Positions 1 through 64,000 of a stretch of 64,000 bases of DNA are shown in pieces. The position numbers were made by a program, and so were the translations under genes. The stretch is from Escherichia coli (lineage in GTDB: Bacteria; Pseudomonadota; Gammaproteobacteria; Enterobacterales; Enterobacteriaceae). The DNA lies in NCBI RefSeq assembly GCF_011045215.1, contig NZ_CP049201.1; one strand, written 5' to 3'. The notes under the pieces are model-generated. The model did no database searches, was not told the DNA's origin, and saw nothing but the letters and a program-made list of their open reading frames with translations. Each line of letters opens with the position of its first letter. Within the stretch, counting starts at the first letter, position 1.

Positions 1-514
1 AAAAGGGGCAACGCCGGAGATGGTCGAAGAGCTGGAACAGGGGCTGCAAAATTACGCCCGTGTTTTACAACAGCAAACTGAAATTAATGTCTGTCAGATG
101 GCGGGCGGCGGCGCTGCGGGCGGTATGGGTATTGCGGCGGCGGTATTCCTCAATGCGGATATTAAACCGGGTATTGAGATTGTACTGCGGGCGGTCAACC
201 TGGAGCAGGCGGTGCAGGGCGCAGCACTGGTGATCACCGGGGAAGGGCGCATCGACTCGCAAACGGCAGGCGGTAAAGCGCCGCTGGGCGTTGCGTCGGT
301 GGCGAAGCAGTTTAATGTACCGGTGATTGGGATTGCTGGTGTATTGGGTGATGGCGTGGAAGTGGTGCACCAGTACGGCATTGACGCGGTATTCAGCATT
401 TTGCCTCGTCTGGCACCTTTAGCCGAAGTGCTCGCCAGCGGTGAAACCAATCTCTTCAACAGCGCGCGAAATATTGCCTGCGCCATTAAAATAGGTCAGG
501 GAATTAAAAACTGA
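1..514 (+). CDS. glxK: glycerate 2-kinase, 3' portion (5' end lies upstream of window)
   Basis: ORF 20-514 runs open to window start; translation matches glycerate kinase C-terminal region; sits upstream of the all genes as in E. coli. Confidence 0.8.
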
Positions 515-529
515 CCCTTACCTTTAAAG

Positions 530-705
530 CGGATGCGATTTATATCGCATAAGAGTGCAGTACTCATGCCGGATGCGGCATGAGTACCATATCCTTCCTG
601 AAAATCGCGCAAATTCTATATATTGCAGAGATCATGTAGGCCTGATAAGCGAAGCGCATCAGGCTATATTGCAAAAAAAGCCACGGTATAAACCGTGGCA
701 AAATC
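530..705. repeat. cluster of REP-like palindromes and a terminal hairpin
   Basis: palindromes ACTCATGCCGGATGCGGCATGAGT, GCCTGATAAGCGAAGCGCATCAGGC and GCCACGGTATAAACCGTGGC in a convergent intergenic region. Confidence 0.5.
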
Positions 706-741
706 CAACATAGCTAAAAATAATCAGGCGAGTGGTATGAC

Positions 742-1527
742 TTAAATCTCTACGTCGCGGTTGCAATCTTTCGAGTAAATATAGCTGAACGCTTCACCAC
801 GCCCTACGCCATAACCAGCCTGTAAAGAATAAGCGCCCATAAAGATGTAATCGCCTTTTTTCACCGGGATCCAGTTATTGTCGAGGTTATAAACCCCCTG
901 ACCGGAAAGAATATAGGCACCGTGTTCCTGAACGTGTGTTTCGATATAACCATGGCTGGCACCTGGTGCAAAAGAGAGGATATGCATGTTCATATCAAAA
1001 CCTAACTCTTTGGGCAGAAAATCCAGCAGGATCACATCATCCATACCTTCATAGTGAATGCGTTCCAGTTCGCTGGCATTGCCAGAAACAAGCCACGGTG
1101 CATGGCCTTCTACCGGAACATAGCGGCGCTTATATAAAAAGATTTGGCTGTCTTCGGCCTGGGCGTTAACAAACGTCATTAAGGAGCCTGGCGGGCAATA
1201 AAGATAGCCACCTTCGCTTAAGGCAAATGTTTTGCCTTCGGCTTTGGCAGTGATATTTCCAGAGATCACATACAGGAACGTTTCAATGCCTTCGCCACCG
1301 AAGCCCTGTTGGTTGCCACCGTTTTGATGCAGTGTGACCAGATAATCAACAAAAGAGGCACCCAGCTTTGGCGTGGAGAGGATTGTCGCGTCACAATTTT
1401 CAAAGCCCGGAATAATATTTTTTACCAGACCGTCTGGTGTTAACAGTGCGAAATTACCGTGTTTCACAATCGCACGGTTAGCCAGTAAATCATCGCGGTA
1501 ACCGGTGACGTTATTTAAATATCCCAT
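742..1527 (-). CDS. allE: (S)-ureidoglycine aminohydrolase, cupin family
   Basis: 261-aa ORF; translation recognised as YlbA/AllE; adjacent to allC and allD. Confidence 0.85.
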   Translation of the reverse strand: MGYLNNVTGYRDDLLANRAIVKHGNFALLTPDGLVKNIIPGFENCDATILSTPKLGASFVDYLVTLHQNGGNQQGFGGEGIETFLYVISGNITAKAEGKTFALSEGGYLYCPPGSLMTFVNAQAEDSQIFLYKRRYVPVEGHAPWLVSGNASELERIHYEGMDDVILLDFLPKELGFDMNMHILSFAPGASHGYIETHVQEHGAYILSGQGVYNLDNNWIPVKKGDYIFMGAYSLQAGYGVGRGEAFSYIYSKDCNRDVEI

Positions 1528-1537
1528 TTATGACTCC

Positions 1538-2773
1538 TTATTTCTGCCAGGCAAGTTGATAAAGCATGAGTGCCAACGTTTTGACCCCTTTGGCAAGGTC
1601 GGTAATATTGGTGCGTTCCGCCGGGTTATGGCTGATCCCGTTGATGCTGGGAATGAAAATCATGCAGGTCGGCACGCGAGGCGCGAAAATTTGTGCGTCG
1701 TGCCCGGCACCACTGTGCATCACCCGGTAATTCAGTTTTTCGCTTTCACACAATTCTGTCAGGGTGGCGACCAGGTCCTTATTCATCGGCACCGGTTCTT
1801 CGTCCATCCATAAATCGATATCAATACCAATGTCCATTTCATCGCAAATCGCCCGCATGTCGTTTTCTAACTGTTGGGTGAAATCACGCAGCACGGCGGC
1901 GTCGGTATGACGACAATCAATGGTGAACGTGGTTTTACCCGGCACCACATTCACCGTATTCGGGCGCGGCTCTACTTTCCCAAAGGTCAGCACCAGCGGG
2001 TCGCCCATCTTTTTCGCTTTTTCGATCGCCTGATGGCAAATGCGACTGAAAGCGTAAACCGTATCACGACGATAACCCATCGGCGTGGTGCCTGCATGGT
2101 TTGATTCGCCGTTCAGCGTCACCGTATAGCGACGTTGCCCGACAATTGCATTCACCACGCCAATTGATTGCCCATTACTTTCCAGCACACAGCCCTGTTC
2201 GATATGCAGTTCGACAAAGGCTTTAATATCCTGACGCGGAGTTAGCGGGGCGTCCGGCAGAGTAAATCCGCAAGCCTTCATCGCATCGACAAAACTATTT
2301 CCTTTGGCATCACAGATATTCCGCACGTCGTCAGGATTCGCCAGCCCAAAGATATTTTTACTGCCCCAGAAAACATACGGGAAGCGGCTGCCTTCTTCTT
2401 CCGCCATCGCCACCACTTCAACCGTACGCAGCGGTGCGCCGTATTGCGTTTTCAGCCAGTCAATTGCCAGCCACGCCGCCAGCGCGCCGAATTGCCCGTC
2501 GAGGTTACCGCCGTTAACCACGGTATCGATATGCGAACCGCTCAGAACCACTTCCTGTGGATATTCGGTGCCATTCAGGCGACCGTATAAATTCCCCACT
2601 TCATCGAAACGTGTTTCCAGCCCGCTTGCTGCCATTCTTTTTTTAAATTGCTGCTGGGTTTCCAGCCATTCCGGCGAATAAAGTAAACGGGTCATCCCAC
2701 CCGTTGGGTCAGCGCCAAATGAGGAAAGCCAGGGCAGCGCTTCTTCTATGGCTTGACGAAAATGTGTAATCAT
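1538..2773 (-). CDS. allC: allantoate amidohydrolase
   Basis: start set at internal Met (MITHFRQ...) giving 411 aa; M20 peptidase-type sequence. Confidence 0.9.
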   Translation of the reverse strand: MITHFRQAIEEALPWLSSFGADPTGGMTRLLYSPEWLETQQQFKKRMAASGLETRFDEVGNLYGRLNGTEYPQEVVLSGSHIDTVVNGGNLDGQFGALAAWLAIDWLKTQYGAPLRTVEVVAMAEEEGSRFPYVFWGSKNIFGLANPDDVRNICDAKGNSFVDAMKACGFTLPDAPLTPRQDIKAFVELHIEQGCVLESNGQSIGVVNAIVGQRRYTVTLNGESNHAGTTPMGYRRDTVYAFSRICHQAIEKAKKMGDPLVLTFGKVEPRPNTVNVVPGKTTFTIDCRHTDAAVLRDFTQQLENDMRAICDEMDIGIDIDLWMDEEPVPMNKDLVATLTELCESEKLNYRVMHSGAGHDAQIFAPRVPTCMIFIPSINGISHNPAERTNITDLAKGVKTLALMLYQLAWQK

Positions 2774-2794
2774 AAGAAAGTCCTGTCTCAATAA

Positions 2795-3844
2795 TTATTG
2801 CGCAAAGGGATTTTTCGTTTCGTATGACGTGTTATAAAGCGCGTCGGAAATTAAATACTGGTAAATATCATCAACAATTTCGATGCCTTCGACGGCGGCT
2901 TTGCGTTGTTTAATATCCTGATCCTGTCCGGGATAATAAACCTGATTAAAACCGGGCGCGGGGGTAATGGCATTTAATTCGCGCATGGTCTGGCTAAGAT
3001 GTTGACGGAATAATTCGCTGGAGGAGAAAAAGTTCGGGTTAATAACTACATGTAATTGCCCCAAATTACGCCCGGCGTGTAAATCGTCATACATCGAACT
3101 AACCTGTCGCCCGAACGGTAAGCCGAGTAAGACGCCTGAGAGGACGTCAATCATCATCATCAGGCCATACCCTTTCGGCCCGGCTGCGGGGAGCAGAGCA
3201 TGTACCGCGAACGGATCGGTTGTTGGTGCACCGTTTTTATCGACCGCCCAGGTATCCGGGATAGACATATTACGCGAGCGGGCGTCGAGCACTTTTCCCC
3301 ATGCCTGTACGGTAGTCGCCATATCAAAGGTAAGGATCTCGTCGCCTTCTCCCGGCGCGGCAAAGGCCAGTGGGTTAGTACCGTAGTAAATTTCCGCGCC
3401 GCCAAACGGCACCACCATTGGATCGGACTGGCACATCGAAATGCCAATTAATCCGGCGCGGGCTGCCTGCTGCACAAAATAAGAGATTGCGCCGCTGTGA
3501 CCCATCCGGCTGATACCGACCACCGCAACGCCATTTTGCTGGGCGGTTTTGATGGCATGTTCCATACCCATTTTCGCCGCGACCTGTCCGGCGGCATTGT
3601 CGGCATGTAAAATTGCCGAGCACGGCCCGGTTTCCTCAAGACGAAACTCCGGTTCGCGGTTGGTGCCGCCTTTTGAAATGCGTTCCGCGTAGTATTCCAC
3701 GCGCACCGCGCCATGAGAGTGGATCCCTCTGGCATCGGCGTAAACCAATACTTCAGCCACGGTTGCAGCGTGCTCACGTTTTAACCCAGCCTGGCAGAGT
3801 TTATTCTCAATTAGCTGGTGGAGTGTTTCCCGACTGATTTTCAT
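2795..3844 (-). CDS. allD: ureidoglycolate dehydrogenase
   Basis: 349-aa ORF, recognised translation. Confidence 0.9.
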   Translation of the reverse strand: MKISRETLHQLIENKLCQAGLKREHAATVAEVLVYADARGIHSHGAVRVEYYAERISKGGTNREPEFRLEETGPCSAILHADNAAGQVAAKMGMEHAIKTAQQNGVAVVGISRMGHSGAISYFVQQAARAGLIGISMCQSDPMVVPFGGAEIYYGTNPLAFAAPGEGDEILTFDMATTVQAWGKVLDARSRNMSIPDTWAVDKNGAPTTDPFAVHALLPAAGPKGYGLMMMIDVLSGVLLGLPFGRQVSSMYDDLHAGRNLGQLHVVINPNFFSSSELFRQHLSQTMRELNAITPAPGFNQVYYPGQDQDIKQRKAAVEGIEIVDDIYQYLISDALYNTSYETKNPFAQ

Positions 3845-4160
3845 CTGTCTTCCTTTTTAACGACGGTGTGAAGCATGACTGCAATTAACATACAGGGAAA
3901 ATATCTGGATTATGTGATCCAGACAGGCAAAAAAATATAGTTAGAATTTATTTGATAATCCGCTCGCTTTTAACCTGGTTTTTAAAACAACCACGCTTAT
4001 TAAAAAATAACACGTAATAGCATGGCGGTTATTTGAATTCTTTTGTTAATAATCCCTGTGTGATATTCATCACCTTATTTACTCGTTGTCATCGATACCG
4101 TAATCGCCACATTAACACTGCTCGTGCAATTGCCATGGGTGCAATTTTTAAGGAGTTGTT

Positions 4161-5828
4161 ATGATCCACGCCTTTATTAAAAAAGGGTGTTTTCAGGATT
4201 CGGTCAGTTTAATGATTATTTCACGAAAACTCAGCGAATCAGAAAATGTTGATGATGTTTCCGTAATGATGGGTACGCCCGCCAATAAAGCGTTATTAGA
4301 TACCACAGGTTTCTGGCATGACGATTTTAATAACGCCACGCCGAACGATATTTGCGTGGCAATTCGTAGCGAAGTGGCGGATGCGGGGATCGCGCAGGCG
4401 ATTATGCAGCAGCTTGAAGAGGCGCTAAAACAACTGGCGCAGGGGTCAGGCAGCAGCCAGGCGTTGACGCAGGTGCGTCGCTGGGACAGTGCCTGTCAGA
4501 AATTACCCGATGCCAATCTGGCGCTGATTTCAGTGGCTGGCGAGTATGCGGCGGAGCTGGCGAATCAGGCGCTGGATCGCAACCTCAACGTGATGATGTT
4601 CTCCGATAACGTCACGCTGGAAGATGAAATCCAACTTAAAACCCGCGCGCGGGAAAAAGGCTTGCTGGTGATGGGGCCGGACTGCGGTACGTCGATGATT
4701 GCCGGCACGCCGCTGGCTTTTGCTAACGTGATGCCGGAAGGCAACATTGGCGTCATTGGCGCTTCCGGTACCGGGATTCAGGAGCTGTGCTCGCAGATTG
4801 CGCTGGCAGGGGAGGGAATTACTCACGCGATTGGCCTTGGCGGCCGCGACCTCAGCCGTGAAGTGGGCGGCATCAGTGCGCTAACAGCGCTGGAAATGCT
4901 CAGTGCAGACGAGAAAAGCGAAGTGCTGGCATTTGTTTCAAAACCACCTGCCGAAGCGGTGCGTCTGAAAATTGTTAATGCCATGAAAGCAACCGGCAAA
5001 CCGACGGTGGTGCTGTTTTTAGGTTATACCCCGGCGGTGGCCCGCGACGAGAATGTCTGGTTTGCCTCCTCGCTGGATGAGGCCGCACGCCTGGCTTGCC
5101 TGCTTTCACGCGTTACGGCGCGACGTAACGCGATAACGCCTGCCAGCAGCGGATTTATTTGCGGTTTGTATACCGGCGGTACGCTGGCTGCCGAAGCGGC
5201 GGGATTACTTGCCGGACACCTTGGCGTGGAAGCCGATGATGCCCATCATCACGGCATGATGCTCGACGCCGATGGTCACCAGATTATTGACCTCGGCGAT
5301 GATTTCTACACAGTCGGGCGTCCCCATCCGATGATCGACCCAACCTTACGCAACCAGTTAATTGCCGATCTCGGCGCTAAACCGCAAGTGCGTGTGCTGC
5401 TGCTTGATGTCGTGATTGGCTTCGGTGCGACCGCCGATCCTGCCGCCTCGCTGGTAAGCGCCTGGCAAAAAGCCTGTGCTGCGCGTTCAGACAATCAACC
5501 ACTGTATGCCATTGCCACGGTGACAGGCACTGAACGTGACCCGCAATGCCGCTCGCAGCAAATCGCCACGCTGGAAGATGCGGGGATTGCGGTCGTGAGT
5601 TCGCTACCGGAAGCCACCTTGCTGGCGGCAGCGTTAATTCATCCGCTCTCGCCTGCCGCACAGCAACACACACCGTCATTACTGGAAAACGTCGCCGTGA
5701 TTAACATCGGATTACGCAGTTTTGCGCTGGAGCTACAAAGCGCCAGCAAACCGGTTGTGCATTACCAATGGTCGCCAGTCGCCGGCGGCAATAAAAAACT
5801 GGCTCGTTTATTAGAACGTTTGCAATAA
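4161..5828 (+). CDS. fdrA: FdrA, acyl-CoA synthetase-like protein
   Basis: 555-aa ORF, recognised translation. Confidence 0.9.
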   Translation: MIHAFIKKGCFQDSVSLMIISRKLSESENVDDVSVMMGTPANKALLDTTGFWHDDFNNATPNDICVAIRSEVADAGIAQAIMQQLEEALKQLAQGSGSSQALTQVRRWDSACQKLPDANLALISVAGEYAAELANQALDRNLNVMMFSDNVTLEDEIQLKTRAREKGLLVMGPDCGTSMIAGTPLAFANVMPEGNIGVIGASGTGIQELCSQIALAGEGITHAIGLGGRDLSREVGGISALTALEMLSADEKSEVLAFVSKPPAEAVRLKIVNAMKATGKPTVVLFLGYTPAVARDENVWFASSLDEAARLACLLSRVTARRNAITPASSGFICGLYTGGTLAAEAAGLLAGHLGVEADDAHHHGMMLDADGHQIIDLGDDFYTVGRPHPMIDPTLRNQLIADLGAKPQVRVLLLDVVIGFGATADPAASLVSAWQKACAARSDNQPLYAIATVTGTERDPQCRSQQIATLEDAGIAVVSSLPEATLLAAALIHPLSPAAQQHTPSLLENVAVINIGLRSFALELQSASKPVVHYQWSPVAGGNKKLARLLERLQ

Positions 5829-5837
5829 GGGGTTCCC

Positions 5838-7097
5838 ATGTTTACATCAGTGGCGCAAGCCAATGCTGCGGTTATCGAACAAATTCGTCGCGCTCGTCCA
5901 CACTGGCTGGATGTGCAACCGGCTTCTTCACTTATCAGCGAACTAAACGAGGGCAAAACACTGCTTCACGCCGGGCCGCCAATGCGCTGGCAGGAGATGA
6001 CCGGACCCATGAAAGGGGCGTGCGTGGGCGCATGTCTGTTCGAAGGTTGGGCGAAAGATGAAGCGCAGGCGCTGGCAATACTGGAGCAGGGGGAAGTGAA
6101 CTTCATTCCTTGTCACCATGTGAATGCCGTCGGGCCAATGGGCGGTATTACTTCTGCCAGTATGCCGATGCTGGTGGTCGAGAACGTGACCGACGGCAAC
6201 CGGGCGTACTGCAACCTCAACGAAGGTATCGGCAAAGTGATGCGTTTTGGCGCTTACGGCGAAGATGTCCTGACTCGCCATCGCTGGATGCGCGATGTGT
6301 TAATGCCAGTATTAAGCGCGGCGCTGGGGCGCATGGAGCGCGGTATCGATCTTACCGCGATGATGGCGCAGGGCATTACCATGGGCGATGAGTTCCATCA
6401 ACGCAATATTGCTTCCTCAGCACTGTTAATGCGTGCGCTGGCCCCACAAATTGCTCGCCTCGATCATGATAAACAGCACATCGCGGAAGTGATGGATTTC
6501 CTCAGCGTGACCGATCAGTTCTTCCTCAACCTCGCGATGGCTTACTGCAAGGCGGCGATGGATGCTGGCGCGATGATCCGCGCAGGCAGCATCGTCACGG
6601 CAATGACCCGCAACGGCAATATGTTCGGGATTCGGGTAAGCGGGCTGGGCGAACGCTGGTTTACTGCGCCTGTAAACACTCCGCAAGGTCTGTTTTTCAC
6701 CGGCTTCTCGCAGGAGCAGGCGAACCCGGATATGGGCGATAGCGCGATTACCGAAACCTTTGGTATCGGAGGTGCGGCAATGATCGCAGCGCCTGGCGTA
6801 ACGCGCTTTGTCGGTGCGGGTGGCATGGAAGCGGCCAGGGCGGTATCTGAAGAGATGGCGGAAATTTACCTTGAACGCAATATGCAGTTGCAGATCCCAA
6901 GCTGGGATTTCCAGGGCGCGTGCCTGGGGCTGGATATTCGTCGCGTGGTAGAAACCGGCATTACGCCACTCATCAATACCGGTATCGCCCATAAAGAGGC
7001 GGGGATCGGGCAGATTGGCGCAGGCACTGTGCGGGCACCGCTGGCGTGTTTTGAACAGGCGCTGGAAGCACTGGCTGAAAGCATGGGGATTGGTTGA
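5838..7097 (+). CDS. ylbE: DUF1116 protein YlbE, intact 419-aa form
   Basis: single uninterrupted ORF. Confidence 0.8.
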
Positions 7098-7107
7098 GGA
7101 ACGCGCA

Positions 7108-7923
7108 ATGACGATCATCCATCCTCTGCTTGCCAGTAGTAGCGCACCGAATTATCGCCAGTCCTGGCGGTTAGCGGGAGTGTGGCGGCGGGCGATTAAC
7201 CTGATGACGGAAAGCGGCGAACTGTTAACGCTGCATCGTCAGGGTAGTGGTTTCGGCCCCGGAGGATGGGTGCTTCGCCGTGCGCAATTCGATGCGTTAT
7301 GCGGTGGATTATGCGGCAATGAACGACCACAGGTTGTGGCTCAAGGGATTCGCCTCGGGCGTTTCACGGTTAAACAGCCACAGCGTTATTGTTTGCTGCG
7401 TATTACGCCGCCTGCGCATCCTCAACCACTTGCAGCTGCATGGATGCAACGCGCGGAGGAAACCGGGCTTTTCGGGCCACTGGCGTTGGCGGCAAGCGAT
7501 CCGCTGCCTGCTGAGTTACGCCAGTTTCGTCACTGTTTTCAGGCCGCGCTCAATGGCGTTAAGACCGACTGGCGGCACTGGCTGGGTAAAGGCCCCGGAT
7601 TAACGCCGAGTCATGATGACACGCTGAGCGGAATGCTGCTGGCGGCCTGGTATTATGGCGCTTTAGATGCGCGCTCCGGTCGTCCGTTTTTTGCCTGTTC
7701 CGACAATCTGCAACTCGTTACCACAGCGGTGAGCGTCAGTTATTTACGTTATGCCGCGCAAGGATATTTCGCCTCGCCACTCCTGCACTTTGTTCATGCT
7801 CTGAGTTGCCCGAAACGTACCGCTGTTGCGATTGATTCGCTGCTGGCGCTGGGGCATACGTCAGGGGCAGATACGCTGCTGGGGTTTTGGCTTGGCCAAC
7901 AATTATTACAAGGAAAACCATGA
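7108..7923 (+). CDS. ylbF: YlbF, conserved protein of the fdrA-ylbE-ylbF-ybcF cluster
   Basis: start at ATG 7108 preceded by GAGGA; 271 aa; stop overlaps the next start. Confidence 0.8.
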
Positions 7924-8813
7924 AAACACTGGTTGTAGCTCTTGGGGGCAACGCCTTACTCCAGCGCGGTGAGGCGCTGACGGCAGAAAATCAATATCGC
8001 AATATCGCCAGTGCTGTACCCGCGCTGGCGCGCCTGGCCCGTTCTTATCGGCTGGCGATTGTTCACGGCAACGGGCCGCAGGTGGGGCTGCTGGCATTGC
8101 AGAATCTGGCGTGGAAAGAGGTAGAACCGTATCCGCTGGATGTGCTGGTGGCAGAAAGTCAGGGGATGATTGGCTATATGCTGGCGCAGAGTTTGAGCGC
8201 ACAGCCGCAGATGCCGCCCGTGACGACGGTGCTGACGCGCATTGAGGTTTCGCCTGATGATCCGGCGTTTTTGCAGCCAGAGAAATTTATTGGTCCGGTT
8301 TATCAGCCAGAAGAACAAGAGGCACTGGAAGCGGCTTACGGCTGGCAGATGAAACGTGATGGTAAATATTTGCGCCGGGTGGTGGCGTCTCCGCAACCGC
8401 GTAAAATTCTCGACAGCGAAGCCATCGAGTTGTTGCTCAAAGAGGGGCATGTGGTGATTTGCAGTGGCGGCGGCGGTGTGCCTGTGACGGAAGATGGGGC
8501 AGGGAGTGAAGCGGTGATTGATAAAGATCTCGCTGCTGCGTTGCTCGCTGAGCAGATTAACGCCGATGGGCTGGTGATCCTCACTGATGCTGATGCGGTA
8601 TATGAAAACTGGGGAACGCCGCAGCAACGCGCCATTCGCCATGCCACACCGGATGAGTTAGCGCCATTTGCCAAAGCCGATGGTTCGATGGGGCCGAAGG
8701 TAACGGCGGTGAGTGGTTATGTCAGAAGCCGTGGTAAACCCGCGTGGATTGGGGCGTTATCGCGAATTGAAGAGACGCTGGCGGGCGAAGCGGGGACCTG
8801 TATTTCGCTGTAG
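7920..8813 (+). CDS. ybcF: carbamate kinase-like protein
   Basis: 297 aa from ATG 7920 (ATGA overlap with ylbF); amino-acid kinase fold motifs. Confidence 0.85.
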
Positions 8814-8839
8814 TGATGAGAGCATCCAGCAATCGGTGC

Positions 8840-8935
8840 ACCATGCCTGATGCGACGCTTGACGCGTCTTATCAGGCCTACAATGGGTACCGGATCGGTG
8901 TAGGCCGGATAAGGCGTTCACGCCGCATCCGGCAA
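8840..8935. repeat. REP (repetitive extragenic palindrome) elements
   Basis: GCCTGATGCGACGCTTGACGCGTCTTATCAGGCCTAC and GTAGGCCGGATAAGGCGTTCACGCCGCATCCGGC motifs. Confidence 0.7.
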
Positions 8936-8951
8936 TCAAATGAGCACCAGG

Positions 8952-10019
8952 TTAACTGAACTTACTCTGTGCCCACATCACGCCGCTGGCATACTCCGGC
9001 GGCAGCAGCGGGATTAAGGCTTCCAGCGTCGCGGACAGACGCGATGTGTCGCTGTCGGTCAAATTCAGATGCCCCACTTTACGGCCCGGACGGACTTCTT
9101 TGTCGTACCAGTGCAGATGCACCAGCGGCAGTTTCAGCCAGTCATAATTCACATCGCTACCAATCAGATTGATCATCACCGACGGATTATTCACCACTGG
9201 TTGCGGTAACGGCAGATCGGTAATCGCCCGCAGATGTAGCTCAAACTGGCTGATGCTGGCACCGTTTTGTGTCCAGTGACCGCTGTTATGCACACGCGGA
9301 GCCAGTTCGTTGATCAGCAGACCTTGCGGGGTGACAAAACACTCCATCGCCATCACGCCCACATAGCCCAGCTCCTGCATAATCGCCGAAAGCATCTCTT
9401 CGGCTTGCGCTTGCTGCTGTGCATTGGCCTGCGGGAAAGCGACGCTGGTGCGCAAAATACCGTCCTGATGCAGGTTATGCGTCAGCGGATAAAACACGGT
9501 GCTGCCATCAAAGCCGCGCGCGCCAACCAGCGACACTTCACCAGAGAAGTTTATGCCCTGCTCGACTATACATTCGCCGTAGCATTCAGCCGGTAACTGT
9601 TCGGTTTCATCGGCACGTAAACGCCATTGACCGCGTCCGTCATAGCCACCAGTGCGACGCTTAACAATCGCCAGCTCACCTAAACGATCAAACACCGCAG
9701 GCCACTCGCTGCGTTCGGCAAGTAACTGCCACGGTGCAGTCGGCAGGTGGAGCTTATCGAAAAGCTGCTTCTGAGTCAGACGGTCAGCAATAATCGGGAA
9801 CACATCGCGGTTCACAAAGGCCGGATGGCGCGCCAGCTCGCGGGTTAATGCGGTTTCCGGCCAGCGTTCTATCTCAGCGGTAATCACGCTTTGTTGAAAA
9901 GGCACCGCCGCCGGTTCAGCGTCCAGCCCGACTGGCCAGACAGCAATGCCTAACGGTTCGCCTGCCTGACGCAGCATACGGCCTAACTGCCCGTTACCGA
10001 GGACGCAAACCTGTTTCAT
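8952..10019 (-). CDS. purK: N5-carboxyaminoimidazole ribonucleotide synthase
   Basis: 355-aa ORF, ATP-grasp protein, followed by purE. Confidence 0.9.
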
Positions 10020-10525
10020 GCCGCACCTCGCGGGTCCGGGTTTTCCAGTACTTCGTCGGTCTGGGCTTTGCGCCAGTCATTCAGACGCTGGTGCAGTTCT
10101 TTATCATGAGTCGCAAGAATTTGTGCTGCCAGTAACGCCGCGTTTGCCGCGCCAGCTTTACCAATCGCCAGCGTACCCACCGGAATGCCGCGCGGCATTT
10201 GTACGATAGAATAGAGGCTATCGACACCGCTCAGTGCGGCGCTCTGTACTGGCACGCCCAGCACCGGCACCAGCGTTTTGGCGGCAATCATACCTGGCAG
10301 GTGCGCCGCGCCGCCTGCGCCCGCAATAATCACCTGATAACCGTTCTCTTCGGCGCTTTCGGCGAAGCTGAACAGTTTATCGGGGGTGCGGTGAGCAGAA
10401 ACCACTTCAACGTGGTGCGGGACATTCAGGATTTCGAAGATTTCGGCGGCGAACTGCATGGTAGCCCAGTCGCTTTTGGACCCCATCACGATGGCGACAC
10501 GCGCCGGATTATTGCGGGAAGACAT
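10016..10525 (-). CDS. purE: N5-CAIR mutase
   Basis: start at [10 protein letters not shown]..., 169 aa; stop overlaps purK start. Confidence 0.9.
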
Positions 10526-10641
10526 GCGTCTTAAAACTCCTGTGGTGCACAACTCTCGGCTTTAGAGGGCACAGAGAATAGCACGGAAAGAGAGCAAGGA
10601 AAACGGTTGCGTGGCTGTGAAATCAGCAAAGTTGTGGGTAT

Positions 10642-11364
10642 TTAAAACGGAAAATGAATCAGTTCAACGTCATCCGCCGTGACTTTCACCATCGAACCTT
10701 CCGTATGCCAGGCACCCAGTACCACGCGAAAAGCAGGTTGCTGGTTGGCGATAAGTTCATGTACCGCCGGGCGATGGGTATGCCCGTGGATCAGCCATTG
10801 CACCTGATGTTTTTCCATCGCACTGACCACCGCGTTTTGGTTAACGTCCATGATCGCCAGCGATTTACTGCTGTTGGCTTCTTTACTGTTCGCGCGCATT
10901 CGCGCGGCAATGCGTTTGCGCACAAACAACGGCAGGGCGAGGAATAGCGTTTGCAGCCAGGGTTTGTGGACTTTGGCGCGAAAAGCCTGATAACCCGCGT
11001 CATCGGTGCACAGCATGTCGCCATGCATAATCAACACCCGACGACCATAAAGTTCGAGCACCTTTTCTTCCGGCAATAACGTCATGCCGCTTTCACGGGC
11101 AAAGCGTTTGCCGAGCAGAAAATCACGGTTGCCATGAATGAAATAACAGGGAACGCCGGAATCGGACACCGCTTTGATCGCTGCCGCCATCTGGCGATGG
11201 AGTGGGTTGGGATCGTCGTCGCCAATCCACGCTTCAAACAGATCGCCAAGAATATACAGCGCGTCGGCCTTGCGGGCTTCTCCCGCTAAAAAACGCAGAA
11301 AACCGGCGGTGATCGCCGGTTCTTCCACGCAGAGATGAAGATCTGCAATAAAGAGTGTCGCCAC
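10642..11364 (-). CDS. lpxH: UDP-2,3-diacylglucosamine hydrolase
   Basis: 240-aa calcineurin-like phosphoesterase, recognised translation. Confidence 0.9.
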
Positions 11365-11366
11365 GA

Positions 11367-11861
11367 TTACTCGCTAACGGTCACGCTTTCAATGATAACG
11401 TCTTCTTTTGGCACGTCCTGGTGCATACCGCTACGACCGGTTGCAACACCTTTGATTTTGTCTACCACGTCCATGCCTTCAACCACTTCAGCAAATACGC
11501 AGTAGCCCCAACCTTGCAGGCTTTCGCCGGAGAAGTTCAGGAAGTCGTTATCAACCACGTTGATGAAGAACTGTGCAGTTGCAGAGTGCGGAGCCTGAGT
11601 ACGGGCCATTGCCAGCGTACCACGGGTATTTTTCAGGCCGTTATTGGCTTCGTTTTTGATCGGTTCTTTGGTGGCTTTTTGTTTCATGCCCGGTTCAAAA
11701 CCGCCGCCCTGAATCATAAAGCCGTTGATAACACGGTGGAAAATGGTGTTGTTGTAAAAACCTTCGCGGCAGTAGTCCAGGAAGTTTTTAACTGTTTCAG
11801 GTGCTTTATCGTCAAAAGTTTTGATGACAATATCGCCGTGATTGGTGTGGAAAGTAACCAT
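11367..11861 (-). CDS. ppiB: peptidyl-prolyl cis-trans isomerase B
   Basis: 164-aa cyclophilin. Confidence 0.9.
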
Positions 11862-12034
11862 TTTTGCATCCTGTTCCGTTTGATTGGTGCTTCAACCCGG
11901 TTCGGGTCATATATAGGGTGGTGTTATAGCATAACCGCACGATCGGATCATCACGCAATGTATGCTGATTCGCGCGGGAAATATGGGTATTATACGCAAC
12001 TCAATTACCCACACATGTCTAAACGGAATCTTCG

Positions 12035-13420
12035 ATGCTAAAAATCTTCAATACTCTGACACGCCAAAAAGAGGAATTTAAGCCTATTCACGCCGGGGAA
12101 GTCGGCATGTACGTGTGTGGAATCACCGTTTACGATCTCTGTCATATCGGTCACGGGCGTACCTTTGTTGCTTTTGACGTGGTTGCGCGCTATCTGCGTT
12201 TCCTCGGCTATAAGCTGAAGTATGTGCGCAACATTACCGATATCGACGACAAAATCATCAAACGCGCCAATGAAAATGGCGAAAGCTTTGTGGCGCTGGT
12301 GGATCGCATGATCGCCGAAATGCACAAAGATTTTGATGCGTTGAACATTCTGCGCCCGGATATGGAGCCGCGCGCGACGCACCATATCGCAGAAATTATT
12401 GAACTCACTGAACAACTGATCGCCAAAGGTCACGCTTATGTGGCGGACAACGGCGACGTGATGTTCGACGTCCCGACCGATCCGACTTATGGCGTGCTGT
12501 CGCGTCAGGATCTCGACCAGCTGCAGGCAGGCGCGCGCGTTGACGTGGTCGACGACAAACGCAACCCGATGGACTTCGTTCTGTGGAAGATGTCGAAAGA
12601 GGGCGAACCGAGCTGGCCGTCTCCGTGGGGCGCGGGCCGTCCAGGCTGGCACATTGAATGTTCGGCAATGAACTGCAAGCAGCTGGGTAACCACTTTGAT
12701 ATCCACGGCGGCGGTTCAGACCTGATGTTCCCGCACCACGAGAACGAAATCGCGCAGTCCACCTGTGCCCATGATGGTCAGTATGTGAACTACTGGATGC
12801 ACTCCGGGATGGTGATGGTTGATCGCGAGAAGATGTCCAAATCGCTGGGTAACTTCTTCACCGTGCGTGATGTGCTGAAATACTACGACGCGGAAACCGT
12901 GCGTTACTTCCTGATGTCAGGCCACTATCGCAGCCAGCTGAACTACAGCGAAGAGAACCTGAAGCAGGCGCGTGCGGCGCTGGAGCGTCTCTACACTGCG
13001 CTGCGCGGCACAGATAAAATCGTTGCGCCTGCCGGTGGCGAAGCGTTTGAAGCGCGCTTTATTGAAGCGATGGACGACGATTTCAACACCCCGGAAGCCT
13101 ATTCCGTGCTGTTTGATATGGCGCGTGAAGTAAACCGTCTGAAAGCAGAAGATATGGCAGCGGCGAATGCAATGGCATCTCACCTGCGTAAACTTTCCGC
13201 CGTATTGGGCCTGCTGGAGCAAGAACCGGAAGCGTTCCTGCAAAGCGGCGCGCAGGCAGACGACAGCGAAGTGGCTGAGATTGAAGCGTTAATTCAACAG
13301 CGTCTGGATGCCCGTAAAGCGAAAGACTGGGCGGCGGCAGATGCGGCGCGTGACCGTCTTAACGAGATGGGGATCGTGCTGGAAGATGGCCCGCAAGGGA
13401 CCACCTGGCGTCGTAAGTAA
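12035..13420 (+). CDS. cysS: cysteine--tRNA ligase
   Basis: 461 aa with HIGH and KMSKS class I motifs. Confidence 0.95.
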
Positions 13421-13455
13421 TTGCGCTATTGCCGGATGCGAGTTTTCGCATCCGG

Positions 13456-13977
13456 TTATCGTCTGCGCCACCACAACATTCCCATCAGTAGCATCCCCGG
13501 CAACCACACCCACATCAATTCAGAAATAATCACCTGATGCCCGTACGCTGTGGTGTAACGAGACAATGCAAACGGCGCGACTTTAATCACCTGCCAGGGA
13601 GCGAAAAAGCGTTCATCTGACCACGGCCACAGCCAGCCAACACCCTTACCGCCAGTGGTTACCGAATCCAGCAAGCTGTGCGATAGCAACGAGACGGTTA
13701 AAAACAGCCAGCAGCGAATCAGCCCAGCCCTGAACCATCGGCGTCCAATCAGCACACATAACAGCGGGACAACAAACGCAAACACCAGCGAATGGGTAAA
13801 CCCGCGATGACCAAAAACATTGCCGTAAGCAAGGCCAAATTTAAACGACAATACGTCTGCGTCGGGCAGCATCGCCAGGATGATTCCGGCAAATAACAGG
13901 CGCGGAGGGATGACTTTCGAACCCAACCCTAAACCAATGCATAGGGGAACGGCGGCGTGCGTAATAACGGTTGGCAT
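13456..13977 (-). CDS. ybcI: inner membrane protein YbcI (DUF457)
   Basis: 173-aa hydrophobic ORF. Confidence 0.8.
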   Translation of the reverse strand: MPTVITHAAVPLCIGLGLGSKVIPPRLLFAGIILAMLPDADVLSFKFGLAYGNVFGHRGFTHSLVFAFVVPLLCVLIGRRWFRAGLIRCWLFLTVSLLSHSLLDSVTTGGKGVGWLWPWSDERFFAPWQVIKVAPFALSRYTTAYGHQVIISELMWVWLPGMLLMGMLWWRRR

Positions 13978-14084
13978 GATGGTCGCTTCGGCAAAATGTC
14001 GATGCTATCAGCATGGATGAACGGGGCGTAGAGGGCAAAAGTCTGAAAAGAGAACCGGCCTGTTGATACAGGCCGGGAAAGGGA

Positions 14085-14297
14085 TCAGGCAACAACCTGT
14101 ACGCTGTGACCTGCAAAACTCACTGTCTGCCCGGCGACGATTTTGCAGCGTTTGCGCGTTTCAACCGCGCCGTCGACTTTCACCTGGCCTTCGGCAATCG
14201 CGATTTTCGCCTGCGCGCCGCTTTCGCTCCAGCCTTCCAGTTTCAGCAAGTCGCACAGCTCAACGTGCGGATGTTTACCTAAAGAAAATGTCGCCAT
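14085..14297 (-). CDS. ybcJ: S4-like RNA-binding protein
   Basis: start at MATFSLGK..., 70 aa; start overlaps folD stop. Confidence 0.75.
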   Translation of the reverse strand: MATFSLGKHPHVELCDLLKLEGWSESGAQAKIAIAEGQVKVDGAVETRKRCKIVAGQTVSFAGHSVQVVA

Positions 14298-14298
14298 G

Positions 14299-15165
14299 TT
14301 ACTCACCCTGTGGATCATGATATTCAACGCACGCCTGTAGCGTGTTTTCAATCAGCGTGGCAACCGTCATCGGGCCAACGCCGCCCGGAACAGGCGTAAT
14401 GTATGAGGCGCGTTTAGCCGCGTCTTCAAACACGACGTCGCCCACAACTTTGCCATTTTCCAGACGGTTGATGCCGACATCAATCACAATTGCGCCTTCT
14501 TTGATCCAGTCACCAGGAATAAAGCCCGGCTTGCCGACGGCAACGATCAACAGATCGGCATTTTCTACGTGGTGACGCAGATTTTTAGTGAAACGGTGAG
14601 TCACGGTGGTGGTGCAACCTGCGAGCAACAGTTCCATGCTCATCGGGCGGCCAACGATATTCGATGCGCCAATCACCACGGCGTTGAGGCCGAAGGTATC
14701 AATGTTGTAACGCTCAAGCAGCGTGACAATACCGCGCGGGGTGCAGGGACGCAGACGCGGCGCGCGCTGGCACAGACGACCGACGTTATAAGGATGGAAA
14801 CCGTCTACGTCTTTGTCCGGGTGTATACGTTCCAGCACTTTGACGTTATCAATACCCGCCGGTAACGGCAGTTGAACCAGAATGCCATCGATGGTGTTGT
14901 CGGCATTCAGCGCATCGATAAGCTCCAGCAGCTCCGCTTCGCTGGTGGTTTCCGGGAGGTCATAAGAGCGGGAGACGAACCCGACTTCTTCACAAGCCTT
15001 ACGTTTGCTTGCGACATAAATTTGCGATGCAGGGTTACTACCCACCAGCACAACGGCCAGTCCTGGTGCCCGCAGTCCGGCTGCAATACGCGCCTGAACT
15101 TTTTGAGCAACTTCAGAGCGCACCTGCTGCGCAATCGTTTTACCGTCAATAATCTTTGCTGCCAT
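14299..15165 (-). CDS. folD: bifunctional methylene-THF dehydrogenase/cyclohydrolase
   Basis: 288-aa ORF, recognised translation. Confidence 0.95.
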
Positions 15166-15645
15166 CAGAGAGAGGATTCCATCTGTTACGTAGGTCGAAG
15201 GGGATGCGCCTATTTTGTCAGAAGCGGGGCGCGCTGTCAGGTTTCGTTTCAGATTTATCGCGTGAAGCGACCTCTTGCGAAGGTTAGGCGCACCGTCGCT
15301 GAGGTCGCTGAGATTGAAAGCTTCATTTTTCGTCCATGATGGCGTTGTAAATCTGGAACTGATTTATTTCCTTGTCTAAGGATTAAGATAATTTAAGAAA
15401 TACCTGACAATATAAAAAGAATTTTCAGCCTGGTAATTTACCGCTTCAGGTCTATATTTGTGTTGAATATATTTTGCGCGGAAATATTCATCTAACGGGG
15501 CTCTCTATTTTTTAGAATAGAGTGCATATTTTCAATTAAGACATTCTTAGAGGATAAAAAGGAATTTTACTACTATCAGTGTCTTAAATAAAGTAATCGG
15601 TTATATACGGATGTGGAGTCGATAAATGAGATTGAAGGAATATAT

Positions 15646-16188
15646 ATGAAATTAAGATTTATTTCGTCTGCGCTGGCTGCCGCACTATTCGCCGTTACGG
15701 GTAGTTATGCTGCCGTTGTAGATGGCGGTACAATTCACTTTGAAGGCGAACTGGTGAATGCTGCCTGTTCAGTGAATACTGACTCGGCAGACCAGGTTGT
15801 CACACTCGGTCAATATCGTACCGATATTTTCAATGCTGTTGGTAATACCTCTGCATTAATTCCATTCACCATTCAGTTGAACGACTGCGATCCTGTTGTT
15901 GCCGCTAATGCTGCCGTTGCATTTTCTGGTCAGGCGGATGCAATCAATGATAATTTATTGGCCATTGCATCCAGTACCAATACAACAACAGCAACGGGTG
16001 TCGGTATTGAAATACTTGATAATACATCCGCAATTCTCAAACCTGATGGGAATAGCTTCTCAACCAACCAGAACTTGATCCCCGGGACCAACGTTCTTCA
16101 TTTTTCTGCACGTTATAAAGGCACCGGTACAAGTGCATCAGCAGGGCAAGCAAATGCTGACGCGACTTTTATTATGAGATACGAATAA
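15646..16188 (+). CDS. sfmA: type 1-like fimbrial major subunit
   Basis: ATG 15646 after AAGGAA; signal peptide; 180 aa. Confidence 0.85.
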
Positions 16189-16407
16189 TCAAAACCACGT
16201 TGTTTTGAATTATATATCACGTCTTATAACAAAGTAATGTACCGGTTGTCTGAAGCGGTATGGTGGCAATGTAAATCGAAATCATGTTCACTTTGTATCA
16301 TGCCGCTTTATTAAATGAAAAGGGAATGATGTGTTGTAAGAAACCAAAGCAATCATTTCTTTATATTTCTTATTTTTGCCGTCAGGAATACACAAGGCGT
16401 ATTAACT

Positions 16408-17100
16408 ATGATGACTAAAATAAAGTTATTGATGCTCATTATATTTTATTTAATCATTTCGGCCAGCGTCCATGCTGCCGGAGGGATCGCATTAGGTGCC
16501 ACGCGTATTATTTATCCCGCTGATGCTAAACAGACTGCGGTATGGATTAGAAATAGCCATACCAATGAGCGTTTTCTGGTCAATTCGTGGATTGAAAACA
16601 GCAGCGGTGTAAAAGAAAAGTCATTCATCATTACACCGCCACTATTTGTTAGTGAACCCAAAAGCGAAAATACTTTGCGTATTATTTACACCGGTCCACC
16701 GCTGGCAGCAGATCGTGAGTCTCTGTTCTGGATGAATGTTAAGACGATTCCTTCGGTAGATAAAAATGCATTGAACGGCAGGAATGTTTTGCAACTGGCG
16801 ATTTTATCGCGCATGAAGTTATTTCTCCGTCCAATTCAACTACAAGAATTACCCGCAGAAGCGCCGGACACACTCAAGTTTTCGCGATCCGGTAACTATA
16901 TCAATGTTCATAATCCATCACCTTTTTATGTCACCCTGGTTAACTTACAAGTGGGCAGCCAAAAGTTGGGGAATGCTATGGCTGCACCCAGAGTTAATTC
17001 ACAAATACCCTTACCCTCAGGAGTGCAGGGAAAGCTGAAATTTCAGACCGTTAATGATTATGGTTCAGTAACCCCGGTCAGAGAAGTGAACTTAAACTAA
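16408..17100 (+). CDS. sfmC: periplasmic fimbrial chaperone
   Basis: 230 aa, PapD-like. Confidence 0.85.
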
Positions 17101-17130
17101 CCGAATCATCTGACAATATCAGAGCTAATT

Positions 17131-19692
17131 ATGAAAATACCCACTACTACGGATATTCCGCAGAGGTATACCTGGTGTCTGGCCGGAATTTGTTATTCAT
17201 CTCTTGCCATTTTACCCTCCTTTTTAAGCTATGCGGAAAGTTATTTCAACCCGGCATTTTTATTAGAGAATGGCACATCCGTTGCTGATTTATCGCGCTT
17301 TGAGAGAGGTAATCATCAACCTGCGGGCGTGTATCGGGTGGATCTCTGGCGTAATGATGAGTTCATTGGTTCACAGGATATCGTATTTGAATCGACAACA
17401 GAAAATACAGGTGATAAATCAGGTGGGTTAATGCCCTGTTTTAACCAGGTACTCCTTGAACGAATTGGCCTTAATAGCAGTGCATTTCCCGAGTTAGCCC
17501 AGCAGCAAAACAATAAATGCATCAATTTACTGAAAGCTGTACCTGATGCCACAATTAACTTTGATTTTGCAGCGATGCGCCTGAACATCACTATTCCACA
17601 GATAGCGTTGCTGAGTAGCGCTCACGGTTACATTCCGCCTGAAGAGTGGGATGAAGGTATTCCTGCTTTACTCCTGAATTATAATTTCACCGGTAACAGA
17701 GGTAATGGTAACGATAGCTATTTTTTTAGTGAGCTCAGCGGGATTAATATTGGCCCGTGGCGTTTACGCAACAATGGTTCCTGGAACTATTTTCGCGGAA
17801 ATGGATATCATTCAGAACAGTGGAATAATATTGGCACCTGGGTACAGCGCGCCATTATTCCGCTGAAAAGTGAACTGGTAATGGGAGACGGCAATACAGG
17901 AAGTGATATTTTCGATGGTGTTGGATTTCGTGGTGTACGGCTTTATTCTTCCGATAATATGTATCCTGATAGCCAGCAAGGGTTTGCCCCAACGGTACGT
18001 GGGATTGCCCGTACGGCGGCCCAGCTAACGATTCGGCAAAATGGTTTTATTATCTATCAAAGCTATGTTTCCCCCGGCGCTTTTGAAATTACAGATTTGC
18101 ACCCGACATCTTCAAATGGCGATCTGGACGTCACCATCGACGAACGCGATGGCAATCAGCAGAATTACACTATTCCGTATTCAACAGTGCCAATTTTACA
18201 ACGCGAAGGGAGTTTCAAATTTGACCTGACGGCGGGCGATTTTCGTAGCGGTAATAGTCAGCAATCATCGCCTTTCTTTTTTCAGGGCACGGCACTCGGC
18301 GGTTTACCACAGGAATTTACTGCCTACGGCGGGACGCAATTATCTGCCAATTACACCGCCTTTTTATTAGGGCTGGGGCGCAACCTCGGGAACTGGGGCG
18401 CAGTGTCGCTGGATGTGACCCATGCGCGCAGTCAGTTAGCCGACGACAGTCGTCATGAGGGGGATTCCATTCGCTTCCTCTATGCGAAATCGATGAACAC
18501 CTTCGGCACCAATTTTCAGTTAATGGGTTACCGCTATTCGACACAAGGTTTTTATACCCTTGATGATGTTGCGTATCGTCGAATGGAGGGGTACGAATAT
18601 GATTACGATTATGACGGTGAGCATCGGGATGAACCGATAATCGTGAATTACCACAATTTACGCTTTAGCCGTAAAGACCGTTTGCAGTTAAATATTTCAC
18701 AATCACTTAATGACTTTGGCTCGCTTTATATCTCTGGTACCCATCAAAAATACTGGAATACTTCGGATTCAGATACCTGGTATCAGGTGGGGTATACCAG
18801 CAGCTGGGTTGGCATCAGTTATTCACTCTCATTTTCGTGGAATGAATCTGTAGGGATCCCCGATAACGAACGTATTGTCGGACTTAATGTTTCAGTGCCT
18901 TTCAATGTTCTGACCAAACGTCGCTACACCCGGGAAAATGCGCTCGACCGCGCTTATGCCTCCTTTAACGCCAACCGTAACAGCAACGGGCAAAATAGCT
19001 GGCTGGCAGGTGTAGGTGGGACCTTACTGGAAGGCCACAACCTGAGTTATCACGTAAGCCAGGGTGATACCTCGAATAATGGGTATACGGGCAGCGCCAC
19101 GGCAAACTGGCAGGCCGCTTACGGTACGCTGGGGGTCGGGTATAACTACGACCGCGATCAACATGACGTTAACTGGCAGCTGTCTGGCGGTGTGGTCGGA
19201 CATGAAAATGGCATAACGCTGAGCCAGCCTTTAGGGGATACCAATGTCTTGATTAAAGCGCCTGGCGCAGGCGGTGTACGCATTGAAAATCAAACTGGCA
19301 TTTTAACCGACTGGCGCGGCTATGCGGTGATGCCGTATGCCACGGTTTATCGGTATAACCGTATCGCGCTTGATACCAATACGATGGGGAATTCCATCGA
19401 TGTTGAAAAAAATATTAGCAGCGTTGTGCCGACGCAAGGCGCGTTGGTTCGTGCCAATTTTGATACCCGCATAGGCGTGCGGGCGCTCATTACCGTTACC
19501 CAGGGCGGAAAACCGGTGCCGTTTGGATCACTGGTACGGGAAAACAGTACCGGAATAACCAGTATGGTGGGTGATGACGGGCAAGTTTATTTAAGTGGTG
19601 CGCCATTGTCTGGTGAATTACTGGTTCAGTGGGGAGACGGCGCGAACTCACGCTGCATTGCGCACTATGTATTGCCGAAGCAAAGCTTATAG
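17131..19692 (+). CDS. sfmD: fimbrial outer-membrane usher
   Basis: 853-aa ORF in usher position. Confidence 0.85.
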
Positions 19693-19752
19693 CAAGCCGT
19701 CACTGTTATTTCGGCAGTTTGCACACATCCTGGCTCATAAAGGAAATTATCA

Positions 19753-20760
19753 ATGAAGATAATCTGCAGATTATTATTGGCGATGGCATGTTTGTGTCTG
19801 GCAAACATATCCTGGGCTACTGTTTGTGCAAATAGTACTGGCGTAGCAGAAGATGAACACTATGATCTCTCAAATGTCTTTAATAGCACCAATAACCAGC
19901 CAGGGCAGATTGTTGTTTTACCGGAAAAATCCGGCTGGGTAGGTGTCTCAGCAATTTGTCCACCCGGCACGCTGGTGAATTATACATACCGTAGTTATGT
20001 CACTAACTTTATTGTTCAGGAAACTATCGATAATTATAAATATATGCAATTAAATGATTATCTATTAGGTGCGATGAGTCTGGTTGATAGTGTGATGGAT
20101 ATTCAATTTCCCCCGCAAAATTATATTCGTATGGGAACAGATCCTAACGTTTCGCAAAACCTTCCGTTCGGGGTGATGGATTCTCGTTTGATATTTCGTT
20201 TAAAGGTTATTCGGCCCTTTATTAACATGGTGGAGATCCCCAGACAGGTGATGTTTACCGTGTATGTGACATCAACGCCTTACGATCCGTTGGTTACACC
20301 TGTTTATACCATTAGTTTTGGTGGCCGGGTTGAAGTACCGCAAAACTGCGAATTAAATGCCGGGCAGATTGTTGAATTTGATTTTGGTGATATCGGCGCA
20401 TCGTTATTTAGTGCGGCAGGGCCGGGTAATCGACCTGCTGGTGTCATGCCGCAAACCAAGAGCATTGCGGTCAAATGTACGAATGTTGCTGCGCAGGCTT
20501 ATTTAACAATGCGTCTGGAAGCCAGTGCCGTTTCTGGTCAGGCGATGGTGTCGGACAATCAGGATTTAGGTTTTATTGTCGCCGATCAGAACGATACGCC
20601 GATCACGCCTAACGATCTCAATAGCGTTATTCCTTTCCGTCTGGATGCAGCTGCGGCAGCCAATGTCACACTTCGCGCCTGGCCTATCAGTATTACCGGT
20701 CAAAAACCGACCGAAGGGCCGTTTAGCGCGCTGGGGTATTTACGCGTCGATTATCAATGA
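19753..20760 (+). CDS. sfmH: fimbrial adhesin-like subunit
   Basis: 335 aa with signal peptide. Confidence 0.8.
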   Translation: MKIICRLLLAMACLCLANISWATVCANSTGVAEDEHYDLSNVFNSTNNQPGQIVVLPEKSGWVGVSAICPPGTLVNYTYRSYVTNFIVQETIDNYKYMQLNDYLLGAMSLVDSVMDIQFPPQNYIRMGTDPNVSQNLPFGVMDSRLIFRLKVIRPFINMVEIPRQVMFTVYVTSTPYDPLVTPVYTISFGGRVEVPQNCELNAGQIVEFDFGDIGASLFSAAGPGNRPAGVMPQTKSIAVKCTNVAAQAYLTMRLEASAVSGQAMVSDNQDLGFIVADQNDTPITPNDLNSVIPFRLDAAAAANVTLRAWPISITGQKPTEGPFSALGYLRVDYQ

Positions 20761-20770
20761 GGTACGGAGA

Positions 20771-21286
20771 ATGAGAAGAGTACTCTTTAGCTGTTTCTGC
20801 GGGTTACTGTGGAGTTCCAGTGGATGGGCAGCTGACCCTTTAGGAACGATTAATATCAATTTGCACGGTAACGTGGTTGATTTTTCTTGTACCGTAAACA
20901 CAGCGGATAATGATAAGACGGTAGATTTAGGCAGATGGCCTACGACACAACTACTGACCGCTGGCGATACCACGGCACTCGTCCCTTTTAGCCTGCGGCT
21001 GGAGGGATGTCCTCCGGGTTCAGTTGCGATTTTATTTACGGGAACGCCGGCATCTGATGCCAACCTGCTGGCTCTGGATGATCCCGCAATGGCACAAACC
21101 GTCGCCATCGAATTACGTAATAGCGATCGCTCCCGGCTCGCACTGGGGGAGGCGAGCCCGACTGAGGAAGTAGATGCAAATGGCAATGTCACACTAAACT
21201 TTTTTGCCAATTATCGAGCGTTAGCCAGCGGTGTTCGGCCAGGTGTGGCGAAAGCGGATGCGATATTTATGATCAATTATAATTAA
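20771..21286 (+). CDS. sfmF: fimbrial minor subunit
   Basis: start at ATG 20771 (MRRVLF...), 171 aa. Confidence 0.8.
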   Translation: MRRVLFSCFCGLLWSSSGWAADPLGTININLHGNVVDFSCTVNTADNDKTVDLGRWPTTQLLTAGDTTALVPFSLRLEGCPPGSVAILFTGTPASDANLLALDDPAMAQTVAIELRNSDRSRLALGEASPTEEVDANGNVTLNFFANYRALASGVRPGVAKADAIFMINYN

Positions 21287-21288
21287 TA

Positions 21289-21921
21289 TTATATTAATTC
21301 GTATAATTTGGCGTAGTCGATAAGCTCTACAATTGAATGCAAACCTAGCTTGCCATAAATATTAGATTTATGCGCACTAACTGTTTTATTGCTAAGTAAT
21401 AACTTATCGGCAATTTCTTTATTAGATAATCCGCTAACCAGATAACGTAATATGGTCACTTCACGATTAGATAGCACAGTGACCGTTGAACTATTCGTAC
21501 TACATTTATTGCTTTTTATATAGTTAAGCGTTTCGCTGGGAAAAAAAGTGTATCCGGAGAGGATCATCTGAACGGCATGAAAAATATCATTCTGATCATT
21601 GCATTTACTGACAAAACCGTTAGCACCAGCTTGTATCGCTCTGCCAGCATAAAAGCATTCTGATTTTGATGATAAAAATAATACTTTCACTGTGCTCTGG
21701 ATTTGTTTGATCCTTTTCAGGAAGGTAAAACCGTCTGTTCCGGGCAAGTCTATATCCATAATGATTAAATCAACAGGACGGGTTCGGAGATAATCGATGG
21801 TTATGCGGTAATCATCCGTTTTCAGGACAATCTGCAATTCACTGTTTTTTTGCAACAGAACTTCAATAGACATTCTGATGATAGGATGAGTATCCATAAT
21901 GATCACCGACGTTGGTTTCAT
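21289..21921 (-). CDS. fimZ: LuxR-family response regulator of fimbrial expression
   Basis: start at MKPTSVIIMDTHP..., 210 aa; receiver plus LuxR HTH. Confidence 0.85.
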   Translation of the reverse strand: MKPTSVIIMDTHPIIRMSIEVLLQKNSELQIVLKTDDYRITIDYLRTRPVDLIIMDIDLPGTDGFTFLKRIKQIQSTVKVLFLSSKSECFYAGRAIQAGANGFVSKCNDQNDIFHAVQMILSGYTFFPSETLNYIKSNKCSTNSSTVTVLSNREVTILRYLVSGLSNKEIADKLLLSNKTVSAHKSNIYGKLGLHSIVELIDYAKLYELI

Positions 21922-22163
21922 AGTTACCAGTCTCATAGGAGCGGACAATTTTCCGTTAGGGCGGTAAATTGTACTTTGATACATGAAAATACGGGTTTTC
22001 TTGATTCAGACGCGCAGCGGTGTGCGTTTGTTTGCCGCTATAGCGAAATAAATCAGAAAATCAGACGCGGTCGTTCACTTGTTCAGCAACCAGATCAAAA
22101 GCCATTGACTCAGCAAGGGTTGACCGTATAATTCACGCGATTACACCGCATTGCGGTATCAAC

Positions 22164-22240
22164 GCGCCCTTAGCTCAGTTGGATAGAGCAACGACCTTCT
22201 AAGTCGTGGGCCGCAGGTTCGAATCCTGCAGGGCGCGCCA
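22164..22240 (+). tRNA. argU: tRNA-Arg (anticodon UCU)
   Basis: 77-nt cloverleaf GCGCCCTTAGCTCAGTTGGATAGAGCAACGACCTTCTAAGTCGTGGGCCGCAGGTTCGAATCCTGCAGGGCGCGCCA; anticodon loop CCTTCTAAG. Confidence 0.95.
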
Positions 22241-22242
22241 TT
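22196..22242. repeat. attL core: 47-bp direct repeat (3' half of argU)
   Basis: identical to 43685-43731. Confidence 0.85.
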
Positions 22243-22255
22243 ACAATTCAATCAG

Positions 22256-23419
22256 TTACGCCTTCTTTATATCCTCCATAATTCCACAGTGGGACATATT
22301 TGGGACATTATCACCAAAAATGTCGTCTATTTTCCTTGCATGCTCTGTCAAATGATTAGGCGCAAGGTGAGCATACCTACGAACCATTTCTATGGACTCC
22401 CATCCGCCCATTTCCTGAAGCACAGATAATGGGACGCCTGACTGGATCAGCCAGCTTGCCCAGGTGTGTCTGAGGTCATGGAAACGGAAATCTTCAATTC
22501 CTGCACGACGACAAGCTGATAGCCATGATGTCTTGCTGTCGATGCGCATCTTCCTGACCGCAGGCGTTGATGTTCCATCTGCTCGCTTAGCCGCCTTGGT
22601 ATGTACAAACACCCATTTGTGATGCTTGCCTATTTGATCACGCAACACTTTACAGGCGGTATCGTTCAGCGCCACACCAATGGCGCGGTTTGATTTGCTC
22701 TCTTCTGGATTCACCCAGGCAACTCGTCGCTGCATGTCGATTTGTTGCCATTCCAGATTTATGATGTTCGACTTTCTCAGACCAGTTGCCAGCGCAAACT
22801 TGACGACAGATTTCAGTGGTTCGGGGCACTCATCAATAAGGCGTTTTGCTTCCTCCTTTTCCAGCCATCTGACTCGCTTGTTTCTGACCGCTGGTATCTT
22901 GATGACAGGCGCTTTTTCCAGCCACTTCCAGTCGCGTTCTGCAGCACGGAGAATGGCCTTTATCATGGCAAGATGCTTTGCCTTTGTCTGAGTTGATACT
23001 GGCTTTGGTTCATAAACAGGCGGTTCTTTACCTTTCCTGATGGCGGCCTGAACTTTCTGTTTCCATATTTCTTTCGTCTTTCTGTTATGCATTCTGCTTA
23101 CAGCAGAGTAAATCTTTGCCTCCGAGATATCTTTAAGCCTTATACCCTCAAAATGTTCAAGCCAGAACTCAATCCGGCTTTTATCTGAATCGAGAGATTT
23201 TTTATCAGCTTTTTCCTCAAGCCATCTTAGGCAGGCCTCTTCAAAAGTGACATCAGGTAAATCCCCTAGCTTTTCTACTCGCCAGAGTTCTGCTTTTCGC
23301 TTGTCGTGCAACTCCTGAGCTTGCCGCTTGTCCTTTGTGCCAAGAGATTCCTTAATTCGTTTCCCGCCCGGGAGCGAATACGAGGCATACCATATTTCAT
23401 TTCTGCGGAAGAGTGACAT
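22256..23419 (-). CDS. intD: prophage tyrosine integrase
   Basis: 387 aa; C-terminal R..HxxR..Y catalytic region (HDLRHTWAS ... RRYAHL); adjacent to argU. Confidence 0.9.
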
Positions 23420-23645
23420 TTTCTTTCCTCTGTTATGCCATCACCCGCGCTCACCTGGACAGTATGCAGCGGAGACTGAAGCGCCGCAATGCAAGCTTGC
23501 CGTGTTGTGAGGTAAGGAGATTTTGGCTTGGTTGGATCTTTACGTGTTGCCTGTAGGCGGCCTGTTCGTATCCAGTTGGTGGCGGTTGGTCTGGATATAT
23601 TAAGAAACTGACAGGCCTCATCGAGTGTGAGGCTGTATGGCTCCA

Positions 23646-23646
<1 letters not shown>
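23275..23646 (-). CDS. excisionase/AlpA-like HTH protein (start chosen at [10 protein letters not shown]...)
   Basis: HTH motif [26 protein letters not shown]; directly upstream of and overlapping int; 3' extent uncertain. Confidence 0.5.
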
Positions 23647-26262
<2,616 letters not shown>

Positions 26263-26272
<10 letters not shown>

Positions 26273-26811
26273 TTGCGTAACTCCGATAAATCGTTAAAAC
26301 GTTCCATAAACATCCCGTAGGCATGACCCGGTGCCAGTGGAATCACGTTGAACATCTCTGTTGCCGGGATGCCTTCCAGTACAGGCCAGAAAGAGCCATC
26401 ATCAAGCCCGAGATCGCGGCGTTCGGTTGCCAGCATGATGAGATCGGCATATTTCACGGGTGTACTCATAACTGGGGGTAACCCGTATTTCTCACGGATT
26501 ACGGCGTCTATTTTTTCTTCCATCCGTTTATAGTCAGGAAGAAGGCGTTTCAGTGGTGCGGGAATGTCCTGGCAATACGCTTCTGTTGCATCATGCATTA
26601 ACGCTTCAAAAGCAAATTCCTGCGGCACCAGCTGGCTGCAAAGAACCGCATGTTGGGCGACGCTGTAGAAGTGCGAAAGATGACCGGCAAAGCGACAGAT
26701 ATTTGAAAGGGAAACCGCGATATCGTTAATATCGATGTCGTCTTTATTTATCTTGTCATAATAAAAATGCTTCCCGGAAAAAGTTTTAATAAATGACATT
26801 TTGTTCTCCAC
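26263..26811 (-). CDS. HD-domain phosphohydrolase, YfdR/YfbR-like
   Basis: 182 aa; H..HD metal-binding pattern (HAVLCSQ, HDATEAY). Confidence 0.7.
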
Positions 26812-26926
26812 GTATATGCACTACACCGCGCTGAATTCTGGTAAAAGGAAGCCCTCACCATCCGGTGATTATTGAGTTAATTACGTTTCCATAAATGCCC
26901 CCGCAGGGGCATTTGCAGTAATGAAA

Positions 26927-27751
26927 TCAGGCGGTGAAAGTACCAATAAAGGTTTCTACTTTGCTGTCTTTGAATTTCTCAACAAGCAGATCACGAAATT
27001 CGTTAGCCATTTCTTCCTGCACCGCTTCCAGCTGAATAATGCGCAGAACCAGTACAGGACGATCGCCAGTGATAATGCTGAGGCGTAATTTAAACGGACG
27101 TTCTTTCAGACCTTCAAACGGAACGCATTTAAATTCAAATGCCACTGGCATAATGTCTTTGGTCTTCGCTTCGACAGACTCCATCAGGGAGCGTTTGCCG
27201 CTGAAGTCATTATCTTCAAAATCAGCGGTCTGGTTTGCTTCAATCGTGATTTTACGGACTGCCGCAGCCGCTTTTGTTGCTTGAATGGCGTCACCATTAG
27301 CATCAAAGCCCACAAGGTAGTCGGCCCAGTCTTCGATCCATTCTGCCAGTGACTTCTGGGAGTTACGCTCGCCGTTAACAGACAACAGAGTAGAGAACGG
27401 TGCTGTCTTTTTCAGTTTGAGAGTGGCAGTGTTATCTGCGTGACCTGGCTCATCAATAGTACCCAGGTTAAGCACACTGACGGCACGCATATTATCGGCA
27501 TCGATAAAGCAGCGGGTGCCTTCATCTGCAAGATCTTTAGAATAACGGGTAAAATCATCGATGCTGGCAGTGGAAAGTGCACCACGGAAACGGAAGCGAT
27601 TTAAATTAAATTTTTCCAGATCATGAATGCGGAAATTCTCAGGCAATGCCACAGCATCGGCACCAATCTTACTGATAATTTCATTAACACCCTGAGCAGA
27701 AATAAGGGCATGGATTTGATTAATTGCGGTTGCGTCTAAGTTCTGAGACAT
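26927..27751 (-). CDS. phage protein of unknown function, YfdQ-like (DUF2303-type)
   Basis: 274-aa ORF; assignment from remembered similarity to CPS-53 yfdQ. Confidence 0.6.
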
Positions 27752-27816
27752 AATAAGTCCTCACTATATAAAGATATTCAGTGATGAGATAAATAATCAG
27801 TTTATTACGAACGATA

Positions 27817-28179
27817 TTAACGACCTGCTGCGCGGAGTTTTCCGTCAGGTTCACCGGCAAGAGTCAGTAATTGTCCCTGGTCTTCCTGCAGAATAGTCAG
27901 GCGACCACCGCGATTGACATACATCGGCGTTTCGGTGGTGTCTTCTTCGGAAATTTTCCCGCGGTTAGTTGGGCGAACATATGAGAGTTTGTGTTTGATT
28001 TTCACACGGTTCTCATCAAACGGTTCGATTTCCAGATTGAGTGAGACCTTCCCTTTGGTTTTCGTGTTCATCACACCGGAAGCGACCTCACTGAGAACTG
28101 CGCCGATTTTGGTTTCAAATACGCCGCCGTCCAGCTCCCCGATAAATGCCTGCACATCAGTACTGCGTTCGCTAGCCAT
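27817..28179 (-). CDS. phage protein of unknown function, YfdP-like (120 aa)
   Basis: start at MASERS... preceded by AGGAG; the longer ORF upstream looks like non-coding extension. Confidence 0.55.
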   Translation of the reverse strand: MASERSTDVQAFIGELDGGVFETKIGAVLSEVASGVMNTKTKGKVSLNLEIEPFDENRVKIKHKLSYVRPTNRGKISEEDTTETPMYVNRGGRLTILQEDQGQLLTLAGEPDGKLRAAGR

Positions 28180-28199
28180 TTTGCTGCTCCTCATCATAT

Positions 28200-28645
28200 C
28201 GACCCTGCAAGGTCGGTTGGTTTCTCCACAAAACAGAGAAGAACACCTGCGGTGGCAGCCGCCCGGATGGATTGGGTTATGAGCCCGTCGTCCGGTGATG
28301 CTCTTCTCTGTTTTGCAAAAAAGGACGGTACCAGCCGGAAGCAAGGGTACAAACTGGTACCGCCAGGACTACACACAGCATAAAGTTGTGGTGCCGGGTG
28401 CCTCCCGGTGCCTGGCGAAGGTTGCACACCAGGCGGGTGGGTATCCACAGAAGGTCGACTGTCAGCCTCAACCTTAACCCGCGTGCGCTGAGCCGCATTC
28501 ACCACAACGCTAAGGATTCTCTCTGGTTGAAAATACTTAGCTGTTATGTGCCTGCTTTTAGCCACATCAGGCGAGGTGGACCTGGTTATTCCCCAACAAC
28601 AAGGATTCGGTTAATCTGGATATCCCCAACAACAATAAGAGTATT
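28200..28645. other. GC-rich structured non-coding block (candidate phage ncRNA or leader); strand unknown
   Basis: nested inverted repeats, e.g. CAAAACAGAGAAGA 28229-28242 / TCTTCTCTGTTTTG 28302-28315, GGTACCAG/CTGGTACC, CGCCAGG/CCTGGCG, AAGGTTG/CAACCTT; direct repeats CCCCAACAACAA at 28591 and 28624; ORFs here are not protein-like. Confidence 0.3.
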
Positions 28646-28649
28646 CAAT

Positions 28650-29165
28650 GTGATCGCTGAATTAACGGCAGCAATGACGGCTATTCGTGAAACAGCCCAG
28701 ATTGCAAAACTAATGAACGAGGCAAAAACTCAAGCTGAAGTAAATGCGGCTATTGGTGAGCTAAACTCAAAGCTTGCGTCTATTCAGCGCGAATGCGTGT
28801 CTCTCGTTGAACTGGTGGGCTCTTATCAAGAAATAAATGCTTCTCTCAAAGCTAAAATTGCAGAATTCGAAAACTTTGAGGCTCAGACGGAAGGCTATAT
28901 CCTTAACCAACTTGAGTCGGGTACTTTTGTATACTCGAAGGAGGTAATCGTGAACGGTGGCAGCATAACCATGCATCTTTGCCCAAAATGTTTTGGACAA
29001 AAGATAGTATCGATACTTCAACCATTCCCGGTTAGCGAAGATGAGCTTTTTCATAAAAGCAGGTGCCTCCACTGTGAAAATAAGTTTCTGATGAATAAAA
29101 ATCCGGATTACGTATCGCCTCCATCCATTGAGGAGTTGTCCAGAAAACTTAACGGCAATCTGTAG
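28650..29165 (+). CDS. orphan coiled-coil / zinc-ribbon protein (about 165-171 aa), function unknown
   Basis: GTG 28650 (AAGAG upstream) or ATG 28674; coiled-coil-like N-terminal half; CPKC...(18)...CLHC motif; own terminator; between early-left operon and cI. Confidence 0.55.
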   Translation: MIAELTAAMTAIRETAQIAKLMNEAKTQAEVNAAIGELNSKLASIQRECVSLVELVGSYQEINASLKAKIAEFENFEAQTEGYILNQLESGTFVYSKEVIVNGGSITMHLCPKCFGQKIVSILQPFPVSEDELFHKSRCLHCENKFLMNKNPDYVSPPSIEELSRKLNGNL

Positions 29166-29204
29166 ATTACTACTGTTGTGGATATCCAGATTGTTAAAGA
29201 GCTA

Positions 29205-29229
29205 AGCGTCCTGTAGGGCGCTTTTTTGT
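29205..29229 (+). terminator. rho-independent terminator of the zinc-ribbon gene
   Basis: hairpin AGCGTCCTGTAGGGCGCT followed by TTTTTTG. Confidence 0.6.
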
Positions 29230-29393
29230 TGCTAACGAATCATCCTGGACTTCATATGCCCCAGGCGGCTACTTCCTGGGCGTCCTGCCTGTTCGTTTTT
29301 GACATTTACTGACTGCTTACGACACATGCACCGTGTTGCAACCAGATTTTGTTGTAATCCTGTAGTTGGTCTGGAACAAAAGATAAAATTAAA

Positions 29394-29430
29394 TTGCGAG
29401 ATATGCAAGTAATGTTTGCGAAATATGCAA
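29394..29430. promoter_or_regulatory. two 15-bp operator-like palindromes (TTGCGAGATATGCAA, TTGCGAAATATGCAA)
   Basis: same TTGCG-N5-GCAA family as sites between cI and cro. Confidence 0.4.
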
Positions 29431-29440
29431 ATTTATAGGT

Positions 29441-29464
29441 AATAAAAAGCCACCTTTCGGTGGC
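29441..29464 (-). terminator. rho-independent terminator downstream of cI
   Basis: hairpin GCCACCGAAAGGTGGC followed by TTTTTATT on the minus strand. Confidence 0.55.
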
Positions 29465-29484
29465 CGATGGATGGGATATTGAGG

Positions 29485-30177
29485 TTAATTATGTCTCTTA
29501 AGGGTTTGCGACTGACTGATTAAGACCTTTCCAAAGACCATGAATCGGTGTTCGTTTTCGCTAGTAATTCCCCATTCACGGTAAATCTGGTTATCAGAAA
29601 TCACCAGCAGTTTGTCAGGAATCATTTGAAGTCTTTTAACGTATATTTTGTCATCAAAACCAAAGACATATATACCATCACCATCAAACTGATTGATGCT
29701 GACATCAACGAAGATGAGATCTCCTGGCTCAATGGTTGGACACATACTGTCCCCACGAACGTTGATAACTTTGATGTGATTGGCTGGTCGTCCGCCGAAC
29801 ATTGATACAGCATTATCAGTTCTGTATTCGATGGCATGAATCACATCAATGACATCACCGCCCTGGATAAGGCCATTTCCCGCACTGGCACTGATATCCA
29901 GCATTTCAATACGGAACACATCCTTCACCTGCGCAACATCCTCATTATTACTGTTTTTATATACAGTATTACTTTTGTGGGCAGAGGTAAAGAGATCAGC
30001 AATATCAACACCTAAGCTCTTGGCAATATTACTCAGTGTTTGTTCGGTAAATTGTTTTTGCTTACCCGTTTCTAAGCGCGAGATGTTCGCCGCATCTACT
30101 CCTATTGCTTCAGCGAGATCGGCGATTTTCATGTTCTTCGCTTGGCGAAGTTGTCTGACTCGGTTTCCTATGTTCAT
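29485..30177 (-). CDS. phage CI-type repressor (XRE HTH plus S24 LexA-like peptidase domain)
   Basis: 230 aa; N-terminal HTH; C-terminal region with GDSM and a conserved Lys typical of S24 autopeptidases; divergent from cro. Confidence 0.8.
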   Translation of the reverse strand: MNIGNRVRQLRQAKNMKIADLAEAIGVDAANISRLETGKQKQFTEQTLSNIAKSLGVDIADLFTSAHKSNTVYKNSNNEDVAQVKDVFRIEMLDISASAGNGLIQGGDVIDVIHAIEYRTDNAVSMFGGRPANHIKVINVRGDSMCPTIEPGDLIFVDVSINQFDGDGIYVFGFDDKIYVKRLQMIPDKLLVISDNQIYREWGITSENEHRFMVFGKVLISQSQTLKRHN

Positions 30178-30197
30178 GCGTTTATTACATTTCTTTA

Positions 30198-30260
30198 TTG
30201 CGTGATAAGCAAATCAACTTGCGCAAAATAATTGCGTGAAATAACATGCATAACGCGCAA
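30198..30260. promoter_or_regulatory. OR-like operator/promoter region between cI and cro
   Basis: TTGCGTGATAAGCAA (30198-30212), TTGCGCAA, and reverse-complement site ATGCATAACGCGCAA (30246-30260) in the 97-bp divergent intergenic region. Confidence 0.5.
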
Positions 30261-30274
30261 TATTTGGAGGGCAT

Positions 30275-30535
30275 ATGCAATCACCATTACGAAATGTGCG
30301 TAAGGCGCATGGTTTCACTTTGCAGCATGTTGCTGCGGGTGTTCAAGTCAATCCAGCGACGTTGAGTCGTATTGAGAGGCTGGAGCAGATTCCATCTATC
30401 GAGCTTGCAGAACGTTTAGCCAATTTTTTTAAGGGTGAAGTCAGCGAAATGCAGATTCTTTATCCGGCACGTTTTCAATCTAGCCAAAACCAGAATGGGT
30501 TTAAACCACAGGAACAGGAGGTGAACCGTGGGTAA
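30275..30535 (+). CDS. Cro-like HTH regulator
   Basis: 86 aa; HTH GFTLQHVAAGVQVNPATLSRIER; divergent from cI. Confidence 0.7.
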   Translation: MQSPLRNVRKAHGFTLQHVAAGVQVNPATLSRIERLEQIPSIELAERLANFFKGEVSEMQILYPARFQSSQNQNGFKPQEQEVNRG

Positions 30536-31079
30536 GCATCACTGGAAAGTAGAAAAACAGCCTGAGTGGTACGTGAAAGCTGTCAGAAAAACTATCGCAG
30601 CGTTGCCGGGGGGGTACGCTGAAGCTGCTGACTGGCTGGATGTAACAGAGAACGCATTATTTAACCGCCTTCGTGCCGATGGCGATCAGATTTTCCCGCT
30701 GGGATGGGCAATGATTTTGCAACGTGCTGGTGGAACTCACTTCATTGCTGACGCTGTGGCGCAGTCTGCAAATGGCGTCTTTGTGTCTCTTCCTGACGTC
30801 GAGGATGTGGACAACGCCGATATTAACCAGCGCCTGCTGGAAGTCATTGAACAGATCGGCAGTTATTCAAAACAGATTCGTTCAGCAATTGAAGACGGTG
30901 TAGTGGAACCGCATGAGAAGACAGCAATTAACGACGAGCTGTACCTCTCAATTTCGAAGCTGCAGGAGCATGCAGCACTGGTCTACAAAATTTTTTGCAT
31001 TTCAGAAAGTAATGACGCCCGCGAGTGTGCAGCTCCGGGCGCCGTGGCGTGTCGTGACTGTGGAGAAACTAACGCATGA
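30528..31079 (+). CDS. phage CII-like regulatory protein (CP76-type)
   Basis: 183 aa; position after cro; family assignment from memory. Confidence 0.45.
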
Positions 31080-31434
31080 ACAGTTTAACAACACACTACC
31101 GTCGCTCGCAACTGATTGCGCTTCCTGTACCGGGTGGAAAAGCGAAGGTGGAGTATTGCTATGCAGTAAATGTACCAGGTGACAGGGAAATTGTAACCCA
31201 CAGCTTTGCAGAGTGGGCTGTGGGTGATTTCAACCGGCAGAAGGAGACAGTCCTTTGCGACAAGTTAACCGCTGGTTCAAAGATCACTACGGAGTGCCCG
31301 TCAGAGTCATTCGTTGGGAGCCGGAAACACAACGTGTTATCTACCTCCGCGAAGGCTATGAGCATGAGTGCTTCAGCCCGCTCGAACAGTTTCGTCGTAA
31401 ATTCAGGGAAATAGAGGTCGGTCATGAGCACTAA
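31076..31434 (+). pseudogene. phage gene with apparent frameshift
   Basis: protein-like translation switches between two reading frames near 31230-31260; 3' part ends overlapping the next start. Confidence 0.35.
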
Positions 31435-31787
31435 ATTAACCGGCTATGTATGGGATGGTTGCGCTGCATCAGGCATGAAATTATCCAGCGTGGCAATTAT
31501 GGCCCGCCTGGCTGATTTCAGTAATGACGAAGGTGTGTGCTGGCCATCAATTGAAACCATTGCCCGCCAGATTGGCGCGGGGATGAGTACCGTCAGAACG
31601 GCTATCGCACGGCTGGAAGCAGAAGGCTGGTTAACGCGTAAGGCGCGTCGCCAGGGTACCGTCGTGCCGCAACCGTGTGGATGGCGGCATTCCGTGAAAG
31701 CCACTCCCAGCCAGAACGAAACAATTTTCTGGCGCGTCGTGAGCGGTGCTTACGGAAAAGCAGCAAGCGCGCTGCATCGGGTGAAGA
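31424..31787 (+). pseudogene. replication-associated HTH protein, probable remnant
   Basis: N-terminal ~90 aa resemble phage replication-initiator HTH domains; rest of the ORF to 32089 is low-complexity Gly/Arg-rich and overlaps the next gene in another frame. Confidence 0.3.
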
Positions 31788-32147
31788 GTGGTATCTGTCA
31801 GGGAATTACGTGGGGGCTTAATGACGACGTTAACTCAATGCCAGCAGCAGGTGCTGGATATGCTGATTTCTTACCAGAAAGAACGTGGCTTCCCGCCAAC
31901 CAATCAGGAGGTGGCTACCATGCTGGGATACCGTTCAGTGAATGCAGCGGTGGAGCATCTTCGCGCACTGGAGAAAAAAGGCGTCATCACGATAAAGCGT
32001 GGCGTGGCCCGGGGCATCACGCTTCATACCGCGGTGAAGGACGACGACAGCGAGGTGGCCGGGATTATCCGCGCACTGCTTGCTGGTGAGGAAAACGCCA
32101 GGCTGCGTGCAGCCCACTGGTTACATGAGAGGGGGCTGAAAGTATGA
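31788..32147 (+). CDS. winged-helix DNA-binding protein (LexA N-terminal-like)
   Basis: GTG 31788 or ATG 31821; stop coupled to rusA start. Confidence 0.45.
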   Translation: MVSVRELRGGLMTTLTQCQQQVLDMLISYQKERGFPPTNQEVATMLGYRSVNAAVEHLRALEKKGVITIKRGVARGITLHTAVKDDDSEVAGIIRALLAGEENARLRAAHWLHERGLKV

Positions 32148-32521
32148 AGCTGATTCTGCCTTTTCCACCCAGCGTGAACACCTACTGGCGACACCCCAAC
32201 AAAGGGGCATTTGCTGGTAAGAGCCTGATAAGCGCGGCGGGGCGAAAATTCCAGAGTGCGGCGTGCACAGCAATAGTTGAGCAGTTACGTCGTCTGCCGA
32301 AACCAACGTCGGCACCTGCTTCAGTGGAGATCGTGTTGTTTCCTCCGGATAACCGGATCCGCGATCTGGACAACTATAACAAGGCGCTGTTTGACGCCCT
32401 GACCCACGCGGGTGTGTGGGAAGACGACAGCCAGGTGAAAAGAATGCTGGTGGAGTGGGGACCGGTTATCCCGGAAACGGATGTTGCGGGTTGTTGTTCT
32501 GCGGGTTCTGTTCTTCGTTGA
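32144..32521 (+). CDS. rusA: RusA-family Holliday-junction resolvase
   Basis: 125 aa; conserved RDLDN...ALFDALT...DD motifs; C-terminal tail atypical. Confidence 0.65.
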   Translation: MKLILPFPPSVNTYWRHPNKGAFAGKSLISAAGRKFQSAACTAIVEQLRRLPKPTSAPASVEIVLFPPDNRIRDLDNYNKALFDALTHAGVWEDDSQVKRMLVEWGPVIPETDVAGCCSAGSVLR

Positions 32522-32723
32522 CATGAGGTTGCCCCGTATTCAGTTTCGCTGATTTGTATTGTCTGAAGTTGTTTTTACGTTAAGTTGATGCAGATCAATT
32601 AATACGATACCTGCGTCATAATTGATTATTTGACGTGGTTTGATGGCGTAGATGCACGTTGTGACATGTAGATGATAATTATTATCATTTTGCGGGTCCT
32701 TTCCGGCGATCCGACATGTTACG

Positions 32724-32735
32724 GGGCGGCGACCT
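32724..32735. other. lambda-type cohesive end site cosN, with cosB-like sequence to 32912
   Basis: GGGCGGCGACCT followed by CGCGGGTTTTCGCTATTTATGAAAATTTTCCGG, matching the remembered lambda left end, directly upstream of Nu1. Confidence 0.8.
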
Positions 32736-32912
32736 CGCGGGTTTTCGCTATTTATGAAAATTTTCCGGTTTAAGGCGTTTCCGTTCTTCTTCGTCGTAAC
32801 TTAATGTTTTTATTTAAAATACCCCCTGAAAAGAAAGGAAACGACAGGTGCTGAAAGCGAGCTTTTTGGCCTCTGTCGTTTCCTTTCTCTGTTTTTGGCC
32901 GTGGAATGAACA

Positions 32913-33458
32913 ATGGAAGTCAACAAAAAGCAGCTGGCTGACATTTTCGGTGCGAGTATCCGTACCATTCAGAACTGGCAGGAACAGGGAATGCCCGTTC
33001 TGCGAGGCGGTGGCAAGGGTAATGAGGTGCTTTATGACTCTGCCGCCGTCATAAAATGGTATGCCGAAAGGGATGCTGAAATTGAGAACGAAAAGCTGCG
33101 CCGGGAGGTTGAAGAACTGCGGCAGGCCAGCGAGACAGATCTCCAGCCAGGGACTATTGAGTACGAACGCCATCGACTTACGCGTGCGCAGGCCGACGCA
33201 CAGGAGCTGAAAAATGCCAGAGACTCCGCTGAAGTGGTGGAAACCGCATTCTGTACTTTCGTGCTGTCGCGGATCGCAGGTGAAATTGCCAGTATTCTCG
33301 ACGGGATCCCCCTGTCGGTGCAGCGGCGTTTTCCGGAACTGGAAAACCGACATGTTGATTTCCTGAAACGGGATATCATCAAAGCCATGAACAAAGCAGC
33401 CGCGCTGGATGAACTGATACCGGGGTTGCTGAGTGAATATATCGAACAGTCAGGTTAA
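32913..33458 (+). CDS. nohD: terminase small subunit Nu1 homologue
   Basis: 181 aa, near-identical to remembered lambda Nu1 (MEVNKKQLADIFGASIRTIQNWQEQGMPV...). Confidence 0.9.
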   Translation: MEVNKKQLADIFGASIRTIQNWQEQGMPVLRGGGKGNEVLYDSAAVIKWYAERDAEIENEKLRREVEELRQASETDLQPGTIEYERHRLTRAQADAQELKNARDSAEVVETAFCTFVLSRIAGEIASILDGIPLSVQRRFPELENRHVDFLKRDIIKAMNKAAALDELIPGLLSEYIEQSG

Positions 33459-34324
33459 CAGGCTGCGGCATTTTGTCCGCGCCGGGCTTCGCTCACTGTT
33501 CAGGCCGGAGCCACAGACCGCCGTTGAATGGGCGGATGCCAATTACTATCTCCCAAAAGAATCCGCATACCAGGAAGGGCGCTGGGAAACACTGCCCTTT
33601 CAGAGGGCCATCATGAATGCGATGGGCAGTGACTACATCCGCGAGGTGAATGTGGTGAAGTCTGCCCGTGTTGGTTATTCCAAAATGCTGCTGGGTGTTT
33701 ATGCCTACTTCATAGAGCATAAGCAGCGCAATACCCTTATCTGGTTGCCGACGGATGGTGATGCCGAGAACTTTATGAAAACCCACGTTGAGCCGACTAT
33801 TCGTGATATTCCGTCGCTGCTGGCGCTGGCCCCGTGGTATGGCAAAAAGCACCGGGATAACACGCTCACCATGAAGCGTTTCACCAATGGGCGTGGCTTC
33901 TGGTGCCTGGGCGGTAAAGCGGCAAAAAACTACCGTGAAAAGTCAGTGGATGTGGCGGGTTATGATGAACTTGCTGCCTTTGATGAGGATATTGAACAGG
34001 AAGGCTCTCCGACGTTCCTGGGCGATAAGCGTATTGAAGGCTCGGTCTGGCCAAAGTCCATCCGTGGCTCCACGCCCAAAGTGAGAGGCACCTGCCAGAT
34101 TGAGCGTGCAGCCAGTGAATCCCCGCATTTTATGCGTTTTCATGTTGCCTGCCCGCATTGCGGGGAGGAGCAGTATCTTAAATTTGGCGACAAAGAGACG
34201 CCGTTTGGCCTCAAATGGACGCCGGATGACCCCTCCAGCGTGTTTTATCTCTGCGAGCATAATGCCTGCGTCATCCGCCAGCAGGAGCTGGACTTTACTG
34301 ATGCCCGTTATATCTGCGAAAAGA
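33433..34324 (+). pseudogene. terminase large subunit (lambda A) N-terminal ~297 codons, truncated
   Basis: matches lambda A up to ...YICEKTGIW, then diverges into junk; junction near 34324. Confidence 0.8.
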
Positions 34325-34364
34325 CCGGGATCTGGAGGGGAATACCAACATCGCCGGTGTCACG

Positions 34365-34823
34365 GTGGTGTTCCGGGCAGGTGAACAGGAGCAGACACCG
34401 CCGGAGGGATTTGAATCCTCCGGATCCGAGACGGTGCTGGGTACGGAAGTGAAATACGACACGCCGATCACCCGGACCATCACGTCTGCAAACATCGACC
34501 GTCTGCGCTTTACCTTCGGTGTGCAGGCACTGGTGGAAACCACCTCAAAGGGGGACCGGAATCCATCGGAAGTCCGCCTGCTGGTTCAGATACAACGTAA
34601 CGGTGGCTGGGTGACGGAAAAAGACATCACCATTAAGGGCAAAACCACCTCGCAGTATCTGACCTCGGTGGTGGTGGGTAACCTGCCGCCGCGCCCGTTT
34701 AATATCCGGATGCGCAGGATGACGCCGGACAGCACCACAGACCAGCTGCAGAACAAAACGCTCTGGTCGTCATACACCGAAATCATCGATGTGAAACAGT
34801 GCTACCTTCTGCCCGTAAGGTGA
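34365..34823 (+). pseudogene. internal fragment of tail tip protein J
   Basis: translation ...GTEVKYDTPITRTITSANIDRLRFTFGVQALVETTSKGDRNPSEV... matches the middle of lambda J. Confidence 0.75.
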
Positions 34824-36004
34824 ATGGTAAGGCGCTTTCAGCGGATATAACACTGACGCCGAAAGATATTGGTACGCTTAACTCAACAACAATGTCATTC
34901 AGCGGTGGTGCTGGTTGGTTCAAATTAGCAACGGTAACCATGCCACAGGCGAGTTCTGTTGTTTCAATTACGTTGATTGGTGGAGCTGGATTTAACGTGG
35001 GGTCACCTCAACAGGCAGGTATATCTGAACTTGTTTTGCGTGCAGGTAATGGTAATCCGAAGGGGATTACTGGTGCTTTATGGCAGCGCACATCGACAGG
35101 GTTTACAAATTTTGCCTGGGTCAATACATCTGGTGATACTTACGATATTTACGTTGCAATCGGAAATTATGCGACTGGTGTAAATATTCAATGGGATTAT
35201 ACCAGTAATGCCAGCGTGACGATTCATACGTCACCAGCATATTCTGCTAATAAGCCGGAAGGGTTAACGGACGGTACAGTTTATTCACTCTATACGCCAT
35301 CAGAACAGTTTTATCCGCCTGGCGCACCAATCCCGTGGCCATCAGATACCGTTCCGTCTGGCTATGCCCTGATGCAGGGGCAGACTTTTGACAAATCTGC
35401 CTACCCGAAACTTGCAGTCGCTTATCCGTCAGGCGTGATCCCTGATATGCGTGGCTGGACGATTAAGGGCAAGCCCGCCAGTGGTCGTGCCGTATTGTCT
35501 CAGGAACAGGACGGCATTAAATCGCATACCCACAGCGCCAGCGCATCCAGTACGGATTTGGGTACGAAAACCACATCGTCGTTTGATTACGGAACCAAAT
35601 CCACGAATAACACCGGGGCGCATACCCATAGTATTAGCGGGACTGCAAATAGTGCCGGTGCGCACCAACACAAGAGTTCCGGTGCATTTGGTGGCACGAA
35701 CACGAGCATTTTTCCTAATGGTTATACTGCGATTTCAAATCCAAGCGCGGGGATTATGAGCACAACAAGCGGTACTGGCCAGACTCGTAATGCAGGGAAG
35801 ACATCATCAGATGGTGCTCATACCCACTCACTGTCCGGCACTGCTGCAAGCGCAGGTGCACACGCACATACTGTCGGTATTGGTGCTCATACGCACTCCG
35901 TTGCGATTGGTTCACATGGACACACCATCACCGTTAACGCTGCTGGTAACGCGGAAAACACCGTCAAAAACATCGCATTTAACTATATTGTGAGGCTTGC
36001 ATAA
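34799..36004 (+). CDS. side tail fibre protein, C-terminal portion (Stf-like)
   Basis: 401 aa; Gly/Ser/Thr/His-rich repeats (GAHTHS, GAHQHK, GAHAHT) typical of tail-fibre C-termini; followed by tfa. Confidence 0.6.
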
Positions 36005-36585
36005 TGGCATTCAGAATGAGTGAACAACCACGGACCATAAAAATTTATAATCTGCTGGCCGGAACTAATGAATTTATTGGTGAAGGTGACGCATATATTC
36101 CACCTCATACAGGTCTGCCAGCAAACAGTACCGATATTGCACCGCCAGATATTCCGGCAGGCTTCGTGGCTGTTTTCAACAGTGATGAGGCATCGTGGCA
36201 TCTTGTTGAAGACCATCGGGGTAAAACGGTTTATGACGTGGCTTCCGGCGACGCGTTATTTATTTCTGAACTCGGCTTATTACCGGAAAATGTCACCTGG
36301 TTATCCCCGGAAGGGGAGTTTCAGAAGTGGAACGGCACAGCCTGGGTGAAAGATGCAGAAGCAGAAAAACTGTTCCGGATCCGGGAGGCGGAAGAAACAA
36401 AAAACAACCTGATGCAGGTAGCCAGTGAGCATATTGCGCCACTTCAGGATGCTGTAGATCTGGAAATCGCAACGGAGGAAGAAAACTCGTTGCTGGAAGC
36501 CTGGAAGAAGTATCGGGTGTTGCTGAACCGTGTTGATACATCAACTGCACCTGATATTGAGTGGCCTGTAATACCAGAAGTTTAA
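36004..36585 (+). CDS. tail fibre assembly protein (Tfa)
   Basis: 193 aa; stop/start overlap with stf. Confidence 0.75.
36424..36548. repeat. direct repeat copy 1 (3' end of tfa)
   Basis: about 90 percent identical to 40254-40380. Confidence 0.7.
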
Positions 36586-36590
36586 AATAA

Positions 36591-36616
36591 AAGCCCGCTT
36601 AAAATATCGCGGGCTT
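36591..36616. terminator. bidirectional hairpin terminator between tfa and the catalase operon
   Basis: AAGCCCGC-TTAAAATAT-CGCGGGCTT. Confidence 0.55.
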
Positions 36617-36704
36617 CGAAATATAAATGTATTTTCAGAGGCTAGAGCTTAGGATATCTCAGCGGCAATTAACTTATGAGGGATAGCTAAATACCAGAAG
36701 ATAA

Positions 36705-37595
36705 TTAGTTTTTACTATTTATCTTTGTTTGTGGTTCTCCTTCAGCAAGCTCAGCGCCAGTGACAGGATTGATGTCTTCATGGGATTTCAACCTTGTTGC
36801 CATAGCTTTTATCATAGCTTCTTGCTTGGTCGAAAGATTTATCGAGGCCTTCCCATCCCCACCGTCAACCGCTGGAACTGGATCGGAAATATAGTCAAAG
36901 TTTTCATCACTGTTCCAACTACCTCTGACGTCTTCACCTTCTGACATGTTGTAATATACGTTTTTGTATTTCTCAATTGGTGGTAATTTTCCTGGTGGAA
37001 AGGTGTTGCGAATTGAATGTAATGCTTTTTCAAATGAAAGCATGTGTGCTGCTTCCCTGGTCATTAAAAATGCCAGAGTGTCTTTTACTCCAGGATCATC
37101 AGTAACATTAATGAGACGTTCGTAAATGATCTTTGCCCGAGCTTCAGCTGCAATATTTGAACGAAGATCGGCCGTGACTTCGCCAATAGTATCAACATAA
37201 GCTGCAGTCCAGGGTACTCCAGCTGAATTAGTTAATGCTGGGCCTCCTCCGTAGAGGAGAGAAGTTATATGGCTGTCATTGCCATTTTGAGTTAAGGAAC
37301 GGTAAAGCTCAGCTTCATTCTCAGTTCCTTCAGCAAGTGCTCCTTTTGCACCTTTGTTGAGCATACCAACAAGAGAACCAATAATTTCGAGATGACTTAG
37401 TTCTTCTGTTGCTATGTCCATCAGCATATCCCTTCGGCCTGCATCTTCATCACTTAAGCCTTGAGTGAAGTATCGGCATGCTGCTGCAAGCTCACCCTGT
37501 GGCCCGCCGAATTGTTCTAAAAGTAGATTAGCCAAGCCTGGGTTTGGCTCACTTACACGTACTGTATATTGAAGTTTTTTCACGTGTCTAAACAT
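36705..37595 (-). CDS. manganese (non-haem) catalase, KatN-like
   Basis: 296 aa ferritin-like di-metal protein; last gene of the yciG/yciF/yciE-like operon, as in the Salmonella yciGFE-katN arrangement. Confidence 0.7.
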   Translation of the reverse strand: MFRHVKKLQYTVRVSEPNPGLANLLLEQFGGPQGELAAACRYFTQGLSDEDAGRRDMLMDIATEELSHLEIIGSLVGMLNKGAKGALAEGTENEAELYRSLTQNGNDSHITSLLYGGGPALTNSAGVPWTAAYVDTIGEVTADLRSNIAAEARAKIIYERLINVTDDPGVKDTLAFLMTREAAHMLSFEKALHSIRNTFPPGKLPPIEKYKNVYYNMSEGEDVRGSWNSDENFDYISDPVPAVDGGDGKASINLSTKQEAMIKAMATRLKSHEDINPVTGAELAEGEPQTKINSKN

Positions 37596-37613
37596 AATGC
37601 CTCCTCAAAAGAA

Positions 37614-38120
37614 TTATTTTTTGGCTTCAACTCCATCAATTTCAGATCTGACCATGAATTGCTCAGTGGTGTCAGGAATATGGTTAAGAAGCCATTCAGC
37701 CATTTGTTTTTCTTCATTAAGAATTGCTTCAATAATGGGTACTGAAGCTGTATCACCCGCATTTTTGGCTGCTGCGAGAAGAGATGTGTAGCACGCAATT
37801 TCAAATTGTTCGAAAACATAGCCACTGATCGAACCTTTGACAATTTCATCAGATGGAAAAATTCCACCAATGGATTGCCCAAACGCGGCCATTTTACTCA
37901 TAGAGTCTTTAATGACAGAGCGCGAAATATTATTACGATCAAGTATGCTTTCAAGCTGTGAAAGCTGGTTCTTTGTTTCGCTAATGTGCTGCTCAATTCT
38001 GGAACGTAACTCTGGATAGTTTTCTATCCGGCTGGCCATAGACTCAAGCATTTTTTCAGCTTGTTTCTCCATCGCATGTGCATCACGAAGCCAGTCATGG
38101 TAATGTTCAATTCTATTCAT
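37614..38120 (-). CDS. DUF892 ferritin-like stress protein, YciE-like
   Basis: 168 aa; recognised as a YciE paralogue. Confidence 0.7.
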   Translation of the reverse strand: MNRIEHYHDWLRDAHAMEKQAEKMLESMASRIENYPELRSRIEQHISETKNQLSQLESILDRNNISRSVIKDSMSKMAAFGQSIGGIFPSDEIVKGSISGYVFEQFEIACYTSLLAAAKNAGDTASVPIIEAILNEEKQMAEWLLNHIPDTTEQFMVRSEIDGVEAKK

Positions 38121-38156
38121 AATCTGTTTATCCTAAAAGAAATTGAAGTCTATAGT

Positions 38157-38663
38157 TCAGGAGTTATCCTGAGCTTTTTTATTAACGTTATTAAATGCCA
38201 GGTCTGTTAATTTGACATCAGTAGCTTTTTCCTCTTCCAGTGTTTCTTTCAGGAGTTTAGCCGCTTTTTTATATCCTAATTGCTCAGCGAGTGTTACCAA
38301 AGTGCCATAACTGGCAATTTCATAGTGCTCTACTTTTTGTGCTGCAGCAATCAATGCAGCATCACGTACTTCATTTTTATCAGTGCTTTCAATTACCTCA
38401 TTCGCCTCTTCGATAAGTCCTTCCATTGCGGCACACTTAATTCTTTTCAATTTAAGACCATCTTCAGAATCAACAATCTGATCGATGCGTTCAATTTGAC
38501 CATGTGTCTCATCAAGATGTGACTGAAAAGCAGCGGTTAATTTATCACTATATGCAGAGCGACTAAGTTTAGACAGTGCCTTTGTTAGTTGTTTCTCAGC
38601 GCTGTATGTATCCGATAATAAGTGGATGAAGATATCTTCAACAGATTTAATTTGCATAATCAC
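38157..38663 (-). CDS. DUF892 ferritin-like stress protein, YciF-like
   Basis: 168 aa; recognised as a YciF paralogue. Confidence 0.7.
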   Translation of the reverse strand: MIMQIKSVEDIFIHLLSDTYSAEKQLTKALSKLSRSAYSDKLTAAFQSHLDETHGQIERIDQIVDSEDGLKLKRIKCAAMEGLIEEANEVIESTDKNEVRDAALIAAAQKVEHYEIASYGTLVTLAEQLGYKKAAKLLKETLEEEKATDVKLTDLAFNNVNKKAQDNS

Positions 38664-38735
38664 TCCAGAGTTTTCACTGCGAGCCCGTAGGCTCGCAGTT
38701 AGCTTCAGTTATTCACGAATGTAGGGGATGATAAA

Positions 38736-38918
38736 TTAAGAGTCAGATTTACGGCCGCCACCATGGCTATTCTGACCACCTTTTTTCCCTGCTTCTGATG
38801 CTCTTTGTGGATCGTTTTTAAAATTACCGCCACTATGTTGGCCGCCTTTACGACCAGCGTCAGAAGCTTTTTGTCGATCTTCAGCGAAATTACCTGCACC
38901 GCCACGATGTTCGGTCAT
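38736..38918 (-). CDS. KGG-repeat general stress protein, YciG-like
   Basis: 60 aa with repeated KGG / RKGGQ motifs. Confidence 0.65.
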   Translation of the reverse strand: MTEHRGGAGNFAEDRQKASDAGRKGGQHSGGNFKNDPQRASEAGKKGGQNSHGGGRKSDS

Positions 38919-39422
38919 ATCATTTCTCCTCTGATTTTCAAATTGTAAATAACATGTGCCTTGTCAGCACCCAATTAACTCTAGTAACAAATAAGAAAGT
39001 GTCAAATAACAGATTGGTATGCGCATTTTGATGTGAGAAATAATAATTGTAAAAATGTGCGCTCAGTGAGTATAATCTATTGATATCTTAGTGATTAACG
39101 GAAAATTTAGGTTGTAACTCAAAAGATTAATAAACCTAAATTTACATTTCTATATTATTTGGTGTGCCTGTTGTTGTTTTTCTCAATAAGAATACTCTGT
39201 AAAATAATTCAATCGTAAGATGGTTGTTATTCATATTTTTTTGAGATAGTTCCTAATAGGGTCCATCCCTTGAATAAATAATTGTTTTAAAATTTCGTCT
39301 AAAGAACTAATTACAAGAAAATTTATATAGTCCAAGGAATCATGATTGTACTTAACCATAAGATTTGAGCGTAAAAATTAATGCGCAGCACGTCGTATGC
39401 AAGAACGTGCTGCGGTTGGATG

Positions 39423-40091
39423 CTATTTTTTCCCTGAAGCGGAAAACATTACTACAGTACCTTGAACCTTGGTTTTAACATTCTCGAAATGCTCTGAGAG
39501 TATATGTGTTAAGCCTTCTTCGGAATCTCTTGTGTTTGAAAAGATGCCTTTCTGATTGTAAATGCGCATCAGTTTTTGACCGAAGCGATTGTGCACAATT
39601 CCATCGCCAAGAATTGTGGCTCCGTATAGAGTTCCATCGCCAGTTAAGGCCTGCGCCGCATTGCGTATTACACAGCTTTTTGTAGATATATTTCCAGGCA
39701 GGCAGTGAAGAAGGTAAAACATGGAAATGGAATCAAATTGACCATGTAACGCCGCGGGATAAGGTTCAAAAACATCATGGCTAATTTTATGTTTAATTTT
39801 TGATTCCCCAGCCCTTGTAGATGCCGCGTTCAGGCTAGCTTCGTTCAAATCCATTAAAGATATCAGACTACTCTCAGGTACGTGAGTAAGGTAAAACCCA
39901 GTTCCAACACCAATATCCAGATGGTTGTTACCTAAATGTTCCAGAAAGTGTGGAAGAAGGTGTTCCTTTGTAGGACATCCCCATGCAAGCCGATTTGATA
40001 CTCCCAAAACCCACCAGTCATAAAGCTTTAGGGTAAGTGGTGTGTAAATTTTAGCCCCATCATCTGTGTTTTTTTTCATTAATTTCACCAT
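39423..40091 (-). CDS. class I SAM-dependent methyltransferase
   Basis: 222 aa; motif I LDIGVGTG; hairpin terminator just downstream. Confidence 0.65.
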   Translation of the reverse strand: MVKLMKKNTDDGAKIYTPLTLKLYDWWVLGVSNRLAWGCPTKEHLLPHFLEHLGNNHLDIGVGTGFYLTHVPESSLISLMDLNEASLNAASTRAGESKIKHKISHDVFEPYPAALHGQFDSISMFYLLHCLPGNISTKSCVIRNAAQALTGDGTLYGATILGDGIVHNRFGQKLMRIYNQKGIFSNTRDSEEGLTHILSEHFENVKTKVQGTVVMFSASGKK

Positions 40092-40147
40092 GTTATAGTT
40101 TTATTTGTGAATTAAATCAATTATGGCAATGAATTACAAGGGGTTAA

Positions 40148-40453
40148 ATGCTGCCGCAGCATGGCGATATTGAAATAGCCTGGTATGCTTCAATACAGCA
40201 GGAGCCGAATGGCTGGAAGACCGTCACCACACAGTTCTACATCCAGGAATTCAGTGAGTATATTGCGCCACTGCAGGATGCTGTAGATCTGGAAATCGCA
40301 ACGGAGGAAGAAAGATCGTTGCTGGAGGCATGGAATAAATATCGGGTATTGTTGAATCGTGTTGATACATCAGTAGCTCTGGGTATGAAGCTGTTTGTAA
40401 CTCATGTTACAGTAACAGCCATTACTATCTCGAAGGTGCAAAATGTATATTGA
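40148..40453 (+). pseudogene. tail fibre assembly (tfa) 3' remnant
   Basis: only the C-terminal Tfa segment ([34 protein letters not shown]) is recognisable. Confidence 0.6.
40254..40380. repeat. direct repeat copy 2 (tfa 3' end)
   Basis: pairs with 36424-36548. Confidence 0.7.
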
Positions 40454-40636
40454 TTTGATATTTTATAAATTTACTTCGAATCTGGCACGTCAACTTTTGA
40501 TTAAAGTAATATCAGTTTTCGGCGAAAAAAGGACCGTGTACATGAGACGATTTCATACAAGAATAACAAAAATATGAATATGCTCCCAATGCAATATATG
40601 TTTTGCATTGGGAGCAAATAGCGGAATATTTTGAAA

Positions 40637-42121
40637 TTATTGTATTTCTGCTTCAGAATTTCCTGGGCAGTATATATTTTCTATTTTTTGTGGAGTGATC
40701 AGGTGATGTACAACTGCTTTATCTACACATAAATTAACTCCGGTGAGAGCTAATGTATGCCCATCACCATTTATTGTTAGTAACGGGCTGGAAAATTTCT
40801 CTGCCATCTTACGGGCATTAATCCAGGGCGTTGTTGGATCGTATTTGTGTGCTACAAACAGTAAACCAGAGGGCAGAACAGTATTTTTCAGGCGAGTTTT
40901 GTTCAGGTCGCTATGTATTGGCCATAATTCACAAAAATCAGGTGAATCGGAACGTCCATTGTCAAAGTTAATAGCCGGGAAGGCATTCGCAAGAGCCTCT
41001 TTTCGGAATTTTCGCTCTTCTGGTGTTAATTGCTCATCCCCCTGATCTACACAAAGGATTACCCCCGAAGCATCACTTGACTCTTCTGAGGCTATCGGAG
41101 CACTGAGCGCAGTTTCAATTTCATTACTGACAATCCCCTGAGAGAACTGGCGTATGGCAGTTGCAAGGGTTGGCCATGATGAACGCCATAGCAGAAGGTC
41201 TGTTGTTAATGATATGAGTTCATCTGAAGATATATTTTCTCCCTTACTGTCTAATAAAGGTTTGTGATGTAATTTTGATAATAGCTCATGGAACTGAGTT
41301 ATTGCCTTATCTCTGTCTGAAGAAAGCGGGCAACTTTTTGTACGCGCACACCAGGATGCAAAGCGATCAAACGTTTCCTGATAACTCTGTGCCTGTTTGA
41401 GTTGCCATGTGAAGTTGTTCTCCAGGTCATCGATATCGACGACTCCATCAAGAACGATAGATCTTACGTTGTAGGGAAAACGTTCTGCATATAAGGCTGC
41501 AATTTGAGTTCCATACGAATACGCCACGGCTGTCAGTTGTTTATCCCCCAAGGCTTGCCTAATACGATCAATATCGTATACAGCCTCGTTAGAGCCGATA
41601 TGGCGAATGACTTCGGCTCCGGTATTATGGATACAGGCATTAATTTTATTTAATACTTGTTGCTTTTCGGTTATGTTTTCCTGAGTCTCTGTATCTGATT
41701 GTCGGCAGTTTATTGTCGGAGTGGACTGTCCGACGCCTCGAGGATCAAATCCAATAATATCCCATGACTCACGAAGATTTGTGACTGGCCAGTCAAAGTT
41801 AATATAAGGATTTATGCCTGGCAACCCGGGACCACCACTTATTATCAGGATACTTCCTTTATGCTTGCTTTTTGCCGGCAATTTTGTCAACGCTAGTTTG
41901 ACTTGTGATTTTTTTTCATAAGAAGCATCTCCGCCTGTGTCTGTATATTTTAATGGAACAGACAAATAACCACATAGTAAGTCAGGAGACGGTTTTTCCT
42001 CACCAAACCAGTGGTTGAATTGACTGGCCATACAGGATTGCCACTGTATCTGCTGGGCAGATACGGTTACTGGTAGAAGTAACGTTAAAACAACTTTGAA
42101 ATGAGTAATTATTTTTCGCAT
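40637..42121 (-). CDS. secreted alpha/beta-hydrolase (peptidase S33-like)
   Basis: 494 aa; N-terminal signal peptide; GGPG and nucleophile-elbow-like AYSYG motifs. Confidence 0.6.
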   Translation of the reverse strand: MRKIITHFKVVLTLLLPVTVSAQQIQWQSCMASQFNHWFGEEKPSPDLLCGYLSVPLKYTDTGGDASYEKKSQVKLALTKLPAKSKHKGSILIISGGPGLPGINPYINFDWPVTNLRESWDIIGFDPRGVGQSTPTINCRQSDTETQENITEKQQVLNKINACIHNTGAEVIRHIGSNEAVYDIDRIRQALGDKQLTAVAYSYGTQIAALYAERFPYNVRSIVLDGVVDIDDLENNFTWQLKQAQSYQETFDRFASWCARTKSCPLSSDRDKAITQFHELLSKLHHKPLLDSKGENISSDELISLTTDLLLWRSSWPTLATAIRQFSQGIVSNEIETALSAPIASEESSDASGVILCVDQGDEQLTPEERKFRKEALANAFPAINFDNGRSDSPDFCELWPIHSDLNKTRLKNTVLPSGLLFVAHKYDPTTPWINARKMAEKFSSPLLTINGDGHTLALTGVNLCVDKAVVHHLITPQKIENIYCPGNSEAEIQ

Positions 42122-42307
42122 TGTGTCTCTGAATATCGGAATAAAGATAAAATTTGAATATATTGAGGTCTTGTGTTGCGGTAAGAGATTACACGTTATG
42201 ACATAGGTTAAATGCTTACAAAATTAGTGGATATTGTCTACTTGTAACTGTAAACAAATTCCCCGGGGTTATACAATACCACCGGGGAGAAAATCTGGTT
42301 AACTTCG

Positions 42308-43261
42308 TTAAAAGGTGTACTTAAGACCAGCAGTAGTGATGAAGTTATAGTTTTCTATGCCTGCACCATTTTTGCTGTAGTCTGAAGTGTTATCATTGTG
42401 ATCATAAAGTGAAGTATTACCTTTTTTATTCGTAACCCGATTCCATGCGCCTTCAACATAAACTTTTGCGTTAGGTGTTACGTAATAACCTGCATTGACT
42501 GCAACAGAATAGTAATTTTGGTCTTTGACCTTACTGCGATAAGTGATTCTTTTTCCCGGGTCATAGTGTTCATCGTTATCAGATGATTCCACCCAGCCGC
42601 TGTATTTAAATGTGCCACCGAGTTCAAAATCTTCATAACGATAACTTCCAGTCAAGCCAATGTAGGGCATTTTAAAACGTTGTTTGTAGCCGATTGCTCT
42701 TTCTCCATTCGGGAAGGAGCCGATATCATCTCTGAATCCCTCCTCAGAACTGTAGATATAGGAACCACCTCTGGCTGTAAAGCTATAACGGCTTTCCTGA
42801 TATCCGGCCATGAGTCCCAGGCGGTAATTGGGTTCGTTGAGGAGCCAGCCTTTGATATTCAGATCAAATTCGTTGGCATAATTGAGTTGTGTATCAGGGT
42901 GCTTACTTTCATCTGTCCAGGTTCCGGGGTTACTGGAATCCATCCAGTCCTGATCGACCATATTGCCACCCCGGCTGCCGAGAGTAGTCCAGCCCGCAGC
43001 CCCAATAGATATCTGGGGCATCAAATCCCAATTAATTGCACCTTTAATAATTGCAGCGTTATTGAATTTCCAGTCGAGTTGACTGACTTTTCGGCCTCCT
43101 TCTTCAGCTAGATAAACGCGCTCTTTTGTTTTTCCGCTCAGAGTTCCAAGACTAATGTCCACATTTATGTTGTCAGGAGTAAACGATATAGTCTCGGTAG
43201 AAGCAAAAGAGCTGATCGCAATAGGGGTTGTCAGGACTATTCCCAGAAGTTTCGCCCGCAT
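42308..43261 (-). CDS. ompT: outer-membrane protease (omptin)
   Basis: 317 aa, recognised as OmpT. Confidence 0.95.
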   Translation of the reverse strand: MRAKLLGIVLTTPIAISSFASTETISFTPDNINVDISLGTLSGKTKERVYLAEEGGRKVSQLDWKFNNAAIIKGAINWDLMPQISIGAAGWTTLGSRGGNMVDQDWMDSSNPGTWTDESKHPDTQLNYANEFDLNIKGWLLNEPNYRLGLMAGYQESRYSFTARGGSYIYSSEEGFRDDIGSFPNGERAIGYKQRFKMPYIGLTGSYRYEDFELGGTFKYSGWVESSDNDEHYDPGKRITYRSKVKDQNYYSVAVNAGYYVTPNAKVYVEGAWNRVTNKKGNTSLYDHNDNTSDYSKNGAGIENYNFITTAGLKYTF

Positions 43262-43684
43262 AAAAGTTCTCCATTCAATCGTTTTAATGATTGAATATGT
43301 ATTTTTTATATCTAACTTAATGAGTCAATTACATATTGCTCCACTGTTTATATTTTGTTTAGTATTGAATGATTATCACAATGCGCTATCTATTTTTGGT
43401 TTAATTATCTGTTATTGTTTCATATTGCGGTTTTACTGTGTGTTTTTTTTATGCTTTTGTGGTGCTTTTATCTATTTAAGTGCCATGCCTTTAGAGGCAT
43501 ATAAGCGAAAATAGCACGAGGTTTATCCTCAATTGCTATGTTTTTTAGTACAAAAAAGAGGGACAAAACTGAGACACATAAGGCCTCACAATGGCTTGCA
43601 AGGCTTTACATGTTTTGAGGTAGTGGGACGTGTGAGCGCAGAGATGGCGCGGTAAGTTGTTGACTTAAAATGTCGTTCTAGGAA

Positions 43685-43731
43685 CTTCTAAGTCGTGGGC
43701 CGCAGGTTCGAATCCTGCAGGGCGCGCCATT
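43685..43731. repeat. attR core: 47-bp copy of the argU 3' half
   Basis: identical to 22196-22242; no 5' half of a tRNA is present. Confidence 0.85.
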
Positions 43732-43774
43732 TCTTCTTCATTTATGCCCGTCTTATCCGTTTCCGCTTTGCCCT

Positions 43775-44536
43775 TCACCACATCACTTTTTGTCGCTGTT
43801 TGGCGAGATAATTCAACGGTGTCAGGCCGTAAAACGCCTTAAAAACAGAGATAAAGTACGACGTGCTGCTATAGCCACATAATTGCGCCACCTGAGTGAT
43901 ATTTTTGTTATCCATCAATAACATCTGTACGGCGTAACGCATACGACACTCTGTGACAATCTGGCTATAGCTGGTATTTTCGTTTTTTAATTTCTTTTTG
44001 AGCAGGCTGGGGCTTAAACATAGCGAACTGGCGACAATTCGCAGATTCCAGTAATGCTGAATATCGCTTTGAATAATGCGGCAGACGCTGTCGCGGACGC
44101 TGCTGCGTAAGATATACATCAGTAGGGCAATAAACCGCGATTGCTCAAGAAAGTTAGACAATACGGTAAAAAGCAATGCGCGCGTCAACTCCGCTTCGCA
44201 GGGTTTGCTGGGTTGCTGCTTGCTGTGGTTGGCGGCTAGCCGGAACACTTCCGGTGTACGGCTATGACAAGCGATAACCGGGGTAGCCAGCCGCGACCAG
44301 GGCTTTACACAGGTTAAGTTCTTATTTAAAAACAACAGATAATCGTTGATGATGTTACGGTTGATGTGGGTGATTAATACGTGATTTAACGTTGAGAGTT
44401 CAATGACGTTATTGTTGCACGCGAAGGCGGCCAGGTAGTTTTTCGGAAGGGTAAACGTAGCATGGTTATTGACGCTTACCTCTACCTCTTTTTCGGTCAG
44501 GATCACCACGCAAGGTTCACTGCTGCTCAATTGCAT
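43775..44536 (-). CDS. envY: AraC-family porin thermoregulator
   Basis: 253 aa, C-terminal AraC HTH. Confidence 0.85.
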   Translation of the reverse strand: MQLSSSEPCVVILTEKEVEVSVNNHATFTLPKNYLAAFACNNNVIELSTLNHVLITHINRNIINDYLLFLNKNLTCVKPWSRLATPVIACHSRTPEVFRLAANHSKQQPSKPCEAELTRALLFTVLSNFLEQSRFIALLMYILRSSVRDSVCRIIQSDIQHYWNLRIVASSLCLSPSLLKKKLKNENTSYSQIVTECRMRYAVQMLLMDNKNITQVAQLCGYSSTSYFISVFKAFYGLTPLNYLAKQRQKVMW

Positions 44537-44718
44537 TTCGCACTCCTCAGATATCAGAAACTCCGCTCAAAGGATCTATGCTTCCTGCATGAGTGATCGG
44601 CCCGTTCGCCGATAACGATCTTCTTTCTTTAGCATGCTTTTTAGCAATTAATCTTGATGGAATTCTGACGAGAGCGAAAGAGGTAAGCCAGGTCGTACCC
44701 GACTTACCTGGAGGAGAT

Positions 44719-45609
44719 TTAATACTCGAGAATGCCGTGCGCGACGGGCAAATAGCGCAGAGAGAAATAGAGAGTGTCTTTACCGCAAGAGGAACGTTTC
44801 GCTAACAGCGAGGCAATTTCTGCGTCCGGTTTCGGTTTCGCTGTAAAGGTTTTGCCTTTGCCGGCGACAAACAGTTCATAAACAATGCCGCTTGCTGGGG
44901 CGGAGCTTTGGCAATCGGCGCTGGCCTGTAGATAACGTTCACGCTGTTCAGCGGTAAGTTTATTCACGCCGCTGCCATCCTGTACCCAGACATTAACGCC
45001 GGTTGCTTTAACGTGTTCCAGCAGTTGGCGATAGCCATCGGGCGACATGTTTCCGGCGAAAAAACTACTGATATAAACCGGTTTTGCTGAAACATCGCTA
45101 ATCAGCCGCTGCGCGTTGTTTAACCATGTTAGCAAAGGCTGACGGGCGGCTTCGCTGCGCCAGTTCAGGTCGTCAATTTCCGCGCTGATGTACCAGCCAT
45201 CCGGCGTTACGCCAGGCGCGGCGCTCCATAATCTGGCTTGCTGGAGATCGGCAGCCAGCAGGCGATTAAGATAGCTTTCCAGCGCTGCGGACGACTGTTT
45301 CTGGTGCATAAAAAATTCCGGATCGGCGTTCAGCCCGACAATCAGCTTCAGGCCAGCCTGTTGCGCAGCTGCGGCCCGCTTAAACAATAACGTGCGCTGT
45401 TCTGGCTGGGTAAATGCATCGCCGTAACGGGTCCATTGCAAAACCAGGGTATCGAAGCCTTGCAAACGTAACTGACTCATCAGCCCCTGCCACTGGGTAT
45501 CGGTAACCTGACTATCACGGTTTTGTGGTTGCCAGATAATACCTTTCATCGCAAAGGAAAAAGGGCTGACCAAAAGCAGTGTCAGCAATACGAAAATGAA
45601 CTTACGCAT
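44719..45609 (-). CDS. ybcH: DUF4434 exported protein
   Basis: 296 aa with signal peptide; start abuts nfrA stop. Confidence 0.8.
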   Translation of the reverse strand: MRKFIFVLLTLLLVSPFSFAMKGIIWQPQNRDSQVTDTQWQGLMSQLRLQGFDTLVLQWTRYGDAFTQPEQRTLLFKRAAAAQQAGLKLIVGLNADPEFFMHQKQSSAALESYLNRLLAADLQQARLWSAAPGVTPDGWYISAEIDDLNWRSEAARQPLLTWLNNAQRLISDVSAKPVYISSFFAGNMSPDGYRQLLEHVKATGVNVWVQDGSGVNKLTAEQRERYLQASADCQSSAPASGIVYELFVAGKGKTFTAKPKPDAEIASLLAKRSSCGKDTLYFSLRYLPVAHGILEY

Positions 45610-48582
45610 TTACCAGTGCACTCCAATGGTGAGAAACGCGTTGTTGCGCTCTCCGTTACGTTGATTAATCGCCTTAAAGGTATGTTGATACTCGACGCCG
45701 AGACTGACTTTGTGCGGCCAGGCGTCGTAGTGCGTCTCGCCGGTCCAGATATTCCAGCGGACCCCGACACCGCCAAGCTGCGCGCCCTGAGTGCCTTTAT
45801 CACGATAGCCGTTGTCCTGAACGTGAGCGTAAGGCTCAATAGTCTGTCCGTTAGCTACCTTCTGATGCCAGCTGACGCGATAATCTGCCGTCCACGCCTG
45901 AATATCCTGGCGGATATATTGCGCCGCATCGAGGTACAGGTTTTGGGCAAACCAGCCTGAACCGCTCGGGTGCCATTCGTCGCTGTATTTGCCGCCATTA
46001 AAGAATGAGGCGCTGGCGCGCAGCATGGTATCGGATGCGCCATTTTGCCCGTTCAGCGGCAACTGCTGTTCGACGGCGAGGAAAAAGATCTGATCGCGCA
46101 GCGGCTTCCAGCGTAGACCGGTGCCGGACATCGGATTTTTCACCGGCATCATCACCCCGTTTTCTCCGGTATCGGCAAAGACGCGGCTATAAACTGAAAG
46201 CAGGTCGCCTTCCAGCAGCATATTTCGTCCGATGCGGTATTCGGCTTCCAGTTGCCCGTAGCTACGATAGCTTTTCCCTGGCGCTGCGCCGCCGACATTA
46301 TTGTTAGCGGTACTCATTGCGCCGGAACGCAAGCCGATGGAAGAATCGAAACTGAACGTCCAGCGGCGACCGACCTCCTCATGCAAACGGCGGAAATTGA
46401 AGCGTTGCTGATTTTGTTCTGGCGTCAATGGGGTTATCAGCGCCTGATTATCAATGTCATCAATCACCAGCCGGGCGTAGTGCTGCGTCGCAGGCATGTC
46501 ATCCAGACGCTGGTTCACGTAGGCCAGTTGTCGGATCAGTGCCGGATCGTCCGGAAGCCCTTTTTGCGCCTGTTCGAGCATTTCCCGCGACTGTGCGATA
46601 TCACCGCTATCCCACAAGGCGTAACCAAGCGCTGCCTGGATGTTGCTATTATTCGGTTCCAGTTCCAGCGCGGCGCGCAAATCACTCACCGCGGCCGGGA
46701 CATTATGACGTTGGCGATAAATTGTCGCCCGCGCAACGTAAGCGTTGGCAGAAGGCGCAATATTGATTGAGCGCGTGAGATCGTTCAGTGCGAGTTCCGG
46801 CTGACCAGGAATGTAACGTTGCGCATGCAGCCACCAGTAGAGGGCATTGCTTCCCAGTCCACGTTGTTCTGCCTGTTGTAGCCAGCGATCGCGAGCCGCA
46901 CCATTTCCTGCCGCCTGGGCGGTATTGGCAGCAGCAAGCAGATCCTCATTGCTCATGTCGTGAAGACTGATTTTCTGCCAGGCCGCCAGTGCGGTGGCGT
47001 AGTCCTCAACCTGATACGCCTGATAGGCTACCGCACGATGTTGCCAGGCGTTCGGTTGTCGTTGTTCGGCCTGAAGCCATGCATACAACGCCACACCGGG
47101 TAGCGTGTCCCGATAACACTTTGCCAGACGGTTCCAGGCGGCGGCATCGTAGGAAGGCGACATATCGCCCAGCAAGCGAACTATTGCCGGGCAATTATCT
47201 GCAATACCCGGCAACTGACTTTGCCACTGACGTTGCTCCGCCAGCGGTAAGGGTTTCGATAAAATCGCCACCTTCGCCGGCGTTGCCAGGTAAGGATGAC
47301 TTTCCAGCAGAGACGCCAGTCGCGCCATTAAAGTCTGGCTGATACGCGCATCGCCCTGGAAAGGATAGCGTTGCAGCAATAAATCGGCAGCTTCCCGTGA
47401 CTGCTCGTTCTGCATCAGTTGCCAGGTTAGTTGATCCAGGCGGGTAAGATTTGCCGGTTCTTGCTGATACAGCAAGCGTGCCAGACGCAGAGCTTCAGCC
47501 TTGTTACGGGTCGCCACGCTGACAGCATAACGCTCCTCAAGCATTTCATTGGCGGGGAGGGTGGCGAGCAGTTTTTGCGCTGCGTCGTACTGACCTTCTT
47601 TTAACAGCACCGGTAGCGTCGCGCCAACAACATACTGGCGGTTATCGGCAAACTGCACCGTATAATTCGCCAATGCCTGAACGGGGTTGGCGCTGTATTT
47701 AGATAACAGATAGAGCCAACTTTTCTCTTGTGCGTCCGTGGTAAACAGCGGCTTATTTTCAATGAGATAATGCTGGAGGCGTGCTTTTTCGCCACGATAA
47801 GCCAGCGCGGTCGCGTAAGTAATATATGACTGAGGATCGGTGAAGATCCCCTGTGATTGCAGTGCCAGGATCCGATCGTCCAGCTGCCCGGCAAGAAGCA
47901 CGTCAAACCACTGACGGCGTTCTGCCGCGCTTAATGTGTTCTGCTGGCGTGCTTCATTGTATAGCGTATCTGCCTGGGACCATTGTTTCAGGTAGATTGC
48001 CCGTTGCAGCAGATCGGTTCGCAGCGTTTTTCCTTCCGGCGATGCAGCAAACGTCGCATCGTTCAGTTGCGCTCTGGCGACAGGTAACTGTGCCAGCCGC
48101 AGGGCATTCTGCCCGACTTCACTGCGACAACGCAGGGTCGGCGCAGCATCGCACGCTTTTTGCTGGGCAAGCAGTTCTTCAACAGTTGTAATGCTTTTCA
48201 CTTCAACCGGAATAGCCGCCAGACTGCGCTCAAGTCGGGCATCTCCTGGGTGACGTTTCAGTTGATCCTCAAGCAACAGCCGCGCCCGGTCATCATGACC
48301 AAAATGGCGATAGGCTTCCGCAAGGTATAAAGTCAGCGGAATATTATCCGGCACCTGCTGGTGTATATATTCAAATTCGCGGATGGCGGTTGCTTCGTCG
48401 TTATTTTTCTGTGCCTTCAGCGCCTTATCGAGACGGGGATAAATAACAAAATGGCGATAATCGCTCAGCCCCAGCTCTTCTGCGCTGGTGCCGATATTGT
48501 CTGCGAGTGCGCTGGTACTCAATAAAGACGTCAGCAGTAAACCAGACCATCCGATGACGCGATTAAGGTTATTCTCCTTCAT
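45610..48582 (-). CDS. nfrA: phage N4 adsorption protein A, outer-membrane TPR protein
   Basis: start at MKENNLNRVIG..., 990 aa. Confidence 0.9.
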   Translation of the reverse strand: MKENNLNRVIGWSGLLLTSLLSTSALADNIGTSAEELGLSDYRHFVIYPRLDKALKAQKNNDEATAIREFEYIHQQVPDNIPLTLYLAEAYRHFGHDDRARLLLEDQLKRHPGDARLERSLAAIPVEVKSITTVEELLAQQKACDAAPTLRCRSEVGQNALRLAQLPVARAQLNDATFAASPEGKTLRTDLLQRAIYLKQWSQADTLYNEARQQNTLSAAERRQWFDVLLAGQLDDRILALQSQGIFTDPQSYITYATALAYRGEKARLQHYLIENKPLFTTDAQEKSWLYLLSKYSANPVQALANYTVQFADNRQYVVGATLPVLLKEGQYDAAQKLLATLPANEMLEERYAVSVATRNKAEALRLARLLYQQEPANLTRLDQLTWQLMQNEQSREAADLLLQRYPFQGDARISQTLMARLASLLESHPYLATPAKVAILSKPLPLAEQRQWQSQLPGIADNCPAIVRLLGDMSPSYDAAAWNRLAKCYRDTLPGVALYAWLQAEQRQPNAWQHRAVAYQAYQVEDYATALAAWQKISLHDMSNEDLLAAANTAQAAGNGAARDRWLQQAEQRGLGSNALYWWLHAQRYIPGQPELALNDLTRSINIAPSANAYVARATIYRQRHNVPAAVSDLRAALELEPNNSNIQAALGYALWDSGDIAQSREMLEQAQKGLPDDPALIRQLAYVNQRLDDMPATQHYARLVIDDIDNQALITPLTPEQNQQRFNFRRLHEEVGRRWTFSFDSSIGLRSGAMSTANNNVGGAAPGKSYRSYGQLEAEYRIGRNMLLEGDLLSVYSRVFADTGENGVMMPVKNPMSGTGLRWKPLRDQIFFLAVEQQLPLNGQNGASDTMLRASASFFNGGKYSDEWHPSGSGWFAQNLYLDAAQYIRQDIQAWTADYRVSWHQKVANGQTIEPYAHVQDNGYRDKGTQGAQLGGVGVRWNIWTGETHYDAWPHKVSLGVEYQHTFKAINQRNGERNNAFLTIGVHW

Positions 48583-50806
48583 TTTCGGACTCCAGTTGCG
48601 CAACCTGTTCTGTGTTTAAACCTGCTTTGAGTAATAGTGATTGCATCGAAACTTGTAATTCGCGTTGAATTGTCAGGACGCGATCCAACGTTTCCTGGCT
48701 GATAACGCCTTCGGTGACCAAAAACTTGCCGAGCGGCAGAGAACTGCGTTCATGGCGCAATAACAACACGTTAATTGCTGAACGATTAATATGACCGAGC
48801 GTGGTCAGTATTTCGGCGAACAGGAACTGATGCGGCACATATTGCCGCCAGATTTCACCGGCCTGCTGTTCCGTGAGCCACTGATGCTGAACCGCATTGT
48901 ACAACATTGCCCGCGGATCGTGACCGCGTCGGCGTGCATACCAGTGACGTAACCCCGTGACAATTTGTCCCCGCAGAACAATGACGTAACGCACTTTGCG
49001 TCCGACTTTACGCGTCAGGGCCGCCAGCGAAACCGGGTCAATACCATCTTCACTGCCGACAATTAACTCATCATTTTCCAGACGCAGCGGCAGTACCGCA
49101 TAATGCAGCGCCACGGAGGCCGGCATTTCGGCAATCAGCGAGGAAGGGATCTGCCAGGCATCGATGGATTCCCACGCCACGCCGTTTTGCTCTGCCAGCG
49201 CCTGTGCCAGCTGCTCGGCGCTAATCAGCCCCTGCATCAGCATTGAACCGCCCAGGCGTAGACCTTCGACGCGATTACGCAGTGCTGTATCGAGTTGTTC
49301 TTCAGTGATGACCTGATTTTCCAGCAGAATTTGGCCTAACGGGCGCAACGAGCGGGTATCGCCAGTCACGCTGGGGAAGTCATGCGTTGTTTTATCCCAC
49401 GCGACGCGACGTGGATCGCCGTGTTGGAGTACCTGTTTTAGCGCGCGCCAGTTGGCCATGAAGTTAATCAGGTTGCCCCAGAAAAGACGCAGGACGGAAA
49501 GCAGCCCCTGCGTCAGGCCGTAGTAGCCAGTAACGAAAATCACCCGCTGCACGATGCGGTTAACCATCAAACCAAAGTTTAGCCACAGCAGGGTCATTAA
49601 CCATGCGCTGCCGCTGAAAATAGAAAGGAAATGCCAGGCATCGGGCCACAAACTTTCATACGCCAGCAACAGCAAAAGCTGGATCATCACCAGCATCGCG
49701 AGGAAGCTGACAAAGTTACTGATTGCCCCTTTGCGGTCGCGCCAGAGAAAGTAGTTCAGCGTCAGGCTGGAGGTCCATTTATGGGTTTTAAAGCCCTGGA
49801 AAACAATGCCGATGATCCAGCGGGATTTTTGTCGAACCGCAGTCGAAAAGGTATCGGGGAAATATTCGCGCACGCAGATCATGTTTGATGTCCGTGCGTG
49901 CTGTAAAAATTTACGCTGTTCGCGTTCTTTGGCTTCGTCCACCACCGGAAAACGGACAAAAATTTCCGTCATACCTTTTTCTTTCAGGCGGAAGCCAATG
50001 TCGTAATCTTCAGTAAGACTCTGCACGTCGAAAGCAATACCGTCACCGTCAGCTAACAGTGCGGTCACGGCGCGGCGGCTGAAACAGGTGCCGACGCCTG
50101 CGCTGGGCACTTGTCCGGCGAGGGCTTCACGCACCGGAACATCTTTGCCATGCAGCTCTGAAAACTCATCAATGTAAGTCATGCTGGTGAAGTGCGTCCA
50201 TTCGCGTTCAAACGGATACACTGGGATCTGAATCAGATCTTTACGCTCGACCAGATAGTTGAACAGACGCAATTCCATCGGTGAAATCACATCTTCGGCG
50301 TCATGCAGAATAAAACCAGCAAAAGCGAAATTGGCGCTACGCTCAAACTGGGTGATGGCGTCCAGCACGTTGTTCAGACAGTCGGCTTTGCTGGTGGGGC
50401 CAGGACGCGCGCAGACTACCTTATGCACATTCGGGAAGCGAGCGCACACTTCGTCAACATCACGCTGAGTATCGGGGTCGTTGGGGTAGGTGCCAACAAA
50501 GATATGATAGTTTTCGTAGTCGAGCGTGGTCGCCGCCAGCTCGGCCATATTGCCGATGACGCCCGTTTCATTCCACGCCGGAACCATAATCGCTAACGGT
50601 TTTTCATCTGGTTTATACAGTTCGCGGTAACTCATTCGCGGGTAGCGGCGATAAACACTCAACTTGCGTTTAATGCGGCGTACCCAGTAGACGACATCAA
50701 TAAAAAAATCGTCCAGCCCGCTGATGAACATGATGACCGCTAACGTTATCGCGATTACTTTTAAGCCATAGAGCCAGGTAGCAAAAACATCAAGAAGCCA
50801 GTCCAC
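48569..50806 (-). CDS. nfrB: phage N4 adsorption protein B, inner-membrane glycosyltransferase
   Basis: 745 aa; overlaps nfrA start. Confidence 0.9.
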   Translation of the reverse strand: MDWLLDVFATWLYGLKVIAITLAVIMFISGLDDFFIDVVYWVRRIKRKLSVYRRYPRMSYRELYKPDEKPLAIMVPAWNETGVIGNMAELAATTLDYENYHIFVGTYPNDPDTQRDVDEVCARFPNVHKVVCARPGPTSKADCLNNVLDAITQFERSANFAFAGFILHDAEDVISPMELRLFNYLVERKDLIQIPVYPFEREWTHFTSMTYIDEFSELHGKDVPVREALAGQVPSAGVGTCFSRRAVTALLADGDGIAFDVQSLTEDYDIGFRLKEKGMTEIFVRFPVVDEAKEREQRKFLQHARTSNMICVREYFPDTFSTAVRQKSRWIIGIVFQGFKTHKWTSSLTLNYFLWRDRKGAISNFVSFLAMLVMIQLLLLLAYESLWPDAWHFLSIFSGSAWLMTLLWLNFGLMVNRIVQRVIFVTGYYGLTQGLLSVLRLFWGNLINFMANWRALKQVLQHGDPRRVAWDKTTHDFPSVTGDTRSLRPLGQILLENQVITEEQLDTALRNRVEGLRLGGSMLMQGLISAEQLAQALAEQNGVAWESIDAWQIPSSLIAEMPASVALHYAVLPLRLENDELIVGSEDGIDPVSLAALTRKVGRKVRYVIVLRGQIVTGLRHWYARRRGHDPRAMLYNAVQHQWLTEQQAGEIWRQYVPHQFLFAEILTTLGHINRSAINVLLLRHERSSLPLGKFLVTEGVISQETLDRVLTIQRELQVSMQSLLLKAGLNTEQVAQLESENEGE

Positions 50807-50955
50807 ACAAAAACCTTACATTAACGCTGGTTATGTTTAGGGTGGCGTATATTAAGGTTTTTTATGAATTGTGACAGCTTTTTACCATTAATAGGTATGA
50901 CTATTGCGGCACGTTATTTTTACACTGGTTATAAAAGTTGCCGTTTGCTGAAGGA

Positions 50956-52398
50956 TTAAGCGGGTAATGTGATAACAAATCTTGTTCCCCGCGCATCTGA
51001 CGTTACTGCAACCGTGCCTTTATGTGCGACAACAATCGATTTCACTATCGCCAGCCCAATGCCGCTACCTTCGCCTTTTCGTTGGCGGGAGGGGTCAACG
51101 CGGTAGAAACGGTCAAACAATCGCGGTAAGTGCTCGGGCGCAATGGGCGTACCGGGGTTTTCGACGATAACTTGCACCAGATGATCGACCGTCTGGCAGC
51201 GCACTACAATAGCCTCTCCGGGTGGCGTATAACGCAGGGCGTTCGAAAGCAGGTTGCTTAACGCCCGACGCAGCATCAGCGGATCGCCCGCAACCTGGCA
51301 CTCGTCGCCAACAAACTGCAGCTCCACGCCGCGATCTTCCGCTAAAGCCTCGAAAAAATCGAACACTTTGCCGACTTCATCCGCCAGGTTGAGCATTTTC
51401 TTTTCGGGGATTAACTGGTTGTTATCGGCCTGGGCGAGAAACAGCATATCGCTGACCATTTTCGCCATTCGCGTCAGCTCTTCGAGATTAGAGTAGAGCA
51501 CATCTTCCAGCTCCTTCTGGCTGCGCGACTGGCTGAGGGCGATTTCCGTTTGCGTTATGAGATTAGTAATTGGTGTGCGAATTTCGTGGGCGATATCCGC
51601 TGAGAAATTGGACTGGCGGGTAAAGACATCCTCAATACGCTCGATCATATGGTTGAACGACAGTACCAGCTGTTCCAGCTCAATCGGCACGGTCTGCGGG
51701 TCAAGGCGGACGTCGAGATCTTTCGAGGTGATATTCTGGATTTGACGGCTGACGCTGCGGATCGGCGCGTGACCTTTATGAACCGCCAATAGCACGATAA
51801 AGACGATCAGGATGCTGATGACCGATGCGGTCATAATAAGTTTATTCATCAAATCATTTATGTAATGAAGATGAAAATCGATCGAAAGCGCGATGTAGAG
51901 CGTATAAATCGGTTTGCCGTCAACCAGTGAGCCAACTGGCAAACTGATCATCCGCCAGTTGCTGTGTTCCATATGCCCGTGACCGTGGCCTGGCATCATC
52001 ATCGTCGGGCCGGAGAGGAGAAACACCTCGCCGCCCCGCGCGTCTTTATCGGGTATGGCATCGCGCGCAAACTCGCGGATATCAGGCGCACCGGGGGAGT
52101 GATACACCGTTTTACCGTGGCTATCTGCCAGGGAAATCAACACATTGGAATAACCACTGACGATATCTTCCAGCGTCATTAAGCGTCGGGCTTGCGTTTC
52201 GTCAGGGTGATTTAGTACGCGTTCAAGGGTGGCACTAATCTCTTTTAAATCATTAATATCCTGCTCGGCAAAATGCACTTTTACTGAGTGGATCATGATC
52301 CATGCAAAGGCGAAAAACGCCGCGATGGTGGCCAGGCTGATAAAAAAGGTCAGGCGGGTTGCCAGCGAAAACGGGCGCTGAAATGGCTTACTGACCAT
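50956..52398 (-). CDS. cusS: copper/silver sensor histidine kinase
   Basis: start at MVSKPFQRP..., 480 aa; HisKA and HATPase motifs. Confidence 0.9.
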
Positions 52399-53071
52399 CC
52401 GGCACCTCAAGCATGTAACCCACGCCGCGCACGGTTTGAATCAGCTTCGGCTCAAAGTCGTTGTCGATTTTGCCGCGTAGCCGCTTCACCGCCACATCAA
52501 TGGCGTTAGTGTCGCTGTCAAAATTCATGTCCCATACCTGCGAGGCGATAAGCGAGCGGGGCAGCACTTCGCCCTGATGGCGGAGAAAAAACTCCAGCAG
52601 AGTAAACTCTTTACTGGTCAGAGTGATGCGCGTGCCGCTGCGGGTGACTTTGCGGCTGACGAGATCGACCATCAAATCGGCAACCTGAAACTGACTTTCG
52701 ATAATCACCGCCGCCCCGCGCCGCAGGAGAGTGCGCACCCGCGCCAGCAGTTCAGCAAACGCGAACGGCTTCACCAGATAGTCATCGGCCCCCAACTCCA
52801 GCCCCTTGACGCGATGTTCAATGGTGCCAAGCGCGGTAAGCAACAGAATCGGCATCCCTTTATTGGCGGAGCGCAACATGCGCACGATATCCCAGCCGTT
52901 CACGTCCGGCAGCATAATATCGAGGATTATCAGGTCATAATCTCCGGTCATCGCCAGATGGTAGCCATTCAGCCCGTTGTCGGCCAAATCGACCACAAAA
53001 CCGGCTTCGGTTAACCCTTTGGTCAAGTATTCTCCGGTTTTCTTTTCATCTTCGACAATCAACAGTTTCAT
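52388..53071 (-). CDS. cusR: copper/silver response regulator (OmpR family)
   Basis: 227 aa; overlaps cusS start. Confidence 0.9.
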
Positions 53072-53136
53072 ATTTCCTCCGCATGTTGCCCGGGCAATTC
53101 TAGAGTAGCGGGATCAGATGGCAATCGCTTATTGGC

Positions 53137-53158
53137 AAAATGACAATTTTGTCATTTT
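53137..53158. promoter_or_regulatory. CusR box in the cusRS / cusCFBA divergent promoter region
   Basis: perfect palindrome AAAATGACAATTTTGTCATTTT. Confidence 0.75.
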
Positions 53159-53227
53159 CCTGTCACCGGAAAATCAGAGCCTGGCGAGTAAAGTTGGCGG
53201 TATAAAATCACCAGAAATTATGAGCCT

Positions 53228-54610
53228 ATGTCTCCTTGTAAACTTCTGCCATTTTGTGTGGCCCTTGCGCTAACCGGTTGTTCACTGGCACCGGATTATC
53301 AGCGCCCGGCAATGCCCGTACCGCAGCAGTTCTCACTCAGCCAGAACGGCCTGGTTAACGCAGCAGATAACTATCAGAACGCGGGCTGGCGCACCTTTTT
53401 TGTTGATAATCAGGTGAAGACGCTGATTAGCGAGGCGCTGGAGAATAACCGGGATTTGCGCATGGCGACGCTGAAAGTGCAGGAGGCACGGGCGCAATAT
53501 CGTCTGACTGATGCCGACCGCTACCCACAGCTCAATGGTGAGGGCAGCGGCAGCTGGAGCGGCAATCTTAAAGGCGATTCAGCCACGACGCGGGAGTTTT
53601 CTACTGGCCTTAACGCCAGCTTTGACCTCGATTTTTTCGGGCGCTTAAAGAACATGAGCGAAGCCGAGCGACAAAATTATTTAGCCACTGAGGAAGCTCA
53701 GCGCGCGGTGCATATTCTGCTGGTTTCTAATGTCGCGCAAAGCTATTTCAATCAGCAGCTGGCGTATGCGCAATTGCAAATAGCCGAAGAAACGCTGCGT
53801 AATTATCAGCAGTCATATGCGTTTGTCGAAAAACAACTGTTGACAGGTAGCAGTAATGTTCTGGCGCTGGAACAGGCTCGCGGGGTGATTGAAAGTACCC
53901 GCAGCGACATCGCTAAACGTCAGGGGGAACTGGCGCAGGCGAATAATGCATTGCAACTGTTACTGGGAAGCTACGGCAAGCTGCCGCAAGCGCAGACAGT
54001 AAACAGCGACAGCCTGCAAAGCGTTAAATTACCGGCGGGCTTGTCGTCGCAAATCTTATTGCAGCGCCCGGATATTATGGAAGCTGAACACGCGTTAATG
54101 GCGGCTAATGCCAATATTGGTGCTGCACGTGCAGCATTTTTCCCGTCTATCAGCCTGACCAGCGGAATATCAACCGCCAGCAGCGATCTGTCGTCATTAT
54201 TTAACGCCAGCAGCGGGATGTGGAATTTTATTCCTAAAATTGAGATCCCCATTTTTAATGCCGGACGCAACCAGGCCAATCTGGATATCGCCGAAATTCG
54301 CCAGCAGCAGTCGGTGGTGAATTATGAACAGAAAATCCAGAACGCCTTTAAAGAAGTGGCAGATGCGCTGGCATTACGTCAAAGCCTGAACGATCAAATT
54401 AGCGCCCAGCAGCGTTATCTGGCGTCGCTGCAAATTACTTTGCAACGGGCGCGGGCATTATATCAGCACGGCGCGGTAAGTTATCTGGAAGTGCTGGATG
54501 CCGAGCGTTCTTTATTTGCAACCCGACAAACCTTACTTGACCTGAATTATGCCCGTCAGGTCAACGAAATTTCTTTATATACCGCACTTGGTGGCGGTTG
54601 GCAGCAATAA
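53228..54610 (+). CDS. cusC: copper/silver efflux outer-membrane factor
   Basis: 460 aa; lipoprotein signal peptide with LTGCS lipobox. Confidence 0.9.
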   Translation: MSPCKLLPFCVALALTGCSLAPDYQRPAMPVPQQFSLSQNGLVNAADNYQNAGWRTFFVDNQVKTLISEALENNRDLRMATLKVQEARAQYRLTDADRYPQLNGEGSGSWSGNLKGDSATTREFSTGLNASFDLDFFGRLKNMSEAERQNYLATEEAQRAVHILLVSNVAQSYFNQQLAYAQLQIAEETLRNYQQSYAFVEKQLLTGSSNVLALEQARGVIESTRSDIAKRQGELAQANNALQLLLGSYGKLPQAQTVNSDSLQSVKLPAGLSSQILLQRPDIMEAEHALMAANANIGAARAAFFPSISLTSGISTASSDLSSLFNASSGMWNFIPKIEIPIFNAGRNQANLDIAEIRQQQSVVNYEQKIQNAFKEVADALALRQSLNDQISAQQRYLASLQITLQRARALYQHGAVSYLEVLDAERSLFATRQTLLDLNYARQVNEISLYTALGGGWQQ

Positions 54611-54633
54611 TTTTTAACTCCAGGAGAGAATAA

Positions 54634-54966
54634 ATGAAAAAAGCACTGCAAGTCGCAATGTTCAGTCTGTTTACCGTTATTGGCTTTAATGCCCAGGCTA
54701 ACGAACATCATCATGAAACCATGAGCGAAGCACAACCACAGGTCATTAGTGCTACCGGCGTGGTAAAAGGTGTTGATCTGGAAAGCAAAAAAATCACCAT
54801 CCATCACGATCCGATTGCTGCCGTGAACTGGCCGGAGATGACCATGCGCTTTACCATCACTCCGCAGACGAAAATGAGTGAAATTAAAACTGGCGACAAA
54901 GTGGCGTTTAATTTTGTCCAGCAGGGCAACCTTTCTTTATTACAGGATATTAAAGTCAGCCAGTAA
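54634..54966 (+). CDS. cusF: periplasmic copper chaperone
   Basis: 110 aa with signal peptide. Confidence 0.9.
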   Translation: MKKALQVAMFSLFTVIGFNAQANEHHHETMSEAQPQVISATGVVKGVDLESKKITIHHDPIAAVNWPEMTMRFTITPQTKMSEIKTGDKVAFNFVQQGNLSLLQDIKVSQ

Positions 54967-54981
54967 CCCAGGTTTAATGAG

Positions 54982-56205
54982 ATGAAAAAAATCGCGCTTA
55001 TTATCGGCAGCATGATCGCGGGCGGTATTATTTCTGCGGCAGGTTTTACCTGGTTTGCAAAGGCTGAACCACCCGCAGAAAAAACGTCGACCGCAGAACG
55101 TAAAATCTTATTCTGGTACGACCCGATGTATCCCAATACGCGGTTCGATAAACCAGGTAAATCGCCGTTTATGGATATGGATCTGGTGCCGAAATATGCC
55201 GATGAAGAGAGTTCTGCGTCTGGTGTGCGCATTGACCCGACTCAGACGCAGAATCTGGGGGTGAAAACGGCTACCGTCACGCGCGGGCCGCTGACTTTTG
55301 CCCAGAGTTTCCCGGCGAATGTCAGTTACAACGAGTATCAGTATGCCATTGTGCAGGCTCGCGCCGCCGGGTTTATCGACAAGGTGTATCCGCTTACCGT
55401 GGGCGATAAAGTGCAAAAGGGCACACCGCTTCTCGACCTGACCATTCCCGACTGGGTGGAAGCGCAGAGTGAGTATTTACTGCTGCGCGAAACCGGCGGT
55501 ACGGCGACCCAGACTGAAGGCATTCTTGAGCGGCTGCGACTGGCGGGAATGCCGGAGGCGGATATTCGCCGCCTGATCGCCACGCAAAAAATCCAGACTC
55601 GCTTTACGCTCAAAGCACCCATTGATGGCGTGATCACCGCGTTTGATCTGCGCGCGGGAATGAATATCGCCAAAGATAACGTGGTAGCGAAAATTCAGGG
55701 TATGGACCCGGTGTGGGTCACTGCTGCGATCCCGGAGTCCATCGCCTGGCTGGTGAAAGATGCCTCGCAGTTTACGCTCACCGTTCCGGCGCGACCTGAT
55801 AAAACACTCACCATCCGCAAATGGACGCTACTACCTGGCGTGGATGCCGCGACCCGCACGCTGCAGCTGCGTCTGGAAGTCGACAACGCCGACGAGGCGC
55901 TAAAACCGGGAATGAACGCCTGGTTGCAACTCAATACCGCCAGCGAACCGATGCTGCTCATTCCGTCACAAGCGCTGATTGATACCGGCAACGAACAGCG
56001 GGTGATTACCGTTGATGCCGACGGGCGCTTTGTACCGAAACGCGTTGCCGTTTTCCAGGCATCGCAAGGTGTCACCGCGTTACGCTCTGGTCTGGCGGAA
56101 GGTGAAAAGGTGGTTTCCAGCGGCCTGTTCCTGATTGATTCCGAAGCCAATATTTCTGGCGCACTGGAGCGGATGCGCTCTGAAACTGCTACCCATGCGC
56201 ATTGA
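54982..56205 (+). CDS. cusB: copper/silver efflux membrane fusion protein
   Basis: 407 aa. Confidence 0.9.
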   Translation: MKKIALIIGSMIAGGIISAAGFTWFAKAEPPAEKTSTAERKILFWYDPMYPNTRFDKPGKSPFMDMDLVPKYADEESSASGVRIDPTQTQNLGVKTATVTRGPLTFAQSFPANVSYNEYQYAIVQARAAGFIDKVYPLTVGDKVQKGTPLLDLTIPDWVEAQSEYLLLRETGGTATQTEGILERLRLAGMPEADIRRLIATQKIQTRFTLKAPIDGVITAFDLRAGMNIAKDNVVAKIQGMDPVWVTAAIPESIAWLVKDASQFTLTVPARPDKTLTIRKWTLLPGVDAATRTLQLRLEVDNADEALKPGMNAWLQLNTASEPMLLIPSQALIDTGNEQRVITVDADGRFVPKRVAVFQASQGVTALRSGLAEGEKVVSSGLFLIDSEANISGALERMRSETATHAH

Positions 56206-56216
56206 GGGAATAACCA

Positions 56217-59200
56217 ATGATTGAATGGATTATTCGTCGCTCGGTGGCGAACCGTTTTCTGGTACTGATGGGTGCGTTGTTTCTGAGCATCTGGGGTACC
56301 TGGACCATCATTAACACGCCAGTGGATGCGCTGCCGGATCTCTCCGATGTGCAGGTGATTATTAAAACCAGCTATCCCGGGCAGGCACCGCAAATCGTTG
56401 AAAATCAGGTGACTTATCCGCTAACTACCACCATGTTGTCGGTACCTGGCGCGAAGACTGTGCGCGGTTTCTCGCAGTTTGGCGACTCTTATGTGTATGT
56501 CATTTTCGAAGATGGCACCGATCCGTACTGGGCGCGCTCGCGGGTGCTGGAGTACCTCAACCAGGTACAGGGTAAGCTGCCTGCGGGAGTCAGCGCCGAG
56601 CTGGGGCCAGATGCCACGGGTGTTGGCTGGATCTATGAATATGCACTGGTGGATCGCAGCGGTAAGCACGATCTGGCCGATTTACGCTCATTGCAGGACT
56701 GGTTTCTCAAATATGAGCTAAAAACCATCCCTGACGTTGCGGAAGTGGCGTCGGTGGGCGGCGTGGTGAAAGAGTATCAGGTGGTTATCGATCCCCAGCG
56801 CCTGGCGCAATATGGTATCAGTCTCGCCGAAGTAAAAAGCGCGCTAGATGCTTCAAACCAGGAAGCGGGCGGTTCGTCGATCGAACTGGCGGAAGCGGAA
56901 TATATGGTGCGCGCCAGCGGCTATCTGCAAACGCTCGACGACTTTAATCACATCGTTTTAAAAGCCAGTGAAAATGGCGTGCCTGTTTATCTGCGTGATG
57001 TTGCGAAGGTCCAGGTTGGCCCGGAGATGCGCCGGGGCATTGCCGAACTGAACGGCGAAGGCGAAGTTGCGGGCGGGGTGGTGATCCTGCGCTCCGGCAA
57101 AAACGCCCGAGAAGTGATCGCCGCCGTGAAGGACAAACTGGAAACGCTGAAAAGTAGTCTGCCGGAAGGCGTGGAGATAGTTACAACATACGATCGCAGC
57201 CAGCTCATTGACCGGGCCATCGACAACCTCAGCGGCAAGTTGCTGGAAGAGTTTATTGTGGTGGCGGTAGTCTGTGCGCTGTTTCTCTGGCATGTGCGCT
57301 CGGCGCTGGTGGCGATTATTTCGTTGCCGCTGGGGTTGTGTATTGCTTTTATTGTCATGCACTTCCAGGGGCTGAATGCCAATATTATGTCGTTGGGTGG
57401 CATTGCGATTGCCGTCGGGGCGATGGTCGATGCTGCTATCGTCATGATCGAGAATGCACATAAACGGCTGGAAGAGTGGCAGCACCAGCATCCTGACGCC
57501 ACGCTGGATAATAAAACGCGCTGGCAGGTGATCGCCGATGCGTCTGTTGAAGTGGGGCCGGCGCTGTTTATCAGTCTGCTGATTATCACGTTGTCGTTTA
57601 TCCCGATCTTCACCCTGGAAGGGCAGGAAGGGCGTCTGTTTGGCCCGCTGGCGTTCACTAAAACCTATGCGATGGCGGGTGCGGCGCTGCTGGCGATCGT
57701 AGTGATCCCTATCCTGATGGGTTACTGGATCCGTGGCAAAATTCCGCCAGAAAGCAGTAACCCGCTCAATCGCTTTTTGATTCGTGTTTATCATCCGCTG
57801 TTGCTGAAAGTACTGCACTGGCCGAAAACCACGCTGCTGGTGGCGGCGCTTTCGGTGCTGACGGTTCTCTGGCCGCTCAATAAAGTTGGCGGGGAATTTT
57901 TACCACAGATCAATGAAGGCGACTTGTTGTATATGCCATCGACGTTGCCGGGGATTTCCGCAGCGGAGGCGGCGAGTATGCTGCAAAAAACCGACAAGCT
58001 GATTATGAGCGTACCTGAAGTGGCGCGGGTATTTGGCAAAACCGGAAAAGCGGAAACCGCCACCGACTCTGCTCCGCTGGAGATGGTGGAAACGACCATC
58101 CAGCTTAAGCCACAGGATCAGTGGCGGCCAGGCATGACAATGGACAAAATCATTGAGGAACTGGATAACACCGTGCGTCTGCCGGGGCTGGCGAATCTGT
58201 GGGTGCCGCCAATTCGTAACCGTATCGATATGCTCTCAACCGGCATTAAAAGCCCTATCGGCATAAAAGTTTCCGGCACTGTGCTGGCGGATATCGACGC
58301 GATGGCGGAGCAAATTGAAGAGGTGGCACGAACGGTGCCAGGCGTGGCTTCTGCGCTTGCCGAGCGTCTGGAAGGTGGGCGCTATATCAACGTTGAGATT
58401 AACCGTGAAAAAGCCGCGCGTTACGGTATGACGGTGGCGGATGTGCAGTTGTTTGTGACTTCTGCGGTGGGCGGGGCGATGGTTGGCGAAACGGTGGAAG
58501 GGATTGCCCGTTATCCCATTAATCTGCGTTATCCGCAAAGCTGGCGCGATAGTCCGCAGGCACTGCGCCAGTTGCCGATCCTGACGCCGATGAAGCAGCA
58601 AATCACCCTGGCAGACGTAGCCGACGTTAAAGTCTCTACCGGACCGTCGATGCTGAAAACCGAGAATGCGCGCCCGACGAGCTGGATTTATATCGATGCC
58701 CGCGATCGTGACATGGTGTCGGTGGTTCACGATTTGCAAAAAGCGATAGCTGAAAAAGTGCAGTTAAAACCGGGCACCAGCGTGGCATTCTCCGGGCAGT
58801 TCGAGCTACTGGAGCGCGCCAACCATAAGCTGAAACTCATGGTGCCGATGACACTGATGATCATCTTCGTGCTGTTGTATCTGGCATTCCGTCGGGTGGG
58901 CGAAGCGTTGCTGATTATCAGCAGCGTACCGTTTGCGCTGGTGGGCGGCATCTGGTTGCTGTGGTGGATGGGCTTTCATCTTTCTGTGGCGACGGGCACC
59001 GGTTTTATTGCCCTTGCCGGGGTCGCCGCCGAATTTGGCGTGGTGATGCTGATGTATTTACGTCACGCCATAGAGGCCGAGCCGTCGTTGAATAATCCGC
59101 AAACATTCAGCGAGCAGAAGCTGGATGAGGCGTTGTATCACGGCGCGGTACTGCGCGTGCGCCCGAAAGCGATGACGGTGGCGGTGATTATCGCTGGTCT

Positions 59201-59360
59201 GCTGCCGATTCTGTGGGGAACAGGAGCAGGGTCAGAGGTGATGAGCCGGATTGCCGCGCCGATGATTGGCGGCATGATCACCGCGCCTTTGCTGTCGCTG
59301 TTTATTATCCCGGCGGCGTATAAGCTGATGTGGCTGCACCGACATCGGGTACGGAAATAA
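56217..59360 (+). CDS. cusA: copper/silver RND efflux pump
   Basis: 1047 aa, 12-TM RND transporter. Confidence 0.95.
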
Positions 59361-59461
59361 AAGCAGGATACCCCGTTTAACCGTGTGGATTGTGTCTTGC
59401 GACGATGGGCACTAAATGTTAAAAGGTGCCCCTCAACAAAAAAGACACACAGGGGAAAGGC

Positions 59462-60838
59462 GTGAAAAACGCGTCAACCGTATCGGAAGATACTGCGTCG
59501 AATCAAGAGCCGACGCTTCATCGCGGATTACATAACCGTCATATTCAACTGATTGCGCTGGGTGGCGCAATTGGTACTGGTCTGTTTCTTGGCATTGGCC
59601 CGGCGATTCAGATGGCGGGTCCGGCTGTATTGCTGGGCTACGGCGTCGCCGGGATCATCGCTTTCCTGATTATGCGCCAGCTTGGCGAAATGGTGGTTGA
59701 GGAGCCGGTATCCGGTTCATTTGCCCACTTTGCCTATAAATACTGGGGACCGTTCGCGGGCTTCCTCTCTGGCTGGAATTACTGGGTGATGTTCGTGCTG
59801 GTGGGAATGGCAGAGCTGACCGCTGCGGGCATCTATATGCAGTACTGGTTCCCGGATGTTCCAACGTGGATTTGGGCTGCCGCCTTCTTTATTATCATCA
59901 ACGCCGTTAACCTGGTGAACGTGCGCTTATATGGCGAAACCGAGTTCTGGTTTGCGCTGATTAAAGTGCTGGCAATCATCGGTATGATCGGCTTTGGCCT
60001 GTGGCTGCTGTTTTCTGGTCACGGCGGCGAGAAAGCCAGTATCGACAACCTCTGGCGCTACGGTGGTTTCTTCGCCACCGGCTGGAATGGGCTGATTTTG
60101 TCGCTGGCGGTAATTATGTTCTCCTTCGGCGGTCTGGAGCTGATTGGGATTACTGCCGCTGAAGCGCGCGATCCGGAAAAAAGCATTCCAAAAGCGGTAA
60201 ATCAGGTGGTGTATCGCATCCTGCTGTTTTACATCGGTTCACTGGTGGTTTTACTGGCACTCTATCCGTGGGTGGAAGTGAAATCCAACAGTAGCCCGTT
60301 TGTGATGATTTTCCATAATCTCGACAGCAACGTGGTAGCTTCTGCGCTGAACTTCGTCATTCTGGTAGCATCGCTGTCAGTGTATAACAGCGGGGTTTAC
60401 TCTAACAGCCGCATGCTGTTTGGCCTTTCTGTGCAGGGTAATGCGCCGAAGTTTTTGACTCGCGTCAGCCGTCGCGGTGTGCCGATTAACTCGCTGATGC
60501 TTTCCGGAGCGATCACTTCGCTGGTGGTGTTAATCAACTATCTGCTGCCGCAAAAAGCGTTTGGTCTGCTGATGGCGCTGGTGGTAGCAACGCTGCTGTT
60601 GAACTGGATTATGATCTGCCTGGCGCATCTGCGTTTTCGCGCGGCGATGCGACGTCAGGGACGTGAAACACAGTTTAAGGCGCTGCTTTATCCGTTCGGT
60701 AACTATCTTTGCATTGCCTTCCTCGGCATGATTTTGCTGCTGATGTGCACGATGGATGATATGCGCTTGTCAGCGATCCTGCTGCCGGTGTGGATTGTAT
60801 TCCTGTTTGTGGCATTTAAAACGCTGCGTCGGAAATAA
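59462..60838 (+). CDS. pheP: phenylalanine-specific permease
   Basis: GTG start 59462 after AGGGGAAAGG; 458 aa. Confidence 0.85.
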   Translation: MKNASTVSEDTASNQEPTLHRGLHNRHIQLIALGGAIGTGLFLGIGPAIQMAGPAVLLGYGVAGIIAFLIMRQLGEMVVEEPVSGSFAHFAYKYWGPFAGFLSGWNYWVMFVLVGMAELTAAGIYMQYWFPDVPTWIWAAAFFIIINAVNLVNVRLYGETEFWFALIKVLAIIGMIGFGLWLLFSGHGGEKASIDNLWRYGGFFATGWNGLILSLAVIMFSFGGLELIGITAAEARDPEKSIPKAVNQVVYRILLFYIGSLVVLLALYPWVEVKSNSSPFVMIFHNLDSNVVASALNFVILVASLSVYNSGVYSNSRMLFGLSVQGNAPKFLTRVSRRGVPINSLMLSGAITSLVVLINYLLPQKAFGLLMALVVATLLLNWIMICLAHLRFRAAMRRQGRETQFKALLYPFGNYLCIAFLGMILLLMCTMDDMRLSAILLPVWIVFLFVAFKTLRRK

Positions 60839-60905
60839 GGCATTCACGCTACATCCGACAAAACGATGTCCGCTCTCATCCATTCGATGAGAGCGGTTTT
60901 TTTAA

Positions 60906-62201
<1,296 letters not shown>

Positions 62202-62260
62202 TTATGCAAATCAGGAGAATCTGAGGGGAAATAGCCGGGCAGATGCCCGGCAAGAGAGAA

Positions 62261-62914
62261 TTACACTTCGGTTAAGGTGATGTTTTGCGGCAGACGAGAT
62301 TTCGGCAGCGTAGCGTTAAAATCTTCAACGCTGTGATGACCTACCGGAACAACCACCAGACTGGTGTAGCCTTTCTCTTTCAGACCAAATTCTGCATCGA
62401 GGATGGCGGCGTCAAAACCTTCGATGGGTACCGCGTCCAGACCCAGAGCCGCCACGCCGAGCAGGAAGTTACCGACGTTGAGATAAACCTGTTTTGCCAT
62501 CCACTCTGCATCATCATGCAGATCTTTACGGTGCATATCGGCGAAGAACTTGCGACCTTTATCGTTCGCGGCTTTCGCTTCCGGCGTGGCAAAGCGGCCA
62601 TCAGCATCTTCCTGGTCAACAACCAGCTTCAGCCAGGCATCGTCCATCGCGGTTTTTGCACAGAACACCACGACGTGCGAGGCATCAAGTATTTTACGTT
62701 CGTTGAACACATAATTACCGGCAGCGGATTTGGCAACACGCGCTTTACCTTCTTCCGTGCTGGCAACAATAAAATGCCACGGCTGGGAGTTGGTGCTGGA
62801 TGGGCTGTATTGCAGGAGAGTTTTGATCTGCTCGGCCTGTTCCGGGGTAAGTTTTTTGCTGGCATCAAATGCCTTAGTGGAATGACGCTTTAAGGCGACA
62901 GAAATGATATCCAT
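62261..62914 (-). CDS. nfsB: oxygen-insensitive NAD(P)H nitroreductase
   Basis: start at [11 protein letters not shown]..., 217 aa. Confidence 0.9.
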
Positions 62915-63007
62915 AAAGACTCCATGTGAAAGTAATTTTGCGTGCCAGCAGATTACAAGGTTCAACGAGAAATGGTAAGCGAGAAAAATGCGCTATAGAT
63001 TTCCGCT

Positions 63008-63376
63008 TTAGCCTGGACGCACTCTTTTTTGATCGCGTTTAGCCAGACCATCAACCACCAGATTCCACGAATCGTTGATCAGATCGCGAAGTAACGCTTC
63101 GGAGATTTCCTCGCCGGGATACACCGAAATCCAGTGCTTTTTATTCATGTGATACCCTGGCTTAATGCTTGGGTATATTTGCTGATTTAACAGGGATTTT
63201 TGTGGATCGGACTTCAGATTGATAAAGGGGACGCCGCGTATCTCCGACGACAGCATAAAAATCTTGCCGCCAATTTTAAAAACATCGAACTCCGGGCCAA
63301 AAGGCCAGCAAAGCTCGACAAAGGGTAACTCAAGGGCCAGGCGTTTCGCCGTTTCGTGCAGTGATTGCTTATCCAT
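63008..63376 (-). CDS. ybdF: DUF419 protein
   Basis: start at MDKQSLHET..., 122 aa. Confidence 0.8.
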
Positions 63377-63440
63377 AAACGTTCCTTTAGGCGAAGGAGA
63401 ATAAGCAAAGTATGCCGCGAAGTACGGCGATAATCGACGT

Positions 63441-63689
63441 TTAATCCGCCAGCGAGAACCAGCGTCGCCAGATAAAGCGCAGAACAAAATACTCAATAGC
63501 GCCCAGCACTAAAAACCACAGACAAAACAATAAAGTGTAAAGCTGACTAAGATCCATCAGATGGAACGTGGTCACCAGTTTTTGTGCCAGCGTAAGCCCC
63601 AGTGCGGGGGCGGGCAGCAGCAGGCAAGAGAGGAAAGCCATCAGCAAAATGCCTGCTGCGGTGGTCAAGGTTTCTAAAGGGTGTTTCAT
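63441..63689 (-). CDS. ybdJ: small inner-membrane protein
   Basis: 82 aa, two hydrophobic segments. Confidence 0.75.
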
Positions 63690-63754
63690 AACATTGTTAA
63701 ATGTAAGTTAAAACACCATTGTCAGGGATATTCTTCTGTAAGGCAATTCCAGGC

Positions 63755-64000
<246 letters not shown>

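Follow-up and report, generated by a model that had tools for sequence, protein, structure and literature searches.

The region between a truncated rusA gene and tfa in this Escherichia coli window (the whole analysed stretch of 64,000 nt) very probably represents the core, now inert, of a DLP12-type lambda-like prophage at argU that has decayed through deletions in place. It contains a cos site that is intact in sequence, an intact nu1 gene, and fragments of A, J and stf (A', J' and stf') that are predicted to be unable to build a particle. The main evidence comes from a megablast comparison with the PapM-36-2 argU prophage (NZ_CP050646.1, 47.7 kb), which is complete and can be used as a near-ancestral reference. 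As seen in this comparison, the two elements are collinear, with blocks of 96.8-99.9% identity broken only by the gaps given here and an insertion sequence: the window prophage lacks ~5.9 kb between rusA and cos, 14.06 kb between A and J and ~5.6 kb between J and stf, a further 1.03 kb is gone from the replication gene, and an IS21-family element has been gained. Relative to this full-length relative, over half of the prophage genome has been lost by at least four internal deletions.

The prophage extends over 22193-43731 (21.5 kb), between direct att repeats at the 3' end of argU. Both repeats were found by megablast against PapM-36-2: attL (22193-22242, + strand) is a 50-bp direct repeat over the 3' end of the tRNA-Arg(UCU) gene argU (22164-22240, by ARAGORN), and attR (43682-43731, +) is the second copy of it. 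Adjoining attL is an intact gene for an IntD-type tyrosine integrase (22256-23419, - strand; 387 aa; Pfam Phage_integrase, E 5.5e-47), and the argU-intD block shares 98.7% nucleotide identity with K-12 (blastn). An S24-peptidase cI-type repressor, cro and a cII-like gene are also present. The IS21-family insertion (24095-26048, +) contains istA (24181-25203) and istB (25200-25982; Pfam rve/HTH and IstB_IS21 for the element), is flanked by a 5-bp target duplication (ATCAG), and occupies a site that is empty in PapM-36-2 (reference position 2272). The downstream cargo includes Mn-catalase, yciE/F/G-like genes, ybcY, a hydrolase and ompT, the same set as in PapM-36-2. The argU site with its att repeats and the IntD-type integrase, together with the lambda-type cos, the Nu1 homologue and the missing lysis and morphogenesis genes described below, identify the element as a defective lambda-like prophage of the DLP12 type.

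PapM-36-2 shares with the window the att sites, integrase, immunity and early genes (99.2-99.9% identity), the rusA type, the head-to-J gene order and the cargo after tfa. The differences lie in central stf, to the 220 bp just before cos, and to 1.66 kb of additional DNA ahead of attR in PapM-36-2. PapM-36-2 itself was not the direct ancestor, and the region has also been shaped by recombination with other lambdoids: window 32473-32692 resembles lambda and K-12 DLP12 and departs from PapM-36-2, and stf carries the ATCC 11775 allele (not the PapM one). Phage lambda itself is represented in the window only by fragments, with 98.1% nucleotide identity over right end-cos-Nu1-A (A nt 1-904), 96.6% over J nt 166-637 and 93% over tfa, and the C-terminal module of the window stf is unlike that of lambda until ~35314.

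At the left of the core, rusA' (32144-32472, +) retains the first 110 of 129 codons of a RusA-family resolvase (Pfam RusA, profile positions 1-110 of 124); the resolvase gene, which an initial annotation made from the sequence alone had described as joined to cos, is thus truncated and not intact. The match to the rusA type of PapM-36-2 runs up to 32476 (99.9% identical), and the open reading frame continues into lambda-derived DNA with a foreign tail of 15 aa, ending at 32521. The lambda right-end sequence begins at 32473, still within the 3' end of rusA, which leaves 251 bp to cosN, or 202 bp counted from the ORF stop, as the initial estimate of about 200 bp between resolvase gene and cosN had it. 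From there, window 32473-34336 corresponds to 20532-22396 of the lambda prophage record (local blastn, 1,865 bp). The lambda-type cos region (32473-32912, +) shows 14 mismatches and a single 1-bp gap in a 440-bp alignment to lambda, and all named elements are conserved, with cosQ, cosN and cosB (R3, R2, R1) in order. Naming and placing the subsites from lambda cos, we take cosQ to be GGGTCCT at 32694-32700, the cosN cohesive end to be GGGCGGCGACCT at 32724-32735, and the cosB subsites R3, R2 and R1 to lie at ~32776-32793, ~32828-32843 and ~32877-32891, respectively. Neither the 12-mer of the cohesive end nor the cosQ heptamer differs from lambda, and there is one G>T change 7 bp left of the nick; cos is intact in sequence. 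The gene for Nu1, the nohD-type small terminase subunit (32913-33458, +; 181 aa; Pfam Phage_Nu1, E 3.9e-101), is intact as initially described, with 179 of 181 residues as in lambda (two substitutions).

The remaining genes of the core are stumps, except for tfa. A' (33433-34336, +) covers codons 1-301 of the large terminase subunit, i.e. the ATPase domain only (Pfam GpA_ATPase; tblastn 99.7%), and corresponds to nt 1-904 of lambda A with 300 of 301 residues identical; its ORF runs on out of frame to 34452. The loss of similarity to lambda A had been recognized initially, but the breakpoint is at codon 301 and not at about 297. J' (34335-34806, +; Pfam FNIII-A_GpJ) is an internal fragment of the tail-tip protein J, comprising nt 166-637 (codons 56-213; J residues about 54-212 by tblastn), with 96.6% identity to lambda over 472 bp (154 of 157 aa) and 99% identity to J of the ATCC 11775 prophage. 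It is indeed an internal J piece in another frame, but not separated from A' by 40 bp, as had been described: it directly adjoins A' with a 2-bp overlap (GA) and a shifted frame, and the 40 bp is the distance to the first start codon of the ORF at 34365-34823. The A and J similarity, which the initial annotation had put up for checking by alignment, is borne out at the nucleotide level: identities of 96.6-98.1% over 472-1,865 bp, with E-values reported as 0, rule out chance. Following J' are stf' (34807-36004, +), the C-terminal ~400 codons of the side tail fibre (Pfam Collar and Phage_fiber; fibre repeats), which from exactly 34807 on is 99.6% identical to stf in >1,000 E. coli genomes, and an intact tail fibre assembly gene tfa (36004-36585, +; 193 aa; Pfam Caudo_TAP, E 3e-44).

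Four deletion joints (all + strand) could be read to the base from three-way alignments, as the initial annotation had suggested doing, and all of them have microhomology of 2-5 bp. The joint in the replication gene (31657-31661; 1,029 bp missing compared with PapM-36-2, crossover in TA) places yfdN codon 111 directly after codon 79 of the replication/HTH gene in a gene fusion, so that residues 1-79 of the replication protein and 111-164 of YfdN are left in the window (tblastn). The joint from rusA' to the lambda right end (about lambda nt 48,252) lies at 32473-32476, with microhomology GGAA(A), and the ~5.9 kb absent there comprises KilA-N, DUF968, quuD, porin, essD, rrrD, rzpD and bor/iss. 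The joint from A nt 904 to J nt 166 lies at 34335-34336 with 2-bp microhomology (GA), and the 14,055-bp gap covers the rest of A, W, B, C/Nu3, D, E, FI, FII, Z, U, V, G, T, H, M, L, K, I and the start of J. A further joint, missing from the initial annotation, connects J nt 637 to stf nt ~1,898 in the middle of the side-tail-fibre gene (34803-34810, break between 34806 and 34807; sequence GC TA CC/TTCT), with ~5.56 kb absent (the remaining J, lom and the 5' part of stf). Among 5,426 complete E. coli genomes, none has any of these joints as contiguous sequence, i.e. they are private to this sequence and known from one genome.

The rusA/cos and A/J scars, both recognized initially, are therefore genuine deletion joints according to the lambda blastn and PapM-36-2 comparisons. 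In agreement with the initial description, Q, lysis and bor-type genes are absent, together with holin, endolysin, Rz, ybcV/W and porin (tblastn and full-length relative): tblastn of the window found no Q, S, R, Rz, Bor, YbcV/W, porin, W, B, E, V or H, so that no Q, lysis, head or tail-shaft genes are left and the tail genes from W to the J N-terminus are gone. The attribution of lytic loss to two deletions does not hold. Because there are at least five lesions (four deletions and the IS21-family insertion), the loss is overdetermined and is not assignable to those two specifically. Compared with the full-length relative, short-homology illegitimate recombination (2-5 bp per joint) has very probably taken out four internal blocks: one from rusA' to just upstream of cos, with the late regulation and lysis genes; one from A codon 301 to J codon 56, with all head genes and most tail genes; one from J codon 213 to the middle of stf; and a separate block of 1 kb in the replication gene. 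The early left arm has in addition received an IS21-family element.

K-12 DLP12 and the FORC_081-type prophages share the cos-nohD core, but the nested deletions around it differ. K-12 DLP12 (intD ... rusA, quuD, essD-rrrD-rzpD, borD, cos, nohD, aaaD', tfaD), with which a comparison had been suggested initially, has the same argU integration site and integrase, but its decay is independent. Both elements have a lambda-type cos, an intact Nu1 homologue and a truncated A fused to tail-fibre DNA, with ompT and the downstream markers in the same place. However, in K-12 DLP12 quuD, bor and the lysis cassette survive and A is joined at nt ~309 to tfaD, whereas the window has 904 nt of A, a J fragment and 1.2 kb of stf, and its early region (yfdT...yfdN type) is unrelated to that of K-12. 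The defective DLP12-like prophages of E. coli FORC_081 and BR1220 (at the bio/att-lambda locus) have truncated packaging genes fused to stf at the exact nucleotide used in the window, but at another chromosomal site, with other left partners (A nt ~1,046 and an internal stf site), and with the lysis genes kept. Overall, the window prophage is a private, ordinary variant of the DLP12-type cryptic prophage, and it reflects ordinary prophage decay except for the stf breakpoint.

This breakpoint (site x, TGGTCGGG-TA-CCTTCTG; breakpoint k-mer TTCTGCCCGTAAGGTGAATGG) forms the right-hand side of the J/stf joint, and it is recurrent. In other prophages, 12 different left partners have been joined to the right side of x (TTCTGCCCGTAAGG...), without exception at this TA; the partners include lambda A, two J positions, a Nu1-like gene, the P2 portal gene, an internal stf site, two sites of the Rac ynaK region, the lambda orf63 region and others. 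Eight of nine native (undeleted) partner sites have TA at the crossover (the P2 portal site does not), so TA stands at both ends and is collapsed to one copy at the joint. Using markers 37 and 428 nt downstream, we found only two other deletion joints in the 428 nt right of x, and none within ~95 nt left of it. When the deleted sides of the partners were compared with that of x in reverse complement (TACCCGACCA), 34 matches were observed against 15.4 expected (Monte Carlo P = 2.5e-6, for a rule that is post hoc). The J site of the window itself (GTGC TA CCCGAACA) matches the inverted motif at seven of eight positions (8 nt after the partner TA, compared with CCCGACCA), and a partner recovered later matches at four of eight. 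N-terminal of x there is no reciprocal diversity: 47 of 47 loci continue normally, which fits deletions that always remove upstream DNA. Scans of metagenomes and species-representative genomes for x contexts gave no match, the literature searched contained nothing relevant on a described stf deletion hot spot, and a control GGTACC site in J (restriction-cut hypothesis) gave one hit only.

Several candidate mechanisms for x were rejected. The sites of Din-family invertases (pix of e14, gix, cix) resemble the stf breakpoint in being recombination sites inside tail-fibre genes, at the constant/variable boundary, and such invertases have been proposed as drivers of stf exchange (Sandmeier 1994, as cited in PMC3945230). 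A Pin/Gin/Cin crossover does not fit, however: the e14 pix sites (L009 4774-4806 and 6604-6629) differ in sequence and in their position in the fibre gene, the 26-bp dyad site TTCTCNNAAACC-NN-GGTTTNNGAGAA has no match in the window with up to three mismatches allowed, and the window has neither an inverted copy of the breakpoint nor a pin homologue, and so no adjacent invertase. Homologues of the serine recombinase genes ybcK and pinQ are near only two of the loci, so that these genes show no linkage to x, and the tfaQ-pinQ spacer of a Qin prophage gave no alignment with the stf region above shuffled controls, which speaks against an invertible segment with pinQ. DNA folding z-scores at the breakpoint (-0.4 to -1.3) are not significant for a hairpin or cruciform. 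The fixed right end of a supposed IS-like mobile cassette, near 36566-36571, is explained by the conserved end of tfa (...DIEWP), beyond which the tails are allele-specific; in strain ET791, a putative inversion at x proved to be a plain deletion, the P2 genes on either side being divergent natively; and K-12 Qin is no example of an x joint, since stfQ/nohA of K-12 are joined elsewhere.

We weighed a possible, though doubtful, alternative in which the J/stf joint (and perhaps others) arose by protein-mediated site-specific excision rather than by random short-homology recombination. On this reading, which we hold tentatively, TGGTCGGG-TA might be a fixed pseudo-end or pseudo-att half-site that pairs with upstream inverted look-alikes (TA-CCCGAnCA) and leaves one TA behind; the intervening DNA would be excised as a circle with a near-perfect palindrome, TGGTCGGG-TA-CCCGAACA (palindrome TGGTCGGGTACCCGACCA). 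The many left partners at one TA, the scarcity of other joints nearby, the TA in most native sites and the excess of inverted similarity, including that of the window J site, argue for it. Against it, the window has no recombinase gene apart from Int and the IS21 transposase; most of the signal for the post hoc inverted-repeat rule comes from three partners, and the later partner fits it poorly; the P2 portal partner lacks TA; and the 4-bp microhomology TACC alone could explain the window joint taken singly. It is conceivable, though not probable, that x is a nucleotide-precise deletion hot spot which an E. coli or prophage recombinase or transposase uses as a pseudo-end.

Three further explanations are less likely. 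We consider it improbable that the region is a mosaic built mainly by homologous exchange between lambdoid prophages, with the cos-nu1-A' and stf'-tfa blocks acquired and not derived in place. The identity to PapM-36-2 is uneven (99.9% in the early region, 98.1% in cos-A, 96.8% in J), the 220-bp lambda/DLP12-type stretch upstream of cos and the other stf allele point to exchange, and lambda-DLP12 exchange around cos is frequent experimentally (PMC3945230); however, homologous exchange could not create the non-homologous joints (rusA/ylcI-side DNA, A/J and J/stf), each joint shares 2-5 bp, and the gene order is collinear with the full-length prophage. It is very unlikely that selection has maintained the remnant as a satellite-like cos island dependent on a helper, in which integrase, repressor, cos and nu1 were kept for packaging by a lambda-type helper. 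The intact integrase and nu1, the repressor, cro and cII-like genes and the sequence-intact cos would suit such an island, but its replication gene is destroyed (cut at codon 79) and an IS21 element is inserted, its architecture is not conserved among the 5,426 genomes, capsid-remodelling and interference genes are lacking, and its 21.5 kb are well below the lower limit for lambda packaging, which is roughly 37 kb. Least plausible of all are chimeric contig joins across repeated prophage sequence: lambdoid repeats often cause misassembly and no other sequence has these joints, but the joined partners are non-repeated, the microhomology at the joints is typical of real deletions, the att repeats are correct at both ends of an element collinear with a real prophage, and analogous joints at the same stf site are present in many finished genomes.

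Under the preferred explanation of in-place deletion, the scars are expected to have no function of their own, and the element is predicted to be unable to replicate, lyse its host or produce virions. For stf'-tfa and for the cos-nu1-A' block (1.86 kb, 98% lambda), the only role may be as substrates of homologous recombination for incoming lambdoid phages; for K-12 DLP12, such recombination with an incoming lambdoid phage has been shown experimentally (PMC3945230). The scars document the death of one DLP12-type prophage, and their value lies in its base-level reconstruction against a full-length relative. If a specific site and enzyme account for part of prophage decay, prophage deletion spectra would not be neutral, and structural genes of lambdoid and P2-like prophages would be lost by a recurrent enzyme-driven process that keeps the fibre tip and its chaperone. 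This would explain mechanistically the frequent survival of the stf tip and tfa beside packaging-gene stumps (nohD/aaaD/tfaD-type remnants), and it would make it possible to test how other phages come to capture tail-fibre modules.

The 64,000-nt stretch covers the DLP12 locus of an Escherichia coli-type chromosome, and both flanks match K-12 MG1655 (98.2-98.7%): the left one holds folD-sfm-fimZ-argU-intD, the right one ompT-envY-ybcH-nfrAB-cusSRCFBA. The tRNA-Arg(UCU) gene argU (22164-22240) is followed by the integrase gene, and a direct repeat comprising 50 bp from the 3' end of argU (22193-22242 and 43682-43731) borders a 21.5-kb element; ompT (42308-43261) is inside these att limits. By searching with the rusA side, we found a full-length, lambda-like prophage of 47.7 kb at the same argU site in E. 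coli PapM-36-2 (NZ_CP050646.1), which served as the collinear reference.

The window matches reference positions 1-2272 at 21823-24094, 2266-7878 at 26047-31661, 8908-9727 at 31657-32476 and 15819-17462 at 32693-34336. An IS21-family insertion (istA/istB, 24095-26048; 5-bp duplication ATCAG), missing from PapM-36-2, sits in the early left arm of the prophage. At 31657-31661 a 1,029-bp deletion fuses codon 79 of an HTH replication gene to codon 111 of yfdN. At the rusA-to-cos joint, about 0.2 kb of lambda-type DNA stands in place of 6.1 kb of the reference (containing KilA-N, DUF968, quuD, a porin gene, essD, rrrD, rzpD and iss/bor), so that about 5.9 kb net are missing, and at the A-to-J joint 14,055 bp are removed. 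The J fragment corresponds to reference 31518-31989 and is followed by a J-to-stf joint; from 35812 onward the window is reference-like again (tfa, manganese catalase, yciE/F/G-like genes, ybcY, a hydrolase and ompT). The direct ancestor was a mosaic relative and not PapM-36-2 itself: lambda/K-12-DLP12-like sequence fills the 220 bp upstream of cos, and the stf allele is of the ATCC 11775 type.

The right part has several further features. A sharp mosaic boundary lies where tfa ends in the conserved ...DIEWP (36566-36571), with allele-specific tails beyond it, and a second tfa 3' fragment (tfaX-like, 83% identical, direct orientation) is found 3.8 kb downstream at 40241-40400. The manganese catalase gene and the yciE-, yciF- and yciG-like stress genes (36705-38918) lie within the prophage, between tfa and attR, as they do in the PapM-36-2 prophage; these genes have their paralogues in the chromosomal yciGFE cluster, which adjoins trpA in ATCC 11775. 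Just upstream of ompT, 40637-42121 encodes a 494-aa alpha/beta hydrolase (Abhydrolase_1 plus TAP-like), where K-12 DLP12 has appY instead. Between ompT and attR, PapM-36-2 has 1.66 kb more (reference 46258-47915), with an acetyltransferase gene and an HTH gene; this DNA is absent at window 43374-43557.

The initial annotation had rusA joined to the lambda right end and cos, and local blastn against the lambda record agrees: 32473-34336 is 98.1% identical to the lambda segment that runs from the right end through cos and Nu1 and takes in A nt 1-904. The rusA-type ORF (32144-32521, Pfam RusA) matches its own family only up to 32476, so the joint lies within the rusA gene, of which 110 of 129 codons are retained. 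Directly upstream, 31821-32147 encodes a small protein with a LexA DNA-binding domain alone, kept in many lambdoid prophages. The cosN site (GGGCGGCGACCT, 32724-32735) lies 251 bp past the joint and 202 bp past the ORF stop, and conservation extends to cosQ and all three R boxes of cosB. Nu1 is intact, as had been read (181 aa, two substitutions), and A is identical to lambda in 300 of its first 301 codons, after which the match ends. The fusion of A to an internal J segment also stands, with 34335-34806 matching J nt 166-637 (96.6%, local blastn against the lambda record); the 40-bp gap proposed between them does not, since J abuts A directly, sharing the dinucleotide GA, and the figure of 40 bp merely reflects how far away ORF 34365-34823 has its first start codon. 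The observation as a whole thus held, with small corrections of coordinates.

Three-way alignments gave microhomologies of GGAA(A) at rusA/cos, GA at A/J, TACC at J/stf and TA at the replication-gene deletion, the usual signature of short-homology illegitimate recombination. The replication-gene/yfdN joint (GGGTA/CCG) also crosses over at TA; CC comes next, and the fusion thereby produces a GGTACC site. Among 5,426 complete E. coli genomes, not one has any of the four joints, so the element is a private deletion derivative. It is a new, private DLP12-type cryptic lambdoid prophage, a well-known kind. Its decay was independent of that in K-12 DLP12, where A nt ~309 is fused to tfaD and the lysis genes are retained.

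The stf side of the J/stf joint (between 34806 and 34807) is not random. Starting exactly at TTCTGCCCGTAAGG..., it shares 99.6% identity with the stf genes of >1,000 E. coli genomes; in intact genes this sequence is preceded by ...AATGGTCGGGTACC. It is the allele carried by the ATCC 11775 prophage; measured on that prophage, this third deletion amounts to about 5.56 kb. The breakpoint is a recurrent deletion endpoint, precise to the nucleotide: counting the window, 12 distinct left partners occur at it, all with the crossover at one TA, including lambda A nt ~1,046 (FORC_081), a Nu1-like gene (a Qin prophage), a P2 portal gene, an internal stf site, the J C-terminus, two Rac ynaK-region sites and the lambda orf63 region. 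The right-hand 28-mer was present in 50 IMG/VR loci, of which 9 have aberrant joints and the other 41 are intact. With a marker 37 nt downstream, sequences diverge only at the breakpoint or else no less than 95 nt to its left, where the repeat number varies among intact alleles; with a marker 428 nt downstream, just two other deletion joints were seen in the whole interval. The N-terminal side was joined to other sequence in 0 of 47 loci, and every case, one apparent exception included, is a deletion of upstream DNA. The endpoint is seen at window 34803-34810, at 5993-6010 of the ATCC 11775 locus (L005), and in loci L001 (FORC_081), L006-L008 (L008 being BR1220) and L010-L045, in a widespread stf allele. 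FORC_081 and BR1220 carry the same DLP12-like defective prophage in the lambda attachment region (bio/att-lambda); their joints differ, yet both end at the same stf nucleotide, indicating independent events in one lineage. The Rac-type contigs L013 and L033 follow the same pattern.

At 8 of 9 undeleted partner sites the crossover falls on TA, and the partner's 8 nt on the side that was deleted look like the reverse complement of the 8 nt on the stf deleted side (TA-CCCGACCA); the window's J site reads TA-CCCGAACA. Summed matches were 34 versus 15.4 expected from 3,499 TA sites (Monte Carlo P = 2.5e-6), for a rule seen post hoc and with three partners supplying most of the signal; a partner recovered later gave 4 of 8 matches. 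No resemblance was found between partner deleted sides and the retained stf side. Inverted repeats tend to mark the ends of the deleted segments (TA-CCCGAnCA ... TGGTCGGG-TA), so that each lost segment resembles TA-[inverted repeat ... inverted repeat]-TA collapsed to one TA. Candidate causes are a transposase or serine recombinase working on pseudo-ends, or inverted-repeat-assisted slippage. Din-type invertase sites, a hairpin, an IS-like cassette and linkage to ybcK or pinQ were tested and ruled out.

Tblastn with lambda, DLP12 and PapM-36-2 proteins detected no remnant of Q, S, R, Rz, Bor, YbcV/W, the porin, W, B, E, V or H in the window, in line with the reported absence of Q, lysis and bor-type genes. 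With replication, late regulation, lysis, heads and tails all lost, the element is predicted to be non-functional, and the loss of lytic capacity is overdetermined; attributing it to two deletions, as the initial annotation did, read the scars correctly as deletions and undercounted the lesions. Lambda packaging has a minimum genome size far above that of this 21.5-kb element, and with a dead replication gene, an inserted IS and an architecture that is not conserved, a satellite-like role is unlikely. What could still act is cos, whose sequence is intact, together with nu1, and the near-lambda homology in stretches of about 1.9 kb, 0.5 kb and 1.8 kb. In K-12 DLP12, the region around cos recombines efficiently with lambda, and the nu1, R and Rz genes of that prophage work in lambda (PMC3945230). 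By analogy with K-12 DLP12, the remnant would be a recombination substrate only.

Follow-up and report, generated by a model that had tools for sequence, protein, structure and literature searches.

A probable layered accessory region between two tfa segments near the attR end of an argU prophage of Escherichia coli

The window analyzed in this study, 64,000 nucleotides of an Escherichia coli genome (GCF_011045215.1, NZ_CP049201.1), contains two segments of the phage tail-fibre-assembly gene tfa, and a group of stress-related genes lies between them. A preliminary description interpreted the enclosed DNA as a cargo island bracketed by direct repeats and acquired or exchanged by recombination between them. 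The question is whether the two tfa segments are indeed the ends of a single island. The interpretation is partly supported. The observation is real but ordinary, and the arrangement is already known; the interval is very probably no single island but the right-end accessory region, built up in layers, of a cryptic prophage of the DLP12/CP-933X type. The features considered are listed in Table 1.

Table 1. Features of the prophage and of its right-end accessory region (positions in the window)
Feature	Coordinates	Strand	Basis
attL, 3' half of tRNA-Arg(tct) gene argU	22196..22242	+	tRNA at 22164-22240 by ARAGORN
intD-type integrase	22256-23419	minus	ORF; intD annotated here in relatives
stf, C-terminal 401 codons only	34799..36004	+	ORF listing; homology to stf of strain A15
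tfa, intact, 193 aa	36004..36585	+	Pfam Caudo_TAP, E = 3.9e-44; PHROG 105, E = 3e-99
Left direct repeat	36423..36543	+	conserved C-terminal tfa coding segment, residues 141-180
katN cassette, 2809 nt, 38.8% GC	36568..39376	minus	homology breaks against strains lacking the cassette
Predicted intrinsic terminator of the katN operon	36581..36617	minus	RNA fold; 9-bp GC-rich stem, then UUUUAUUUU
katN, Mn catalase, 296 aa	36705..37595	minus	Pfam Mn_catalase, E = 1.1e-86
yciE-like DUF892 gene, 168 aa	37614..38120	minus	Pfam DUF892
yciF-like DUF892 gene	38157..38663	minus	Pfam DUF892
yciG-like KGG-repeat gene, 60 aa	38736..38918	minus	two KGG repeats; identical to EDL933 Z1924
Operon upstream region, AT-rich (28% GC)	38919..39376	minus	GC computed
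Predicted sigma-70-like site	39005-38978	minus	promoter-like match; TTGACA, 16-nt spacer, TAGAGT
Hairpin (11-bp stem) right after the ybcY stop codon, right fixed joint of the slot	39384..39414	minus	RNA fold
ybcY-type class I SAM-dependent methyltransferase, 222 aa, intact	39423..40091	minus	Pfam Methyltransf_12/25/23/11; PHROG 2132, E = 3e-154
tfaX-type ORF, 101 aa	40148..40453	+	PHROG 2341
Right direct repeat (tfaX relic)	40252..40372	+	alignment to the left copy
alpha/beta hydrolase, 494 aa	40637..42121	minus	annotated in relatives; PHROG 20134
ompT, last gene inside the prophage	42308..43261	minus	annotated in relatives
attR, exact repeat (47 nt) of the argU 3' half	43685..43731	+	sequence match

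The window carries a degraded, cryptic lambdoid prophage of the DLP12/CP-933X type, integrated at argU. Integration at the 3' end of this tRNA gene, the attL and attR direct repeats, and the adjacent intD-type integrase are all as in DLP12-type prophages. The same holds for the right-end gene order, compared with DLP12 of strain MG1655 and with phages PhiR29_1, 2G7b, and PhiR68_2, namely tfa, ybcY (on the minus strand), tfaX, either appY or the hydrolase gene, and ompT (on the minus strand); appY occupies the position of the hydrolase gene in K-12, JNEC-KY175, and PhiR68_2. The head, tail, and lysis genes have been lost. The stf gene is truncated and fused to a fragment of J, the full-length stf of strain A15 (2961 nt) matching the window only from position 34803 on, and thus the tail fibre cannot be made by this prophage. 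The match between the window tfa and that of lambda (95.3% DNA identity) stops at 36568, which is also the left joint of the cargo slot described below. Mosaic joints to downstream cargo recur where the conserved tfa segment ends.

The two tfa segments have the same orientation and are offset by 3829 nt. Their ungapped alignment spans 121 nt, of which 110 are identical (90.9%; blastn within the window, E = 2e-42), and the longest perfect run is 40 nt (36445-36484), in agreement with the initial estimate of about 90 percent identity at a distance of about 3.8 kb; this is not a short chance similarity. The 64 kb window contains no third copy, and no inverted tfa copy was found in it. The repeated residues are common to the Tfa/U/G proteins of lambda, P2, Mu, P1, and APSE. 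Both copies also match the Rfam family RF02111 (IS009) on the sense strand of the tfa coding sequence: the left match (36347-36545), which encloses the repeat, scores 227.6 bits, over the gathering threshold of 117 bits, and the right one (40171-40374) scores 111.4 bits, slightly under it. Our analysis gave no evidence for a separate RNA function of these matches, and IS009 has been left out by others as situated within genes (PMC5331693).

The differences between the copies bear on their origin. Eight of the 11 mismatches are at codon position 3, with three amino acid changes per 40 codons (binomial P = 0.009). This mostly synonymous pattern suggests that the copies diverged while they were functional genes and points to two different tfa alleles rather than to a duplication in situ; it also argues against the view that the repeats were made when the cargo arrived. 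In comparison across genomes, the copies group by position rather than by genome: those upstream have 93-99% identity to copy 1 of the window, hydrolase-type downstream copies have 99-100% identity to copy 2, and no homogenisation between the two was seen across the compared genomes. Judged from these sequences, the two segments are most likely paralogous coding remnants. One could suppose instead that a stretch of about 145 nt in the target tfa was duplicated when ybcY or the cargo was inserted, and that the copies later drifted apart, as both K-12-type copies span the identical tfa interval 36423-36565, with the slot joint right at its end. This is highly improbable, however: divergence between the copies is 9-12% compared with 0-3% among orthologous copies across genomes, and the excess of third-position differences would be unexpected for a copy that was a pseudogene at the outset. 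No insertion mechanism is known to yield a target duplication of about 145 nt.

The ORF that contains the right repeat is composed of a 35-codon unrelated leader, the tfa 3' relic, and an unrelated tail, and its match to real Tfa proteins is limited to residues ~27-77. It has been broken independently by stop codons in the K-12 type and JNEC-KY175, by a 7-nt deletion in 2G7b, and by ISEc8 in EDL933. Homology of the window to the appY-type relatives stops at 40377. The structure of the ORF and its disruptions indicate that tfaX is not a conserved gene but a decaying relic of another tfa, and it would represent the 3' end of a second, different allele. We propose that it belongs to an old and widespread layer, which would comprise tfa, the ybcY unit with its own promoter-like site and terminator hairpin, tfaX, an alternative cargo (the alpha/beta hydrolase in the window, appY in K-12), ompT, and attR. 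From the present anatomy we infer that this layer arose by illegitimate joining of two phage right arms, with the C-terminal segment of the second tfa left as a scar; no intermediate of this process was found.

The second layer would be the yciG-yciF-yciE-katN operon. It occupies a slot with fixed limits, the last codons of tfa on one side and the ybcY hairpin (-18 kcal/mol, z = -3.6) on the other. In related phages and prophages this slot is either empty, as in K-12, or filled with pin-ynaE, as in phage PhiR68_2. Its joints, at 36567/8 and 39377-39384, are common to the empty, katN, and pin-ynaE variants, and the match of the window to the empty, pin-ynaE, and AREA_492 types starts or stops at 39377-39419. 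Against three relatives lacking the cassette (L002, L003, and L007), homology stops at 36567/36568 and restarts at 39377, with about 29-33 nt replaced; the gap between tfa and ybcY is about 55 nt in these relatives compared with 2.8 kb in the window. The cassette joints are situated 24 bp past the left repeat and 875 bp short of the right one.

Thus the island described as bracketed by the repeats has different boundaries in related genomes, where the presence/absence polymorphism does not coincide with the repeats. The ybcY-tfaX block is present at a coverage of at least 80% in 3797 of the 5426 complete E. coli genomes (~70%) and also in phages PhiR29_1, 2G7b, and PhiR68_2, whereas the katN cassette is carried by 381 of these genomes. 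The block occurs without the cassette in K-12, in phages, and in thousands of genomes, and the tfa-ybcY-tfaX arrangement is found in viable phages. These differing boundaries already contradict, for this interval, the reading that the whole 3.8 kb is one cargo island that entered or was exchanged via the flanking tfa copies, for instance as a circle re-inserting at the tfa 3' end, and we consider it very unlikely. Such an island would be in line with recombination of the repeats in nature (see below) and with the finding that ybcY is flanked on either side by a tfa 3' relic also where the backbone has no intact tfa (2G7b, JNEC-KY175, and GN05056). The left relics in these backbones, however, start variously (36460, 36469, and ~36491) and outside any ORF, so that they look like scars of illegitimate joints and not like homologous insertions; further, the repeat mismatches are skewed to synonymous changes and fixed by position across genomes.

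The gene content of the interval was described correctly. The encoded proteins, assigned by Pfam domains, are a Mn catalase, two DUF892 proteins, a KGG-repeat protein, and a SAM methyltransferase, none of them phage structural, and neither an integrase nor a transposase or invertase was detected among the ORFs of 36424-40380. The lack of an invertase between the repeats is relevant to a further possibility, that the repeats were left by an invertible tail-fibre segment (Pin/Gin/Cin type) in which the second tfa was the alternative chaperone gene. A Pin-type invertase does occupy the same slot in related elements (PhiR68_2, Turner, and Kati), and a true inverted tfa pair adjoins the ybcY block in strain GN05056. 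In the window, however, the copies are direct and an inverted one is absent, which makes this origin extremely improbable; a search with a gix-type crossover sequence as the query gave no match. The suggestion that the present repeats could mediate inversion can be dismissed, since direct repeats cannot invert the segment between them.

Hybrids of tfa and tfaX were observed elsewhere. In nine of the 5426 complete genomes, a full-length tfa directly abuts the appY-type sequence that is normally 3' of tfaX, and ybcY is missing. The junctions, detailed for five of the nine, combine an upstream tfa allele with the K-12-type tfaX allele with 0-1 mismatch over 300 nt, and they define three distinct crossover intervals (36445-36485, 36511-36520, and 36538-36540). 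All DNA between the copies would have been lost in such hybrids. The comparison supports the two tfa segments as probable substrates for homologous recombination, and they would still serve as substrates of the RecA or Red type because they share 121-143 nt, including the 40-nt perfect run. It was shown experimentally that lambda recombines with Rac and Qin in the stf-tfa homology via Red-beta, even between diverged sequences (PMC3945230). Exchange between the tfa of an incoming phage and a resident tfaX, rather than intramolecular deletion, could give identical junctions in the nine genomes.

The nine genomes might instead represent the ancestral state before the arrival of ybcY, in which case the repeats would never have recombined. 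The K-12-type tfaX retains the natural tfa end (ending in DTSVAPDIEWLIQP and the stop), which implies that a full tfa was once directly upstream of appY. Still, a single consistent allele across the tfa-appY genomes was not observed, and the opposite is seen: the three mosaics have different switch points at 0-1 mismatch over 300 nt, their left part corresponds to a known upstream allele, K-12 tfaD-like or PhiR68_2-like, and their right part to the allele of tfaX, and two of them share the TGA stop with the K-12 tfaX pseudogene. An ancestral state is accordingly very unlikely, and we favor recombination between tfa and tfaX. The proposed loss of the DNA between the repeats is seen in the hybrids of the tfa-appY relatives; for the katN/hydrolase type, 5426 genomes and 50,697 phage records yielded no deletion product. 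An equivalent event in the window strain would delete katN, yciEFG, and ybcY.

The cassette itself has the content and order of the yciGFE-katN group, with the KGG gene, the two DUF892 genes (E = 1.4e-50 and 3.5e-54), and the Mn catalase gene co-oriented. Its GC content of 38.8%, and 28% in the upstream region, differs from that of tfa (47%) and stf (49%), and the genes flanking it are neighbours in related phages. The terminator-like hairpin at the end of the operon, which is strong and has a U-run, folds at -16 kcal/mol (z = -4.2), and none of 200 shuffles was equally stable. The yciG-yciF-yciE-katN operon would be a self-contained unit, or moron, delimited by a predicted promoter and a predicted terminator. 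Lambdoid morons and the accessory region after tfa (the lambda b region, pinR-ynaE in Rac, and pinQ-ydfK in Qin) are an established concept. Like other lambdoid morons, the katN cassette would be an autonomous unit of lower GC located right after tfa between otherwise adjacent genes; it would be one more instance, with nothing essential differing.

Among known prophages, DLP12 of K-12 has the right end tfaD (b0561)-ybcY (b0562)-tfaX (b0563)-appY-ompT, as annotated in MG1655. It shares with the window the argU site, the order and orientation of tfa, ybcY, and tfaX, the joints at the tfa tail and the hairpin, and ompT as the last gene before attR. In contrast to the window, it has no cargo in the slot, a ybcY annotated as a pseudogene, a tfaD joined to a terminase fragment, and appY in place of the hydrolase gene; its tfaX allele has a TGA stop and retains homology to tfa over 143 nt. 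CP-933X of EDL933 has the same gene order as the window (stf-tfa-katN-yciE-yciF-yciG-ybcY-tfaX-hydrolase-ompT, with proteins 97-100% identical), but its stf is full-length and it carries an ISEc8 where the tfaX repeat ends (window 40371-40379). KatN is 98.99% identical to Z1921 (blastp), the yciE-like protein is identical to Z1922 and 88% identical to K-12 YciE, and the yciF-like protein is 99% identical to Z1923 and 80% to K-12 YciF. The z1921-z1924 genes were described as an operon on CP-933X, for which horizontal acquisition was inferred (Wan et al. 2017, PMC5363993). That paper reports that RpoS, OxyR, and H-NS regulate the EDL933 orthologue of the operon, and that the KatN protein of EHEC, 99% identical to that of the window, has catalase activity and is secreted in a T6SS-dependent manner (PMC5363993).

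Outside prophages, the Salmonella yciGFE-katN locus agrees with the cassette in its four genes and their order, with KatN 84% identical, but is chromosomal and lies between trpA and ompW. Neither tfa nor ybcY was found near yciGFE-katN in the 52 species loci examined (L013-L064), and the cassette flanks have no similarity to any of 80 chromosomal species loci. The closest species-representative KatN is 87% identical, and the same gene order occurs in Salmonella, Enterobacter, Klebsiella, and other genera.

The segment between the intact tail-fibre-assembly gene tfa and the downstream relic tfaX is a layered mosaic, composed of a katN moron in a defined slot, a ybcY unit, and the tfa relic, rather than an island delimited by repeats; its acquisition as one unit, as proposed in the preliminary description, was not borne out. 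The finding is real, but it is the known right-end accessory region of the DLP12/CP-933X-type prophages.

The window carries a cryptic lambdoid prophage, integrated in the tRNA-Arg gene argU. Since attR lies between ompT and envY, everything from stf to ompT belongs to the prophage, the alpha/beta hydrolase gene and ompT being cargo, and envY does not. Degradation is severe: head, tail, and lysis genes are missing, and there are two internal deletion joints at ~33433-34810. The first, near 34336, joins an N-terminal terminase-A fragment to a J fragment, which in turn runs into the last 401 codons of stf at the second, near 34803. The match to the closest relatives, whose prophage is longer, stops at 34336. 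The early region contains an IS21-family element (istA/istB, ~24181-25982, plus strand) with two overlapping ORFs of 340 and 260 aa, named IS100 after the annotation of the closest relatives.

The direct repeats at 36423-36543 and 40252-40372 (offset 3829 nt) give an ungapped 121-nt alignment with 110 identical positions (90.9%; E = 2e-42 in a within-window blastn search), the longest perfect run being the 40 nt at 36445-36484. Both the repeat and the five genes previously named between its copies were confirmed. The left repeat encodes residues 141-180 of the 193-aa Tfa protein; the intact tfa (36004-36585; Pfam Caudo_TAP) is ~95% identical to lambda tfa at the DNA level. The idea of an invertible segment was rejected, since direct repeats cannot invert the DNA between them and the same blastn search found no third or inverted tfa copy in the window. 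Both tfa segments also match the Rfam family RF02111 'IS009' (36347-36545, plus strand, 227.6 bits; 40171-40374, plus strand, 111.4 bits, the gathering score being 117). These matches follow the sense strand of the tfa coding sequence, so the IS009 'sRNA' family seems to represent part of a tail-fibre-assembly gene, not an RNA in its own right. NCBIfam lacked useful names for most proteins of the window; these were supplied by Pfam and PHROGs.

Features of the prophage and crossover intervals in tfa-appY hybrids (window positions)
Feature	Position	Strand	Remarks
tRNA-Arg argU	22164-22240		followed by integrase ORF
attR	43685-43731		47-nt exact copy of argU 3' half; between ompT and envY
Mn catalase gene	36705-37595	-	between tfa copies
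DUF892 gene	37614-38120	-	between tfa copies
DUF892 gene	38157-38663	-	between tfa copies
Gene with two KGG repeats	38736-38918	-	between tfa copies
Class I SAM methyltransferase gene	39423-40091	-	between tfa copies
Crossover, WGI31CT and EM18-18-42	36445-36485		parent K-12 tfaD-like; 40-nt perfect run; has tfaX TGA stop
Crossover, O169:H41 strain Res13-Lact-PER13-34	36511-36520		parent K-12 tfaD-like; ORF intact
Crossover, MIN6 and ES7	36538-36540		parent PhiR68_2-like; ORF intact

Comparison with relatives lacking the catalase operon shows it to be a unit of its own, with separate boundaries. The sequences of 99_0288, K-12-like LIM, and PhiR29_1 follow the window to 36567 and rejoin it at 39377; the intervening stretch is ~29-33 nt long in them and 2809 nt long in the window. 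The left joint, where the match to lambda also ends (36568), is located six codons before the tfa stop and 24 nt past the left repeat; the right joint, 875 nt short of the right repeat, immediately precedes an 11-bp-stem hairpin located behind the ybcY stop. Hence the repeats are not the boundaries of the island, contrary to the initial proposal. In phage PhiR68_2, the same slot is filled by a Pin-type invertase gene and ynaE, with joints at 36566 and 39384. The cassette has a GC content of 38.8% (47% in tfa), a predicted strong terminator-like hairpin with a U-run at its katN end, and, at its yciG end, a 28%-GC upstream region with a predicted promoter-like site; judged by these features, it has the anatomy of a moron. 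In two relatives with an empty slot (L002 4756-4893, L003 4412-4549), the RefSeq annotation includes an ORF for a 45-aa 'hypothetical protein' or 'nucleocapsid protein' that spans the slot, extending over the end of tfa, the hairpin, and the 3' end of ybcY; it is probably an annotation artefact.

Of 5426 genomes, 381 have the cassette. For 346 of them, at least 80% of the 4374-nt tfa-cassette-ybcY-tfaX query is covered at a single place, so that the ybcY-tfaX block is on the right of the cassette. Strain AREA_492 (L009 5001-7952) has the cassette with a tfa relic and a ybcY-type hairpin, but what comes next is not ybcY-tfaX; from a joint 4 nt past the site of the ybcY stop, the DNA is unrelated (DUF6387, an H-NS-family gene, and repL). 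The gene order of the window is the same in the EDL933 prophage, where Z1921-Z1924 are 99-100% identical to the cassette proteins. Wan et al. (2017) gave Z1921 the name KatN and recognised z1921-z1924 as an operon homologous to Salmonella yciGFE-katN; they assigned it to the cryptic prophage CP-933X and inferred its horizontal acquisition (PMC5363993). Control of the EDL933 operon by RpoS, OxyR, and H-NS is among the results reported there (PMC5363993).

Sharing 74% DNA identity and 80-93% protein identity with K-12 yciGFE, the cassette is, on these similarities, a diverged paralogue of that chromosomal operon. The donor was not traced: a KatN search of species-representative genomes yielded only chromosomal operons of 87% identity or less, the best KatN being that of Kosakonia (87%). 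In Salmonella arizonae and diarizonae, the operon is situated between trpA and ompW. Imprecise excision of an ompW-site prophage in a katN-carrying species is a possible origin of the cassette. Neither tfa nor ybcY was found near the chromosomal operon at any of 52 loci (L013-L064), and the non-coding flanks of the cassette had no match in any of 80 chromosomal loci. None of the deposited phage genomes carries the cassette; the only matches there (75-79%) are to chromosomal yciE beside ompW-integrated prophages. Such lambdoid prophages (the PPompW phage records) adjoin chromosomal yciE.

The bracket formed by tfa, ybcY, and tfaX is old, widespread, and already annotated. For instance, DLP12 of MG1655, labelled 'cryptic prophage DLP12', contains tfaD (b0561), the pseudogene ybcY (b0562), tfaX (b0563), appY, and ompT. 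A search of 5426 complete E. coli genomes recovered the 1001-nt ybcY-tfaX block of the window from 3797 (at least 80% coverage), and phages PhiR29_1, 2G7b, and PhiR68_2 share the tfa-ybcY-tfaX arrangement. In 2G7b and JNEC-KY175 the block follows a different tail-fibre module, and in GN05056 it is in a prophage beside trpA, with an inverted tfa pair; in these three backbones the upstream tfa 3' relic is only 84-126 nt long and lies outside any ORF. In GN05056 (L010 6467-6700), an ompW fragment is directly followed by trpA, and the 9-kb stretch contains no yciEFG.

Judging from its similarities, the downstream copy descends from another tfa allele and is now a relic. Within the 101-codon tfaX ORF, resemblance to real Tfa proteins is confined to residues ~27-77, which correspond to a motif common to the Tfa/U/G proteins of lambda, P2, Mu, P1, and APSE; the N-terminal 26 residues are absent from every full-length Tfa compared. 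The K-12-type relic continues to the natural tfa end (…DTSVAPDIEWLIQP, then the stop), which shows that tfaX formerly closed a complete tfa. We rejected tfaX as a conserved small gene: it has a Shine-Dalgarno-like sequence and an ATG, but relatives have lost its ORF independently in four ways: through a TGA in the K-12 type, through a different stop in JNEC-KY175, through deletion of 7 nt in 2G7b, and through ISEc8 in EDL933. This IS66-family element interrupts EDL933 precisely where the tfaX repeat ends (L005 9805-12247; window-equivalent 40371-40379), and the 9-nt overlap of its flanking matches would fit a target-site duplication.

Across genomes, the copies group according to their position and not according to the genome that carries them: those upstream share 93-99% identity with the left repeat, and downstream copies of hydrolase-type prophages, in which tfaX is followed by the alpha/beta hydrolase gene, are 99-100% identical to the right one. 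The two copies thus have not been homogenised. Third codon positions hold 8 of the 11 repeat differences (binomial P = 0.009) and three amino acids change, so most of the divergence probably arose while both copies were working genes. We infer that two phage right arms were joined, rather than that a duplication was made at insertion. A mosaic joint at 36423 was dismissed, since the matches starting there are an artefact of the repeat matching the tfaX of the compared record twice. The homology between hydrolase-type (window, A15, 99_0288, EDL933, PhiR29_1, and 2G7b) and appY-type sequences (K-12, JNEC-KY175, and PhiR68_2) ends at 40377, five nt past the right repeat. With joints after both repeats, alternative cargo starts right behind the conserved tfa segment at each copy, and the proposed cargo exchange at tfa ends holds as exchange between phages.

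Deletion between the repeats was sought with synthetic junctions. The hydrolase-type junction, built from the window sequence (tfa-unique sequence, repeat, and post-tfaX sequence), was found in none of 5426 genomes and none of 50,697 phage records; the equivalent appY-type junction has a single full-length match in nine of 5426 genomes. The five of these examined have the prophage order stf-tfa-appY-ompT without ybcY, and site-by-site comparison identified each tfa as a hybrid, explained by a known upstream allele joined to a K-12-type tfaX allele and its downstream DNA with 0-1 mismatch per 300 nt. If tfa-appY genomes represented the ancestral state, three different switch points and two different left-hand parents would not be expected; these instead point to homologous recombination between a tfa and a tfaX on three or more independent occasions. 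The hybrids could have originated by intramolecular deletion or by exchange with an incoming phage, the junctions being identical either way. In experiments, lambda recombined with Rac and Qin in stf-tfa homology, mainly via Red-beta, even when the sequences are diverged (De Paepe et al. 2014; PMC3945230). As the 40-nt run is present in the window, a deletion removing katN, yciEFG, and ybcY would be mechanistically possible there. The suggested repeat-mediated deletion therefore stands insofar as tfa copies recombine and natural products occur in appY-type relatives; none was found for the variant of the window.

The tfa-tfaX region implies no new biology, and its practical value is in annotation and strain typing. 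KatN, a reported virulence-associated T6SS substrate of EHEC, is carried in a defined slot of a cryptic prophage; because ordinary homologous recombination can fill or empty this slot or delete it, the presence of katN should not be taken as a stable lineage marker. The gene tfaX and the Rfam IS009 matches are shown to be remnants of tail-fibre-assembly coding sequence, not independent genes. The hybrids also provide a clean natural case of recombination between 9%-diverged repeats of 121-143 nt with mapped crossover points. A broader reading, which we regard as unlikely, is that the tfa 3' segment (121-143 nt) is a portable homology anchor and that the tfa-to-tfaX content is an excisable and re-insertable cassette moved among lambdoid prophages by phage Red/Rad52-type recombinases. 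If true, it would account for the block of tfa relic, cargo slot, ybcY, and tfaX in several unrelated tail-fibre backbones and in ~70% of E. coli genomes, as well as for hybrids with several crossover points.

Downstream of the hydrolase gene, a 14-bp-stem hairpin (40581-40616, minus strand) has a below-threshold match to the mir-450 model that is due to chance; its simplest interpretation is a terminator. Outside the prophage, the enterobacterial sRNAs ES036 (CssrF) and STnc480 have Rfam gathering-threshold matches at 601-735 (plus strand).

Follow-up and report, generated by a model that had tools for sequence, protein, structure and literature searches.

Whether an Escherichia coli prophage that carries a stress operon ending in a catalase gene holds a working unit or a remnant, and where such a unit came from, is the question raised by the 64-kb stretch of E. 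coli DNA analysed here (the window). We found four intact minus-strand open reading frames (ORFs) occupying positions 36705 to 38918 in the ORF listing, all on a single strand in the order yciG-yciF-yciE-katN, with intergenic gaps of 78, 36, and 18 bp that are comparable to those of a Salmonella locus (L009). Coordinates and supporting matches are collected in Table 1. The yciF-like gene starts at the ATG, as in RefSeq; the ORF listing instead takes an alternative GTG at 38663. Third-position GC content (GC3) of the cassette is low (25 to 34%), and an Rfam scan detected no regulatory RNA within it. An earlier note on this DNA had described yciG-, yciF-, yciE-, and KatN-like genes behind about 500 bp of AT-rich DNA, together spanning 36705 to 39422. 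These boundaries proved exact, enclosing the four ORFs and an upstream stretch that reaches as far as the neighboring ybcY-like gene with its stop codon, and the gene content was borne out by Pfam and PDB matches. We conclude that the yciGFE-katN cassette is a real, intact, four-gene operon-like unit.

Table 1. Features of the cassette, its upstream region, and the surrounding prophage (positions in the window).
Feature	Coordinates	Strand	Basis or description
katN, manganese (non-haem) catalase, 296 aa	36705..37595	-	Pfam PF05067 Mn_catalase
yciE-like, ferritin-like DUF892 protein, 168 aa	37614..38120	-	Pfam DUF892 1.4e-50; PDB 3OGH YciE 3e-97
yciF-like, ferritin-like DUF892 protein, 166 aa	38157..38657	-	Pfam DUF892 3.4e-54; PDB 2GS4 YciF 2e-82; also 4ERU
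yciG-like general stress protein, 60 aa	38736..38918	-	two Pfam KGG repeats
AT-rich upstream region, 504 bp, 30.4% GC	38919..39422		composition; window overall 49.7% GC
predicted yciG promoter, TTGACA-16 bp-TAGAGT, C immediately before the -10 hexamer	38978..39005	-	top promoter-like site in the region, 10/12 matches
hairpin terminator AAGCCCGC-N10-GCGGGCTT, then T-run, between convergent katN and tfa	36590..36617		RNA fold -16 kcal/mol, z = -3.0
ybcY terminator hairpin	39384..39414	-	RNA fold -18 kcal/mol, z = -3.2, 0/200 shuffles as good
ybcY-like class I SAM-dependent methyltransferase, 222 aa, intact	39423..40091	-	Pfam Methyltransf_12/25/23
tfa, tail fibre assembly gene, convergent with katN	36004..36585	+	phrog_105
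tfaX-like 3' fragment of a second tfa gene	40148..40453	+	K-12 tfaX annotation; right-hand direct-repeat copy
defective lambdoid prophage at argU (DLP12 site)	22193..43731		50-bp direct repeats 22193-22242 and 43682-43731

The Pfam Mn_catalase model covers KatN residues 1 to 270 (model positions 1 to 261 of 284; E = 1.1e-86), and Mn catalases in the PDB match the protein at 5e-47 (4R42/6J42) and 5e-35 (1JKU). In an HMMER alignment to 1JKU with verified positions, KatN residues E35, E65, H68, E151, and H184 align with the ligands E35, E66, H69, E148, and H181, and Y42 and E181 are retained at the L. plantarum second-shell positions Y42 and E178. The five 1JKU residues are reportedly the di-manganese ligands of the L. 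plantarum enzyme. Missing di-manganese ligands, one ground on which the earlier note would have given up its catalase assignment, are not the case: the objection fails because all five are present. Against the NCBIfam model NF052557 (ManCatBAC), KatN scores 167.3 bits, below the curated cutoff of 350, which counts against the reading preferred below; it therefore represents a subfamily other than that of the model. Judged by its sequence, KatN is a member of the Mn catalase superfamily outside the ManCatBAC equivalog.

The cassette resides in the prophage at argU, where a tRNA-Arg(tct) gene occupies 22164 to 22240. The prophage keeps intD, the CI/CII/O genes, and a small terminase, and carries an IS21-type istAB insertion at 24181 to 25982. 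The large terminase is cut off at about residue 300 and fused to a gpJ fragment, and no portal, capsid, or tail genes were detected between 22193 and 43731. A defective prophage as host, as the earlier note had proposed, is what the att repeats and the absent structural genes indicate. Decay of the host prophage counts against reading the cluster as a cargo operon. With tfa on one side and the right att repeat on the other, the cassette shows the marks of a "moron", namely a prophage-end position, a predicted promoter and terminator of its own, and no requirement for it in phage functions. On its flanks, the 3' 160 nt of tfa (36412 to 36571) recur at 40241 to 40400 with 83% identity (direct repeat D1), so that tfa repeats bracket katN-yciEFG-ybcY; the Rfam IS009 matches on the two tfa 3' ends were the only real Rfam matches. 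An 11-bp repeat, CTTCTGGTATT, occurs immediately past the katN stop codon and again at that of tfa; it is too short to separate a recombination scar from chance. The ybcY-like protein is 98.2% identical to its O157:H7 counterpart, and the K-12 annotation lists ybcY as a pseudogene. In the DLP12 prophage of K-12, 36 bp stand in the cassette's place.

Upstream of yciG, the proximal ~90 bp of the AT-rich region contain the predicted promoter and 5' untranslated region, and the distal part is cassette specific; no DNA homology to other genera's chromosomal loci was detected past 38955. The TTGAC (-35) and CTA...TTA (-10 region) blocks are invariant upstream of yciG across nine loci from eight genera, the window included, and between the -35 hexamer and the yciG ATG the window matches an O157:H7 strain at 100% identity. 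Sigma-S prefers a C at -13. Of 95 differences from O157:H7, 80 fall at 39000 to 39499, and the distal ~250 bp (~39150 to 39400) diverge by ~20 to 25% from the O157:H7 allele. Given this divergence, H-NS may silence the two alleles to different degrees. The distal AT-rich DNA is probably an H-NS nucleation region or target. A 42-aa ORF at 39231 to 39359 was rejected as a gene and treated as noncoding because it has no PHROG match and sits in the most variable stretch. The hairpin next to the ybcY stop codon stands between ybcY and the yciG promoter, at the left edge of K-12 homology; in K-12, the same ybcY hairpin directly adjoins tfaD.

The cassette is an intact copy of the published O157:H7 KatN stress operon and not a new one, its proteins being 99 to 100% identical to those of the Z1921-Z1924 operon published in 2017. 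Wan et al. (2017, PMC5363993) found z1921-z1924 of strain EDL933 to be one operon, carried by cryptic prophage CP-933X; its transcription depends strictly on RpoS and is promoted by OxyR. Expression rose ~450-fold in an hns mutant, demonstrating repression by H-NS, and western blots with an anti-KatN antibody found that the protein tracks mRNA in log and stationary phase (PMC5363993). The EDL933 katN deletion mutant was put through a survival assay with H2O2 at up to 6 mM, and the operon is reported to protect against this oxidant (PMC5363993). A further paper (PMC9205054) is, together with PMC5363993, a source for RpoS dependence, H-NS silencing, and the H2O2 phenotype in enterohemorrhagic E. 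coli (EHEC). By analogy with the EHEC allele, the window copy would be expected to be expressed in the same way.

We therefore favor, with a probability of about 90%, the reading that the cassette is a self-contained, RpoS-dependent, H-NS-silenced cargo (moron) unit in a lambdoid prophage that supplies a haem-independent catalase. The transcription unit would sit at the right end of the prophage, reading yciG-yciF-yciE-katN against the phage late genes from its own promoter before yciG, the putative conserved enterobacterial yciG promoter, to its own predicted terminator behind katN. As published for the EHEC allele, transcription would require RpoS (sigma-S), be aided by OxyR, and be strongly silenced by H-NS, with the AT-rich upstream DNA as the probable H-NS target. 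In stationary phase or under stress, the cytoplasm would then gain a haem-independent catalase of the di-manganese type, along with two ferritin-like DUF892 proteins and a small KGG-repeat stress protein, on top of what KatG and KatE and the yciGFE copy of the core genome provide.

A different role for the same protein was put forward by Wan et al. (2017), in which KatN is primarily a type VI secretion system (T6SS) effector that lowers reactive oxygen species (ROS) in the macrophage cytosol and not a cytoplasmic stationary-phase catalase. LC-MS/MS and His-tag western blots detected KatN in wild-type supernatants but not after deletion of the T6SS; delivery into host cells was assayed with a KatN-Bla fusion, and ROS inside macrophages was lowered (PMC5363993). 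The secretion finding is cited by a later paper, and the window KatN is 99% identical to the protein studied. However, in the literature found, the secretion claim comes from one laboratory, and the katN mutant behaved like the wild type in a mouse model, with no attenuation (PMC5363993). This last result also means that any fitness benefit of the operon may be small or redundant. The KatN sequence bears no effector mark; the protein is a Mn catalase of full length whose operon partners encode cytoplasmic stress proteins, and the KatN loci of other Enterobacteriaceae are mostly chromosomal yciGFE-katN operons. No T6SS genes lie within the 64-kb window, and the cassette also occurs in otter, blackbird, baboon, wild rodent, and seawater isolates. 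On balance, we consider a primary effector role unlikely, while giving it appreciable weight.

Far less probable is that the cassette is a functionless passenger, silenced by H-NS and hitchhiking in a decaying prophage. The defective state of the prophage, its AT-rich flanks, and the low GC3 would fit such a passenger, as would the strong H-NS repression of the EDL933 allele (PMC5363993) and the situation in K-12, with no cassette at the same place and a ybcY pseudogene. Against this stand the four intact ORFs and the conservation of the cassette elsewhere: 380 of 381 carrier genomes hold it at full length with at least 97% DNA identity, across different prophages and sites, which argues for selection. 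The EHEC protein, moreover, is detected by western blot at levels that follow its mRNA, and the katN mutant has been assayed with H2O2 (PMC5363993). We accordingly retain the cargo operon as the preferred reading.

The 381 carriers were found among 5,426 complete E. coli genomes, and the cassette was chromosomal in every case. Genomes that bear it show two to three matching places, the extra ones probably including the core locus and ymdF. In a search with the cassette only, none of 386 matches lay on an E. coli plasmid. No record in the plasmid collection covers at least 80% of the cassette, and the plasmid matches listed are loci of other genera (~67 to 74% identical) or mislabelled chromosomes. 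Likewise, none of 50,697 deposited phage records holds at least 80% of it; the top-ranked matches listed are short fragment records or, at prophage ends, sequence resembling core yciE/ymdF, and 15 short matches reached at least 90% identity. Among 100,044 species-representative genomes, 403 KatN relatives were found. As donors, none of these exceeds 87% protein identity (Kosakonia, Phytobacter) or ~74% DNA identity, and none is linked to ybcY, tfa, or the hydrolase gene. A neighbor-joining tree of YciE plus YciF, which has no bootstrap support, places the cassette on a long branch beside the E. coli core copy. Tentatively, the prophage copy could be an old, separately evolving yciGFE-katN lineage, possibly nearest to the Escherichia core copy, instead of one captured recently from Salmonella or any other genus sampled. 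It might be swapped between lambdoid prophages (at argU here and icd in O157:H7) by homologous recombination as a tfa-bracketed right-arm module, with its variable distal AT-rich segment tuning H-NS silencing in each lineage.

A third catalase, haem independent and under RpoS control, may aid stationary-phase or iron-limited E. coli against peroxide, and EHEC KatN has been linked since 2017 to survival within macrophages. What the window contributes is one more strain that carries the module, at another prophage site, and a modest correction to the claim that only pathogenic strains have katN. Our additions are small: we fix the cassette boundaries exactly, find the promoter conserved and the distal AT-rich segment variable, and record the cassette in isolates from wild animals. 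Annotation value is likewise modest; RefSeq names these products only "manganese catalase family protein" and "ferritin-like domain-containing protein."

Compared with the characterized Mn catalases of L. plantarum (1JKU), Anabaena (KatB, 4R42), and Thermus thermophilus (2V8U), KatN belongs to the same fold family and has an identical E-E-H-E-H di-Mn ligand set. KatB is the closest of the three, matching at 5e-47 across residues 1 to 240; KatN differs from it by ~15 additional residues (roughly 83 to 110), and its 55-residue C-terminal tail falls outside the Pfam model. The Salmonella enterica yciGFE-katN operon is reportedly sigma-S dependent. As stated in the earlier note, the gene order is of the Salmonella type: it recurs on the chromosomes of Salmonella arizonae and diarizonae (L009 and L010), Enterobacter, Klebsiella, Leclercia, Phytobacter, and others. 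Salmonella and the window share gene order, spacing, and yciG promoter blocks, with protein identities of 84% (KatN), 83% (YciE), 81% (YciF), and 88% (YciG) and ~73% DNA identity. However, the Salmonella operon is chromosomal core beside trp and ompW, whereas the window copy is prophage borne; katN has 53% GC in Salmonella and 43% in the window, and the two loci have unrelated DNA upstream of the promoter. The K-12 core yciGFE locus (b1257-b1259 region, trpA-ompW interval) lacks the catalase, with convergent ompW directly after yciE, again in agreement with the note. It is a paralogue with the same promoter architecture, located outside the 64-kb window; identity to the cassette is 73.7% in DNA over the full 1.3 kb and 88.1%, 79.5%, and 83% for YciE, YciF, and YciG, so that the proposed second paralogous copy stands.

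Closest of all is EDL933 z1921-z1924 (katN is Z1921, or ECs_1652 in Sakai), with identical gene content and order and identities of 99.0% for KatN (293/296 residues), 100% for YciE-like, 99.4% for YciF-like, and 100% for YciG-like proteins. EDL933 and the window have common flanks, running tfa, katN operon, ybcY methyltransferase, tfa fragment, alpha/beta hydrolase, and ompT. O157:H7 strains carry IS1203 or ISEc8 near the module, whereas that of the window is without an IS insertion. The window module sits at argU, followed by envY-ybcH-nfrAB, whereas the host prophage of O157:H7 abuts an icd fragment and iraM at the e14 site.

Four intact ORFs follow one another on the minus strand of the window (ORF listing), encoding YciG-, YciF-, and YciE-like proteins and a manganese catalase, KatN. 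The yciG/yciF/yciE-catalase set claimed in the earlier note is thus present and intact, with Pfam and PDB matches in agreement, and the span proposed for it, 36705-39422, comprises exactly the four genes and an AT-rich upstream stretch. With the ATG at 38657 as its start, the YciF-like ORF yields the 166-aa product annotated in RefSeq. PHROGs v4, too, contains a full-length family for each of the four proteins.

Features of the katN cassette, its host prophage, and neighboring genes
Feature	Coordinates	Strand	Details
tRNA-Arg(tct)	22164-22240		
50-base direct repeats	22193-22242 and 43682-43731		bound 21.5-kb prophage at DLP12 site
IS21-family element	24181-25982	+	istA-like transposase, 340 aa; istB/DnaC-like ATPase, 260 aa
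Deletion scar	33433-34823	+	large terminase, cut at ~residue 300, abuts gpJ tail-tip fragment
Rfam IS009 matches	36347-36545 and 40171-40374	+	tfa 3' ends
160-nt direct repeat	36412-36571 and 40241-40400		tfa 3' ends, 83% identical
Cassette extent	~36569-39383		2.8 kb
11-bp direct repeat	36570-36580 and 36687-36697	-	CTTCTGGTATT
Hairpin and T-run 3' of katN	36590-36617		-16 kcal/mol, z = -3.0 (RNA fold)
Catalase (katN)	36705-37595	-	296 aa; Pfam Mn_catalase, 1.1e-86
YciE-like	37614-38120	-	168 aa; DUF892, 1.4e-50; best solved structure E. coli YciE 3OGH, 3e-97
YciF-like	38157-38663	-	DUF892, 3.4e-54; best solved structure E. coli YciF 2GS4, 2e-82
YciG-like	38736-38918	-	60 aa; two KGG repeats (Pfam)
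AT-rich upstream region	38919-39422		504 bp, 30.4% GC
Predicted promoter	39005-38978	-	TTGACA-16-TAGAGT
Stronger hairpin, end of upstream ybcY gene	39384-39414		-18 kcal/mol, z = -3.2 (RNA fold)
ybcY-like SAM-dependent methyltransferase	39423-40091	-	222 aa
Alpha/beta hydrolase	40637-42121	-	494 aa; Pfam Abhydrolase_1 and TAP-like C-terminal domain

In a PDB comparison, KatN residues 1 to 225-240 aligned with solved manganese catalases from Anabaena (4R42/6J42; 5e-47), Lactobacillus plantarum (1JKU; 5.5e-35), and Thermus (2V8T). Opposite the five established metal ligands of 1JKU (E35, E66, H69, E148, and H181) stand KatN E35, E65, H68, E151, and H184; second-shell Y42 and E178 correspond to Y42 and E181. 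With five of five ligand positions filled, the loss of di-manganese ligands that the earlier note had named as counterevidence was therefore not observed. The score of KatN against the NCBIfam equivalog ManCatBAC (167 bits; cut-off, 350) falls below threshold, which indicates only that KatN belongs to a subfamily other than that model.

The upstream region, described beforehand as about 500 bp and AT-rich, was indeed so (49.7% GC for the window as a whole). We compared the window with K-12, Salmonella, Enterobacter, two Klebsiella species, Lelliottia, Leclercia, and Phytobacter by aligning the 220 bp that precede yciG. At the position of the top predicted promoter, TTGAC and a CTA...TTA block were invariant; the DNA further upstream was unalignable. 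Sigma-S prefers a C just before the -10 hexamer, and the predicted promoter, which has a C there, fits that preference. Together, the predicted promoter and hairpins suggest that the four genes make up an insulated transcription unit, equipped with a promoter and a terminator of its own. The cassette is convergent with the phage late genes, the classical "moron" layout.

Alignment with K-12 placed the window in the sfm-fimZ-argU ... ompT-envY-nfrAB-cus region. The host prophage carries an integrase, an IS21-type insertion (in the early region, just after intD), CI/CII/O-like genes, and a small terminase. The junction of large terminase and gpJ implies that the whole head and tail module has been removed; the gpJ fragment is followed by a tail fibre C terminus and then by tfa, a tail fibre assembly gene. 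Our gene survey of the window detected no portal, capsid, or tail-tube genes in the prophage, and its truncated terminase likewise bears out the view of the host as defective. At the cassette position K-12 has 36 bp, between tfaD and the ybcY terminator. The katN-yciEFG-ybcY unit is bracketed by a direct repeat of tfa 3' ends. Both ends match IS009, a predicted E. coli sRNA candidate (227.6 bits and 111.4 bits, the latter just below the gathering score of 117), so the family model lies on protein-coding tfa DNA. The 11-bp repeat, which flanks the terminator spacer with one copy just after the katN stop and the other at the tfa stop, may mark a past recombination or have arisen by chance.

The ybcY-like gene, present with the katN cassette in every locus inspected, is intact in the window, whereas K-12 ybcY is an annotated pseudogene. 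The hydrolase gene, another uncharacterised prophage cargo gene, lies between a tfaX fragment and ompT, a place taken by appY in K-12 and several further strains; the protein has a hydrophobic N-terminus resembling a putative signal peptide.

A single scan of species-representative genomes yielded 403 KatN relatives, and 80 loci were fetched for tblastn with the window proteins. In many genera, yciG-yciF-yciE immediately preceded katN in the same orientation, including Enterobacter, Lelliottia, Leclercia, Klebsiella, Phytobacter, and Salmonella arizonae and diarizonae, in keeping with the Salmonella gene order given in the earlier note. Salmonella proteins were 84% (KatN), 83% (YciE), 81% (YciF), and 88% (YciG) identical to those of the window. 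In the K-12 core locus (MC4100 record), trpA-yciG-yciF-yciE is followed by convergent ompW and, as claimed, catalase is absent. Identity of this locus to the cassette was 73.7% over all 1305 bp of DNA and 88.1%, 79.5%, and 83.3% for YciE, YciF, and YciG. The paralogy proposed in the earlier note therefore stands, and the copy in the window is presumably the second in this strain, whose core locus lies outside the window. Genomes with the cassette each had two to three matching places in the cassette/core DNA search, probably cassette, core locus, and ymdF.

A cassette-only query matched 381 of 5,426 complete E. coli genomes, always on the chromosome, and in 380 of these the cassette was full length at at least 97% DNA identity. 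Carriers were mostly O157:H7; others came from otter, blackbird, baboon, wild rodents, pig, and seawater, which tempers the published claim that katN is missing from non-pathogenic strains. The module occupies prophages at two or more sites, and in several strains the host retains a full morphogenesis set. In JNEC-KY175 and RM14516 it lies at argU/DLP12 as in the window, followed by appY rather than the hydrolase gene; in O157:H7 it adjoins an icd fragment and iraM. JNEC-KY175 also has a Vgr/DcrB-related/zincin-like metallopeptidase toxin island just past nfrB (36133-43405 of comparison locus L001), ~10 kb from the katN prophage; the window lacks this island and has cusS after nfrB. No close donor emerged among the sampled genera: the cassette showed ~70 to 74% DNA identity to every chromosomal locus, that of E. 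coli included. Its GC3 is low (25 to 34%), and an NJ tree lacking branch support groups it, on a long branch, with the E. coli core copy.

We favor, at a probability of roughly 0.9, a cargo operon whose transcription would need sigma-S and would be silenced by H-NS, and whose products would be a cytoplasmic haem-independent catalase plus accessory stress proteins. A silent passenger is unlikely because the ORFs are intact in the window, the full-length cassette is kept across 380 genomes, and detection of KatN protein has been published. KatN secretion was reported to be T6SS-dependent (Wan et al. 2017, PMC5363993), and the literature also offers the reading of KatN as a T6SS effector. Neither the protein nor its gene neighborhood bears an effector mark, and T6SS genes are absent within the 64-kb window; we regard this role as doubtful. 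The original observation is confirmed and its interpretation supported.

The cassette is already known. Beraud et al. (2010) reportedly addressed, for E. coli, both the silencing of the yciGFE(katN) locus by H-NS and its horizontal transfer. Our additions are minor: carrier counts and sources, sites, the variable upstream segment, and the donor search. In EHEC EDL933, Z1921 is 84% identical to Salmonella KatN and was named KatN; its operon lies on cryptic prophage CP-933X, its transcription rose >450-fold in an hns mutant, and a katN mutant and complemented strain were assayed for H2O2 survival at 0 to 6 mM (Wan et al. 2017, PMC5363993). The Sakai locus tag is ECs_1652 (PMC9205054). Cassette coding DNA is >99% identical to the O157:H7 allele and, like the core promoter, nearly invariant; 80 of 95 differences fall at 39000-39499, in and just past the distal AT-rich segment. 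Within the cassette, only this segment (39150-39400; ~75 to 80% identical, with indels) diverges fast. An O157:H7 genome matches the window at 293/296 (KatN), 168/168 (YciE-like), 165/166 (YciF-like), and 60/60 (YciG-like) residues and shows no base difference between the -35 hexamer and the ATG; O157:H7 also has the same hydrolase gene, 99.8% identical, beside ompT. EDL933 itself keeps the gene order of the window, from tail fibre and tfa through the katN operon, methyltransferase, and tfa fragment to the alpha/beta hydrolase and ompT, with ISEc8 between the tfa fragment and the hydrolase.

Follow-up and report, generated by a model that had tools for sequence, protein, structure and literature searches.

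OmpT is a well-studied Escherichia coli factor in antimicrobial-peptide resistance and virulence, and a nuisance protease in biotechnology. In strain K-12, its gene lies at the right end of the DLP12 prophage, in the order tfaD-ybcY'-tfaX-appY-ompT-envY, and the annotated prophage ends between ompT and envY. Omptin genes accompanied by an alpha/beta-hydrolase gene are present in the O157:H7 Sakai prophage Sp8, where the block is already annotated as ECs_1656, ECs_1657, ECs_1662 ('hydrolase') and ECs_1663, and in F-like conjugative plasmids carrying ompP, which hold a paralogous omptin-hydrolase pair. The hydrolase is related to Hip1 of Mycobacterium tuberculosis (Rv2224c, CaeA; PDB 5UGQ, 7SFM, 8E5W), a serine protease of proven activity that also cleaves esters, contains five disulfides and is required for envelope integrity (PMC4022732). 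It also shares the Abhydrolase_1 and TAP-like (PF08386) domain pair, and predicted export, with the Streptomyces lividans enzymes Tap, SlpD and SlpE (MEROPS S33), a kinship with the Streptomyces tripeptidyl aminopeptidases that is known solely through Pfam and a statement in the Hip1 paper (PMC4022732).

The window, a 64,000-nucleotide stretch of E. coli DNA (contig NZ_CP049201.1), contains a defective lambdoid prophage at the tRNA gene argU, and the methyltransferase gene, tfa remnant, hydrolase gene and ompT form its cargo end (Table 1). The reading frames of the methyltransferase and hydrolase are those listed in the earlier note, with ompT beginning right past the end of the span that it described. 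The att copies bounding the prophage are 98% identical. Because attR falls between ompT and envY, as does the end of DLP12 in K-12, ompT, the hydrolase gene and the methyltransferase gene are all inside the prophage, which is assigned to the DLP12 family and has a non-essential cargo region made up of two separate cargo units. The ompT-hydrolase unit runs on the strand opposite to the tail genes. The intact tfa product is 78% identical to K-12 TfaD, and the 3' end of its gene (36412-36571) recurs at 40241-40400 (direct repeat D1, 160 nt, 83% identity). The tfa remnant matches the Caudo_TAP profile (Pfam) in its C-terminal part alone (positions 75-121 of 131), is labelled a pseudogene in the annotation of other genomes, and is a recombination scar separating the two cargo modules.

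Table 1. Features of the argU prophage and its cargo end (positions in the window; strand as + or -, a full stop where the feature has none)
Feature	Position	Strand	Basis and remarks
tRNA-Arg(UCU) gene argU	22164-22240		ARAGORN
attL, left copy of the 50-nt att repeat	22193-22242	.	3' end of argU; direct repeat D2 (direct-repeat search)
Integrase gene	22256-23419	-	after attL; Pfam Phage_integrase
Intact tfa (tail fibre assembly)	36004-36585	+	ORF list; final structural gene ahead of the cargo region
Class I SAM-dependent methyltransferase gene (ybcY)	39423-40091	-	222-aa ORF; Pfam Methyltransf_12/11; phrog_2132
Sigma-70-like promoter match, TTAACC-16-CATAAT with TG	40120-40147	-	consensus scan; just 5' of the methyltransferase start; weak
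tfa remnant, ortholog of K-12 tfaX	40148-40453	+	Caudo_TAP profile match; aligned with TfaX and intact Tfa
Terminator-like hairpin, 14-bp stem	40581-40616	-	20 nt 3' of the hydrolase stop; terminator scan; -24.3 kcal/mol, z = -6.0
494-aa Hip1/TAP-like alpha/beta serine hydrolase gene, product predicted exported	40637-42121	-	Pfam PF00561 and PF08386; PDB Hip1 match; AlphaFold2
GC-rich hairpin, then AAUUUGUUU	42260-42288	-	20 nt 3' of the ompT stop; RNA fold -21.3 kcal/mol, z = -3.0
ompT, omptin outer-membrane protease gene, first gene of the pair	42308-43261	-	Pfam Omptin E 2.8e-130; label carried by the annotation of matching genomes
attR, right-hand copy of the repeated argU 3' end	43682-43731	.	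between ompT and envY; direct repeat D2

The right end of K-12 DLP12 resembles this locus in its integration site and in ybcY, tfaX and ompT, at 97-98% DNA identity (97.3% for the methyltransferase region against ybcY'-tfaX). By contrast, in K-12 ybcY is a pseudogene, an appY segment of 28.9% GC stands in clean exchange for the hydrolase segment, appY being the gene that the earlier note placed at this position in K-12, and the Mn-catalase operon is missing. Live lambdoid phages bear the block tfa-ybcY-tfa'-hydrolase-ompT-att, located in 2G7b and PhiR26_1 beside attP and int, and in the prophage as in these viable phages the cargo thus occupies the position of a moron, in the non-essential stretch from the tail fibre genes to att. 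The hydrolase gene of the window (phrog_20134) is found in phages 2G7b, ev243, Turner and PhiR26_1 and as Sakai ECs_1662 at an identity of at least 99%; unlike the defective prophage of the window at the DLP12 (argU) site, Sp8 is at another chromosomal site and contains ISEc8 between tfa' and the hydrolase gene. No significant hydrolase remnant was detected in K-12 by tblastn and sensitive blastn, so the direction of replacement rests on comparative evidence and not on a scar. Because the att limits enclose the block, viable phages share its order and plasmids hold the paralogous OmpP-hydrolase pair, the omptin-hydrolase pair appears, from these sequence comparisons, to predate the K-12 appY arrangement, with appY as the replacement.

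The hydrolase is a known kind of enzyme and is already annotated. Its Pfam matches (Abhydrolase_1, PF00561, 114 bits against a cut-off of 25.8; TAP-like, Abhydrolase_4, PF08386, 53.9 bits against a cut-off of 21) and the signal peptide read from the sequence bear out its earlier description as an exported, S33-like alpha/beta-hydrolase. It is matched by Hip1 in the PDB over residues 21-475 (phmmer, E 1.8e-50), the two proteins being alignable over their full length at about 27% identity structurally. The earlier note had allowed that the Ser-Asp-His triad might prove incomplete; it is complete, with Ser202 (YSYGT), Asp428 (DPTTP) and His455 (GDGHT) aligned with S228, D463 and H490 of Hip1, and none of these three residues, nor Thr431 (Thr466 in Hip1), varies among 40 homologs, of which the most distant are 27% identical. 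In the AlphaFold2 model (pLDDT 89.3), Ser202 lies between a strand (196-201) and a helix (203-214), forming a nucleophile elbow, and the best PDB folds are those of Hip1 (TM 0.77-0.80; 0.76-0.81 across the Foldseek matches to Hip1 entries, E 3.6e-33). The N-terminus (MRKIITHFKVVLTLLLPVTVSA followed by QQ) reads as a Sec-type signal peptide of residues 1-22, with cleavage between VSA and QQ, and since this signal peptide is plain, the enzyme is presumably soluble in the periplasm. Of its ten cysteines, six are invariant and four nearly so in the 40 homologs, consistent with five disulfides as in Hip1, and the protein is predicted to be exported to the periplasm and disulfide-bonded. It shares with Hip1 the triad, the neighbouring Thr, a large helical lid domain and, as predicted, export to the envelope, and differs from it in being Gram-negative, phage- or plasmid-borne and paired with an omptin, the Hip1 substrate, mycobacterial GroEL2, being irrelevant here. 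By analogy with Hip1, we infer that it is a serine peptidase, probably with a Hip1-like esterase side activity. A start at Met31, as in the annotation of phage 2G7b and the PHROG profile, was rejected, since the upstream residues W27 and C30 are conserved and align with Hip1. No biochemical, genetic or functional study of the hydrolase was found in the searchable literature, where ECs1662 appears in a microarray table and in a passing remark likening a gene flanking cdt to it.

The adjacency of hydrolase and omptin is not peculiar to this locus. The earlier note had the hydrolase gene immediately upstream of ompT; the two are indeed adjacent, and by direction of transcription it is the hydrolase gene that lies downstream. 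In all six hydrolase lineages checked (76-100% identity), an omptin gene of the same orientation immediately precedes the hydrolase gene, in surroundings that are otherwise unrelated (prophage, ColV plasmid, F-like plasmids, and a fimbrial/autotransporter plasmid). The pairwise identities of the omptins and of the hydrolases are correlated (r = 0.81), and the pair persists where protein identity has dropped to 69% for the omptin and 76% for the hydrolase. The omptin-hydrolase pair is old, its members diverging together, and ColV-like plasmids and OmpP plasmids carry it as well as live phages. The OmpP-hydrolase pair of the F-like conjugative plasmids, which represents that extreme of divergence, has the same gene order, strand and post-omptin hairpin as the pair in the window, with triad and cysteines intact, and differs in its plasmid location and in a 92-nt spacer with a strong ribosome-binding site. 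When the junction was compared across 5426 complete E. coli genomes, as the earlier note had proposed, the hydrolase gene was found in 1229 (~23%), making it an accessory and not a common core gene, the hydrolase-ompT junction in 1233, and the appY-ompT junction in 831; nearly every hydrolase copy among these genomes adjoins ompT.

The ompT-hydrolase spacer comprises 186 nt (42122-42307) and contains no promoter-like site in a consensus scan. Its hairpin, which is conserved behind the omptin gene in all six lineages (alignments A2 and A5), carries a U-tract and, judged by RNA folding, could stop most transcripts; it is probably either a terminator that leaks or an element that stabilises the RNA. 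The ompT-hydrolase unit ends at the strong hairpin behind the hydrolase gene. The ribosome-binding site of the hydrolase gene in the window (GAGA) is weak. In the OmpP-like lineages, the spacer of about 92 nt consists of the hairpin and an AGGAGA ribosome-binding site, with about 45 nt from hairpin to start codon, leaving little room for a separate promoter and suggesting dependence on the omptin promoter. In O157:H7, ECs1662 is transcribed in exponential phase and falls 5.8-fold at entry into stationary phase, in the same broad expression cluster as ompT (PMC2241611). Since that cluster (cluster 1) is very large, and ompT and ECs1662 are tabulated for different time intervals (PMC2241611), the microarray was downgraded as operon evidence and is no more than compatible with a shared transcript.

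We interpret the locus as two cargo units in the argU prophage, an ompT-hydrolase cassette, in which the hydrolase would be a periplasmic serine peptidase completing the work of OmpT, and an unlinked ybcY, a tentative reading to which we give a probability of about 0.4. In the proposed mechanism, the work begins at the cell surface, where OmpT cuts cationic peptides and proteins. The hydrolase, whose expression would depend largely on read-through at the hairpin conserved behind the omptin gene, would then trim the resulting fragments, or other peptides, once they are in the periplasm, which could aid antimicrobial-peptide tolerance, envelope integrity or peptide scavenging. Put more loosely, the likeliest role, at a guess, is that of a peptidase or esterase in the periplasm that is co-expressed with the omptin and may protect the envelope or degrade peptides. 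Other elements offer hints in favour of this reading: a Serratia homolog adjoins a peptide-binding protein gene, and the ColV episomal omptin gene is followed by hlyF and mig-14, genes tied to antimicrobial-peptide resistance. Against it, OmpT in K-12 works without the hydrolase. A doubtful extension of the proposal is that phages and plasmids spread the omptin and the Hip1-like hydrolase as one proteolytic defence unit working in two compartments, with OmpT or OmpP cutting host cationic peptides or proteins at the surface and the hydrolase destroying what leaks through or processing an envelope or host target, such that pathogenic E. coli, O157:H7 among them, would carry a functional analogue of Hip1, the M. 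tuberculosis immune-evasion protease, adding measurably to antimicrobial-peptide resistance or host interaction. If the enzymes do cooperate, ompT-only deletions may underestimate the system, and K-12 is without half of it. If they do not, the hydrolase would still be a widespread, phage-transduced envelope enzyme. Directly behind ompT, almost one in four complete E. coli genomes (O157:H7 among them) encodes an uncharacterised, predicted-exported relative of the tuberculosis virulence protease Hip1.

Among the alternatives, the one that survives best, and which we hold to be somewhat unlikely, is that the adjacency reflects hitch-hiking: the hydrolase would be an independent cargo gene, linked to the omptin by ancestry and by a common mobile cassette and not by function, even if its substrate may still be peptides. 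Hydrolase homologs at an identity of at most 53% are solitary in the five of five contexts read (transposons, plasmids and chromosomes), and most omptins, including the ColV episomal OmpT, IcsP, Pla, Kop and Cpa, have no hydrolase neighbour. The proteobacterial neighbourhoods were read locus by locus; when the hydrolase alignment was run against species-representative genomes, the matches listed came almost entirely from Actinobacteria. K-12 swapped out the hydrolase yet kept ompT, a terminator-like hairpin stands between the two genes, and because the six lineages share descent, their synteny and correlated divergence could reflect common ancestry alone. Against this, the pair has outlasted divergence to the identities given above while all of its surroundings changed, the short OmpP-like spacer points to reliance on the omptin promoter, and the hydrolase gene almost always abuts ompT in the genomes surveyed.

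A second alternative, which we consider unlikely, concerns the chemistry: the hydrolase could be mainly an esterase or lipase, acting on a lactone, lipid or acyl ester of the envelope or host and not on peptides. Hip1 itself cleaves p-nitrophenyl butyrate and was originally named carboxylesterase A (PMC4022732), phage records label the gene a 'putative lactone hydrolase', and the next-nearest folds after Hip1, TnmK1 and TnmK2, are non-proteases. NCBIfam peptidase models, those for prolyl aminopeptidase, matched only far under their cut-offs (36 bits against 260), and PHROGs lists the family under 'unknown function'. The assignment as a serine peptidase is preferred since peptidases are by far the closest characterised relatives (E 1.8e-50 for Hip1, compared with 1e-18 for TnmK1), the relatives include the Streptomyces tripeptidyl peptidases (cited in PMC4022732), and the hydrolase has the TAP-like C-terminal domain with the invariant Thr431.

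It is also conceivable, and in our view very unlikely, that the target of the hydrolase is OmpT itself or another envelope protein, in maturation, quality control or turnover, and not an exogenous peptide. The conserved gene pair would fit such a role, as would the processing of an endogenous protein, GroEL2, by Hip1 (PMC4022732). Against it, OmpT is not known to undergo processing beyond removal of its signal peptide, and it keeps full activity in K-12 and other strains that lack the hydrolase (PMC6854850). The least credible account is that of the earlier note, read as meaning that the methyltransferase and hydrolase genes were recently inserted beside a resident ompT, displacing the 'normal' K-12 appY: the presence of appY at this position in K-12 and the clean swap of segments fit it, but the 50-nt att repeats enclose ompT together with the rest of the block in one prophage, the whole block has the same order on viable phages, the paralogous plasmid OmpP-hydrolase pair predates the K-12 state, the hydrolase-ompT junction is the commoner of the two, and the appY segment, with its low GC content, itself looks like the later foreign arrival.

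We take the methyltransferase to have no functional link to the ompT-hydrolase pair. Its gene is an intact ortholog of the K-12 pseudogene ybcY and a solitary cargo gene. Of the earlier description as an intact 222-aa methyltransferase next to a tfa remnant, the intactness and the neighbour hold, while the length is probably 218 aa, with the true start at Met5 (40079), because all homologs and the PHROG profile begin there. Pfam scores are above threshold (Methyltransf_12, 34.5 bits, cut-off 30; Methyltransf_11, 23.6 bits, cut-off 21.2), and residues D59, G61, G63, G65 and D81 are invariant in the homolog alignment, fitting motif I and the acidic residue after strand 2. The AlphaFold2 model (pLDDT 90) has alternating strands and helices in a Rossmann methyltransferase fold. 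Sequence matches in the PDB are marginal (E 0.002), and the top 50 fold matches are exclusively small-molecule, lipid or natural-product methyltransferases; YbcY is a small-molecule-type class I methyltransferase. It shares the Rossmann fold and motif I (DIGVGTG) with, for instance, a bacterial phosphatidylethanolamine N-methyltransferase (8YS9), juvenile hormone acid methyltransferase (7EC0) and UbiG, differing in that the best folds reach TM 0.55-0.66 at merely 13-20% identity and none is outstanding. The top fold match, a phosphatidylethanolamine N-methyltransferase (TM 0.62-0.66), could not be told apart from dozens of others. A role as a DNA methylase in phage anti-restriction was rejected: no DNA methylase family was matched in Pfam or NCBIfam, the 218-222 aa leave no extra domain, and the fold matches lie elsewhere. 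Promoter-like sites such as that in front of ybcY are no more numerous in the region than in shuffled sequence, as judged by the consensus scan. In the Salmonella and Enterobacter neighbourhoods read, ybcY homologs have no conserved partner genes. Nothing marks ybcY as unusual, and it is as unstudied as the hydrolase gene; it is present in 3798 of the 5426 complete E. coli genomes (70%), and in other Enterobacteriaceae its relatives belong to the chromosome as ordinary genes.

The two ORFs that the earlier note had read beside ompT, encoding a class I methyltransferase next to a tfa remnant and an alpha/beta hydrolase, were both recovered, with Pfam domains in agreement (first table). The tfa ORF is a remnant because its match to the tail-fibre-assembly profile is confined to the C-terminal portion, and ompT starts one base past the end of the region described (42307). 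The methyltransferase, hydrolase and ompT genes have 41-43% G+C, and the neighbouring core genes ybcH and nfrA 52-55%.

Features of the argU prophage and its cargo region (window coordinates)
Feature	Position	Strand	Remarks
argU	22164-22240		tRNA-Arg(UCU), followed by integrase gene
attL	22193-22242		last 50 nt of argU
int	22256-23419		integrase gene
IS21 istAB	24181-25982		
DUF2303 gene			listed between IS21 and repressor
CI-like S24 repressor	29485-30177		CII listed next
Nu1	32913-33458		
gpA	33433-34452		cut to ATPase part
Tail-fibre C-terminus	34799-36004		after gpA
Four-gene stress operon	36705-38918	-	prophage cargo between tfa and ybcY
Methyltransferase (YbcY)	39423-40091	-	222 aa; Methyltransf_12 34.5 bits, Methyltransf_11 23.6 bits
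tfa remnant	40148-40453	+	partial tail-fibre-assembly profile
Hydrolase	40637-42121	-	494 aa; Abhydrolase_1 E 1e-32, TAP-like Abhydrolase_4 E 2e-14
ompT	42308-43261	-	317 aa; Omptin E 3e-130
attR	43682-43731		between ompT and envY; copy of last 50 nt of argU

The hydrolase belongs to a known family. In a PDB search, its residues 21 to 475 align with M. tuberculosis Hip1 (Rv2224c, CaeA; E 1.8e-50), followed by the tiancimycin enzymes TnmK1 (1e-18) and TnmK2 (1e-8). Hip1 is a serine protease associated with the cell envelope and has a secondary esterase activity; it contains 11 cysteines and five disulfides, is related to Streptomyces tripeptidyl peptidases and is required for envelope integrity (PMC4022732). 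The catalytic triad of the hydrolase is complete, with Ser202 (YSYGT), Asp428 (DPTTP) and His455 (GDGHT) aligned with Hip1 Ser228, Asp463 and His490, and is invariant in an alignment of 40 homologs (identity down to 27%), as are Thr431 (Hip1 Thr466) and six cysteines, with four more cysteines nearly so. The triad and neighbouring Thr are equivalent in the two enzymes, and the 10 cysteines of the hydrolase would be consistent with five disulfides. In the AlphaFold2 model (pLDDT 89.3, pTM 0.89) the strand-Ser-helix elbow is canonical and the lid is large and helical, and the model's best PDB folds are Hip1 entries (TM 0.76-0.81), then TnmK1/TnmK2, then the far shorter prolyl aminopeptidases. The N-terminal sequence, MRKIITHFKVVLTLLLPVTVSA/QQIQWQSC, resembles a Sec signal peptide in its layout; conservation of W27 and C30 favours this long start over a shorter one at Met31. 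Homologs are found at 40-55% identity in Serratia, Salmonella, Budvicia, Providencia, Pantoea, Pseudomonas, Chromobacterium and Acinetobacter, and those of 27-37% identity are abundant in Actinobacteria, none with a name more specific than ‘alpha/beta hydrolase’.

The methyltransferase, hydrolase and ompT genes all lie on the minus strand, and the hydrolase is therefore downstream of ompT in the direction of transcription, not upstream as first described. An omptin gene is located directly upstream, on the same strand, in every hydrolase lineage of 76-100% identity (six lineages looked up; second table). OmpP-type and OmpT-type omptins share 69% identity. Omptin and hydrolase identities are correlated (Pearson r = 0.81, a descriptive value over 15 non-independent lineage pairs), as would be expected of two genes inherited as a unit. 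The triad, the cysteines and the signal-peptide junction ...VSA(Q/R)(Q/R)IEWQSC are kept in all six hydrolases.

Hydrolase lineages with an upstream omptin gene (P labels denote lineages outside the window)
Lineage	Identity to window hydrolase	Context	Spacer
Window, prophages, live phages	reference (>=99% in phages)	OmpT, prophage cargo	186 nt
Plasmid pH22	95%	ColV-like plasmid	184 nt
P0002	82%	plasmid-like contig	188 nt
P0003	81%	beside fimbrial and autotransporter genes	~92 nt (start corrected)
P0005	78%	contig with IS66	92 nt
P0006	76%	adjoins OmpP; at least 156 conjugative plasmids	92 nt

Alignment of the spacers revealed a conserved GC-rich hairpin ~20 nt past the omptin stop codon (in the window, -21.3 kcal/mol, z = -3.0), followed by a U-rich run. 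In the OmpP-like lineages a further ~45 nt ends in an AGGAGA ribosome-binding site, and the spacer in the OmpT lineages is ~95 nt longer. The hairpin 3' of the hydrolase gene is much stronger (14 bp, -24.3 kcal/mol, z = -6.0). The arrangement is most simply read as a two-gene unit of promoter, omptin, leaky hairpin, hydrolase and terminator, in which the leaky hairpin would hold hydrolase expression below that of the omptin. In the sole expression data set found, from O157:H7 Sakai, the hydrolase gene ECs1662 fell by 2.53 log2 units from 4.6 to 5 h and ompT by 2.72 log2 units from 4.6 to 5.5 h, both being placed in the large growth-associated cluster 1 (PMC2241611); these data show that the hydrolase gene is expressed and are compatible with co-transcription.

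The identity and context of the hydrolase gene are near certain. For its function, we propose, with a probability of about 0.4, a serine peptidase of the periplasm, folded with disulfide bonds and having some esterase activity as well, which would be expressed together with the omptin and would back up that surface protease, adding a further round of peptide breakdown or further protection of the envelope. Set beside the pairing in all six close lineages, the distant homologs accord with the strongest alternative, pure hitch-hiking with no functional tie to the omptin, which we consider unlikely though deserving of weight. None of the five contexts read for homologs of <=53% identity has an omptin neighbour: the Salmonella enterica homolog (53%) is carried by a Tn7-like element, near a serralysin-type M10 peptidase, a Serratia plasmid homolog occupies an IS-flanked site, another lies on a contig that resembles a plasmid, taken from a sequencing run, a Budvicia chromosomal homolog adjoins a Fic gene, and the Serratia marcescens chromosomal homolog (45%) is followed by a gene for a family-5 peptide-binding protein (SBP_bac_5). 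Most omptins, in turn, lack the hydrolase (at >=60% identity, ~860 PLSDB plasmids carry an omptin and only ~190 a hydrolase). For example, the common ColV episomal omptin (73% to OmpT) is followed not by the hydrolase but by hlyF, encoding an SDR oxidoreductase, and mig-14 (plasmid NZ_CP032080.1, 4001-7467), and the slot downstream of an omptin gene seems to gather genes for defence of the envelope and against antimicrobial peptides. Because both solitary hydrolases and hydrolase-less omptins occur, neither needs the other, and any cooperation is optional.

A primary role as an esterase or lipase, to which the side activity of Hip1 lends some credit, is somewhat less probable still. The Serratia SBP_bac_5 and Salmonella M10 peptidase neighbours hint at a role in peptide metabolism. 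That the hydrolase processes OmpT or other envelope proteins would suit its adjacency to the omptin, but OmpT is active without it in K-12 and in other strains (PMC6854850), making this improbable.

The 50-nt repeats at argU and beyond ompT are attL and attR of a 21.5-kb prophage, which is defective. The methyltransferase, tfa remnant, hydrolase and ompT lie inside it, in the tfa-attR cargo region, because they are located between the att repeats. It contains IS21, a CI-like repressor, CII and Nu1, and its truncated terminase gpA is followed directly by the tail fibre C-terminus and then tfa. The prophage anatomy over 22164-36004 (first table) shows the head and tail genes deleted, with a breakpoint unlike that of K-12 DLP12. 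An Rfam IS009 match (36347-36545, plus strand; 227.6 bits, gathering score 117) lies wholly within the tfa coding sequence, and the family, nominally one of RNA, may amount to no more than conserved coding DNA of tfa.

The argU integration site is the DLP12 site of K-12, where the order is tfaD-ybcY(pseudogene)-tfaX-appY-ompT-envY-ybcH-nfrA; appY thus holds the position of the hydrolase, as the earlier note had stated. By BLAST, window 39384-40377 is 97.3% identical to K-12 ybcY'-tfaX and 42258-46000 is 98.3% identical to K-12 from ompT onward, whereas in place of the hydrolase-bearing 40378-42257 K-12 has a 1529-bp appY segment, and it lacks the Mn-catalase operon segment (36568-39383). The methyltransferase gene corresponds to ybcY in intact form and the tfa remnant to tfaX. 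The appY segment (K-12 extract 9105-10634; 28.9% GC) has no detectable similarity to the hydrolase segment (39.9%), and a search of K-12 for a hydrolase remnant found none. The exchange points lie just past tfaX and just past the ompT stop codon and hairpin.

Among 5426 complete E. coli genomes, the hydrolase gene has a match in 1253, mostly at >=99% identity and in single copy (1229 at >=80% coverage), and nearly all copies adjoin ompT. A 751-bp probe for the hydrolase-ompT junction, a comparison suggested earlier, matched 1233 genomes, and the equivalent K-12-type appY-ompT probe 831; the whole 3.2-kb block is uninterrupted in 874, and the methyltransferase occurs in 3798, in up to four copies. 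In O157:H7 Sakai, the block belongs to the lambda-like prophage Sp8, which is integrated elsewhere in the chromosome (ECs_1656 methyltransferase, ECs_1657 tfa', ECs_1662 ‘hydrolase’, ECs_1663 ompT), and it was seen in another O157 strain. Eleven isolated temperate phage records carry the hydrolase at >=99% identity, with the order stf-tfa-ybcY-tfa'-hydrolase-ompT-(att)-int in phages 2G7b and PhiR26_1. The block is therefore standard phage cargo, transduced to this day and not peculiar to the genome of the window, and a recent insertion beside ompT, which the absence of the hydrolase from K-12 might have suggested, is the least probable of the readings. The genes and their order are already public through the Sp8 annotation, phage genomes and PHROGs, which has families for all three genes, each labelled ‘unknown function’. 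The hydrolase is an uncharacterised family member; the Hip1 link, the conserved omptin pairing (including OmpP) and a functional test were not found in the searchable literature. A 2015 study likened ‘rorf1’, flanking cdt toxin clusters of lambdoid prophages, to ECs1662 (PMC4606577), and the hydrolase may lie next to cdt as well in some strains. The first 90 nt (39200-39290) of the 39200-42400 query, which fall within the spacer upstream of the KGG gene described below, were unaligned in the best-matching genomes.

YbcY contains motif I (DIGVGTG) and the invariant Asp81, and DNA-methylase features are absent from it. Its predicted model (pLDDT 90.4) matches only small-molecule, lipid and natural-product methyltransferases (TM 0.55-0.66, 13-20% identity), nominally first a bacterial phosphatidylethanolamine N-methyltransferase, and PDB sequence matches are marginal (UbiG, E 0.002). 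Salmonella and Enterobacter carry homologs at 56-65% identity as ordinary genes of the chromosome, outside prophages and lacking conserved partners. From sequence and model, we conclude that YbcY is a putative small-molecule methyltransferase, a solitary gene that lambdoid phages have captured, and that nothing evident links it to the hydrolase. Met5 is invariant, and nearly all homologs, like phrog_2132, begin at it; judging from the alignment, the annotated start is probably four codons too long.

A 160-nt direct repeat of the tfa 3' end (36412-36571 and 40241-40400, 83% identity) brackets the catalase operon and ybcY, and therefore marks a module joined by recombination to an older tfa-hydrolase-ompT arrangement; the repeat is likely either a substrate for the recombination by which cargo modules become stacked or a scar of it. 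In phage PhiR26_1 the order is tfa-ybcY-tfa', lacking the catalase operon. The operon encodes a Mn catalase (296 aa), two DUF892 ferritin-like proteins (168 aa each) and a KGG-repeat general stress protein (60 aa), and is absent from K-12 DLP12 but present in Sakai Sp8 as ECs_1652-1655. It resembles yciGFE-katN, and a 500-bp spacer of 31-35% G+C with no ORF of >=50 aa (38919-39422) separates its KGG gene from the methyltransferase.

Follow-up and report, generated by a model that had tools for sequence, protein, structure and literature searches.

The CusR operator between the divergent cusRS and cusCFBA genes of an Escherichia coli chromosome, with comparative support for an extended operator

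We analysed a 64,000-nucleotide stretch of Escherichia coli DNA (hereafter the window), in which the wider gene order reads argU-(prophage)-ompT-envY-ybcH-nfrA-nfrB-cusSR/cusCFBA-pheP. The copper/silver efflux genes are arranged around a 156-bp divergent intergenic promoter/operator region at 53072..53227, which is assigned to neither strand and is bounded by the ATG start codons at 53071 (minus strand) and 53228. On the minus strand lie cusR (52388..53071), which encodes an OmpR/PhoB-family response regulator of 227 aa and matched the NF007346 equivalog with 507.9 bits (cut-off 420) over positions 1-227 of 227, and cusS (50956..52398), which encodes the Cu(I)/Ag(I) sensor histidine kinase of 480 aa (NF007345, 981.9 bits, profile positions 1-480 of 482). 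The cusS boundary at 52398 is the RefSeq start mapped from strain GF3-3, and the reading frame in the list of open reading frames runs on to 52410. On the plus strand, cusC (53228..54610; outer-membrane channel, 460 aa; NF007347, 907.2 bits, full length) is followed by cusF (54634..54966; periplasmic Cu/Ag chaperone, 110 aa; NF007348, 206 bits), cusB (54982..56205; membrane fusion protein, 407 aa; NF007303, 861.8 bits) and cusA (56217..59360; RND permease, 1047 aa; TIGR00914, 1666 bits, full length). All six cus genes are full length, and their NCBIfam profiles are covered end to end. The identity of cusR and cusC was based on NCBIfam equivalog and subfamily scores far over the cut-off and on the RefSeq annotation of near-identical E. 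coli chromosomes; the 2.2-kb cusR-cusC segment shows 99.9% identity to E. coli GF3-3 and 99.7% to O157:H7 chromosomes, with the same RefSeq genes. The CusR protein encoded in the window is 100% identical to K-12 CusR, and the CusC protein is 100% identical to that of GF3-3.

Elsewhere in the window, argU is a tRNA-Arg(TCT) gene at 22164-22240 with an integrase ORF directly after it, and a DLP12-like lambdoid prophage remnant occupies ~22256-42000, ending before ompT. The region 22000-46000 is a mosaic, and no complete RefSeq E. coli genome covers at least 80% of it in one place; the best single-place coverage among these genomes is 78%, at 98.5% identity. Rfam matches at gathering level were obtained for the ES036 (CssrF) sRNA, the STnc480 sRNA and IS009, at 601-643, 669-735 and 36347-36545, the IS009 match falling within the prophage region.

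Within the intergenic region lies the CusR box AAAATGACAATTTTGTCATTTT (53137-53158, likewise without an assigned strand), which consists of the arms AAAATGACAA (53137-53146) and TTGTCATTTT (53149-53158) on either side of a central TT; in its context it reads TTGGC AAAATGACAA TT TTGTCATTTT CCTGTCACC. According to PMC11195947, in a statement quoting Yamamoto and Ishihama 2005, the palindrome AAAATGACAAnnTTGTCATTTT located between the divergent cusRS and cusC(F)BA operons is bound by the CusR protein of E. coli, and according to the same paper pcoE carries TGACAAnnTTGTCAT. Compared with the published site in the form of this quoted consensus, the box agrees at 20/20 specified positions. An earlier note on this DNA had described the box as a perfect palindrome lying centrally between cusR and cusC. 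The position was right, because 53072-53227 is exactly the cusR-cusC spacer and the box is separated from the cusR start codon by 65 nt and from that of cusC by 69 nt. The palindrome was described too loosely: a repeat search found that the two 10-nt inverted arms are 100% complementary, but the TT centre is not self-complementary, so that the box read on the reverse strand has 2 mismatches and the 22 nt as a whole are not a perfect palindrome. This wording is nevertheless compatible with the published consensus, because the two central bases of the latter are nn. In addition, the core ATGACA-ATTT-TGTCAT at 53140-53155 fits the AgrR-box consensus ATKACANNNNTGTMAT, and it contains the inverted hexamers ATKACA/TGTMAT separated by a 4-bp gap, as in copper boxes of the CopR/PcoR/AgrR type.

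A search allowing up to 3 mismatches revealed a single occurrence of AAAATGACAATTTTGTCATTTT in the 64-kb window, and the 14-bp core TGACAANNTTGTCA, with at most 1 mismatch, was likewise present in one copy only. Under the same tolerance of up to 3 mismatches, there were 0 matches to the box in 100 dinucleotide-preserving shuffles of the window, which argues against a chance A/T-rich palindrome. A hairpin, cruciform or terminator without any protein-binding role might be suggested by the single-stranded fold of the region (-7.3 kcal/mol, z = -3.8); however, any palindrome would give such folding, the predicted hairpin has an A/T-rich stem and a 4-nt loop with no T-run after it, and a scan of 52950-53350 for intrinsic terminators returned 0 terminator-like sites. 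The box is also probably not transcribed, since it is placed between two inferred outward-facing start sites. Given these results, the published binding data and the retention of the box across genera with diverged flanks, an origin by chance or a purely structural role is extremely improbable.

The site in K-12 is said to have been given the earlier name "copper box" by Munson et al. in 2000. The cus spacer of K-12 MG1655 (595444-595599) is 156 bp long, like that of the window, and the 22-bp box including its TT centre, its position and the flanking genes are all the same in both. The two spacers differ at 2 bases, both outside the box. Position 53159, a T in K-12 and a C in the window, separates the box from the third half-site considered below; position 53201, a C in K-12 and a T in the window, gives TATAAA instead of CATAAA close to the predicted start of cusC transcription. 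The spacer allele of the window is a 100% match to O157:H7-type strains. Because the site and its regulator are both identical to those of K-12, the function established in K-12 carries over to the window site with high confidence.

The binding of CusR to this spacer in K-12 has been documented by several approaches. A DNase I footprint puts CusR at the cus spacer, as cited in the S1 text of PMC9725139, where the K-12 sequence is displayed with the footprinted region and the flanking -35 labels marked. In gSELEX with unphosphorylated CusR, the sole high-level peak was the cus spacer (PMC8249747), and ChIP revealed a single genomic CusR peak, on the same spacer (bioRxiv 10.1101/2020.08.17.251918). 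In reporter studies, CusR~P activated PcusC as well as PcusR, and the copper induction of cusC depends on CusR (bioRxiv 10.1101/2020.08.17.251918 among the literature). Unphosphorylated CusR has been described as a repressor of cusCFBA at this site in the absence of metal (PMC8249747), and the cus site might work in both directions, that is, in activation and in metal-free repression. No start-site or binding-site coordinates for the cus promoters are given in PMC12589874 or PMC11522558. The feature is the CusR operator of the cus locus, already described and K-12-like; its designation in the earlier note as the known CusR binding site was well founded, as the box equals both the published AAAATGACAAnnTTGTCATTTT and the K-12 box.

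Further downstream, the cusC-cusF spacer of K-12 contains an insertion of ~125 bp (4970-5131 of the K-12 locus L002, against 54600-54634 of the window), and the corresponding spacer of the window, without the insertion, is 23 bp. The K-12 insertion contains GTAAGCTCCTGGGGATTCAC, which we take to be ERIC/IRU-like. The K-12 CusC protein has 457 aa through a TGG-to-TGA change, which is absent from the window, where CusC has 460 aa.

The conservation of the box was evaluated at several phylogenetic depths. Among the 5426 complete E. coli genomes, 5333 have a cus spacer of at least 95% identity to that of the window, and a 38-mer spanning the box was found in 5333/5426 as well, the matching records comprising 3379 identical sequences, 1856 with one mismatch and 99 with two. 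A scan for the exact box in 100,044 species, each represented by one genome, yielded 37 loci, about 15 of which adjoin a CusR homologue of 61-100% identity. The box together with a CusR homologue was found in Escherichia, Citrobacter koseri, Shimwellia, six Providencia species, Psychromonas, a Rhodocyclaceae MAG and Acinetobacter dispersus. From one genus to another, the sequences on either side of the box can no longer be aligned while the box itself is kept, which supports a functional role for it; the central dinucleotide varies among genera (TT, AA, AT, CG, AG, TG and GC). As a test independent of the box, plasmids were searched using the CusR protein as the query, and the silR-silC spacer of pECL_A, which was reached via the protein, contains the box with 1 mismatch.

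At some loci, the exact box is placed upstream of other genes: a multicopper oxidase fragment in Enterovibrio (L023), an outer-membrane efflux protein gene in a Proteobacteria MAG (L021) and a cusF homologue, itself downstream of cusS, in Shimwellia (L007). These placements indicate that the motif serves different copper genes depending on the genus.

Twenty of the 37 exact-box loci were taken to be unrelated or chance occurrences, as they lack the third half-site and have no adjacent CusR homologue. The majority belong to A/T-rich MAGs of Firmicutes or Mollicutes. Three are linked to LacI: in a Comamonadaceae MAG, a Xylophilus sp. and Klebsiella spallanzanii (L004, L008 and L026), LacI-family regulator genes adjoin a site that has identical arms but a CG centre (AAAATGACAACGTTGTCATTTT). 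The bare 22-mer, out of context, is thus non-diagnostic of CusR, and the palindrome might be read as the operator of a LacI/GalR-family repressor. However, the centre in the window is TT rather than CG, the neighbouring genes are cusR and cusC with no LacI-family gene adjacent, and the window possesses both the third half-site and the -10 element at +39 of the copper loci, neither of which is present at the three LacI-linked loci. We therefore give next to no credence to a LacI/GalR operator at this position, and the CusR operator is retained as the explanation.

The third half-site, CTGTCAC, is located on the plus strand at 53160..53166 (TGTCA at 53161-53165) and is read in the window as CCTGTCAC on the cusC side of the box. 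It is a direct repeat of the cusC-side arm, and its binding by CusR is putative; the TGTCA at 53161-53165 lies 11 bp from that at 53150-53154, as in the direct repeat of copper boxes. To compare the flanks, the loci were aligned by anchoring on the box. At an offset of +11, nGTCA was present in 17/17 copper-context (proteobacterial exact-box) loci and in 0/20 of the others; among the 17 copper loci, the half-site is TGTCA in 13 and nGTCA in 4. A second element at a fixed distance is the predicted cusC -10 hexamer TAAAGT (53189..53194, plus strand), for which the distance to the cusC-side arm is exactly 39 bp. When one sequence was counted per lineage, 11/13 lineages had TAnnnT precisely at +39, measured from the promoter-proximal arm, and no other offset between +17 and +55 was shared by more than 2. 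The arrangement of third half-site and -10 element is also found at the silC and silE promoters.

The cusC -10 element was inferred from this cross-species spacing, because the cusC promoter has no recognisable -35 element and the sigma-70 scan gave a promoter on the cusR side only. The -35 position is occupied by the non-consensus CCGGAA (53166-53171), which fits an activator-dependent cusC promoter, and this placement is consistent with the apparent position of the "-35 PcusC" label in the S1 text of PMC9725139 as rendered in plain text. From the conserved spacing, transcription of cusC would start at ~53201, and relative to this predicted start the centre of the box would lie at ~-53.5 and that of the third half-site at ~-38. 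The TATAAA at 53201-53206, which is created by the base difference from K-12, was considered as the main cusC -10 and rejected, since it is absent in K-12 (CATAAA) and its position is not conserved.

The idea of a third half-site is not new, as it has been proposed for E. coli CusR and is functional for AgrR. The S1 text of PMC9725139 states for E. coli CusR that "an additional half-site may exist downstream", describes the head-to-head layout as atypical for the OmpR family, and indicates that SELEX points to head-to-tail binding by CusR~P. For AgrR of Cupriavidus metallidurans, a 6-4-6 inverted repeat (ATKACANNNNTGTMAT) and an in-phase direct repeat have been footprinted, and both contribute to binding and activation. 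The core of the cus box fits this consensus and the promoter-proximal direct repeat is comparable; however, AgrR is another regulator from another organism and acts unphosphorylated in the strain studied, and the role of the direct repeat for E. coli CusR is putative. Our comparative data strengthen the suggestion made for E. coli, where binding to the third half-site remains putative.

The consensus of the Pho box bound by PhoB is CTGTCATAWAWCTGTCAY. Taken together, the cusC-side arm and the third half-site (TTGTCATTTTCCTGTCAC) make up a tandem, TGTCA-N6-TGTCA, with a period of 11 bp, which resembles the head-to-tail layout of the Pho box in the OmpR/PhoB family. Unlike the Pho box, the cus site possesses an extra inverted arm and is located about one helical turn farther from the -10 element, the gap between half-site and -10 being 23 bp at cus and ~10 bp at pstS. 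The likeness does not indicate an involvement of PhoB at cus.

Closer counterparts exist in the sil/pco plasmids, in which the SilR operator of the silRS/silCFBA spacer and the silE promoter show the TGACAA-nn-TTGTCA repeat followed by a third TGTCA at +11 and by a -10 element at +39, as in cus. SilR is ~87% identical to CusR, and the box of the silC spacer is 1 mismatch from the cus box. The sil sites differ from cus in being plasmid-borne, in having a paralogous regulator and an imperfect outer A/T tract (ATAATG...), and in the length of the spacer, which is 189 bp.

A similar design is present in the K-12 hprRS-hiuH spacer, and it bears on the question of which regulator uses the cus box. 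The HprR/CusR box of that spacer (CATTACAAAATTGTAATG) is an inverted repeat with an in-phase third half-site at +11 toward the target gene hiuH and a -10 element at +39, like cus, although its half-sites are TGTAA/TTACA where those of cus are TGTCA/TGACA. HprR and CusR are both reported to recognise it, as a target of lower affinity (PMC8249747). Conversely, in K-12 gSELEX with HprR (YedW), a paralogue of CusR that responds to H2O2 and HOCl, the single high-level peak was the cusRS/cusCFBA spacer (PMC8249747), and HprR has been reported to read the sequence recognised by CusR with a different affinity (PMC8249747; PMC9302797). It is therefore fairly probable that CusR shares the cus box with HprR, which may even be its main user, and that oxidative and copper signals are integrated at this operator. 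Against a predominant role of HprR, the copper induction of cusC is CusR-dependent according to the literature, and hprRS lies outside the 64-kb window. Moreover, the use of the box by HprR extends the explanation by CusR rather than replacing it, and the identification as the CusR operator is not affected.

The cusR side of the spacer is organised differently from the cusC side. A sigma-70 promoter for cusRS was predicted on the minus strand at 53097..53124, with the -35 element TTGCCA (53124-53119), a 16-bp spacer and the -10 element TAGAAT (53102-53097), giving 10/12 matches in the sigma-70 consensus scan; TGGCAA is labelled "PcusR -35" in the S1 text of PMC9725139. The TAGAAT is kept in Escherichia, C. 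koseri, the sil plasmid and Providencia, and the spacing on the cusR side differs from genus to genus. A mirrored third half-site was sought on this side and is absent, the bases at 53130-53134 being TATTG. The autoregulation of PcusR has been estimated to be ~5-fold (PMC9725139). The asymmetry between the cusR and cusC promoters agrees with this value and with the fact that cusCFBA depends strictly on CusR.

We consider it very likely (probability about 0.95) that the site is the chromosomal E. coli CusR operator of the divergent cusRS/cusCFBA control region, an activator site bound by CusR~P. The sequence, position, uniqueness, conservation and promoter geometry of the site were computed here, while binding and copper-dependent activation come from the literature on the identical K-12 site. 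No evidence contradicting the identification was found among the sequence, context and literature comparisons that we made. In the most likely mechanism, phosphorylated CusR, joined by HprR through cross-talk, would activate both divergent promoters. Periplasmic Cu(I)/Ag(I) would render the CusS kinase active, leading to the phosphorylation of CusR, and CusR~P would then occupy the TGACAA-nn-TTGTCA inverted repeat as a head-to-head pair and very probably also the third, in-phase TGTCA located 11 bp nearer to cusC, an occupancy suggested by the comparative data. Protein would thereby be positioned from ~-64 to -36 relative to the cusC start, at a promoter lacking a usable -35 element, which would make the transcription of cusCFBA activator-dependent. 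The same complex would lie ~12 bp upstream of the -35 element of the near-consensus cusRS promoter, where it would exert a modest positive autoregulation.

A more specific proposal, to which we give slightly better than even odds, is that the operator is tripartite and consists of the inverted repeat, the in-phase promoter-proximal half-site and a -10 element fixed at 39 bp. The third half-site would then determine at which of the two divergent promoters transcription strictly requires the activator, and CusR~P could switch between head-to-head and head-to-tail binding or bind as at least three protomers. Geometry of this type is conserved in gamma- as well as beta-proteobacteria, where it is shared by promoters of cus, sil, silE and hiuH.

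The earlier note had also treated the box as an anchor that confirms the intactness of the regulon. The regulon is indeed intact, as judged by the six full-length ORFs, but the box alone is no proof of this; taken together, the box and the six full-length genes are a landmark of an intact, normally wired, K-12-like copper/silver efflux system. A mildly useful addition is the comparative support for an extended operator with a third half-site and a fixed spacing to the -10 element. The extended operator bears on the design of PcusC copper biosensors and decoy sites, which often carry the truncated palindrome only, according to the S1 text of PMC9725139.

We also noted a 20-nt direct repeat with 80% identity and 45-bp spacing in the cusC half of the spacer, comprising TCACCGGAAAATCAGAGCCT at 53163-53182 and TCACCAGAAATTATGAGCCT at 53208-53227. 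The first copy covers the region just past the third half-site, and the second ends at the cusC start codon; this repeat may be due to chance.
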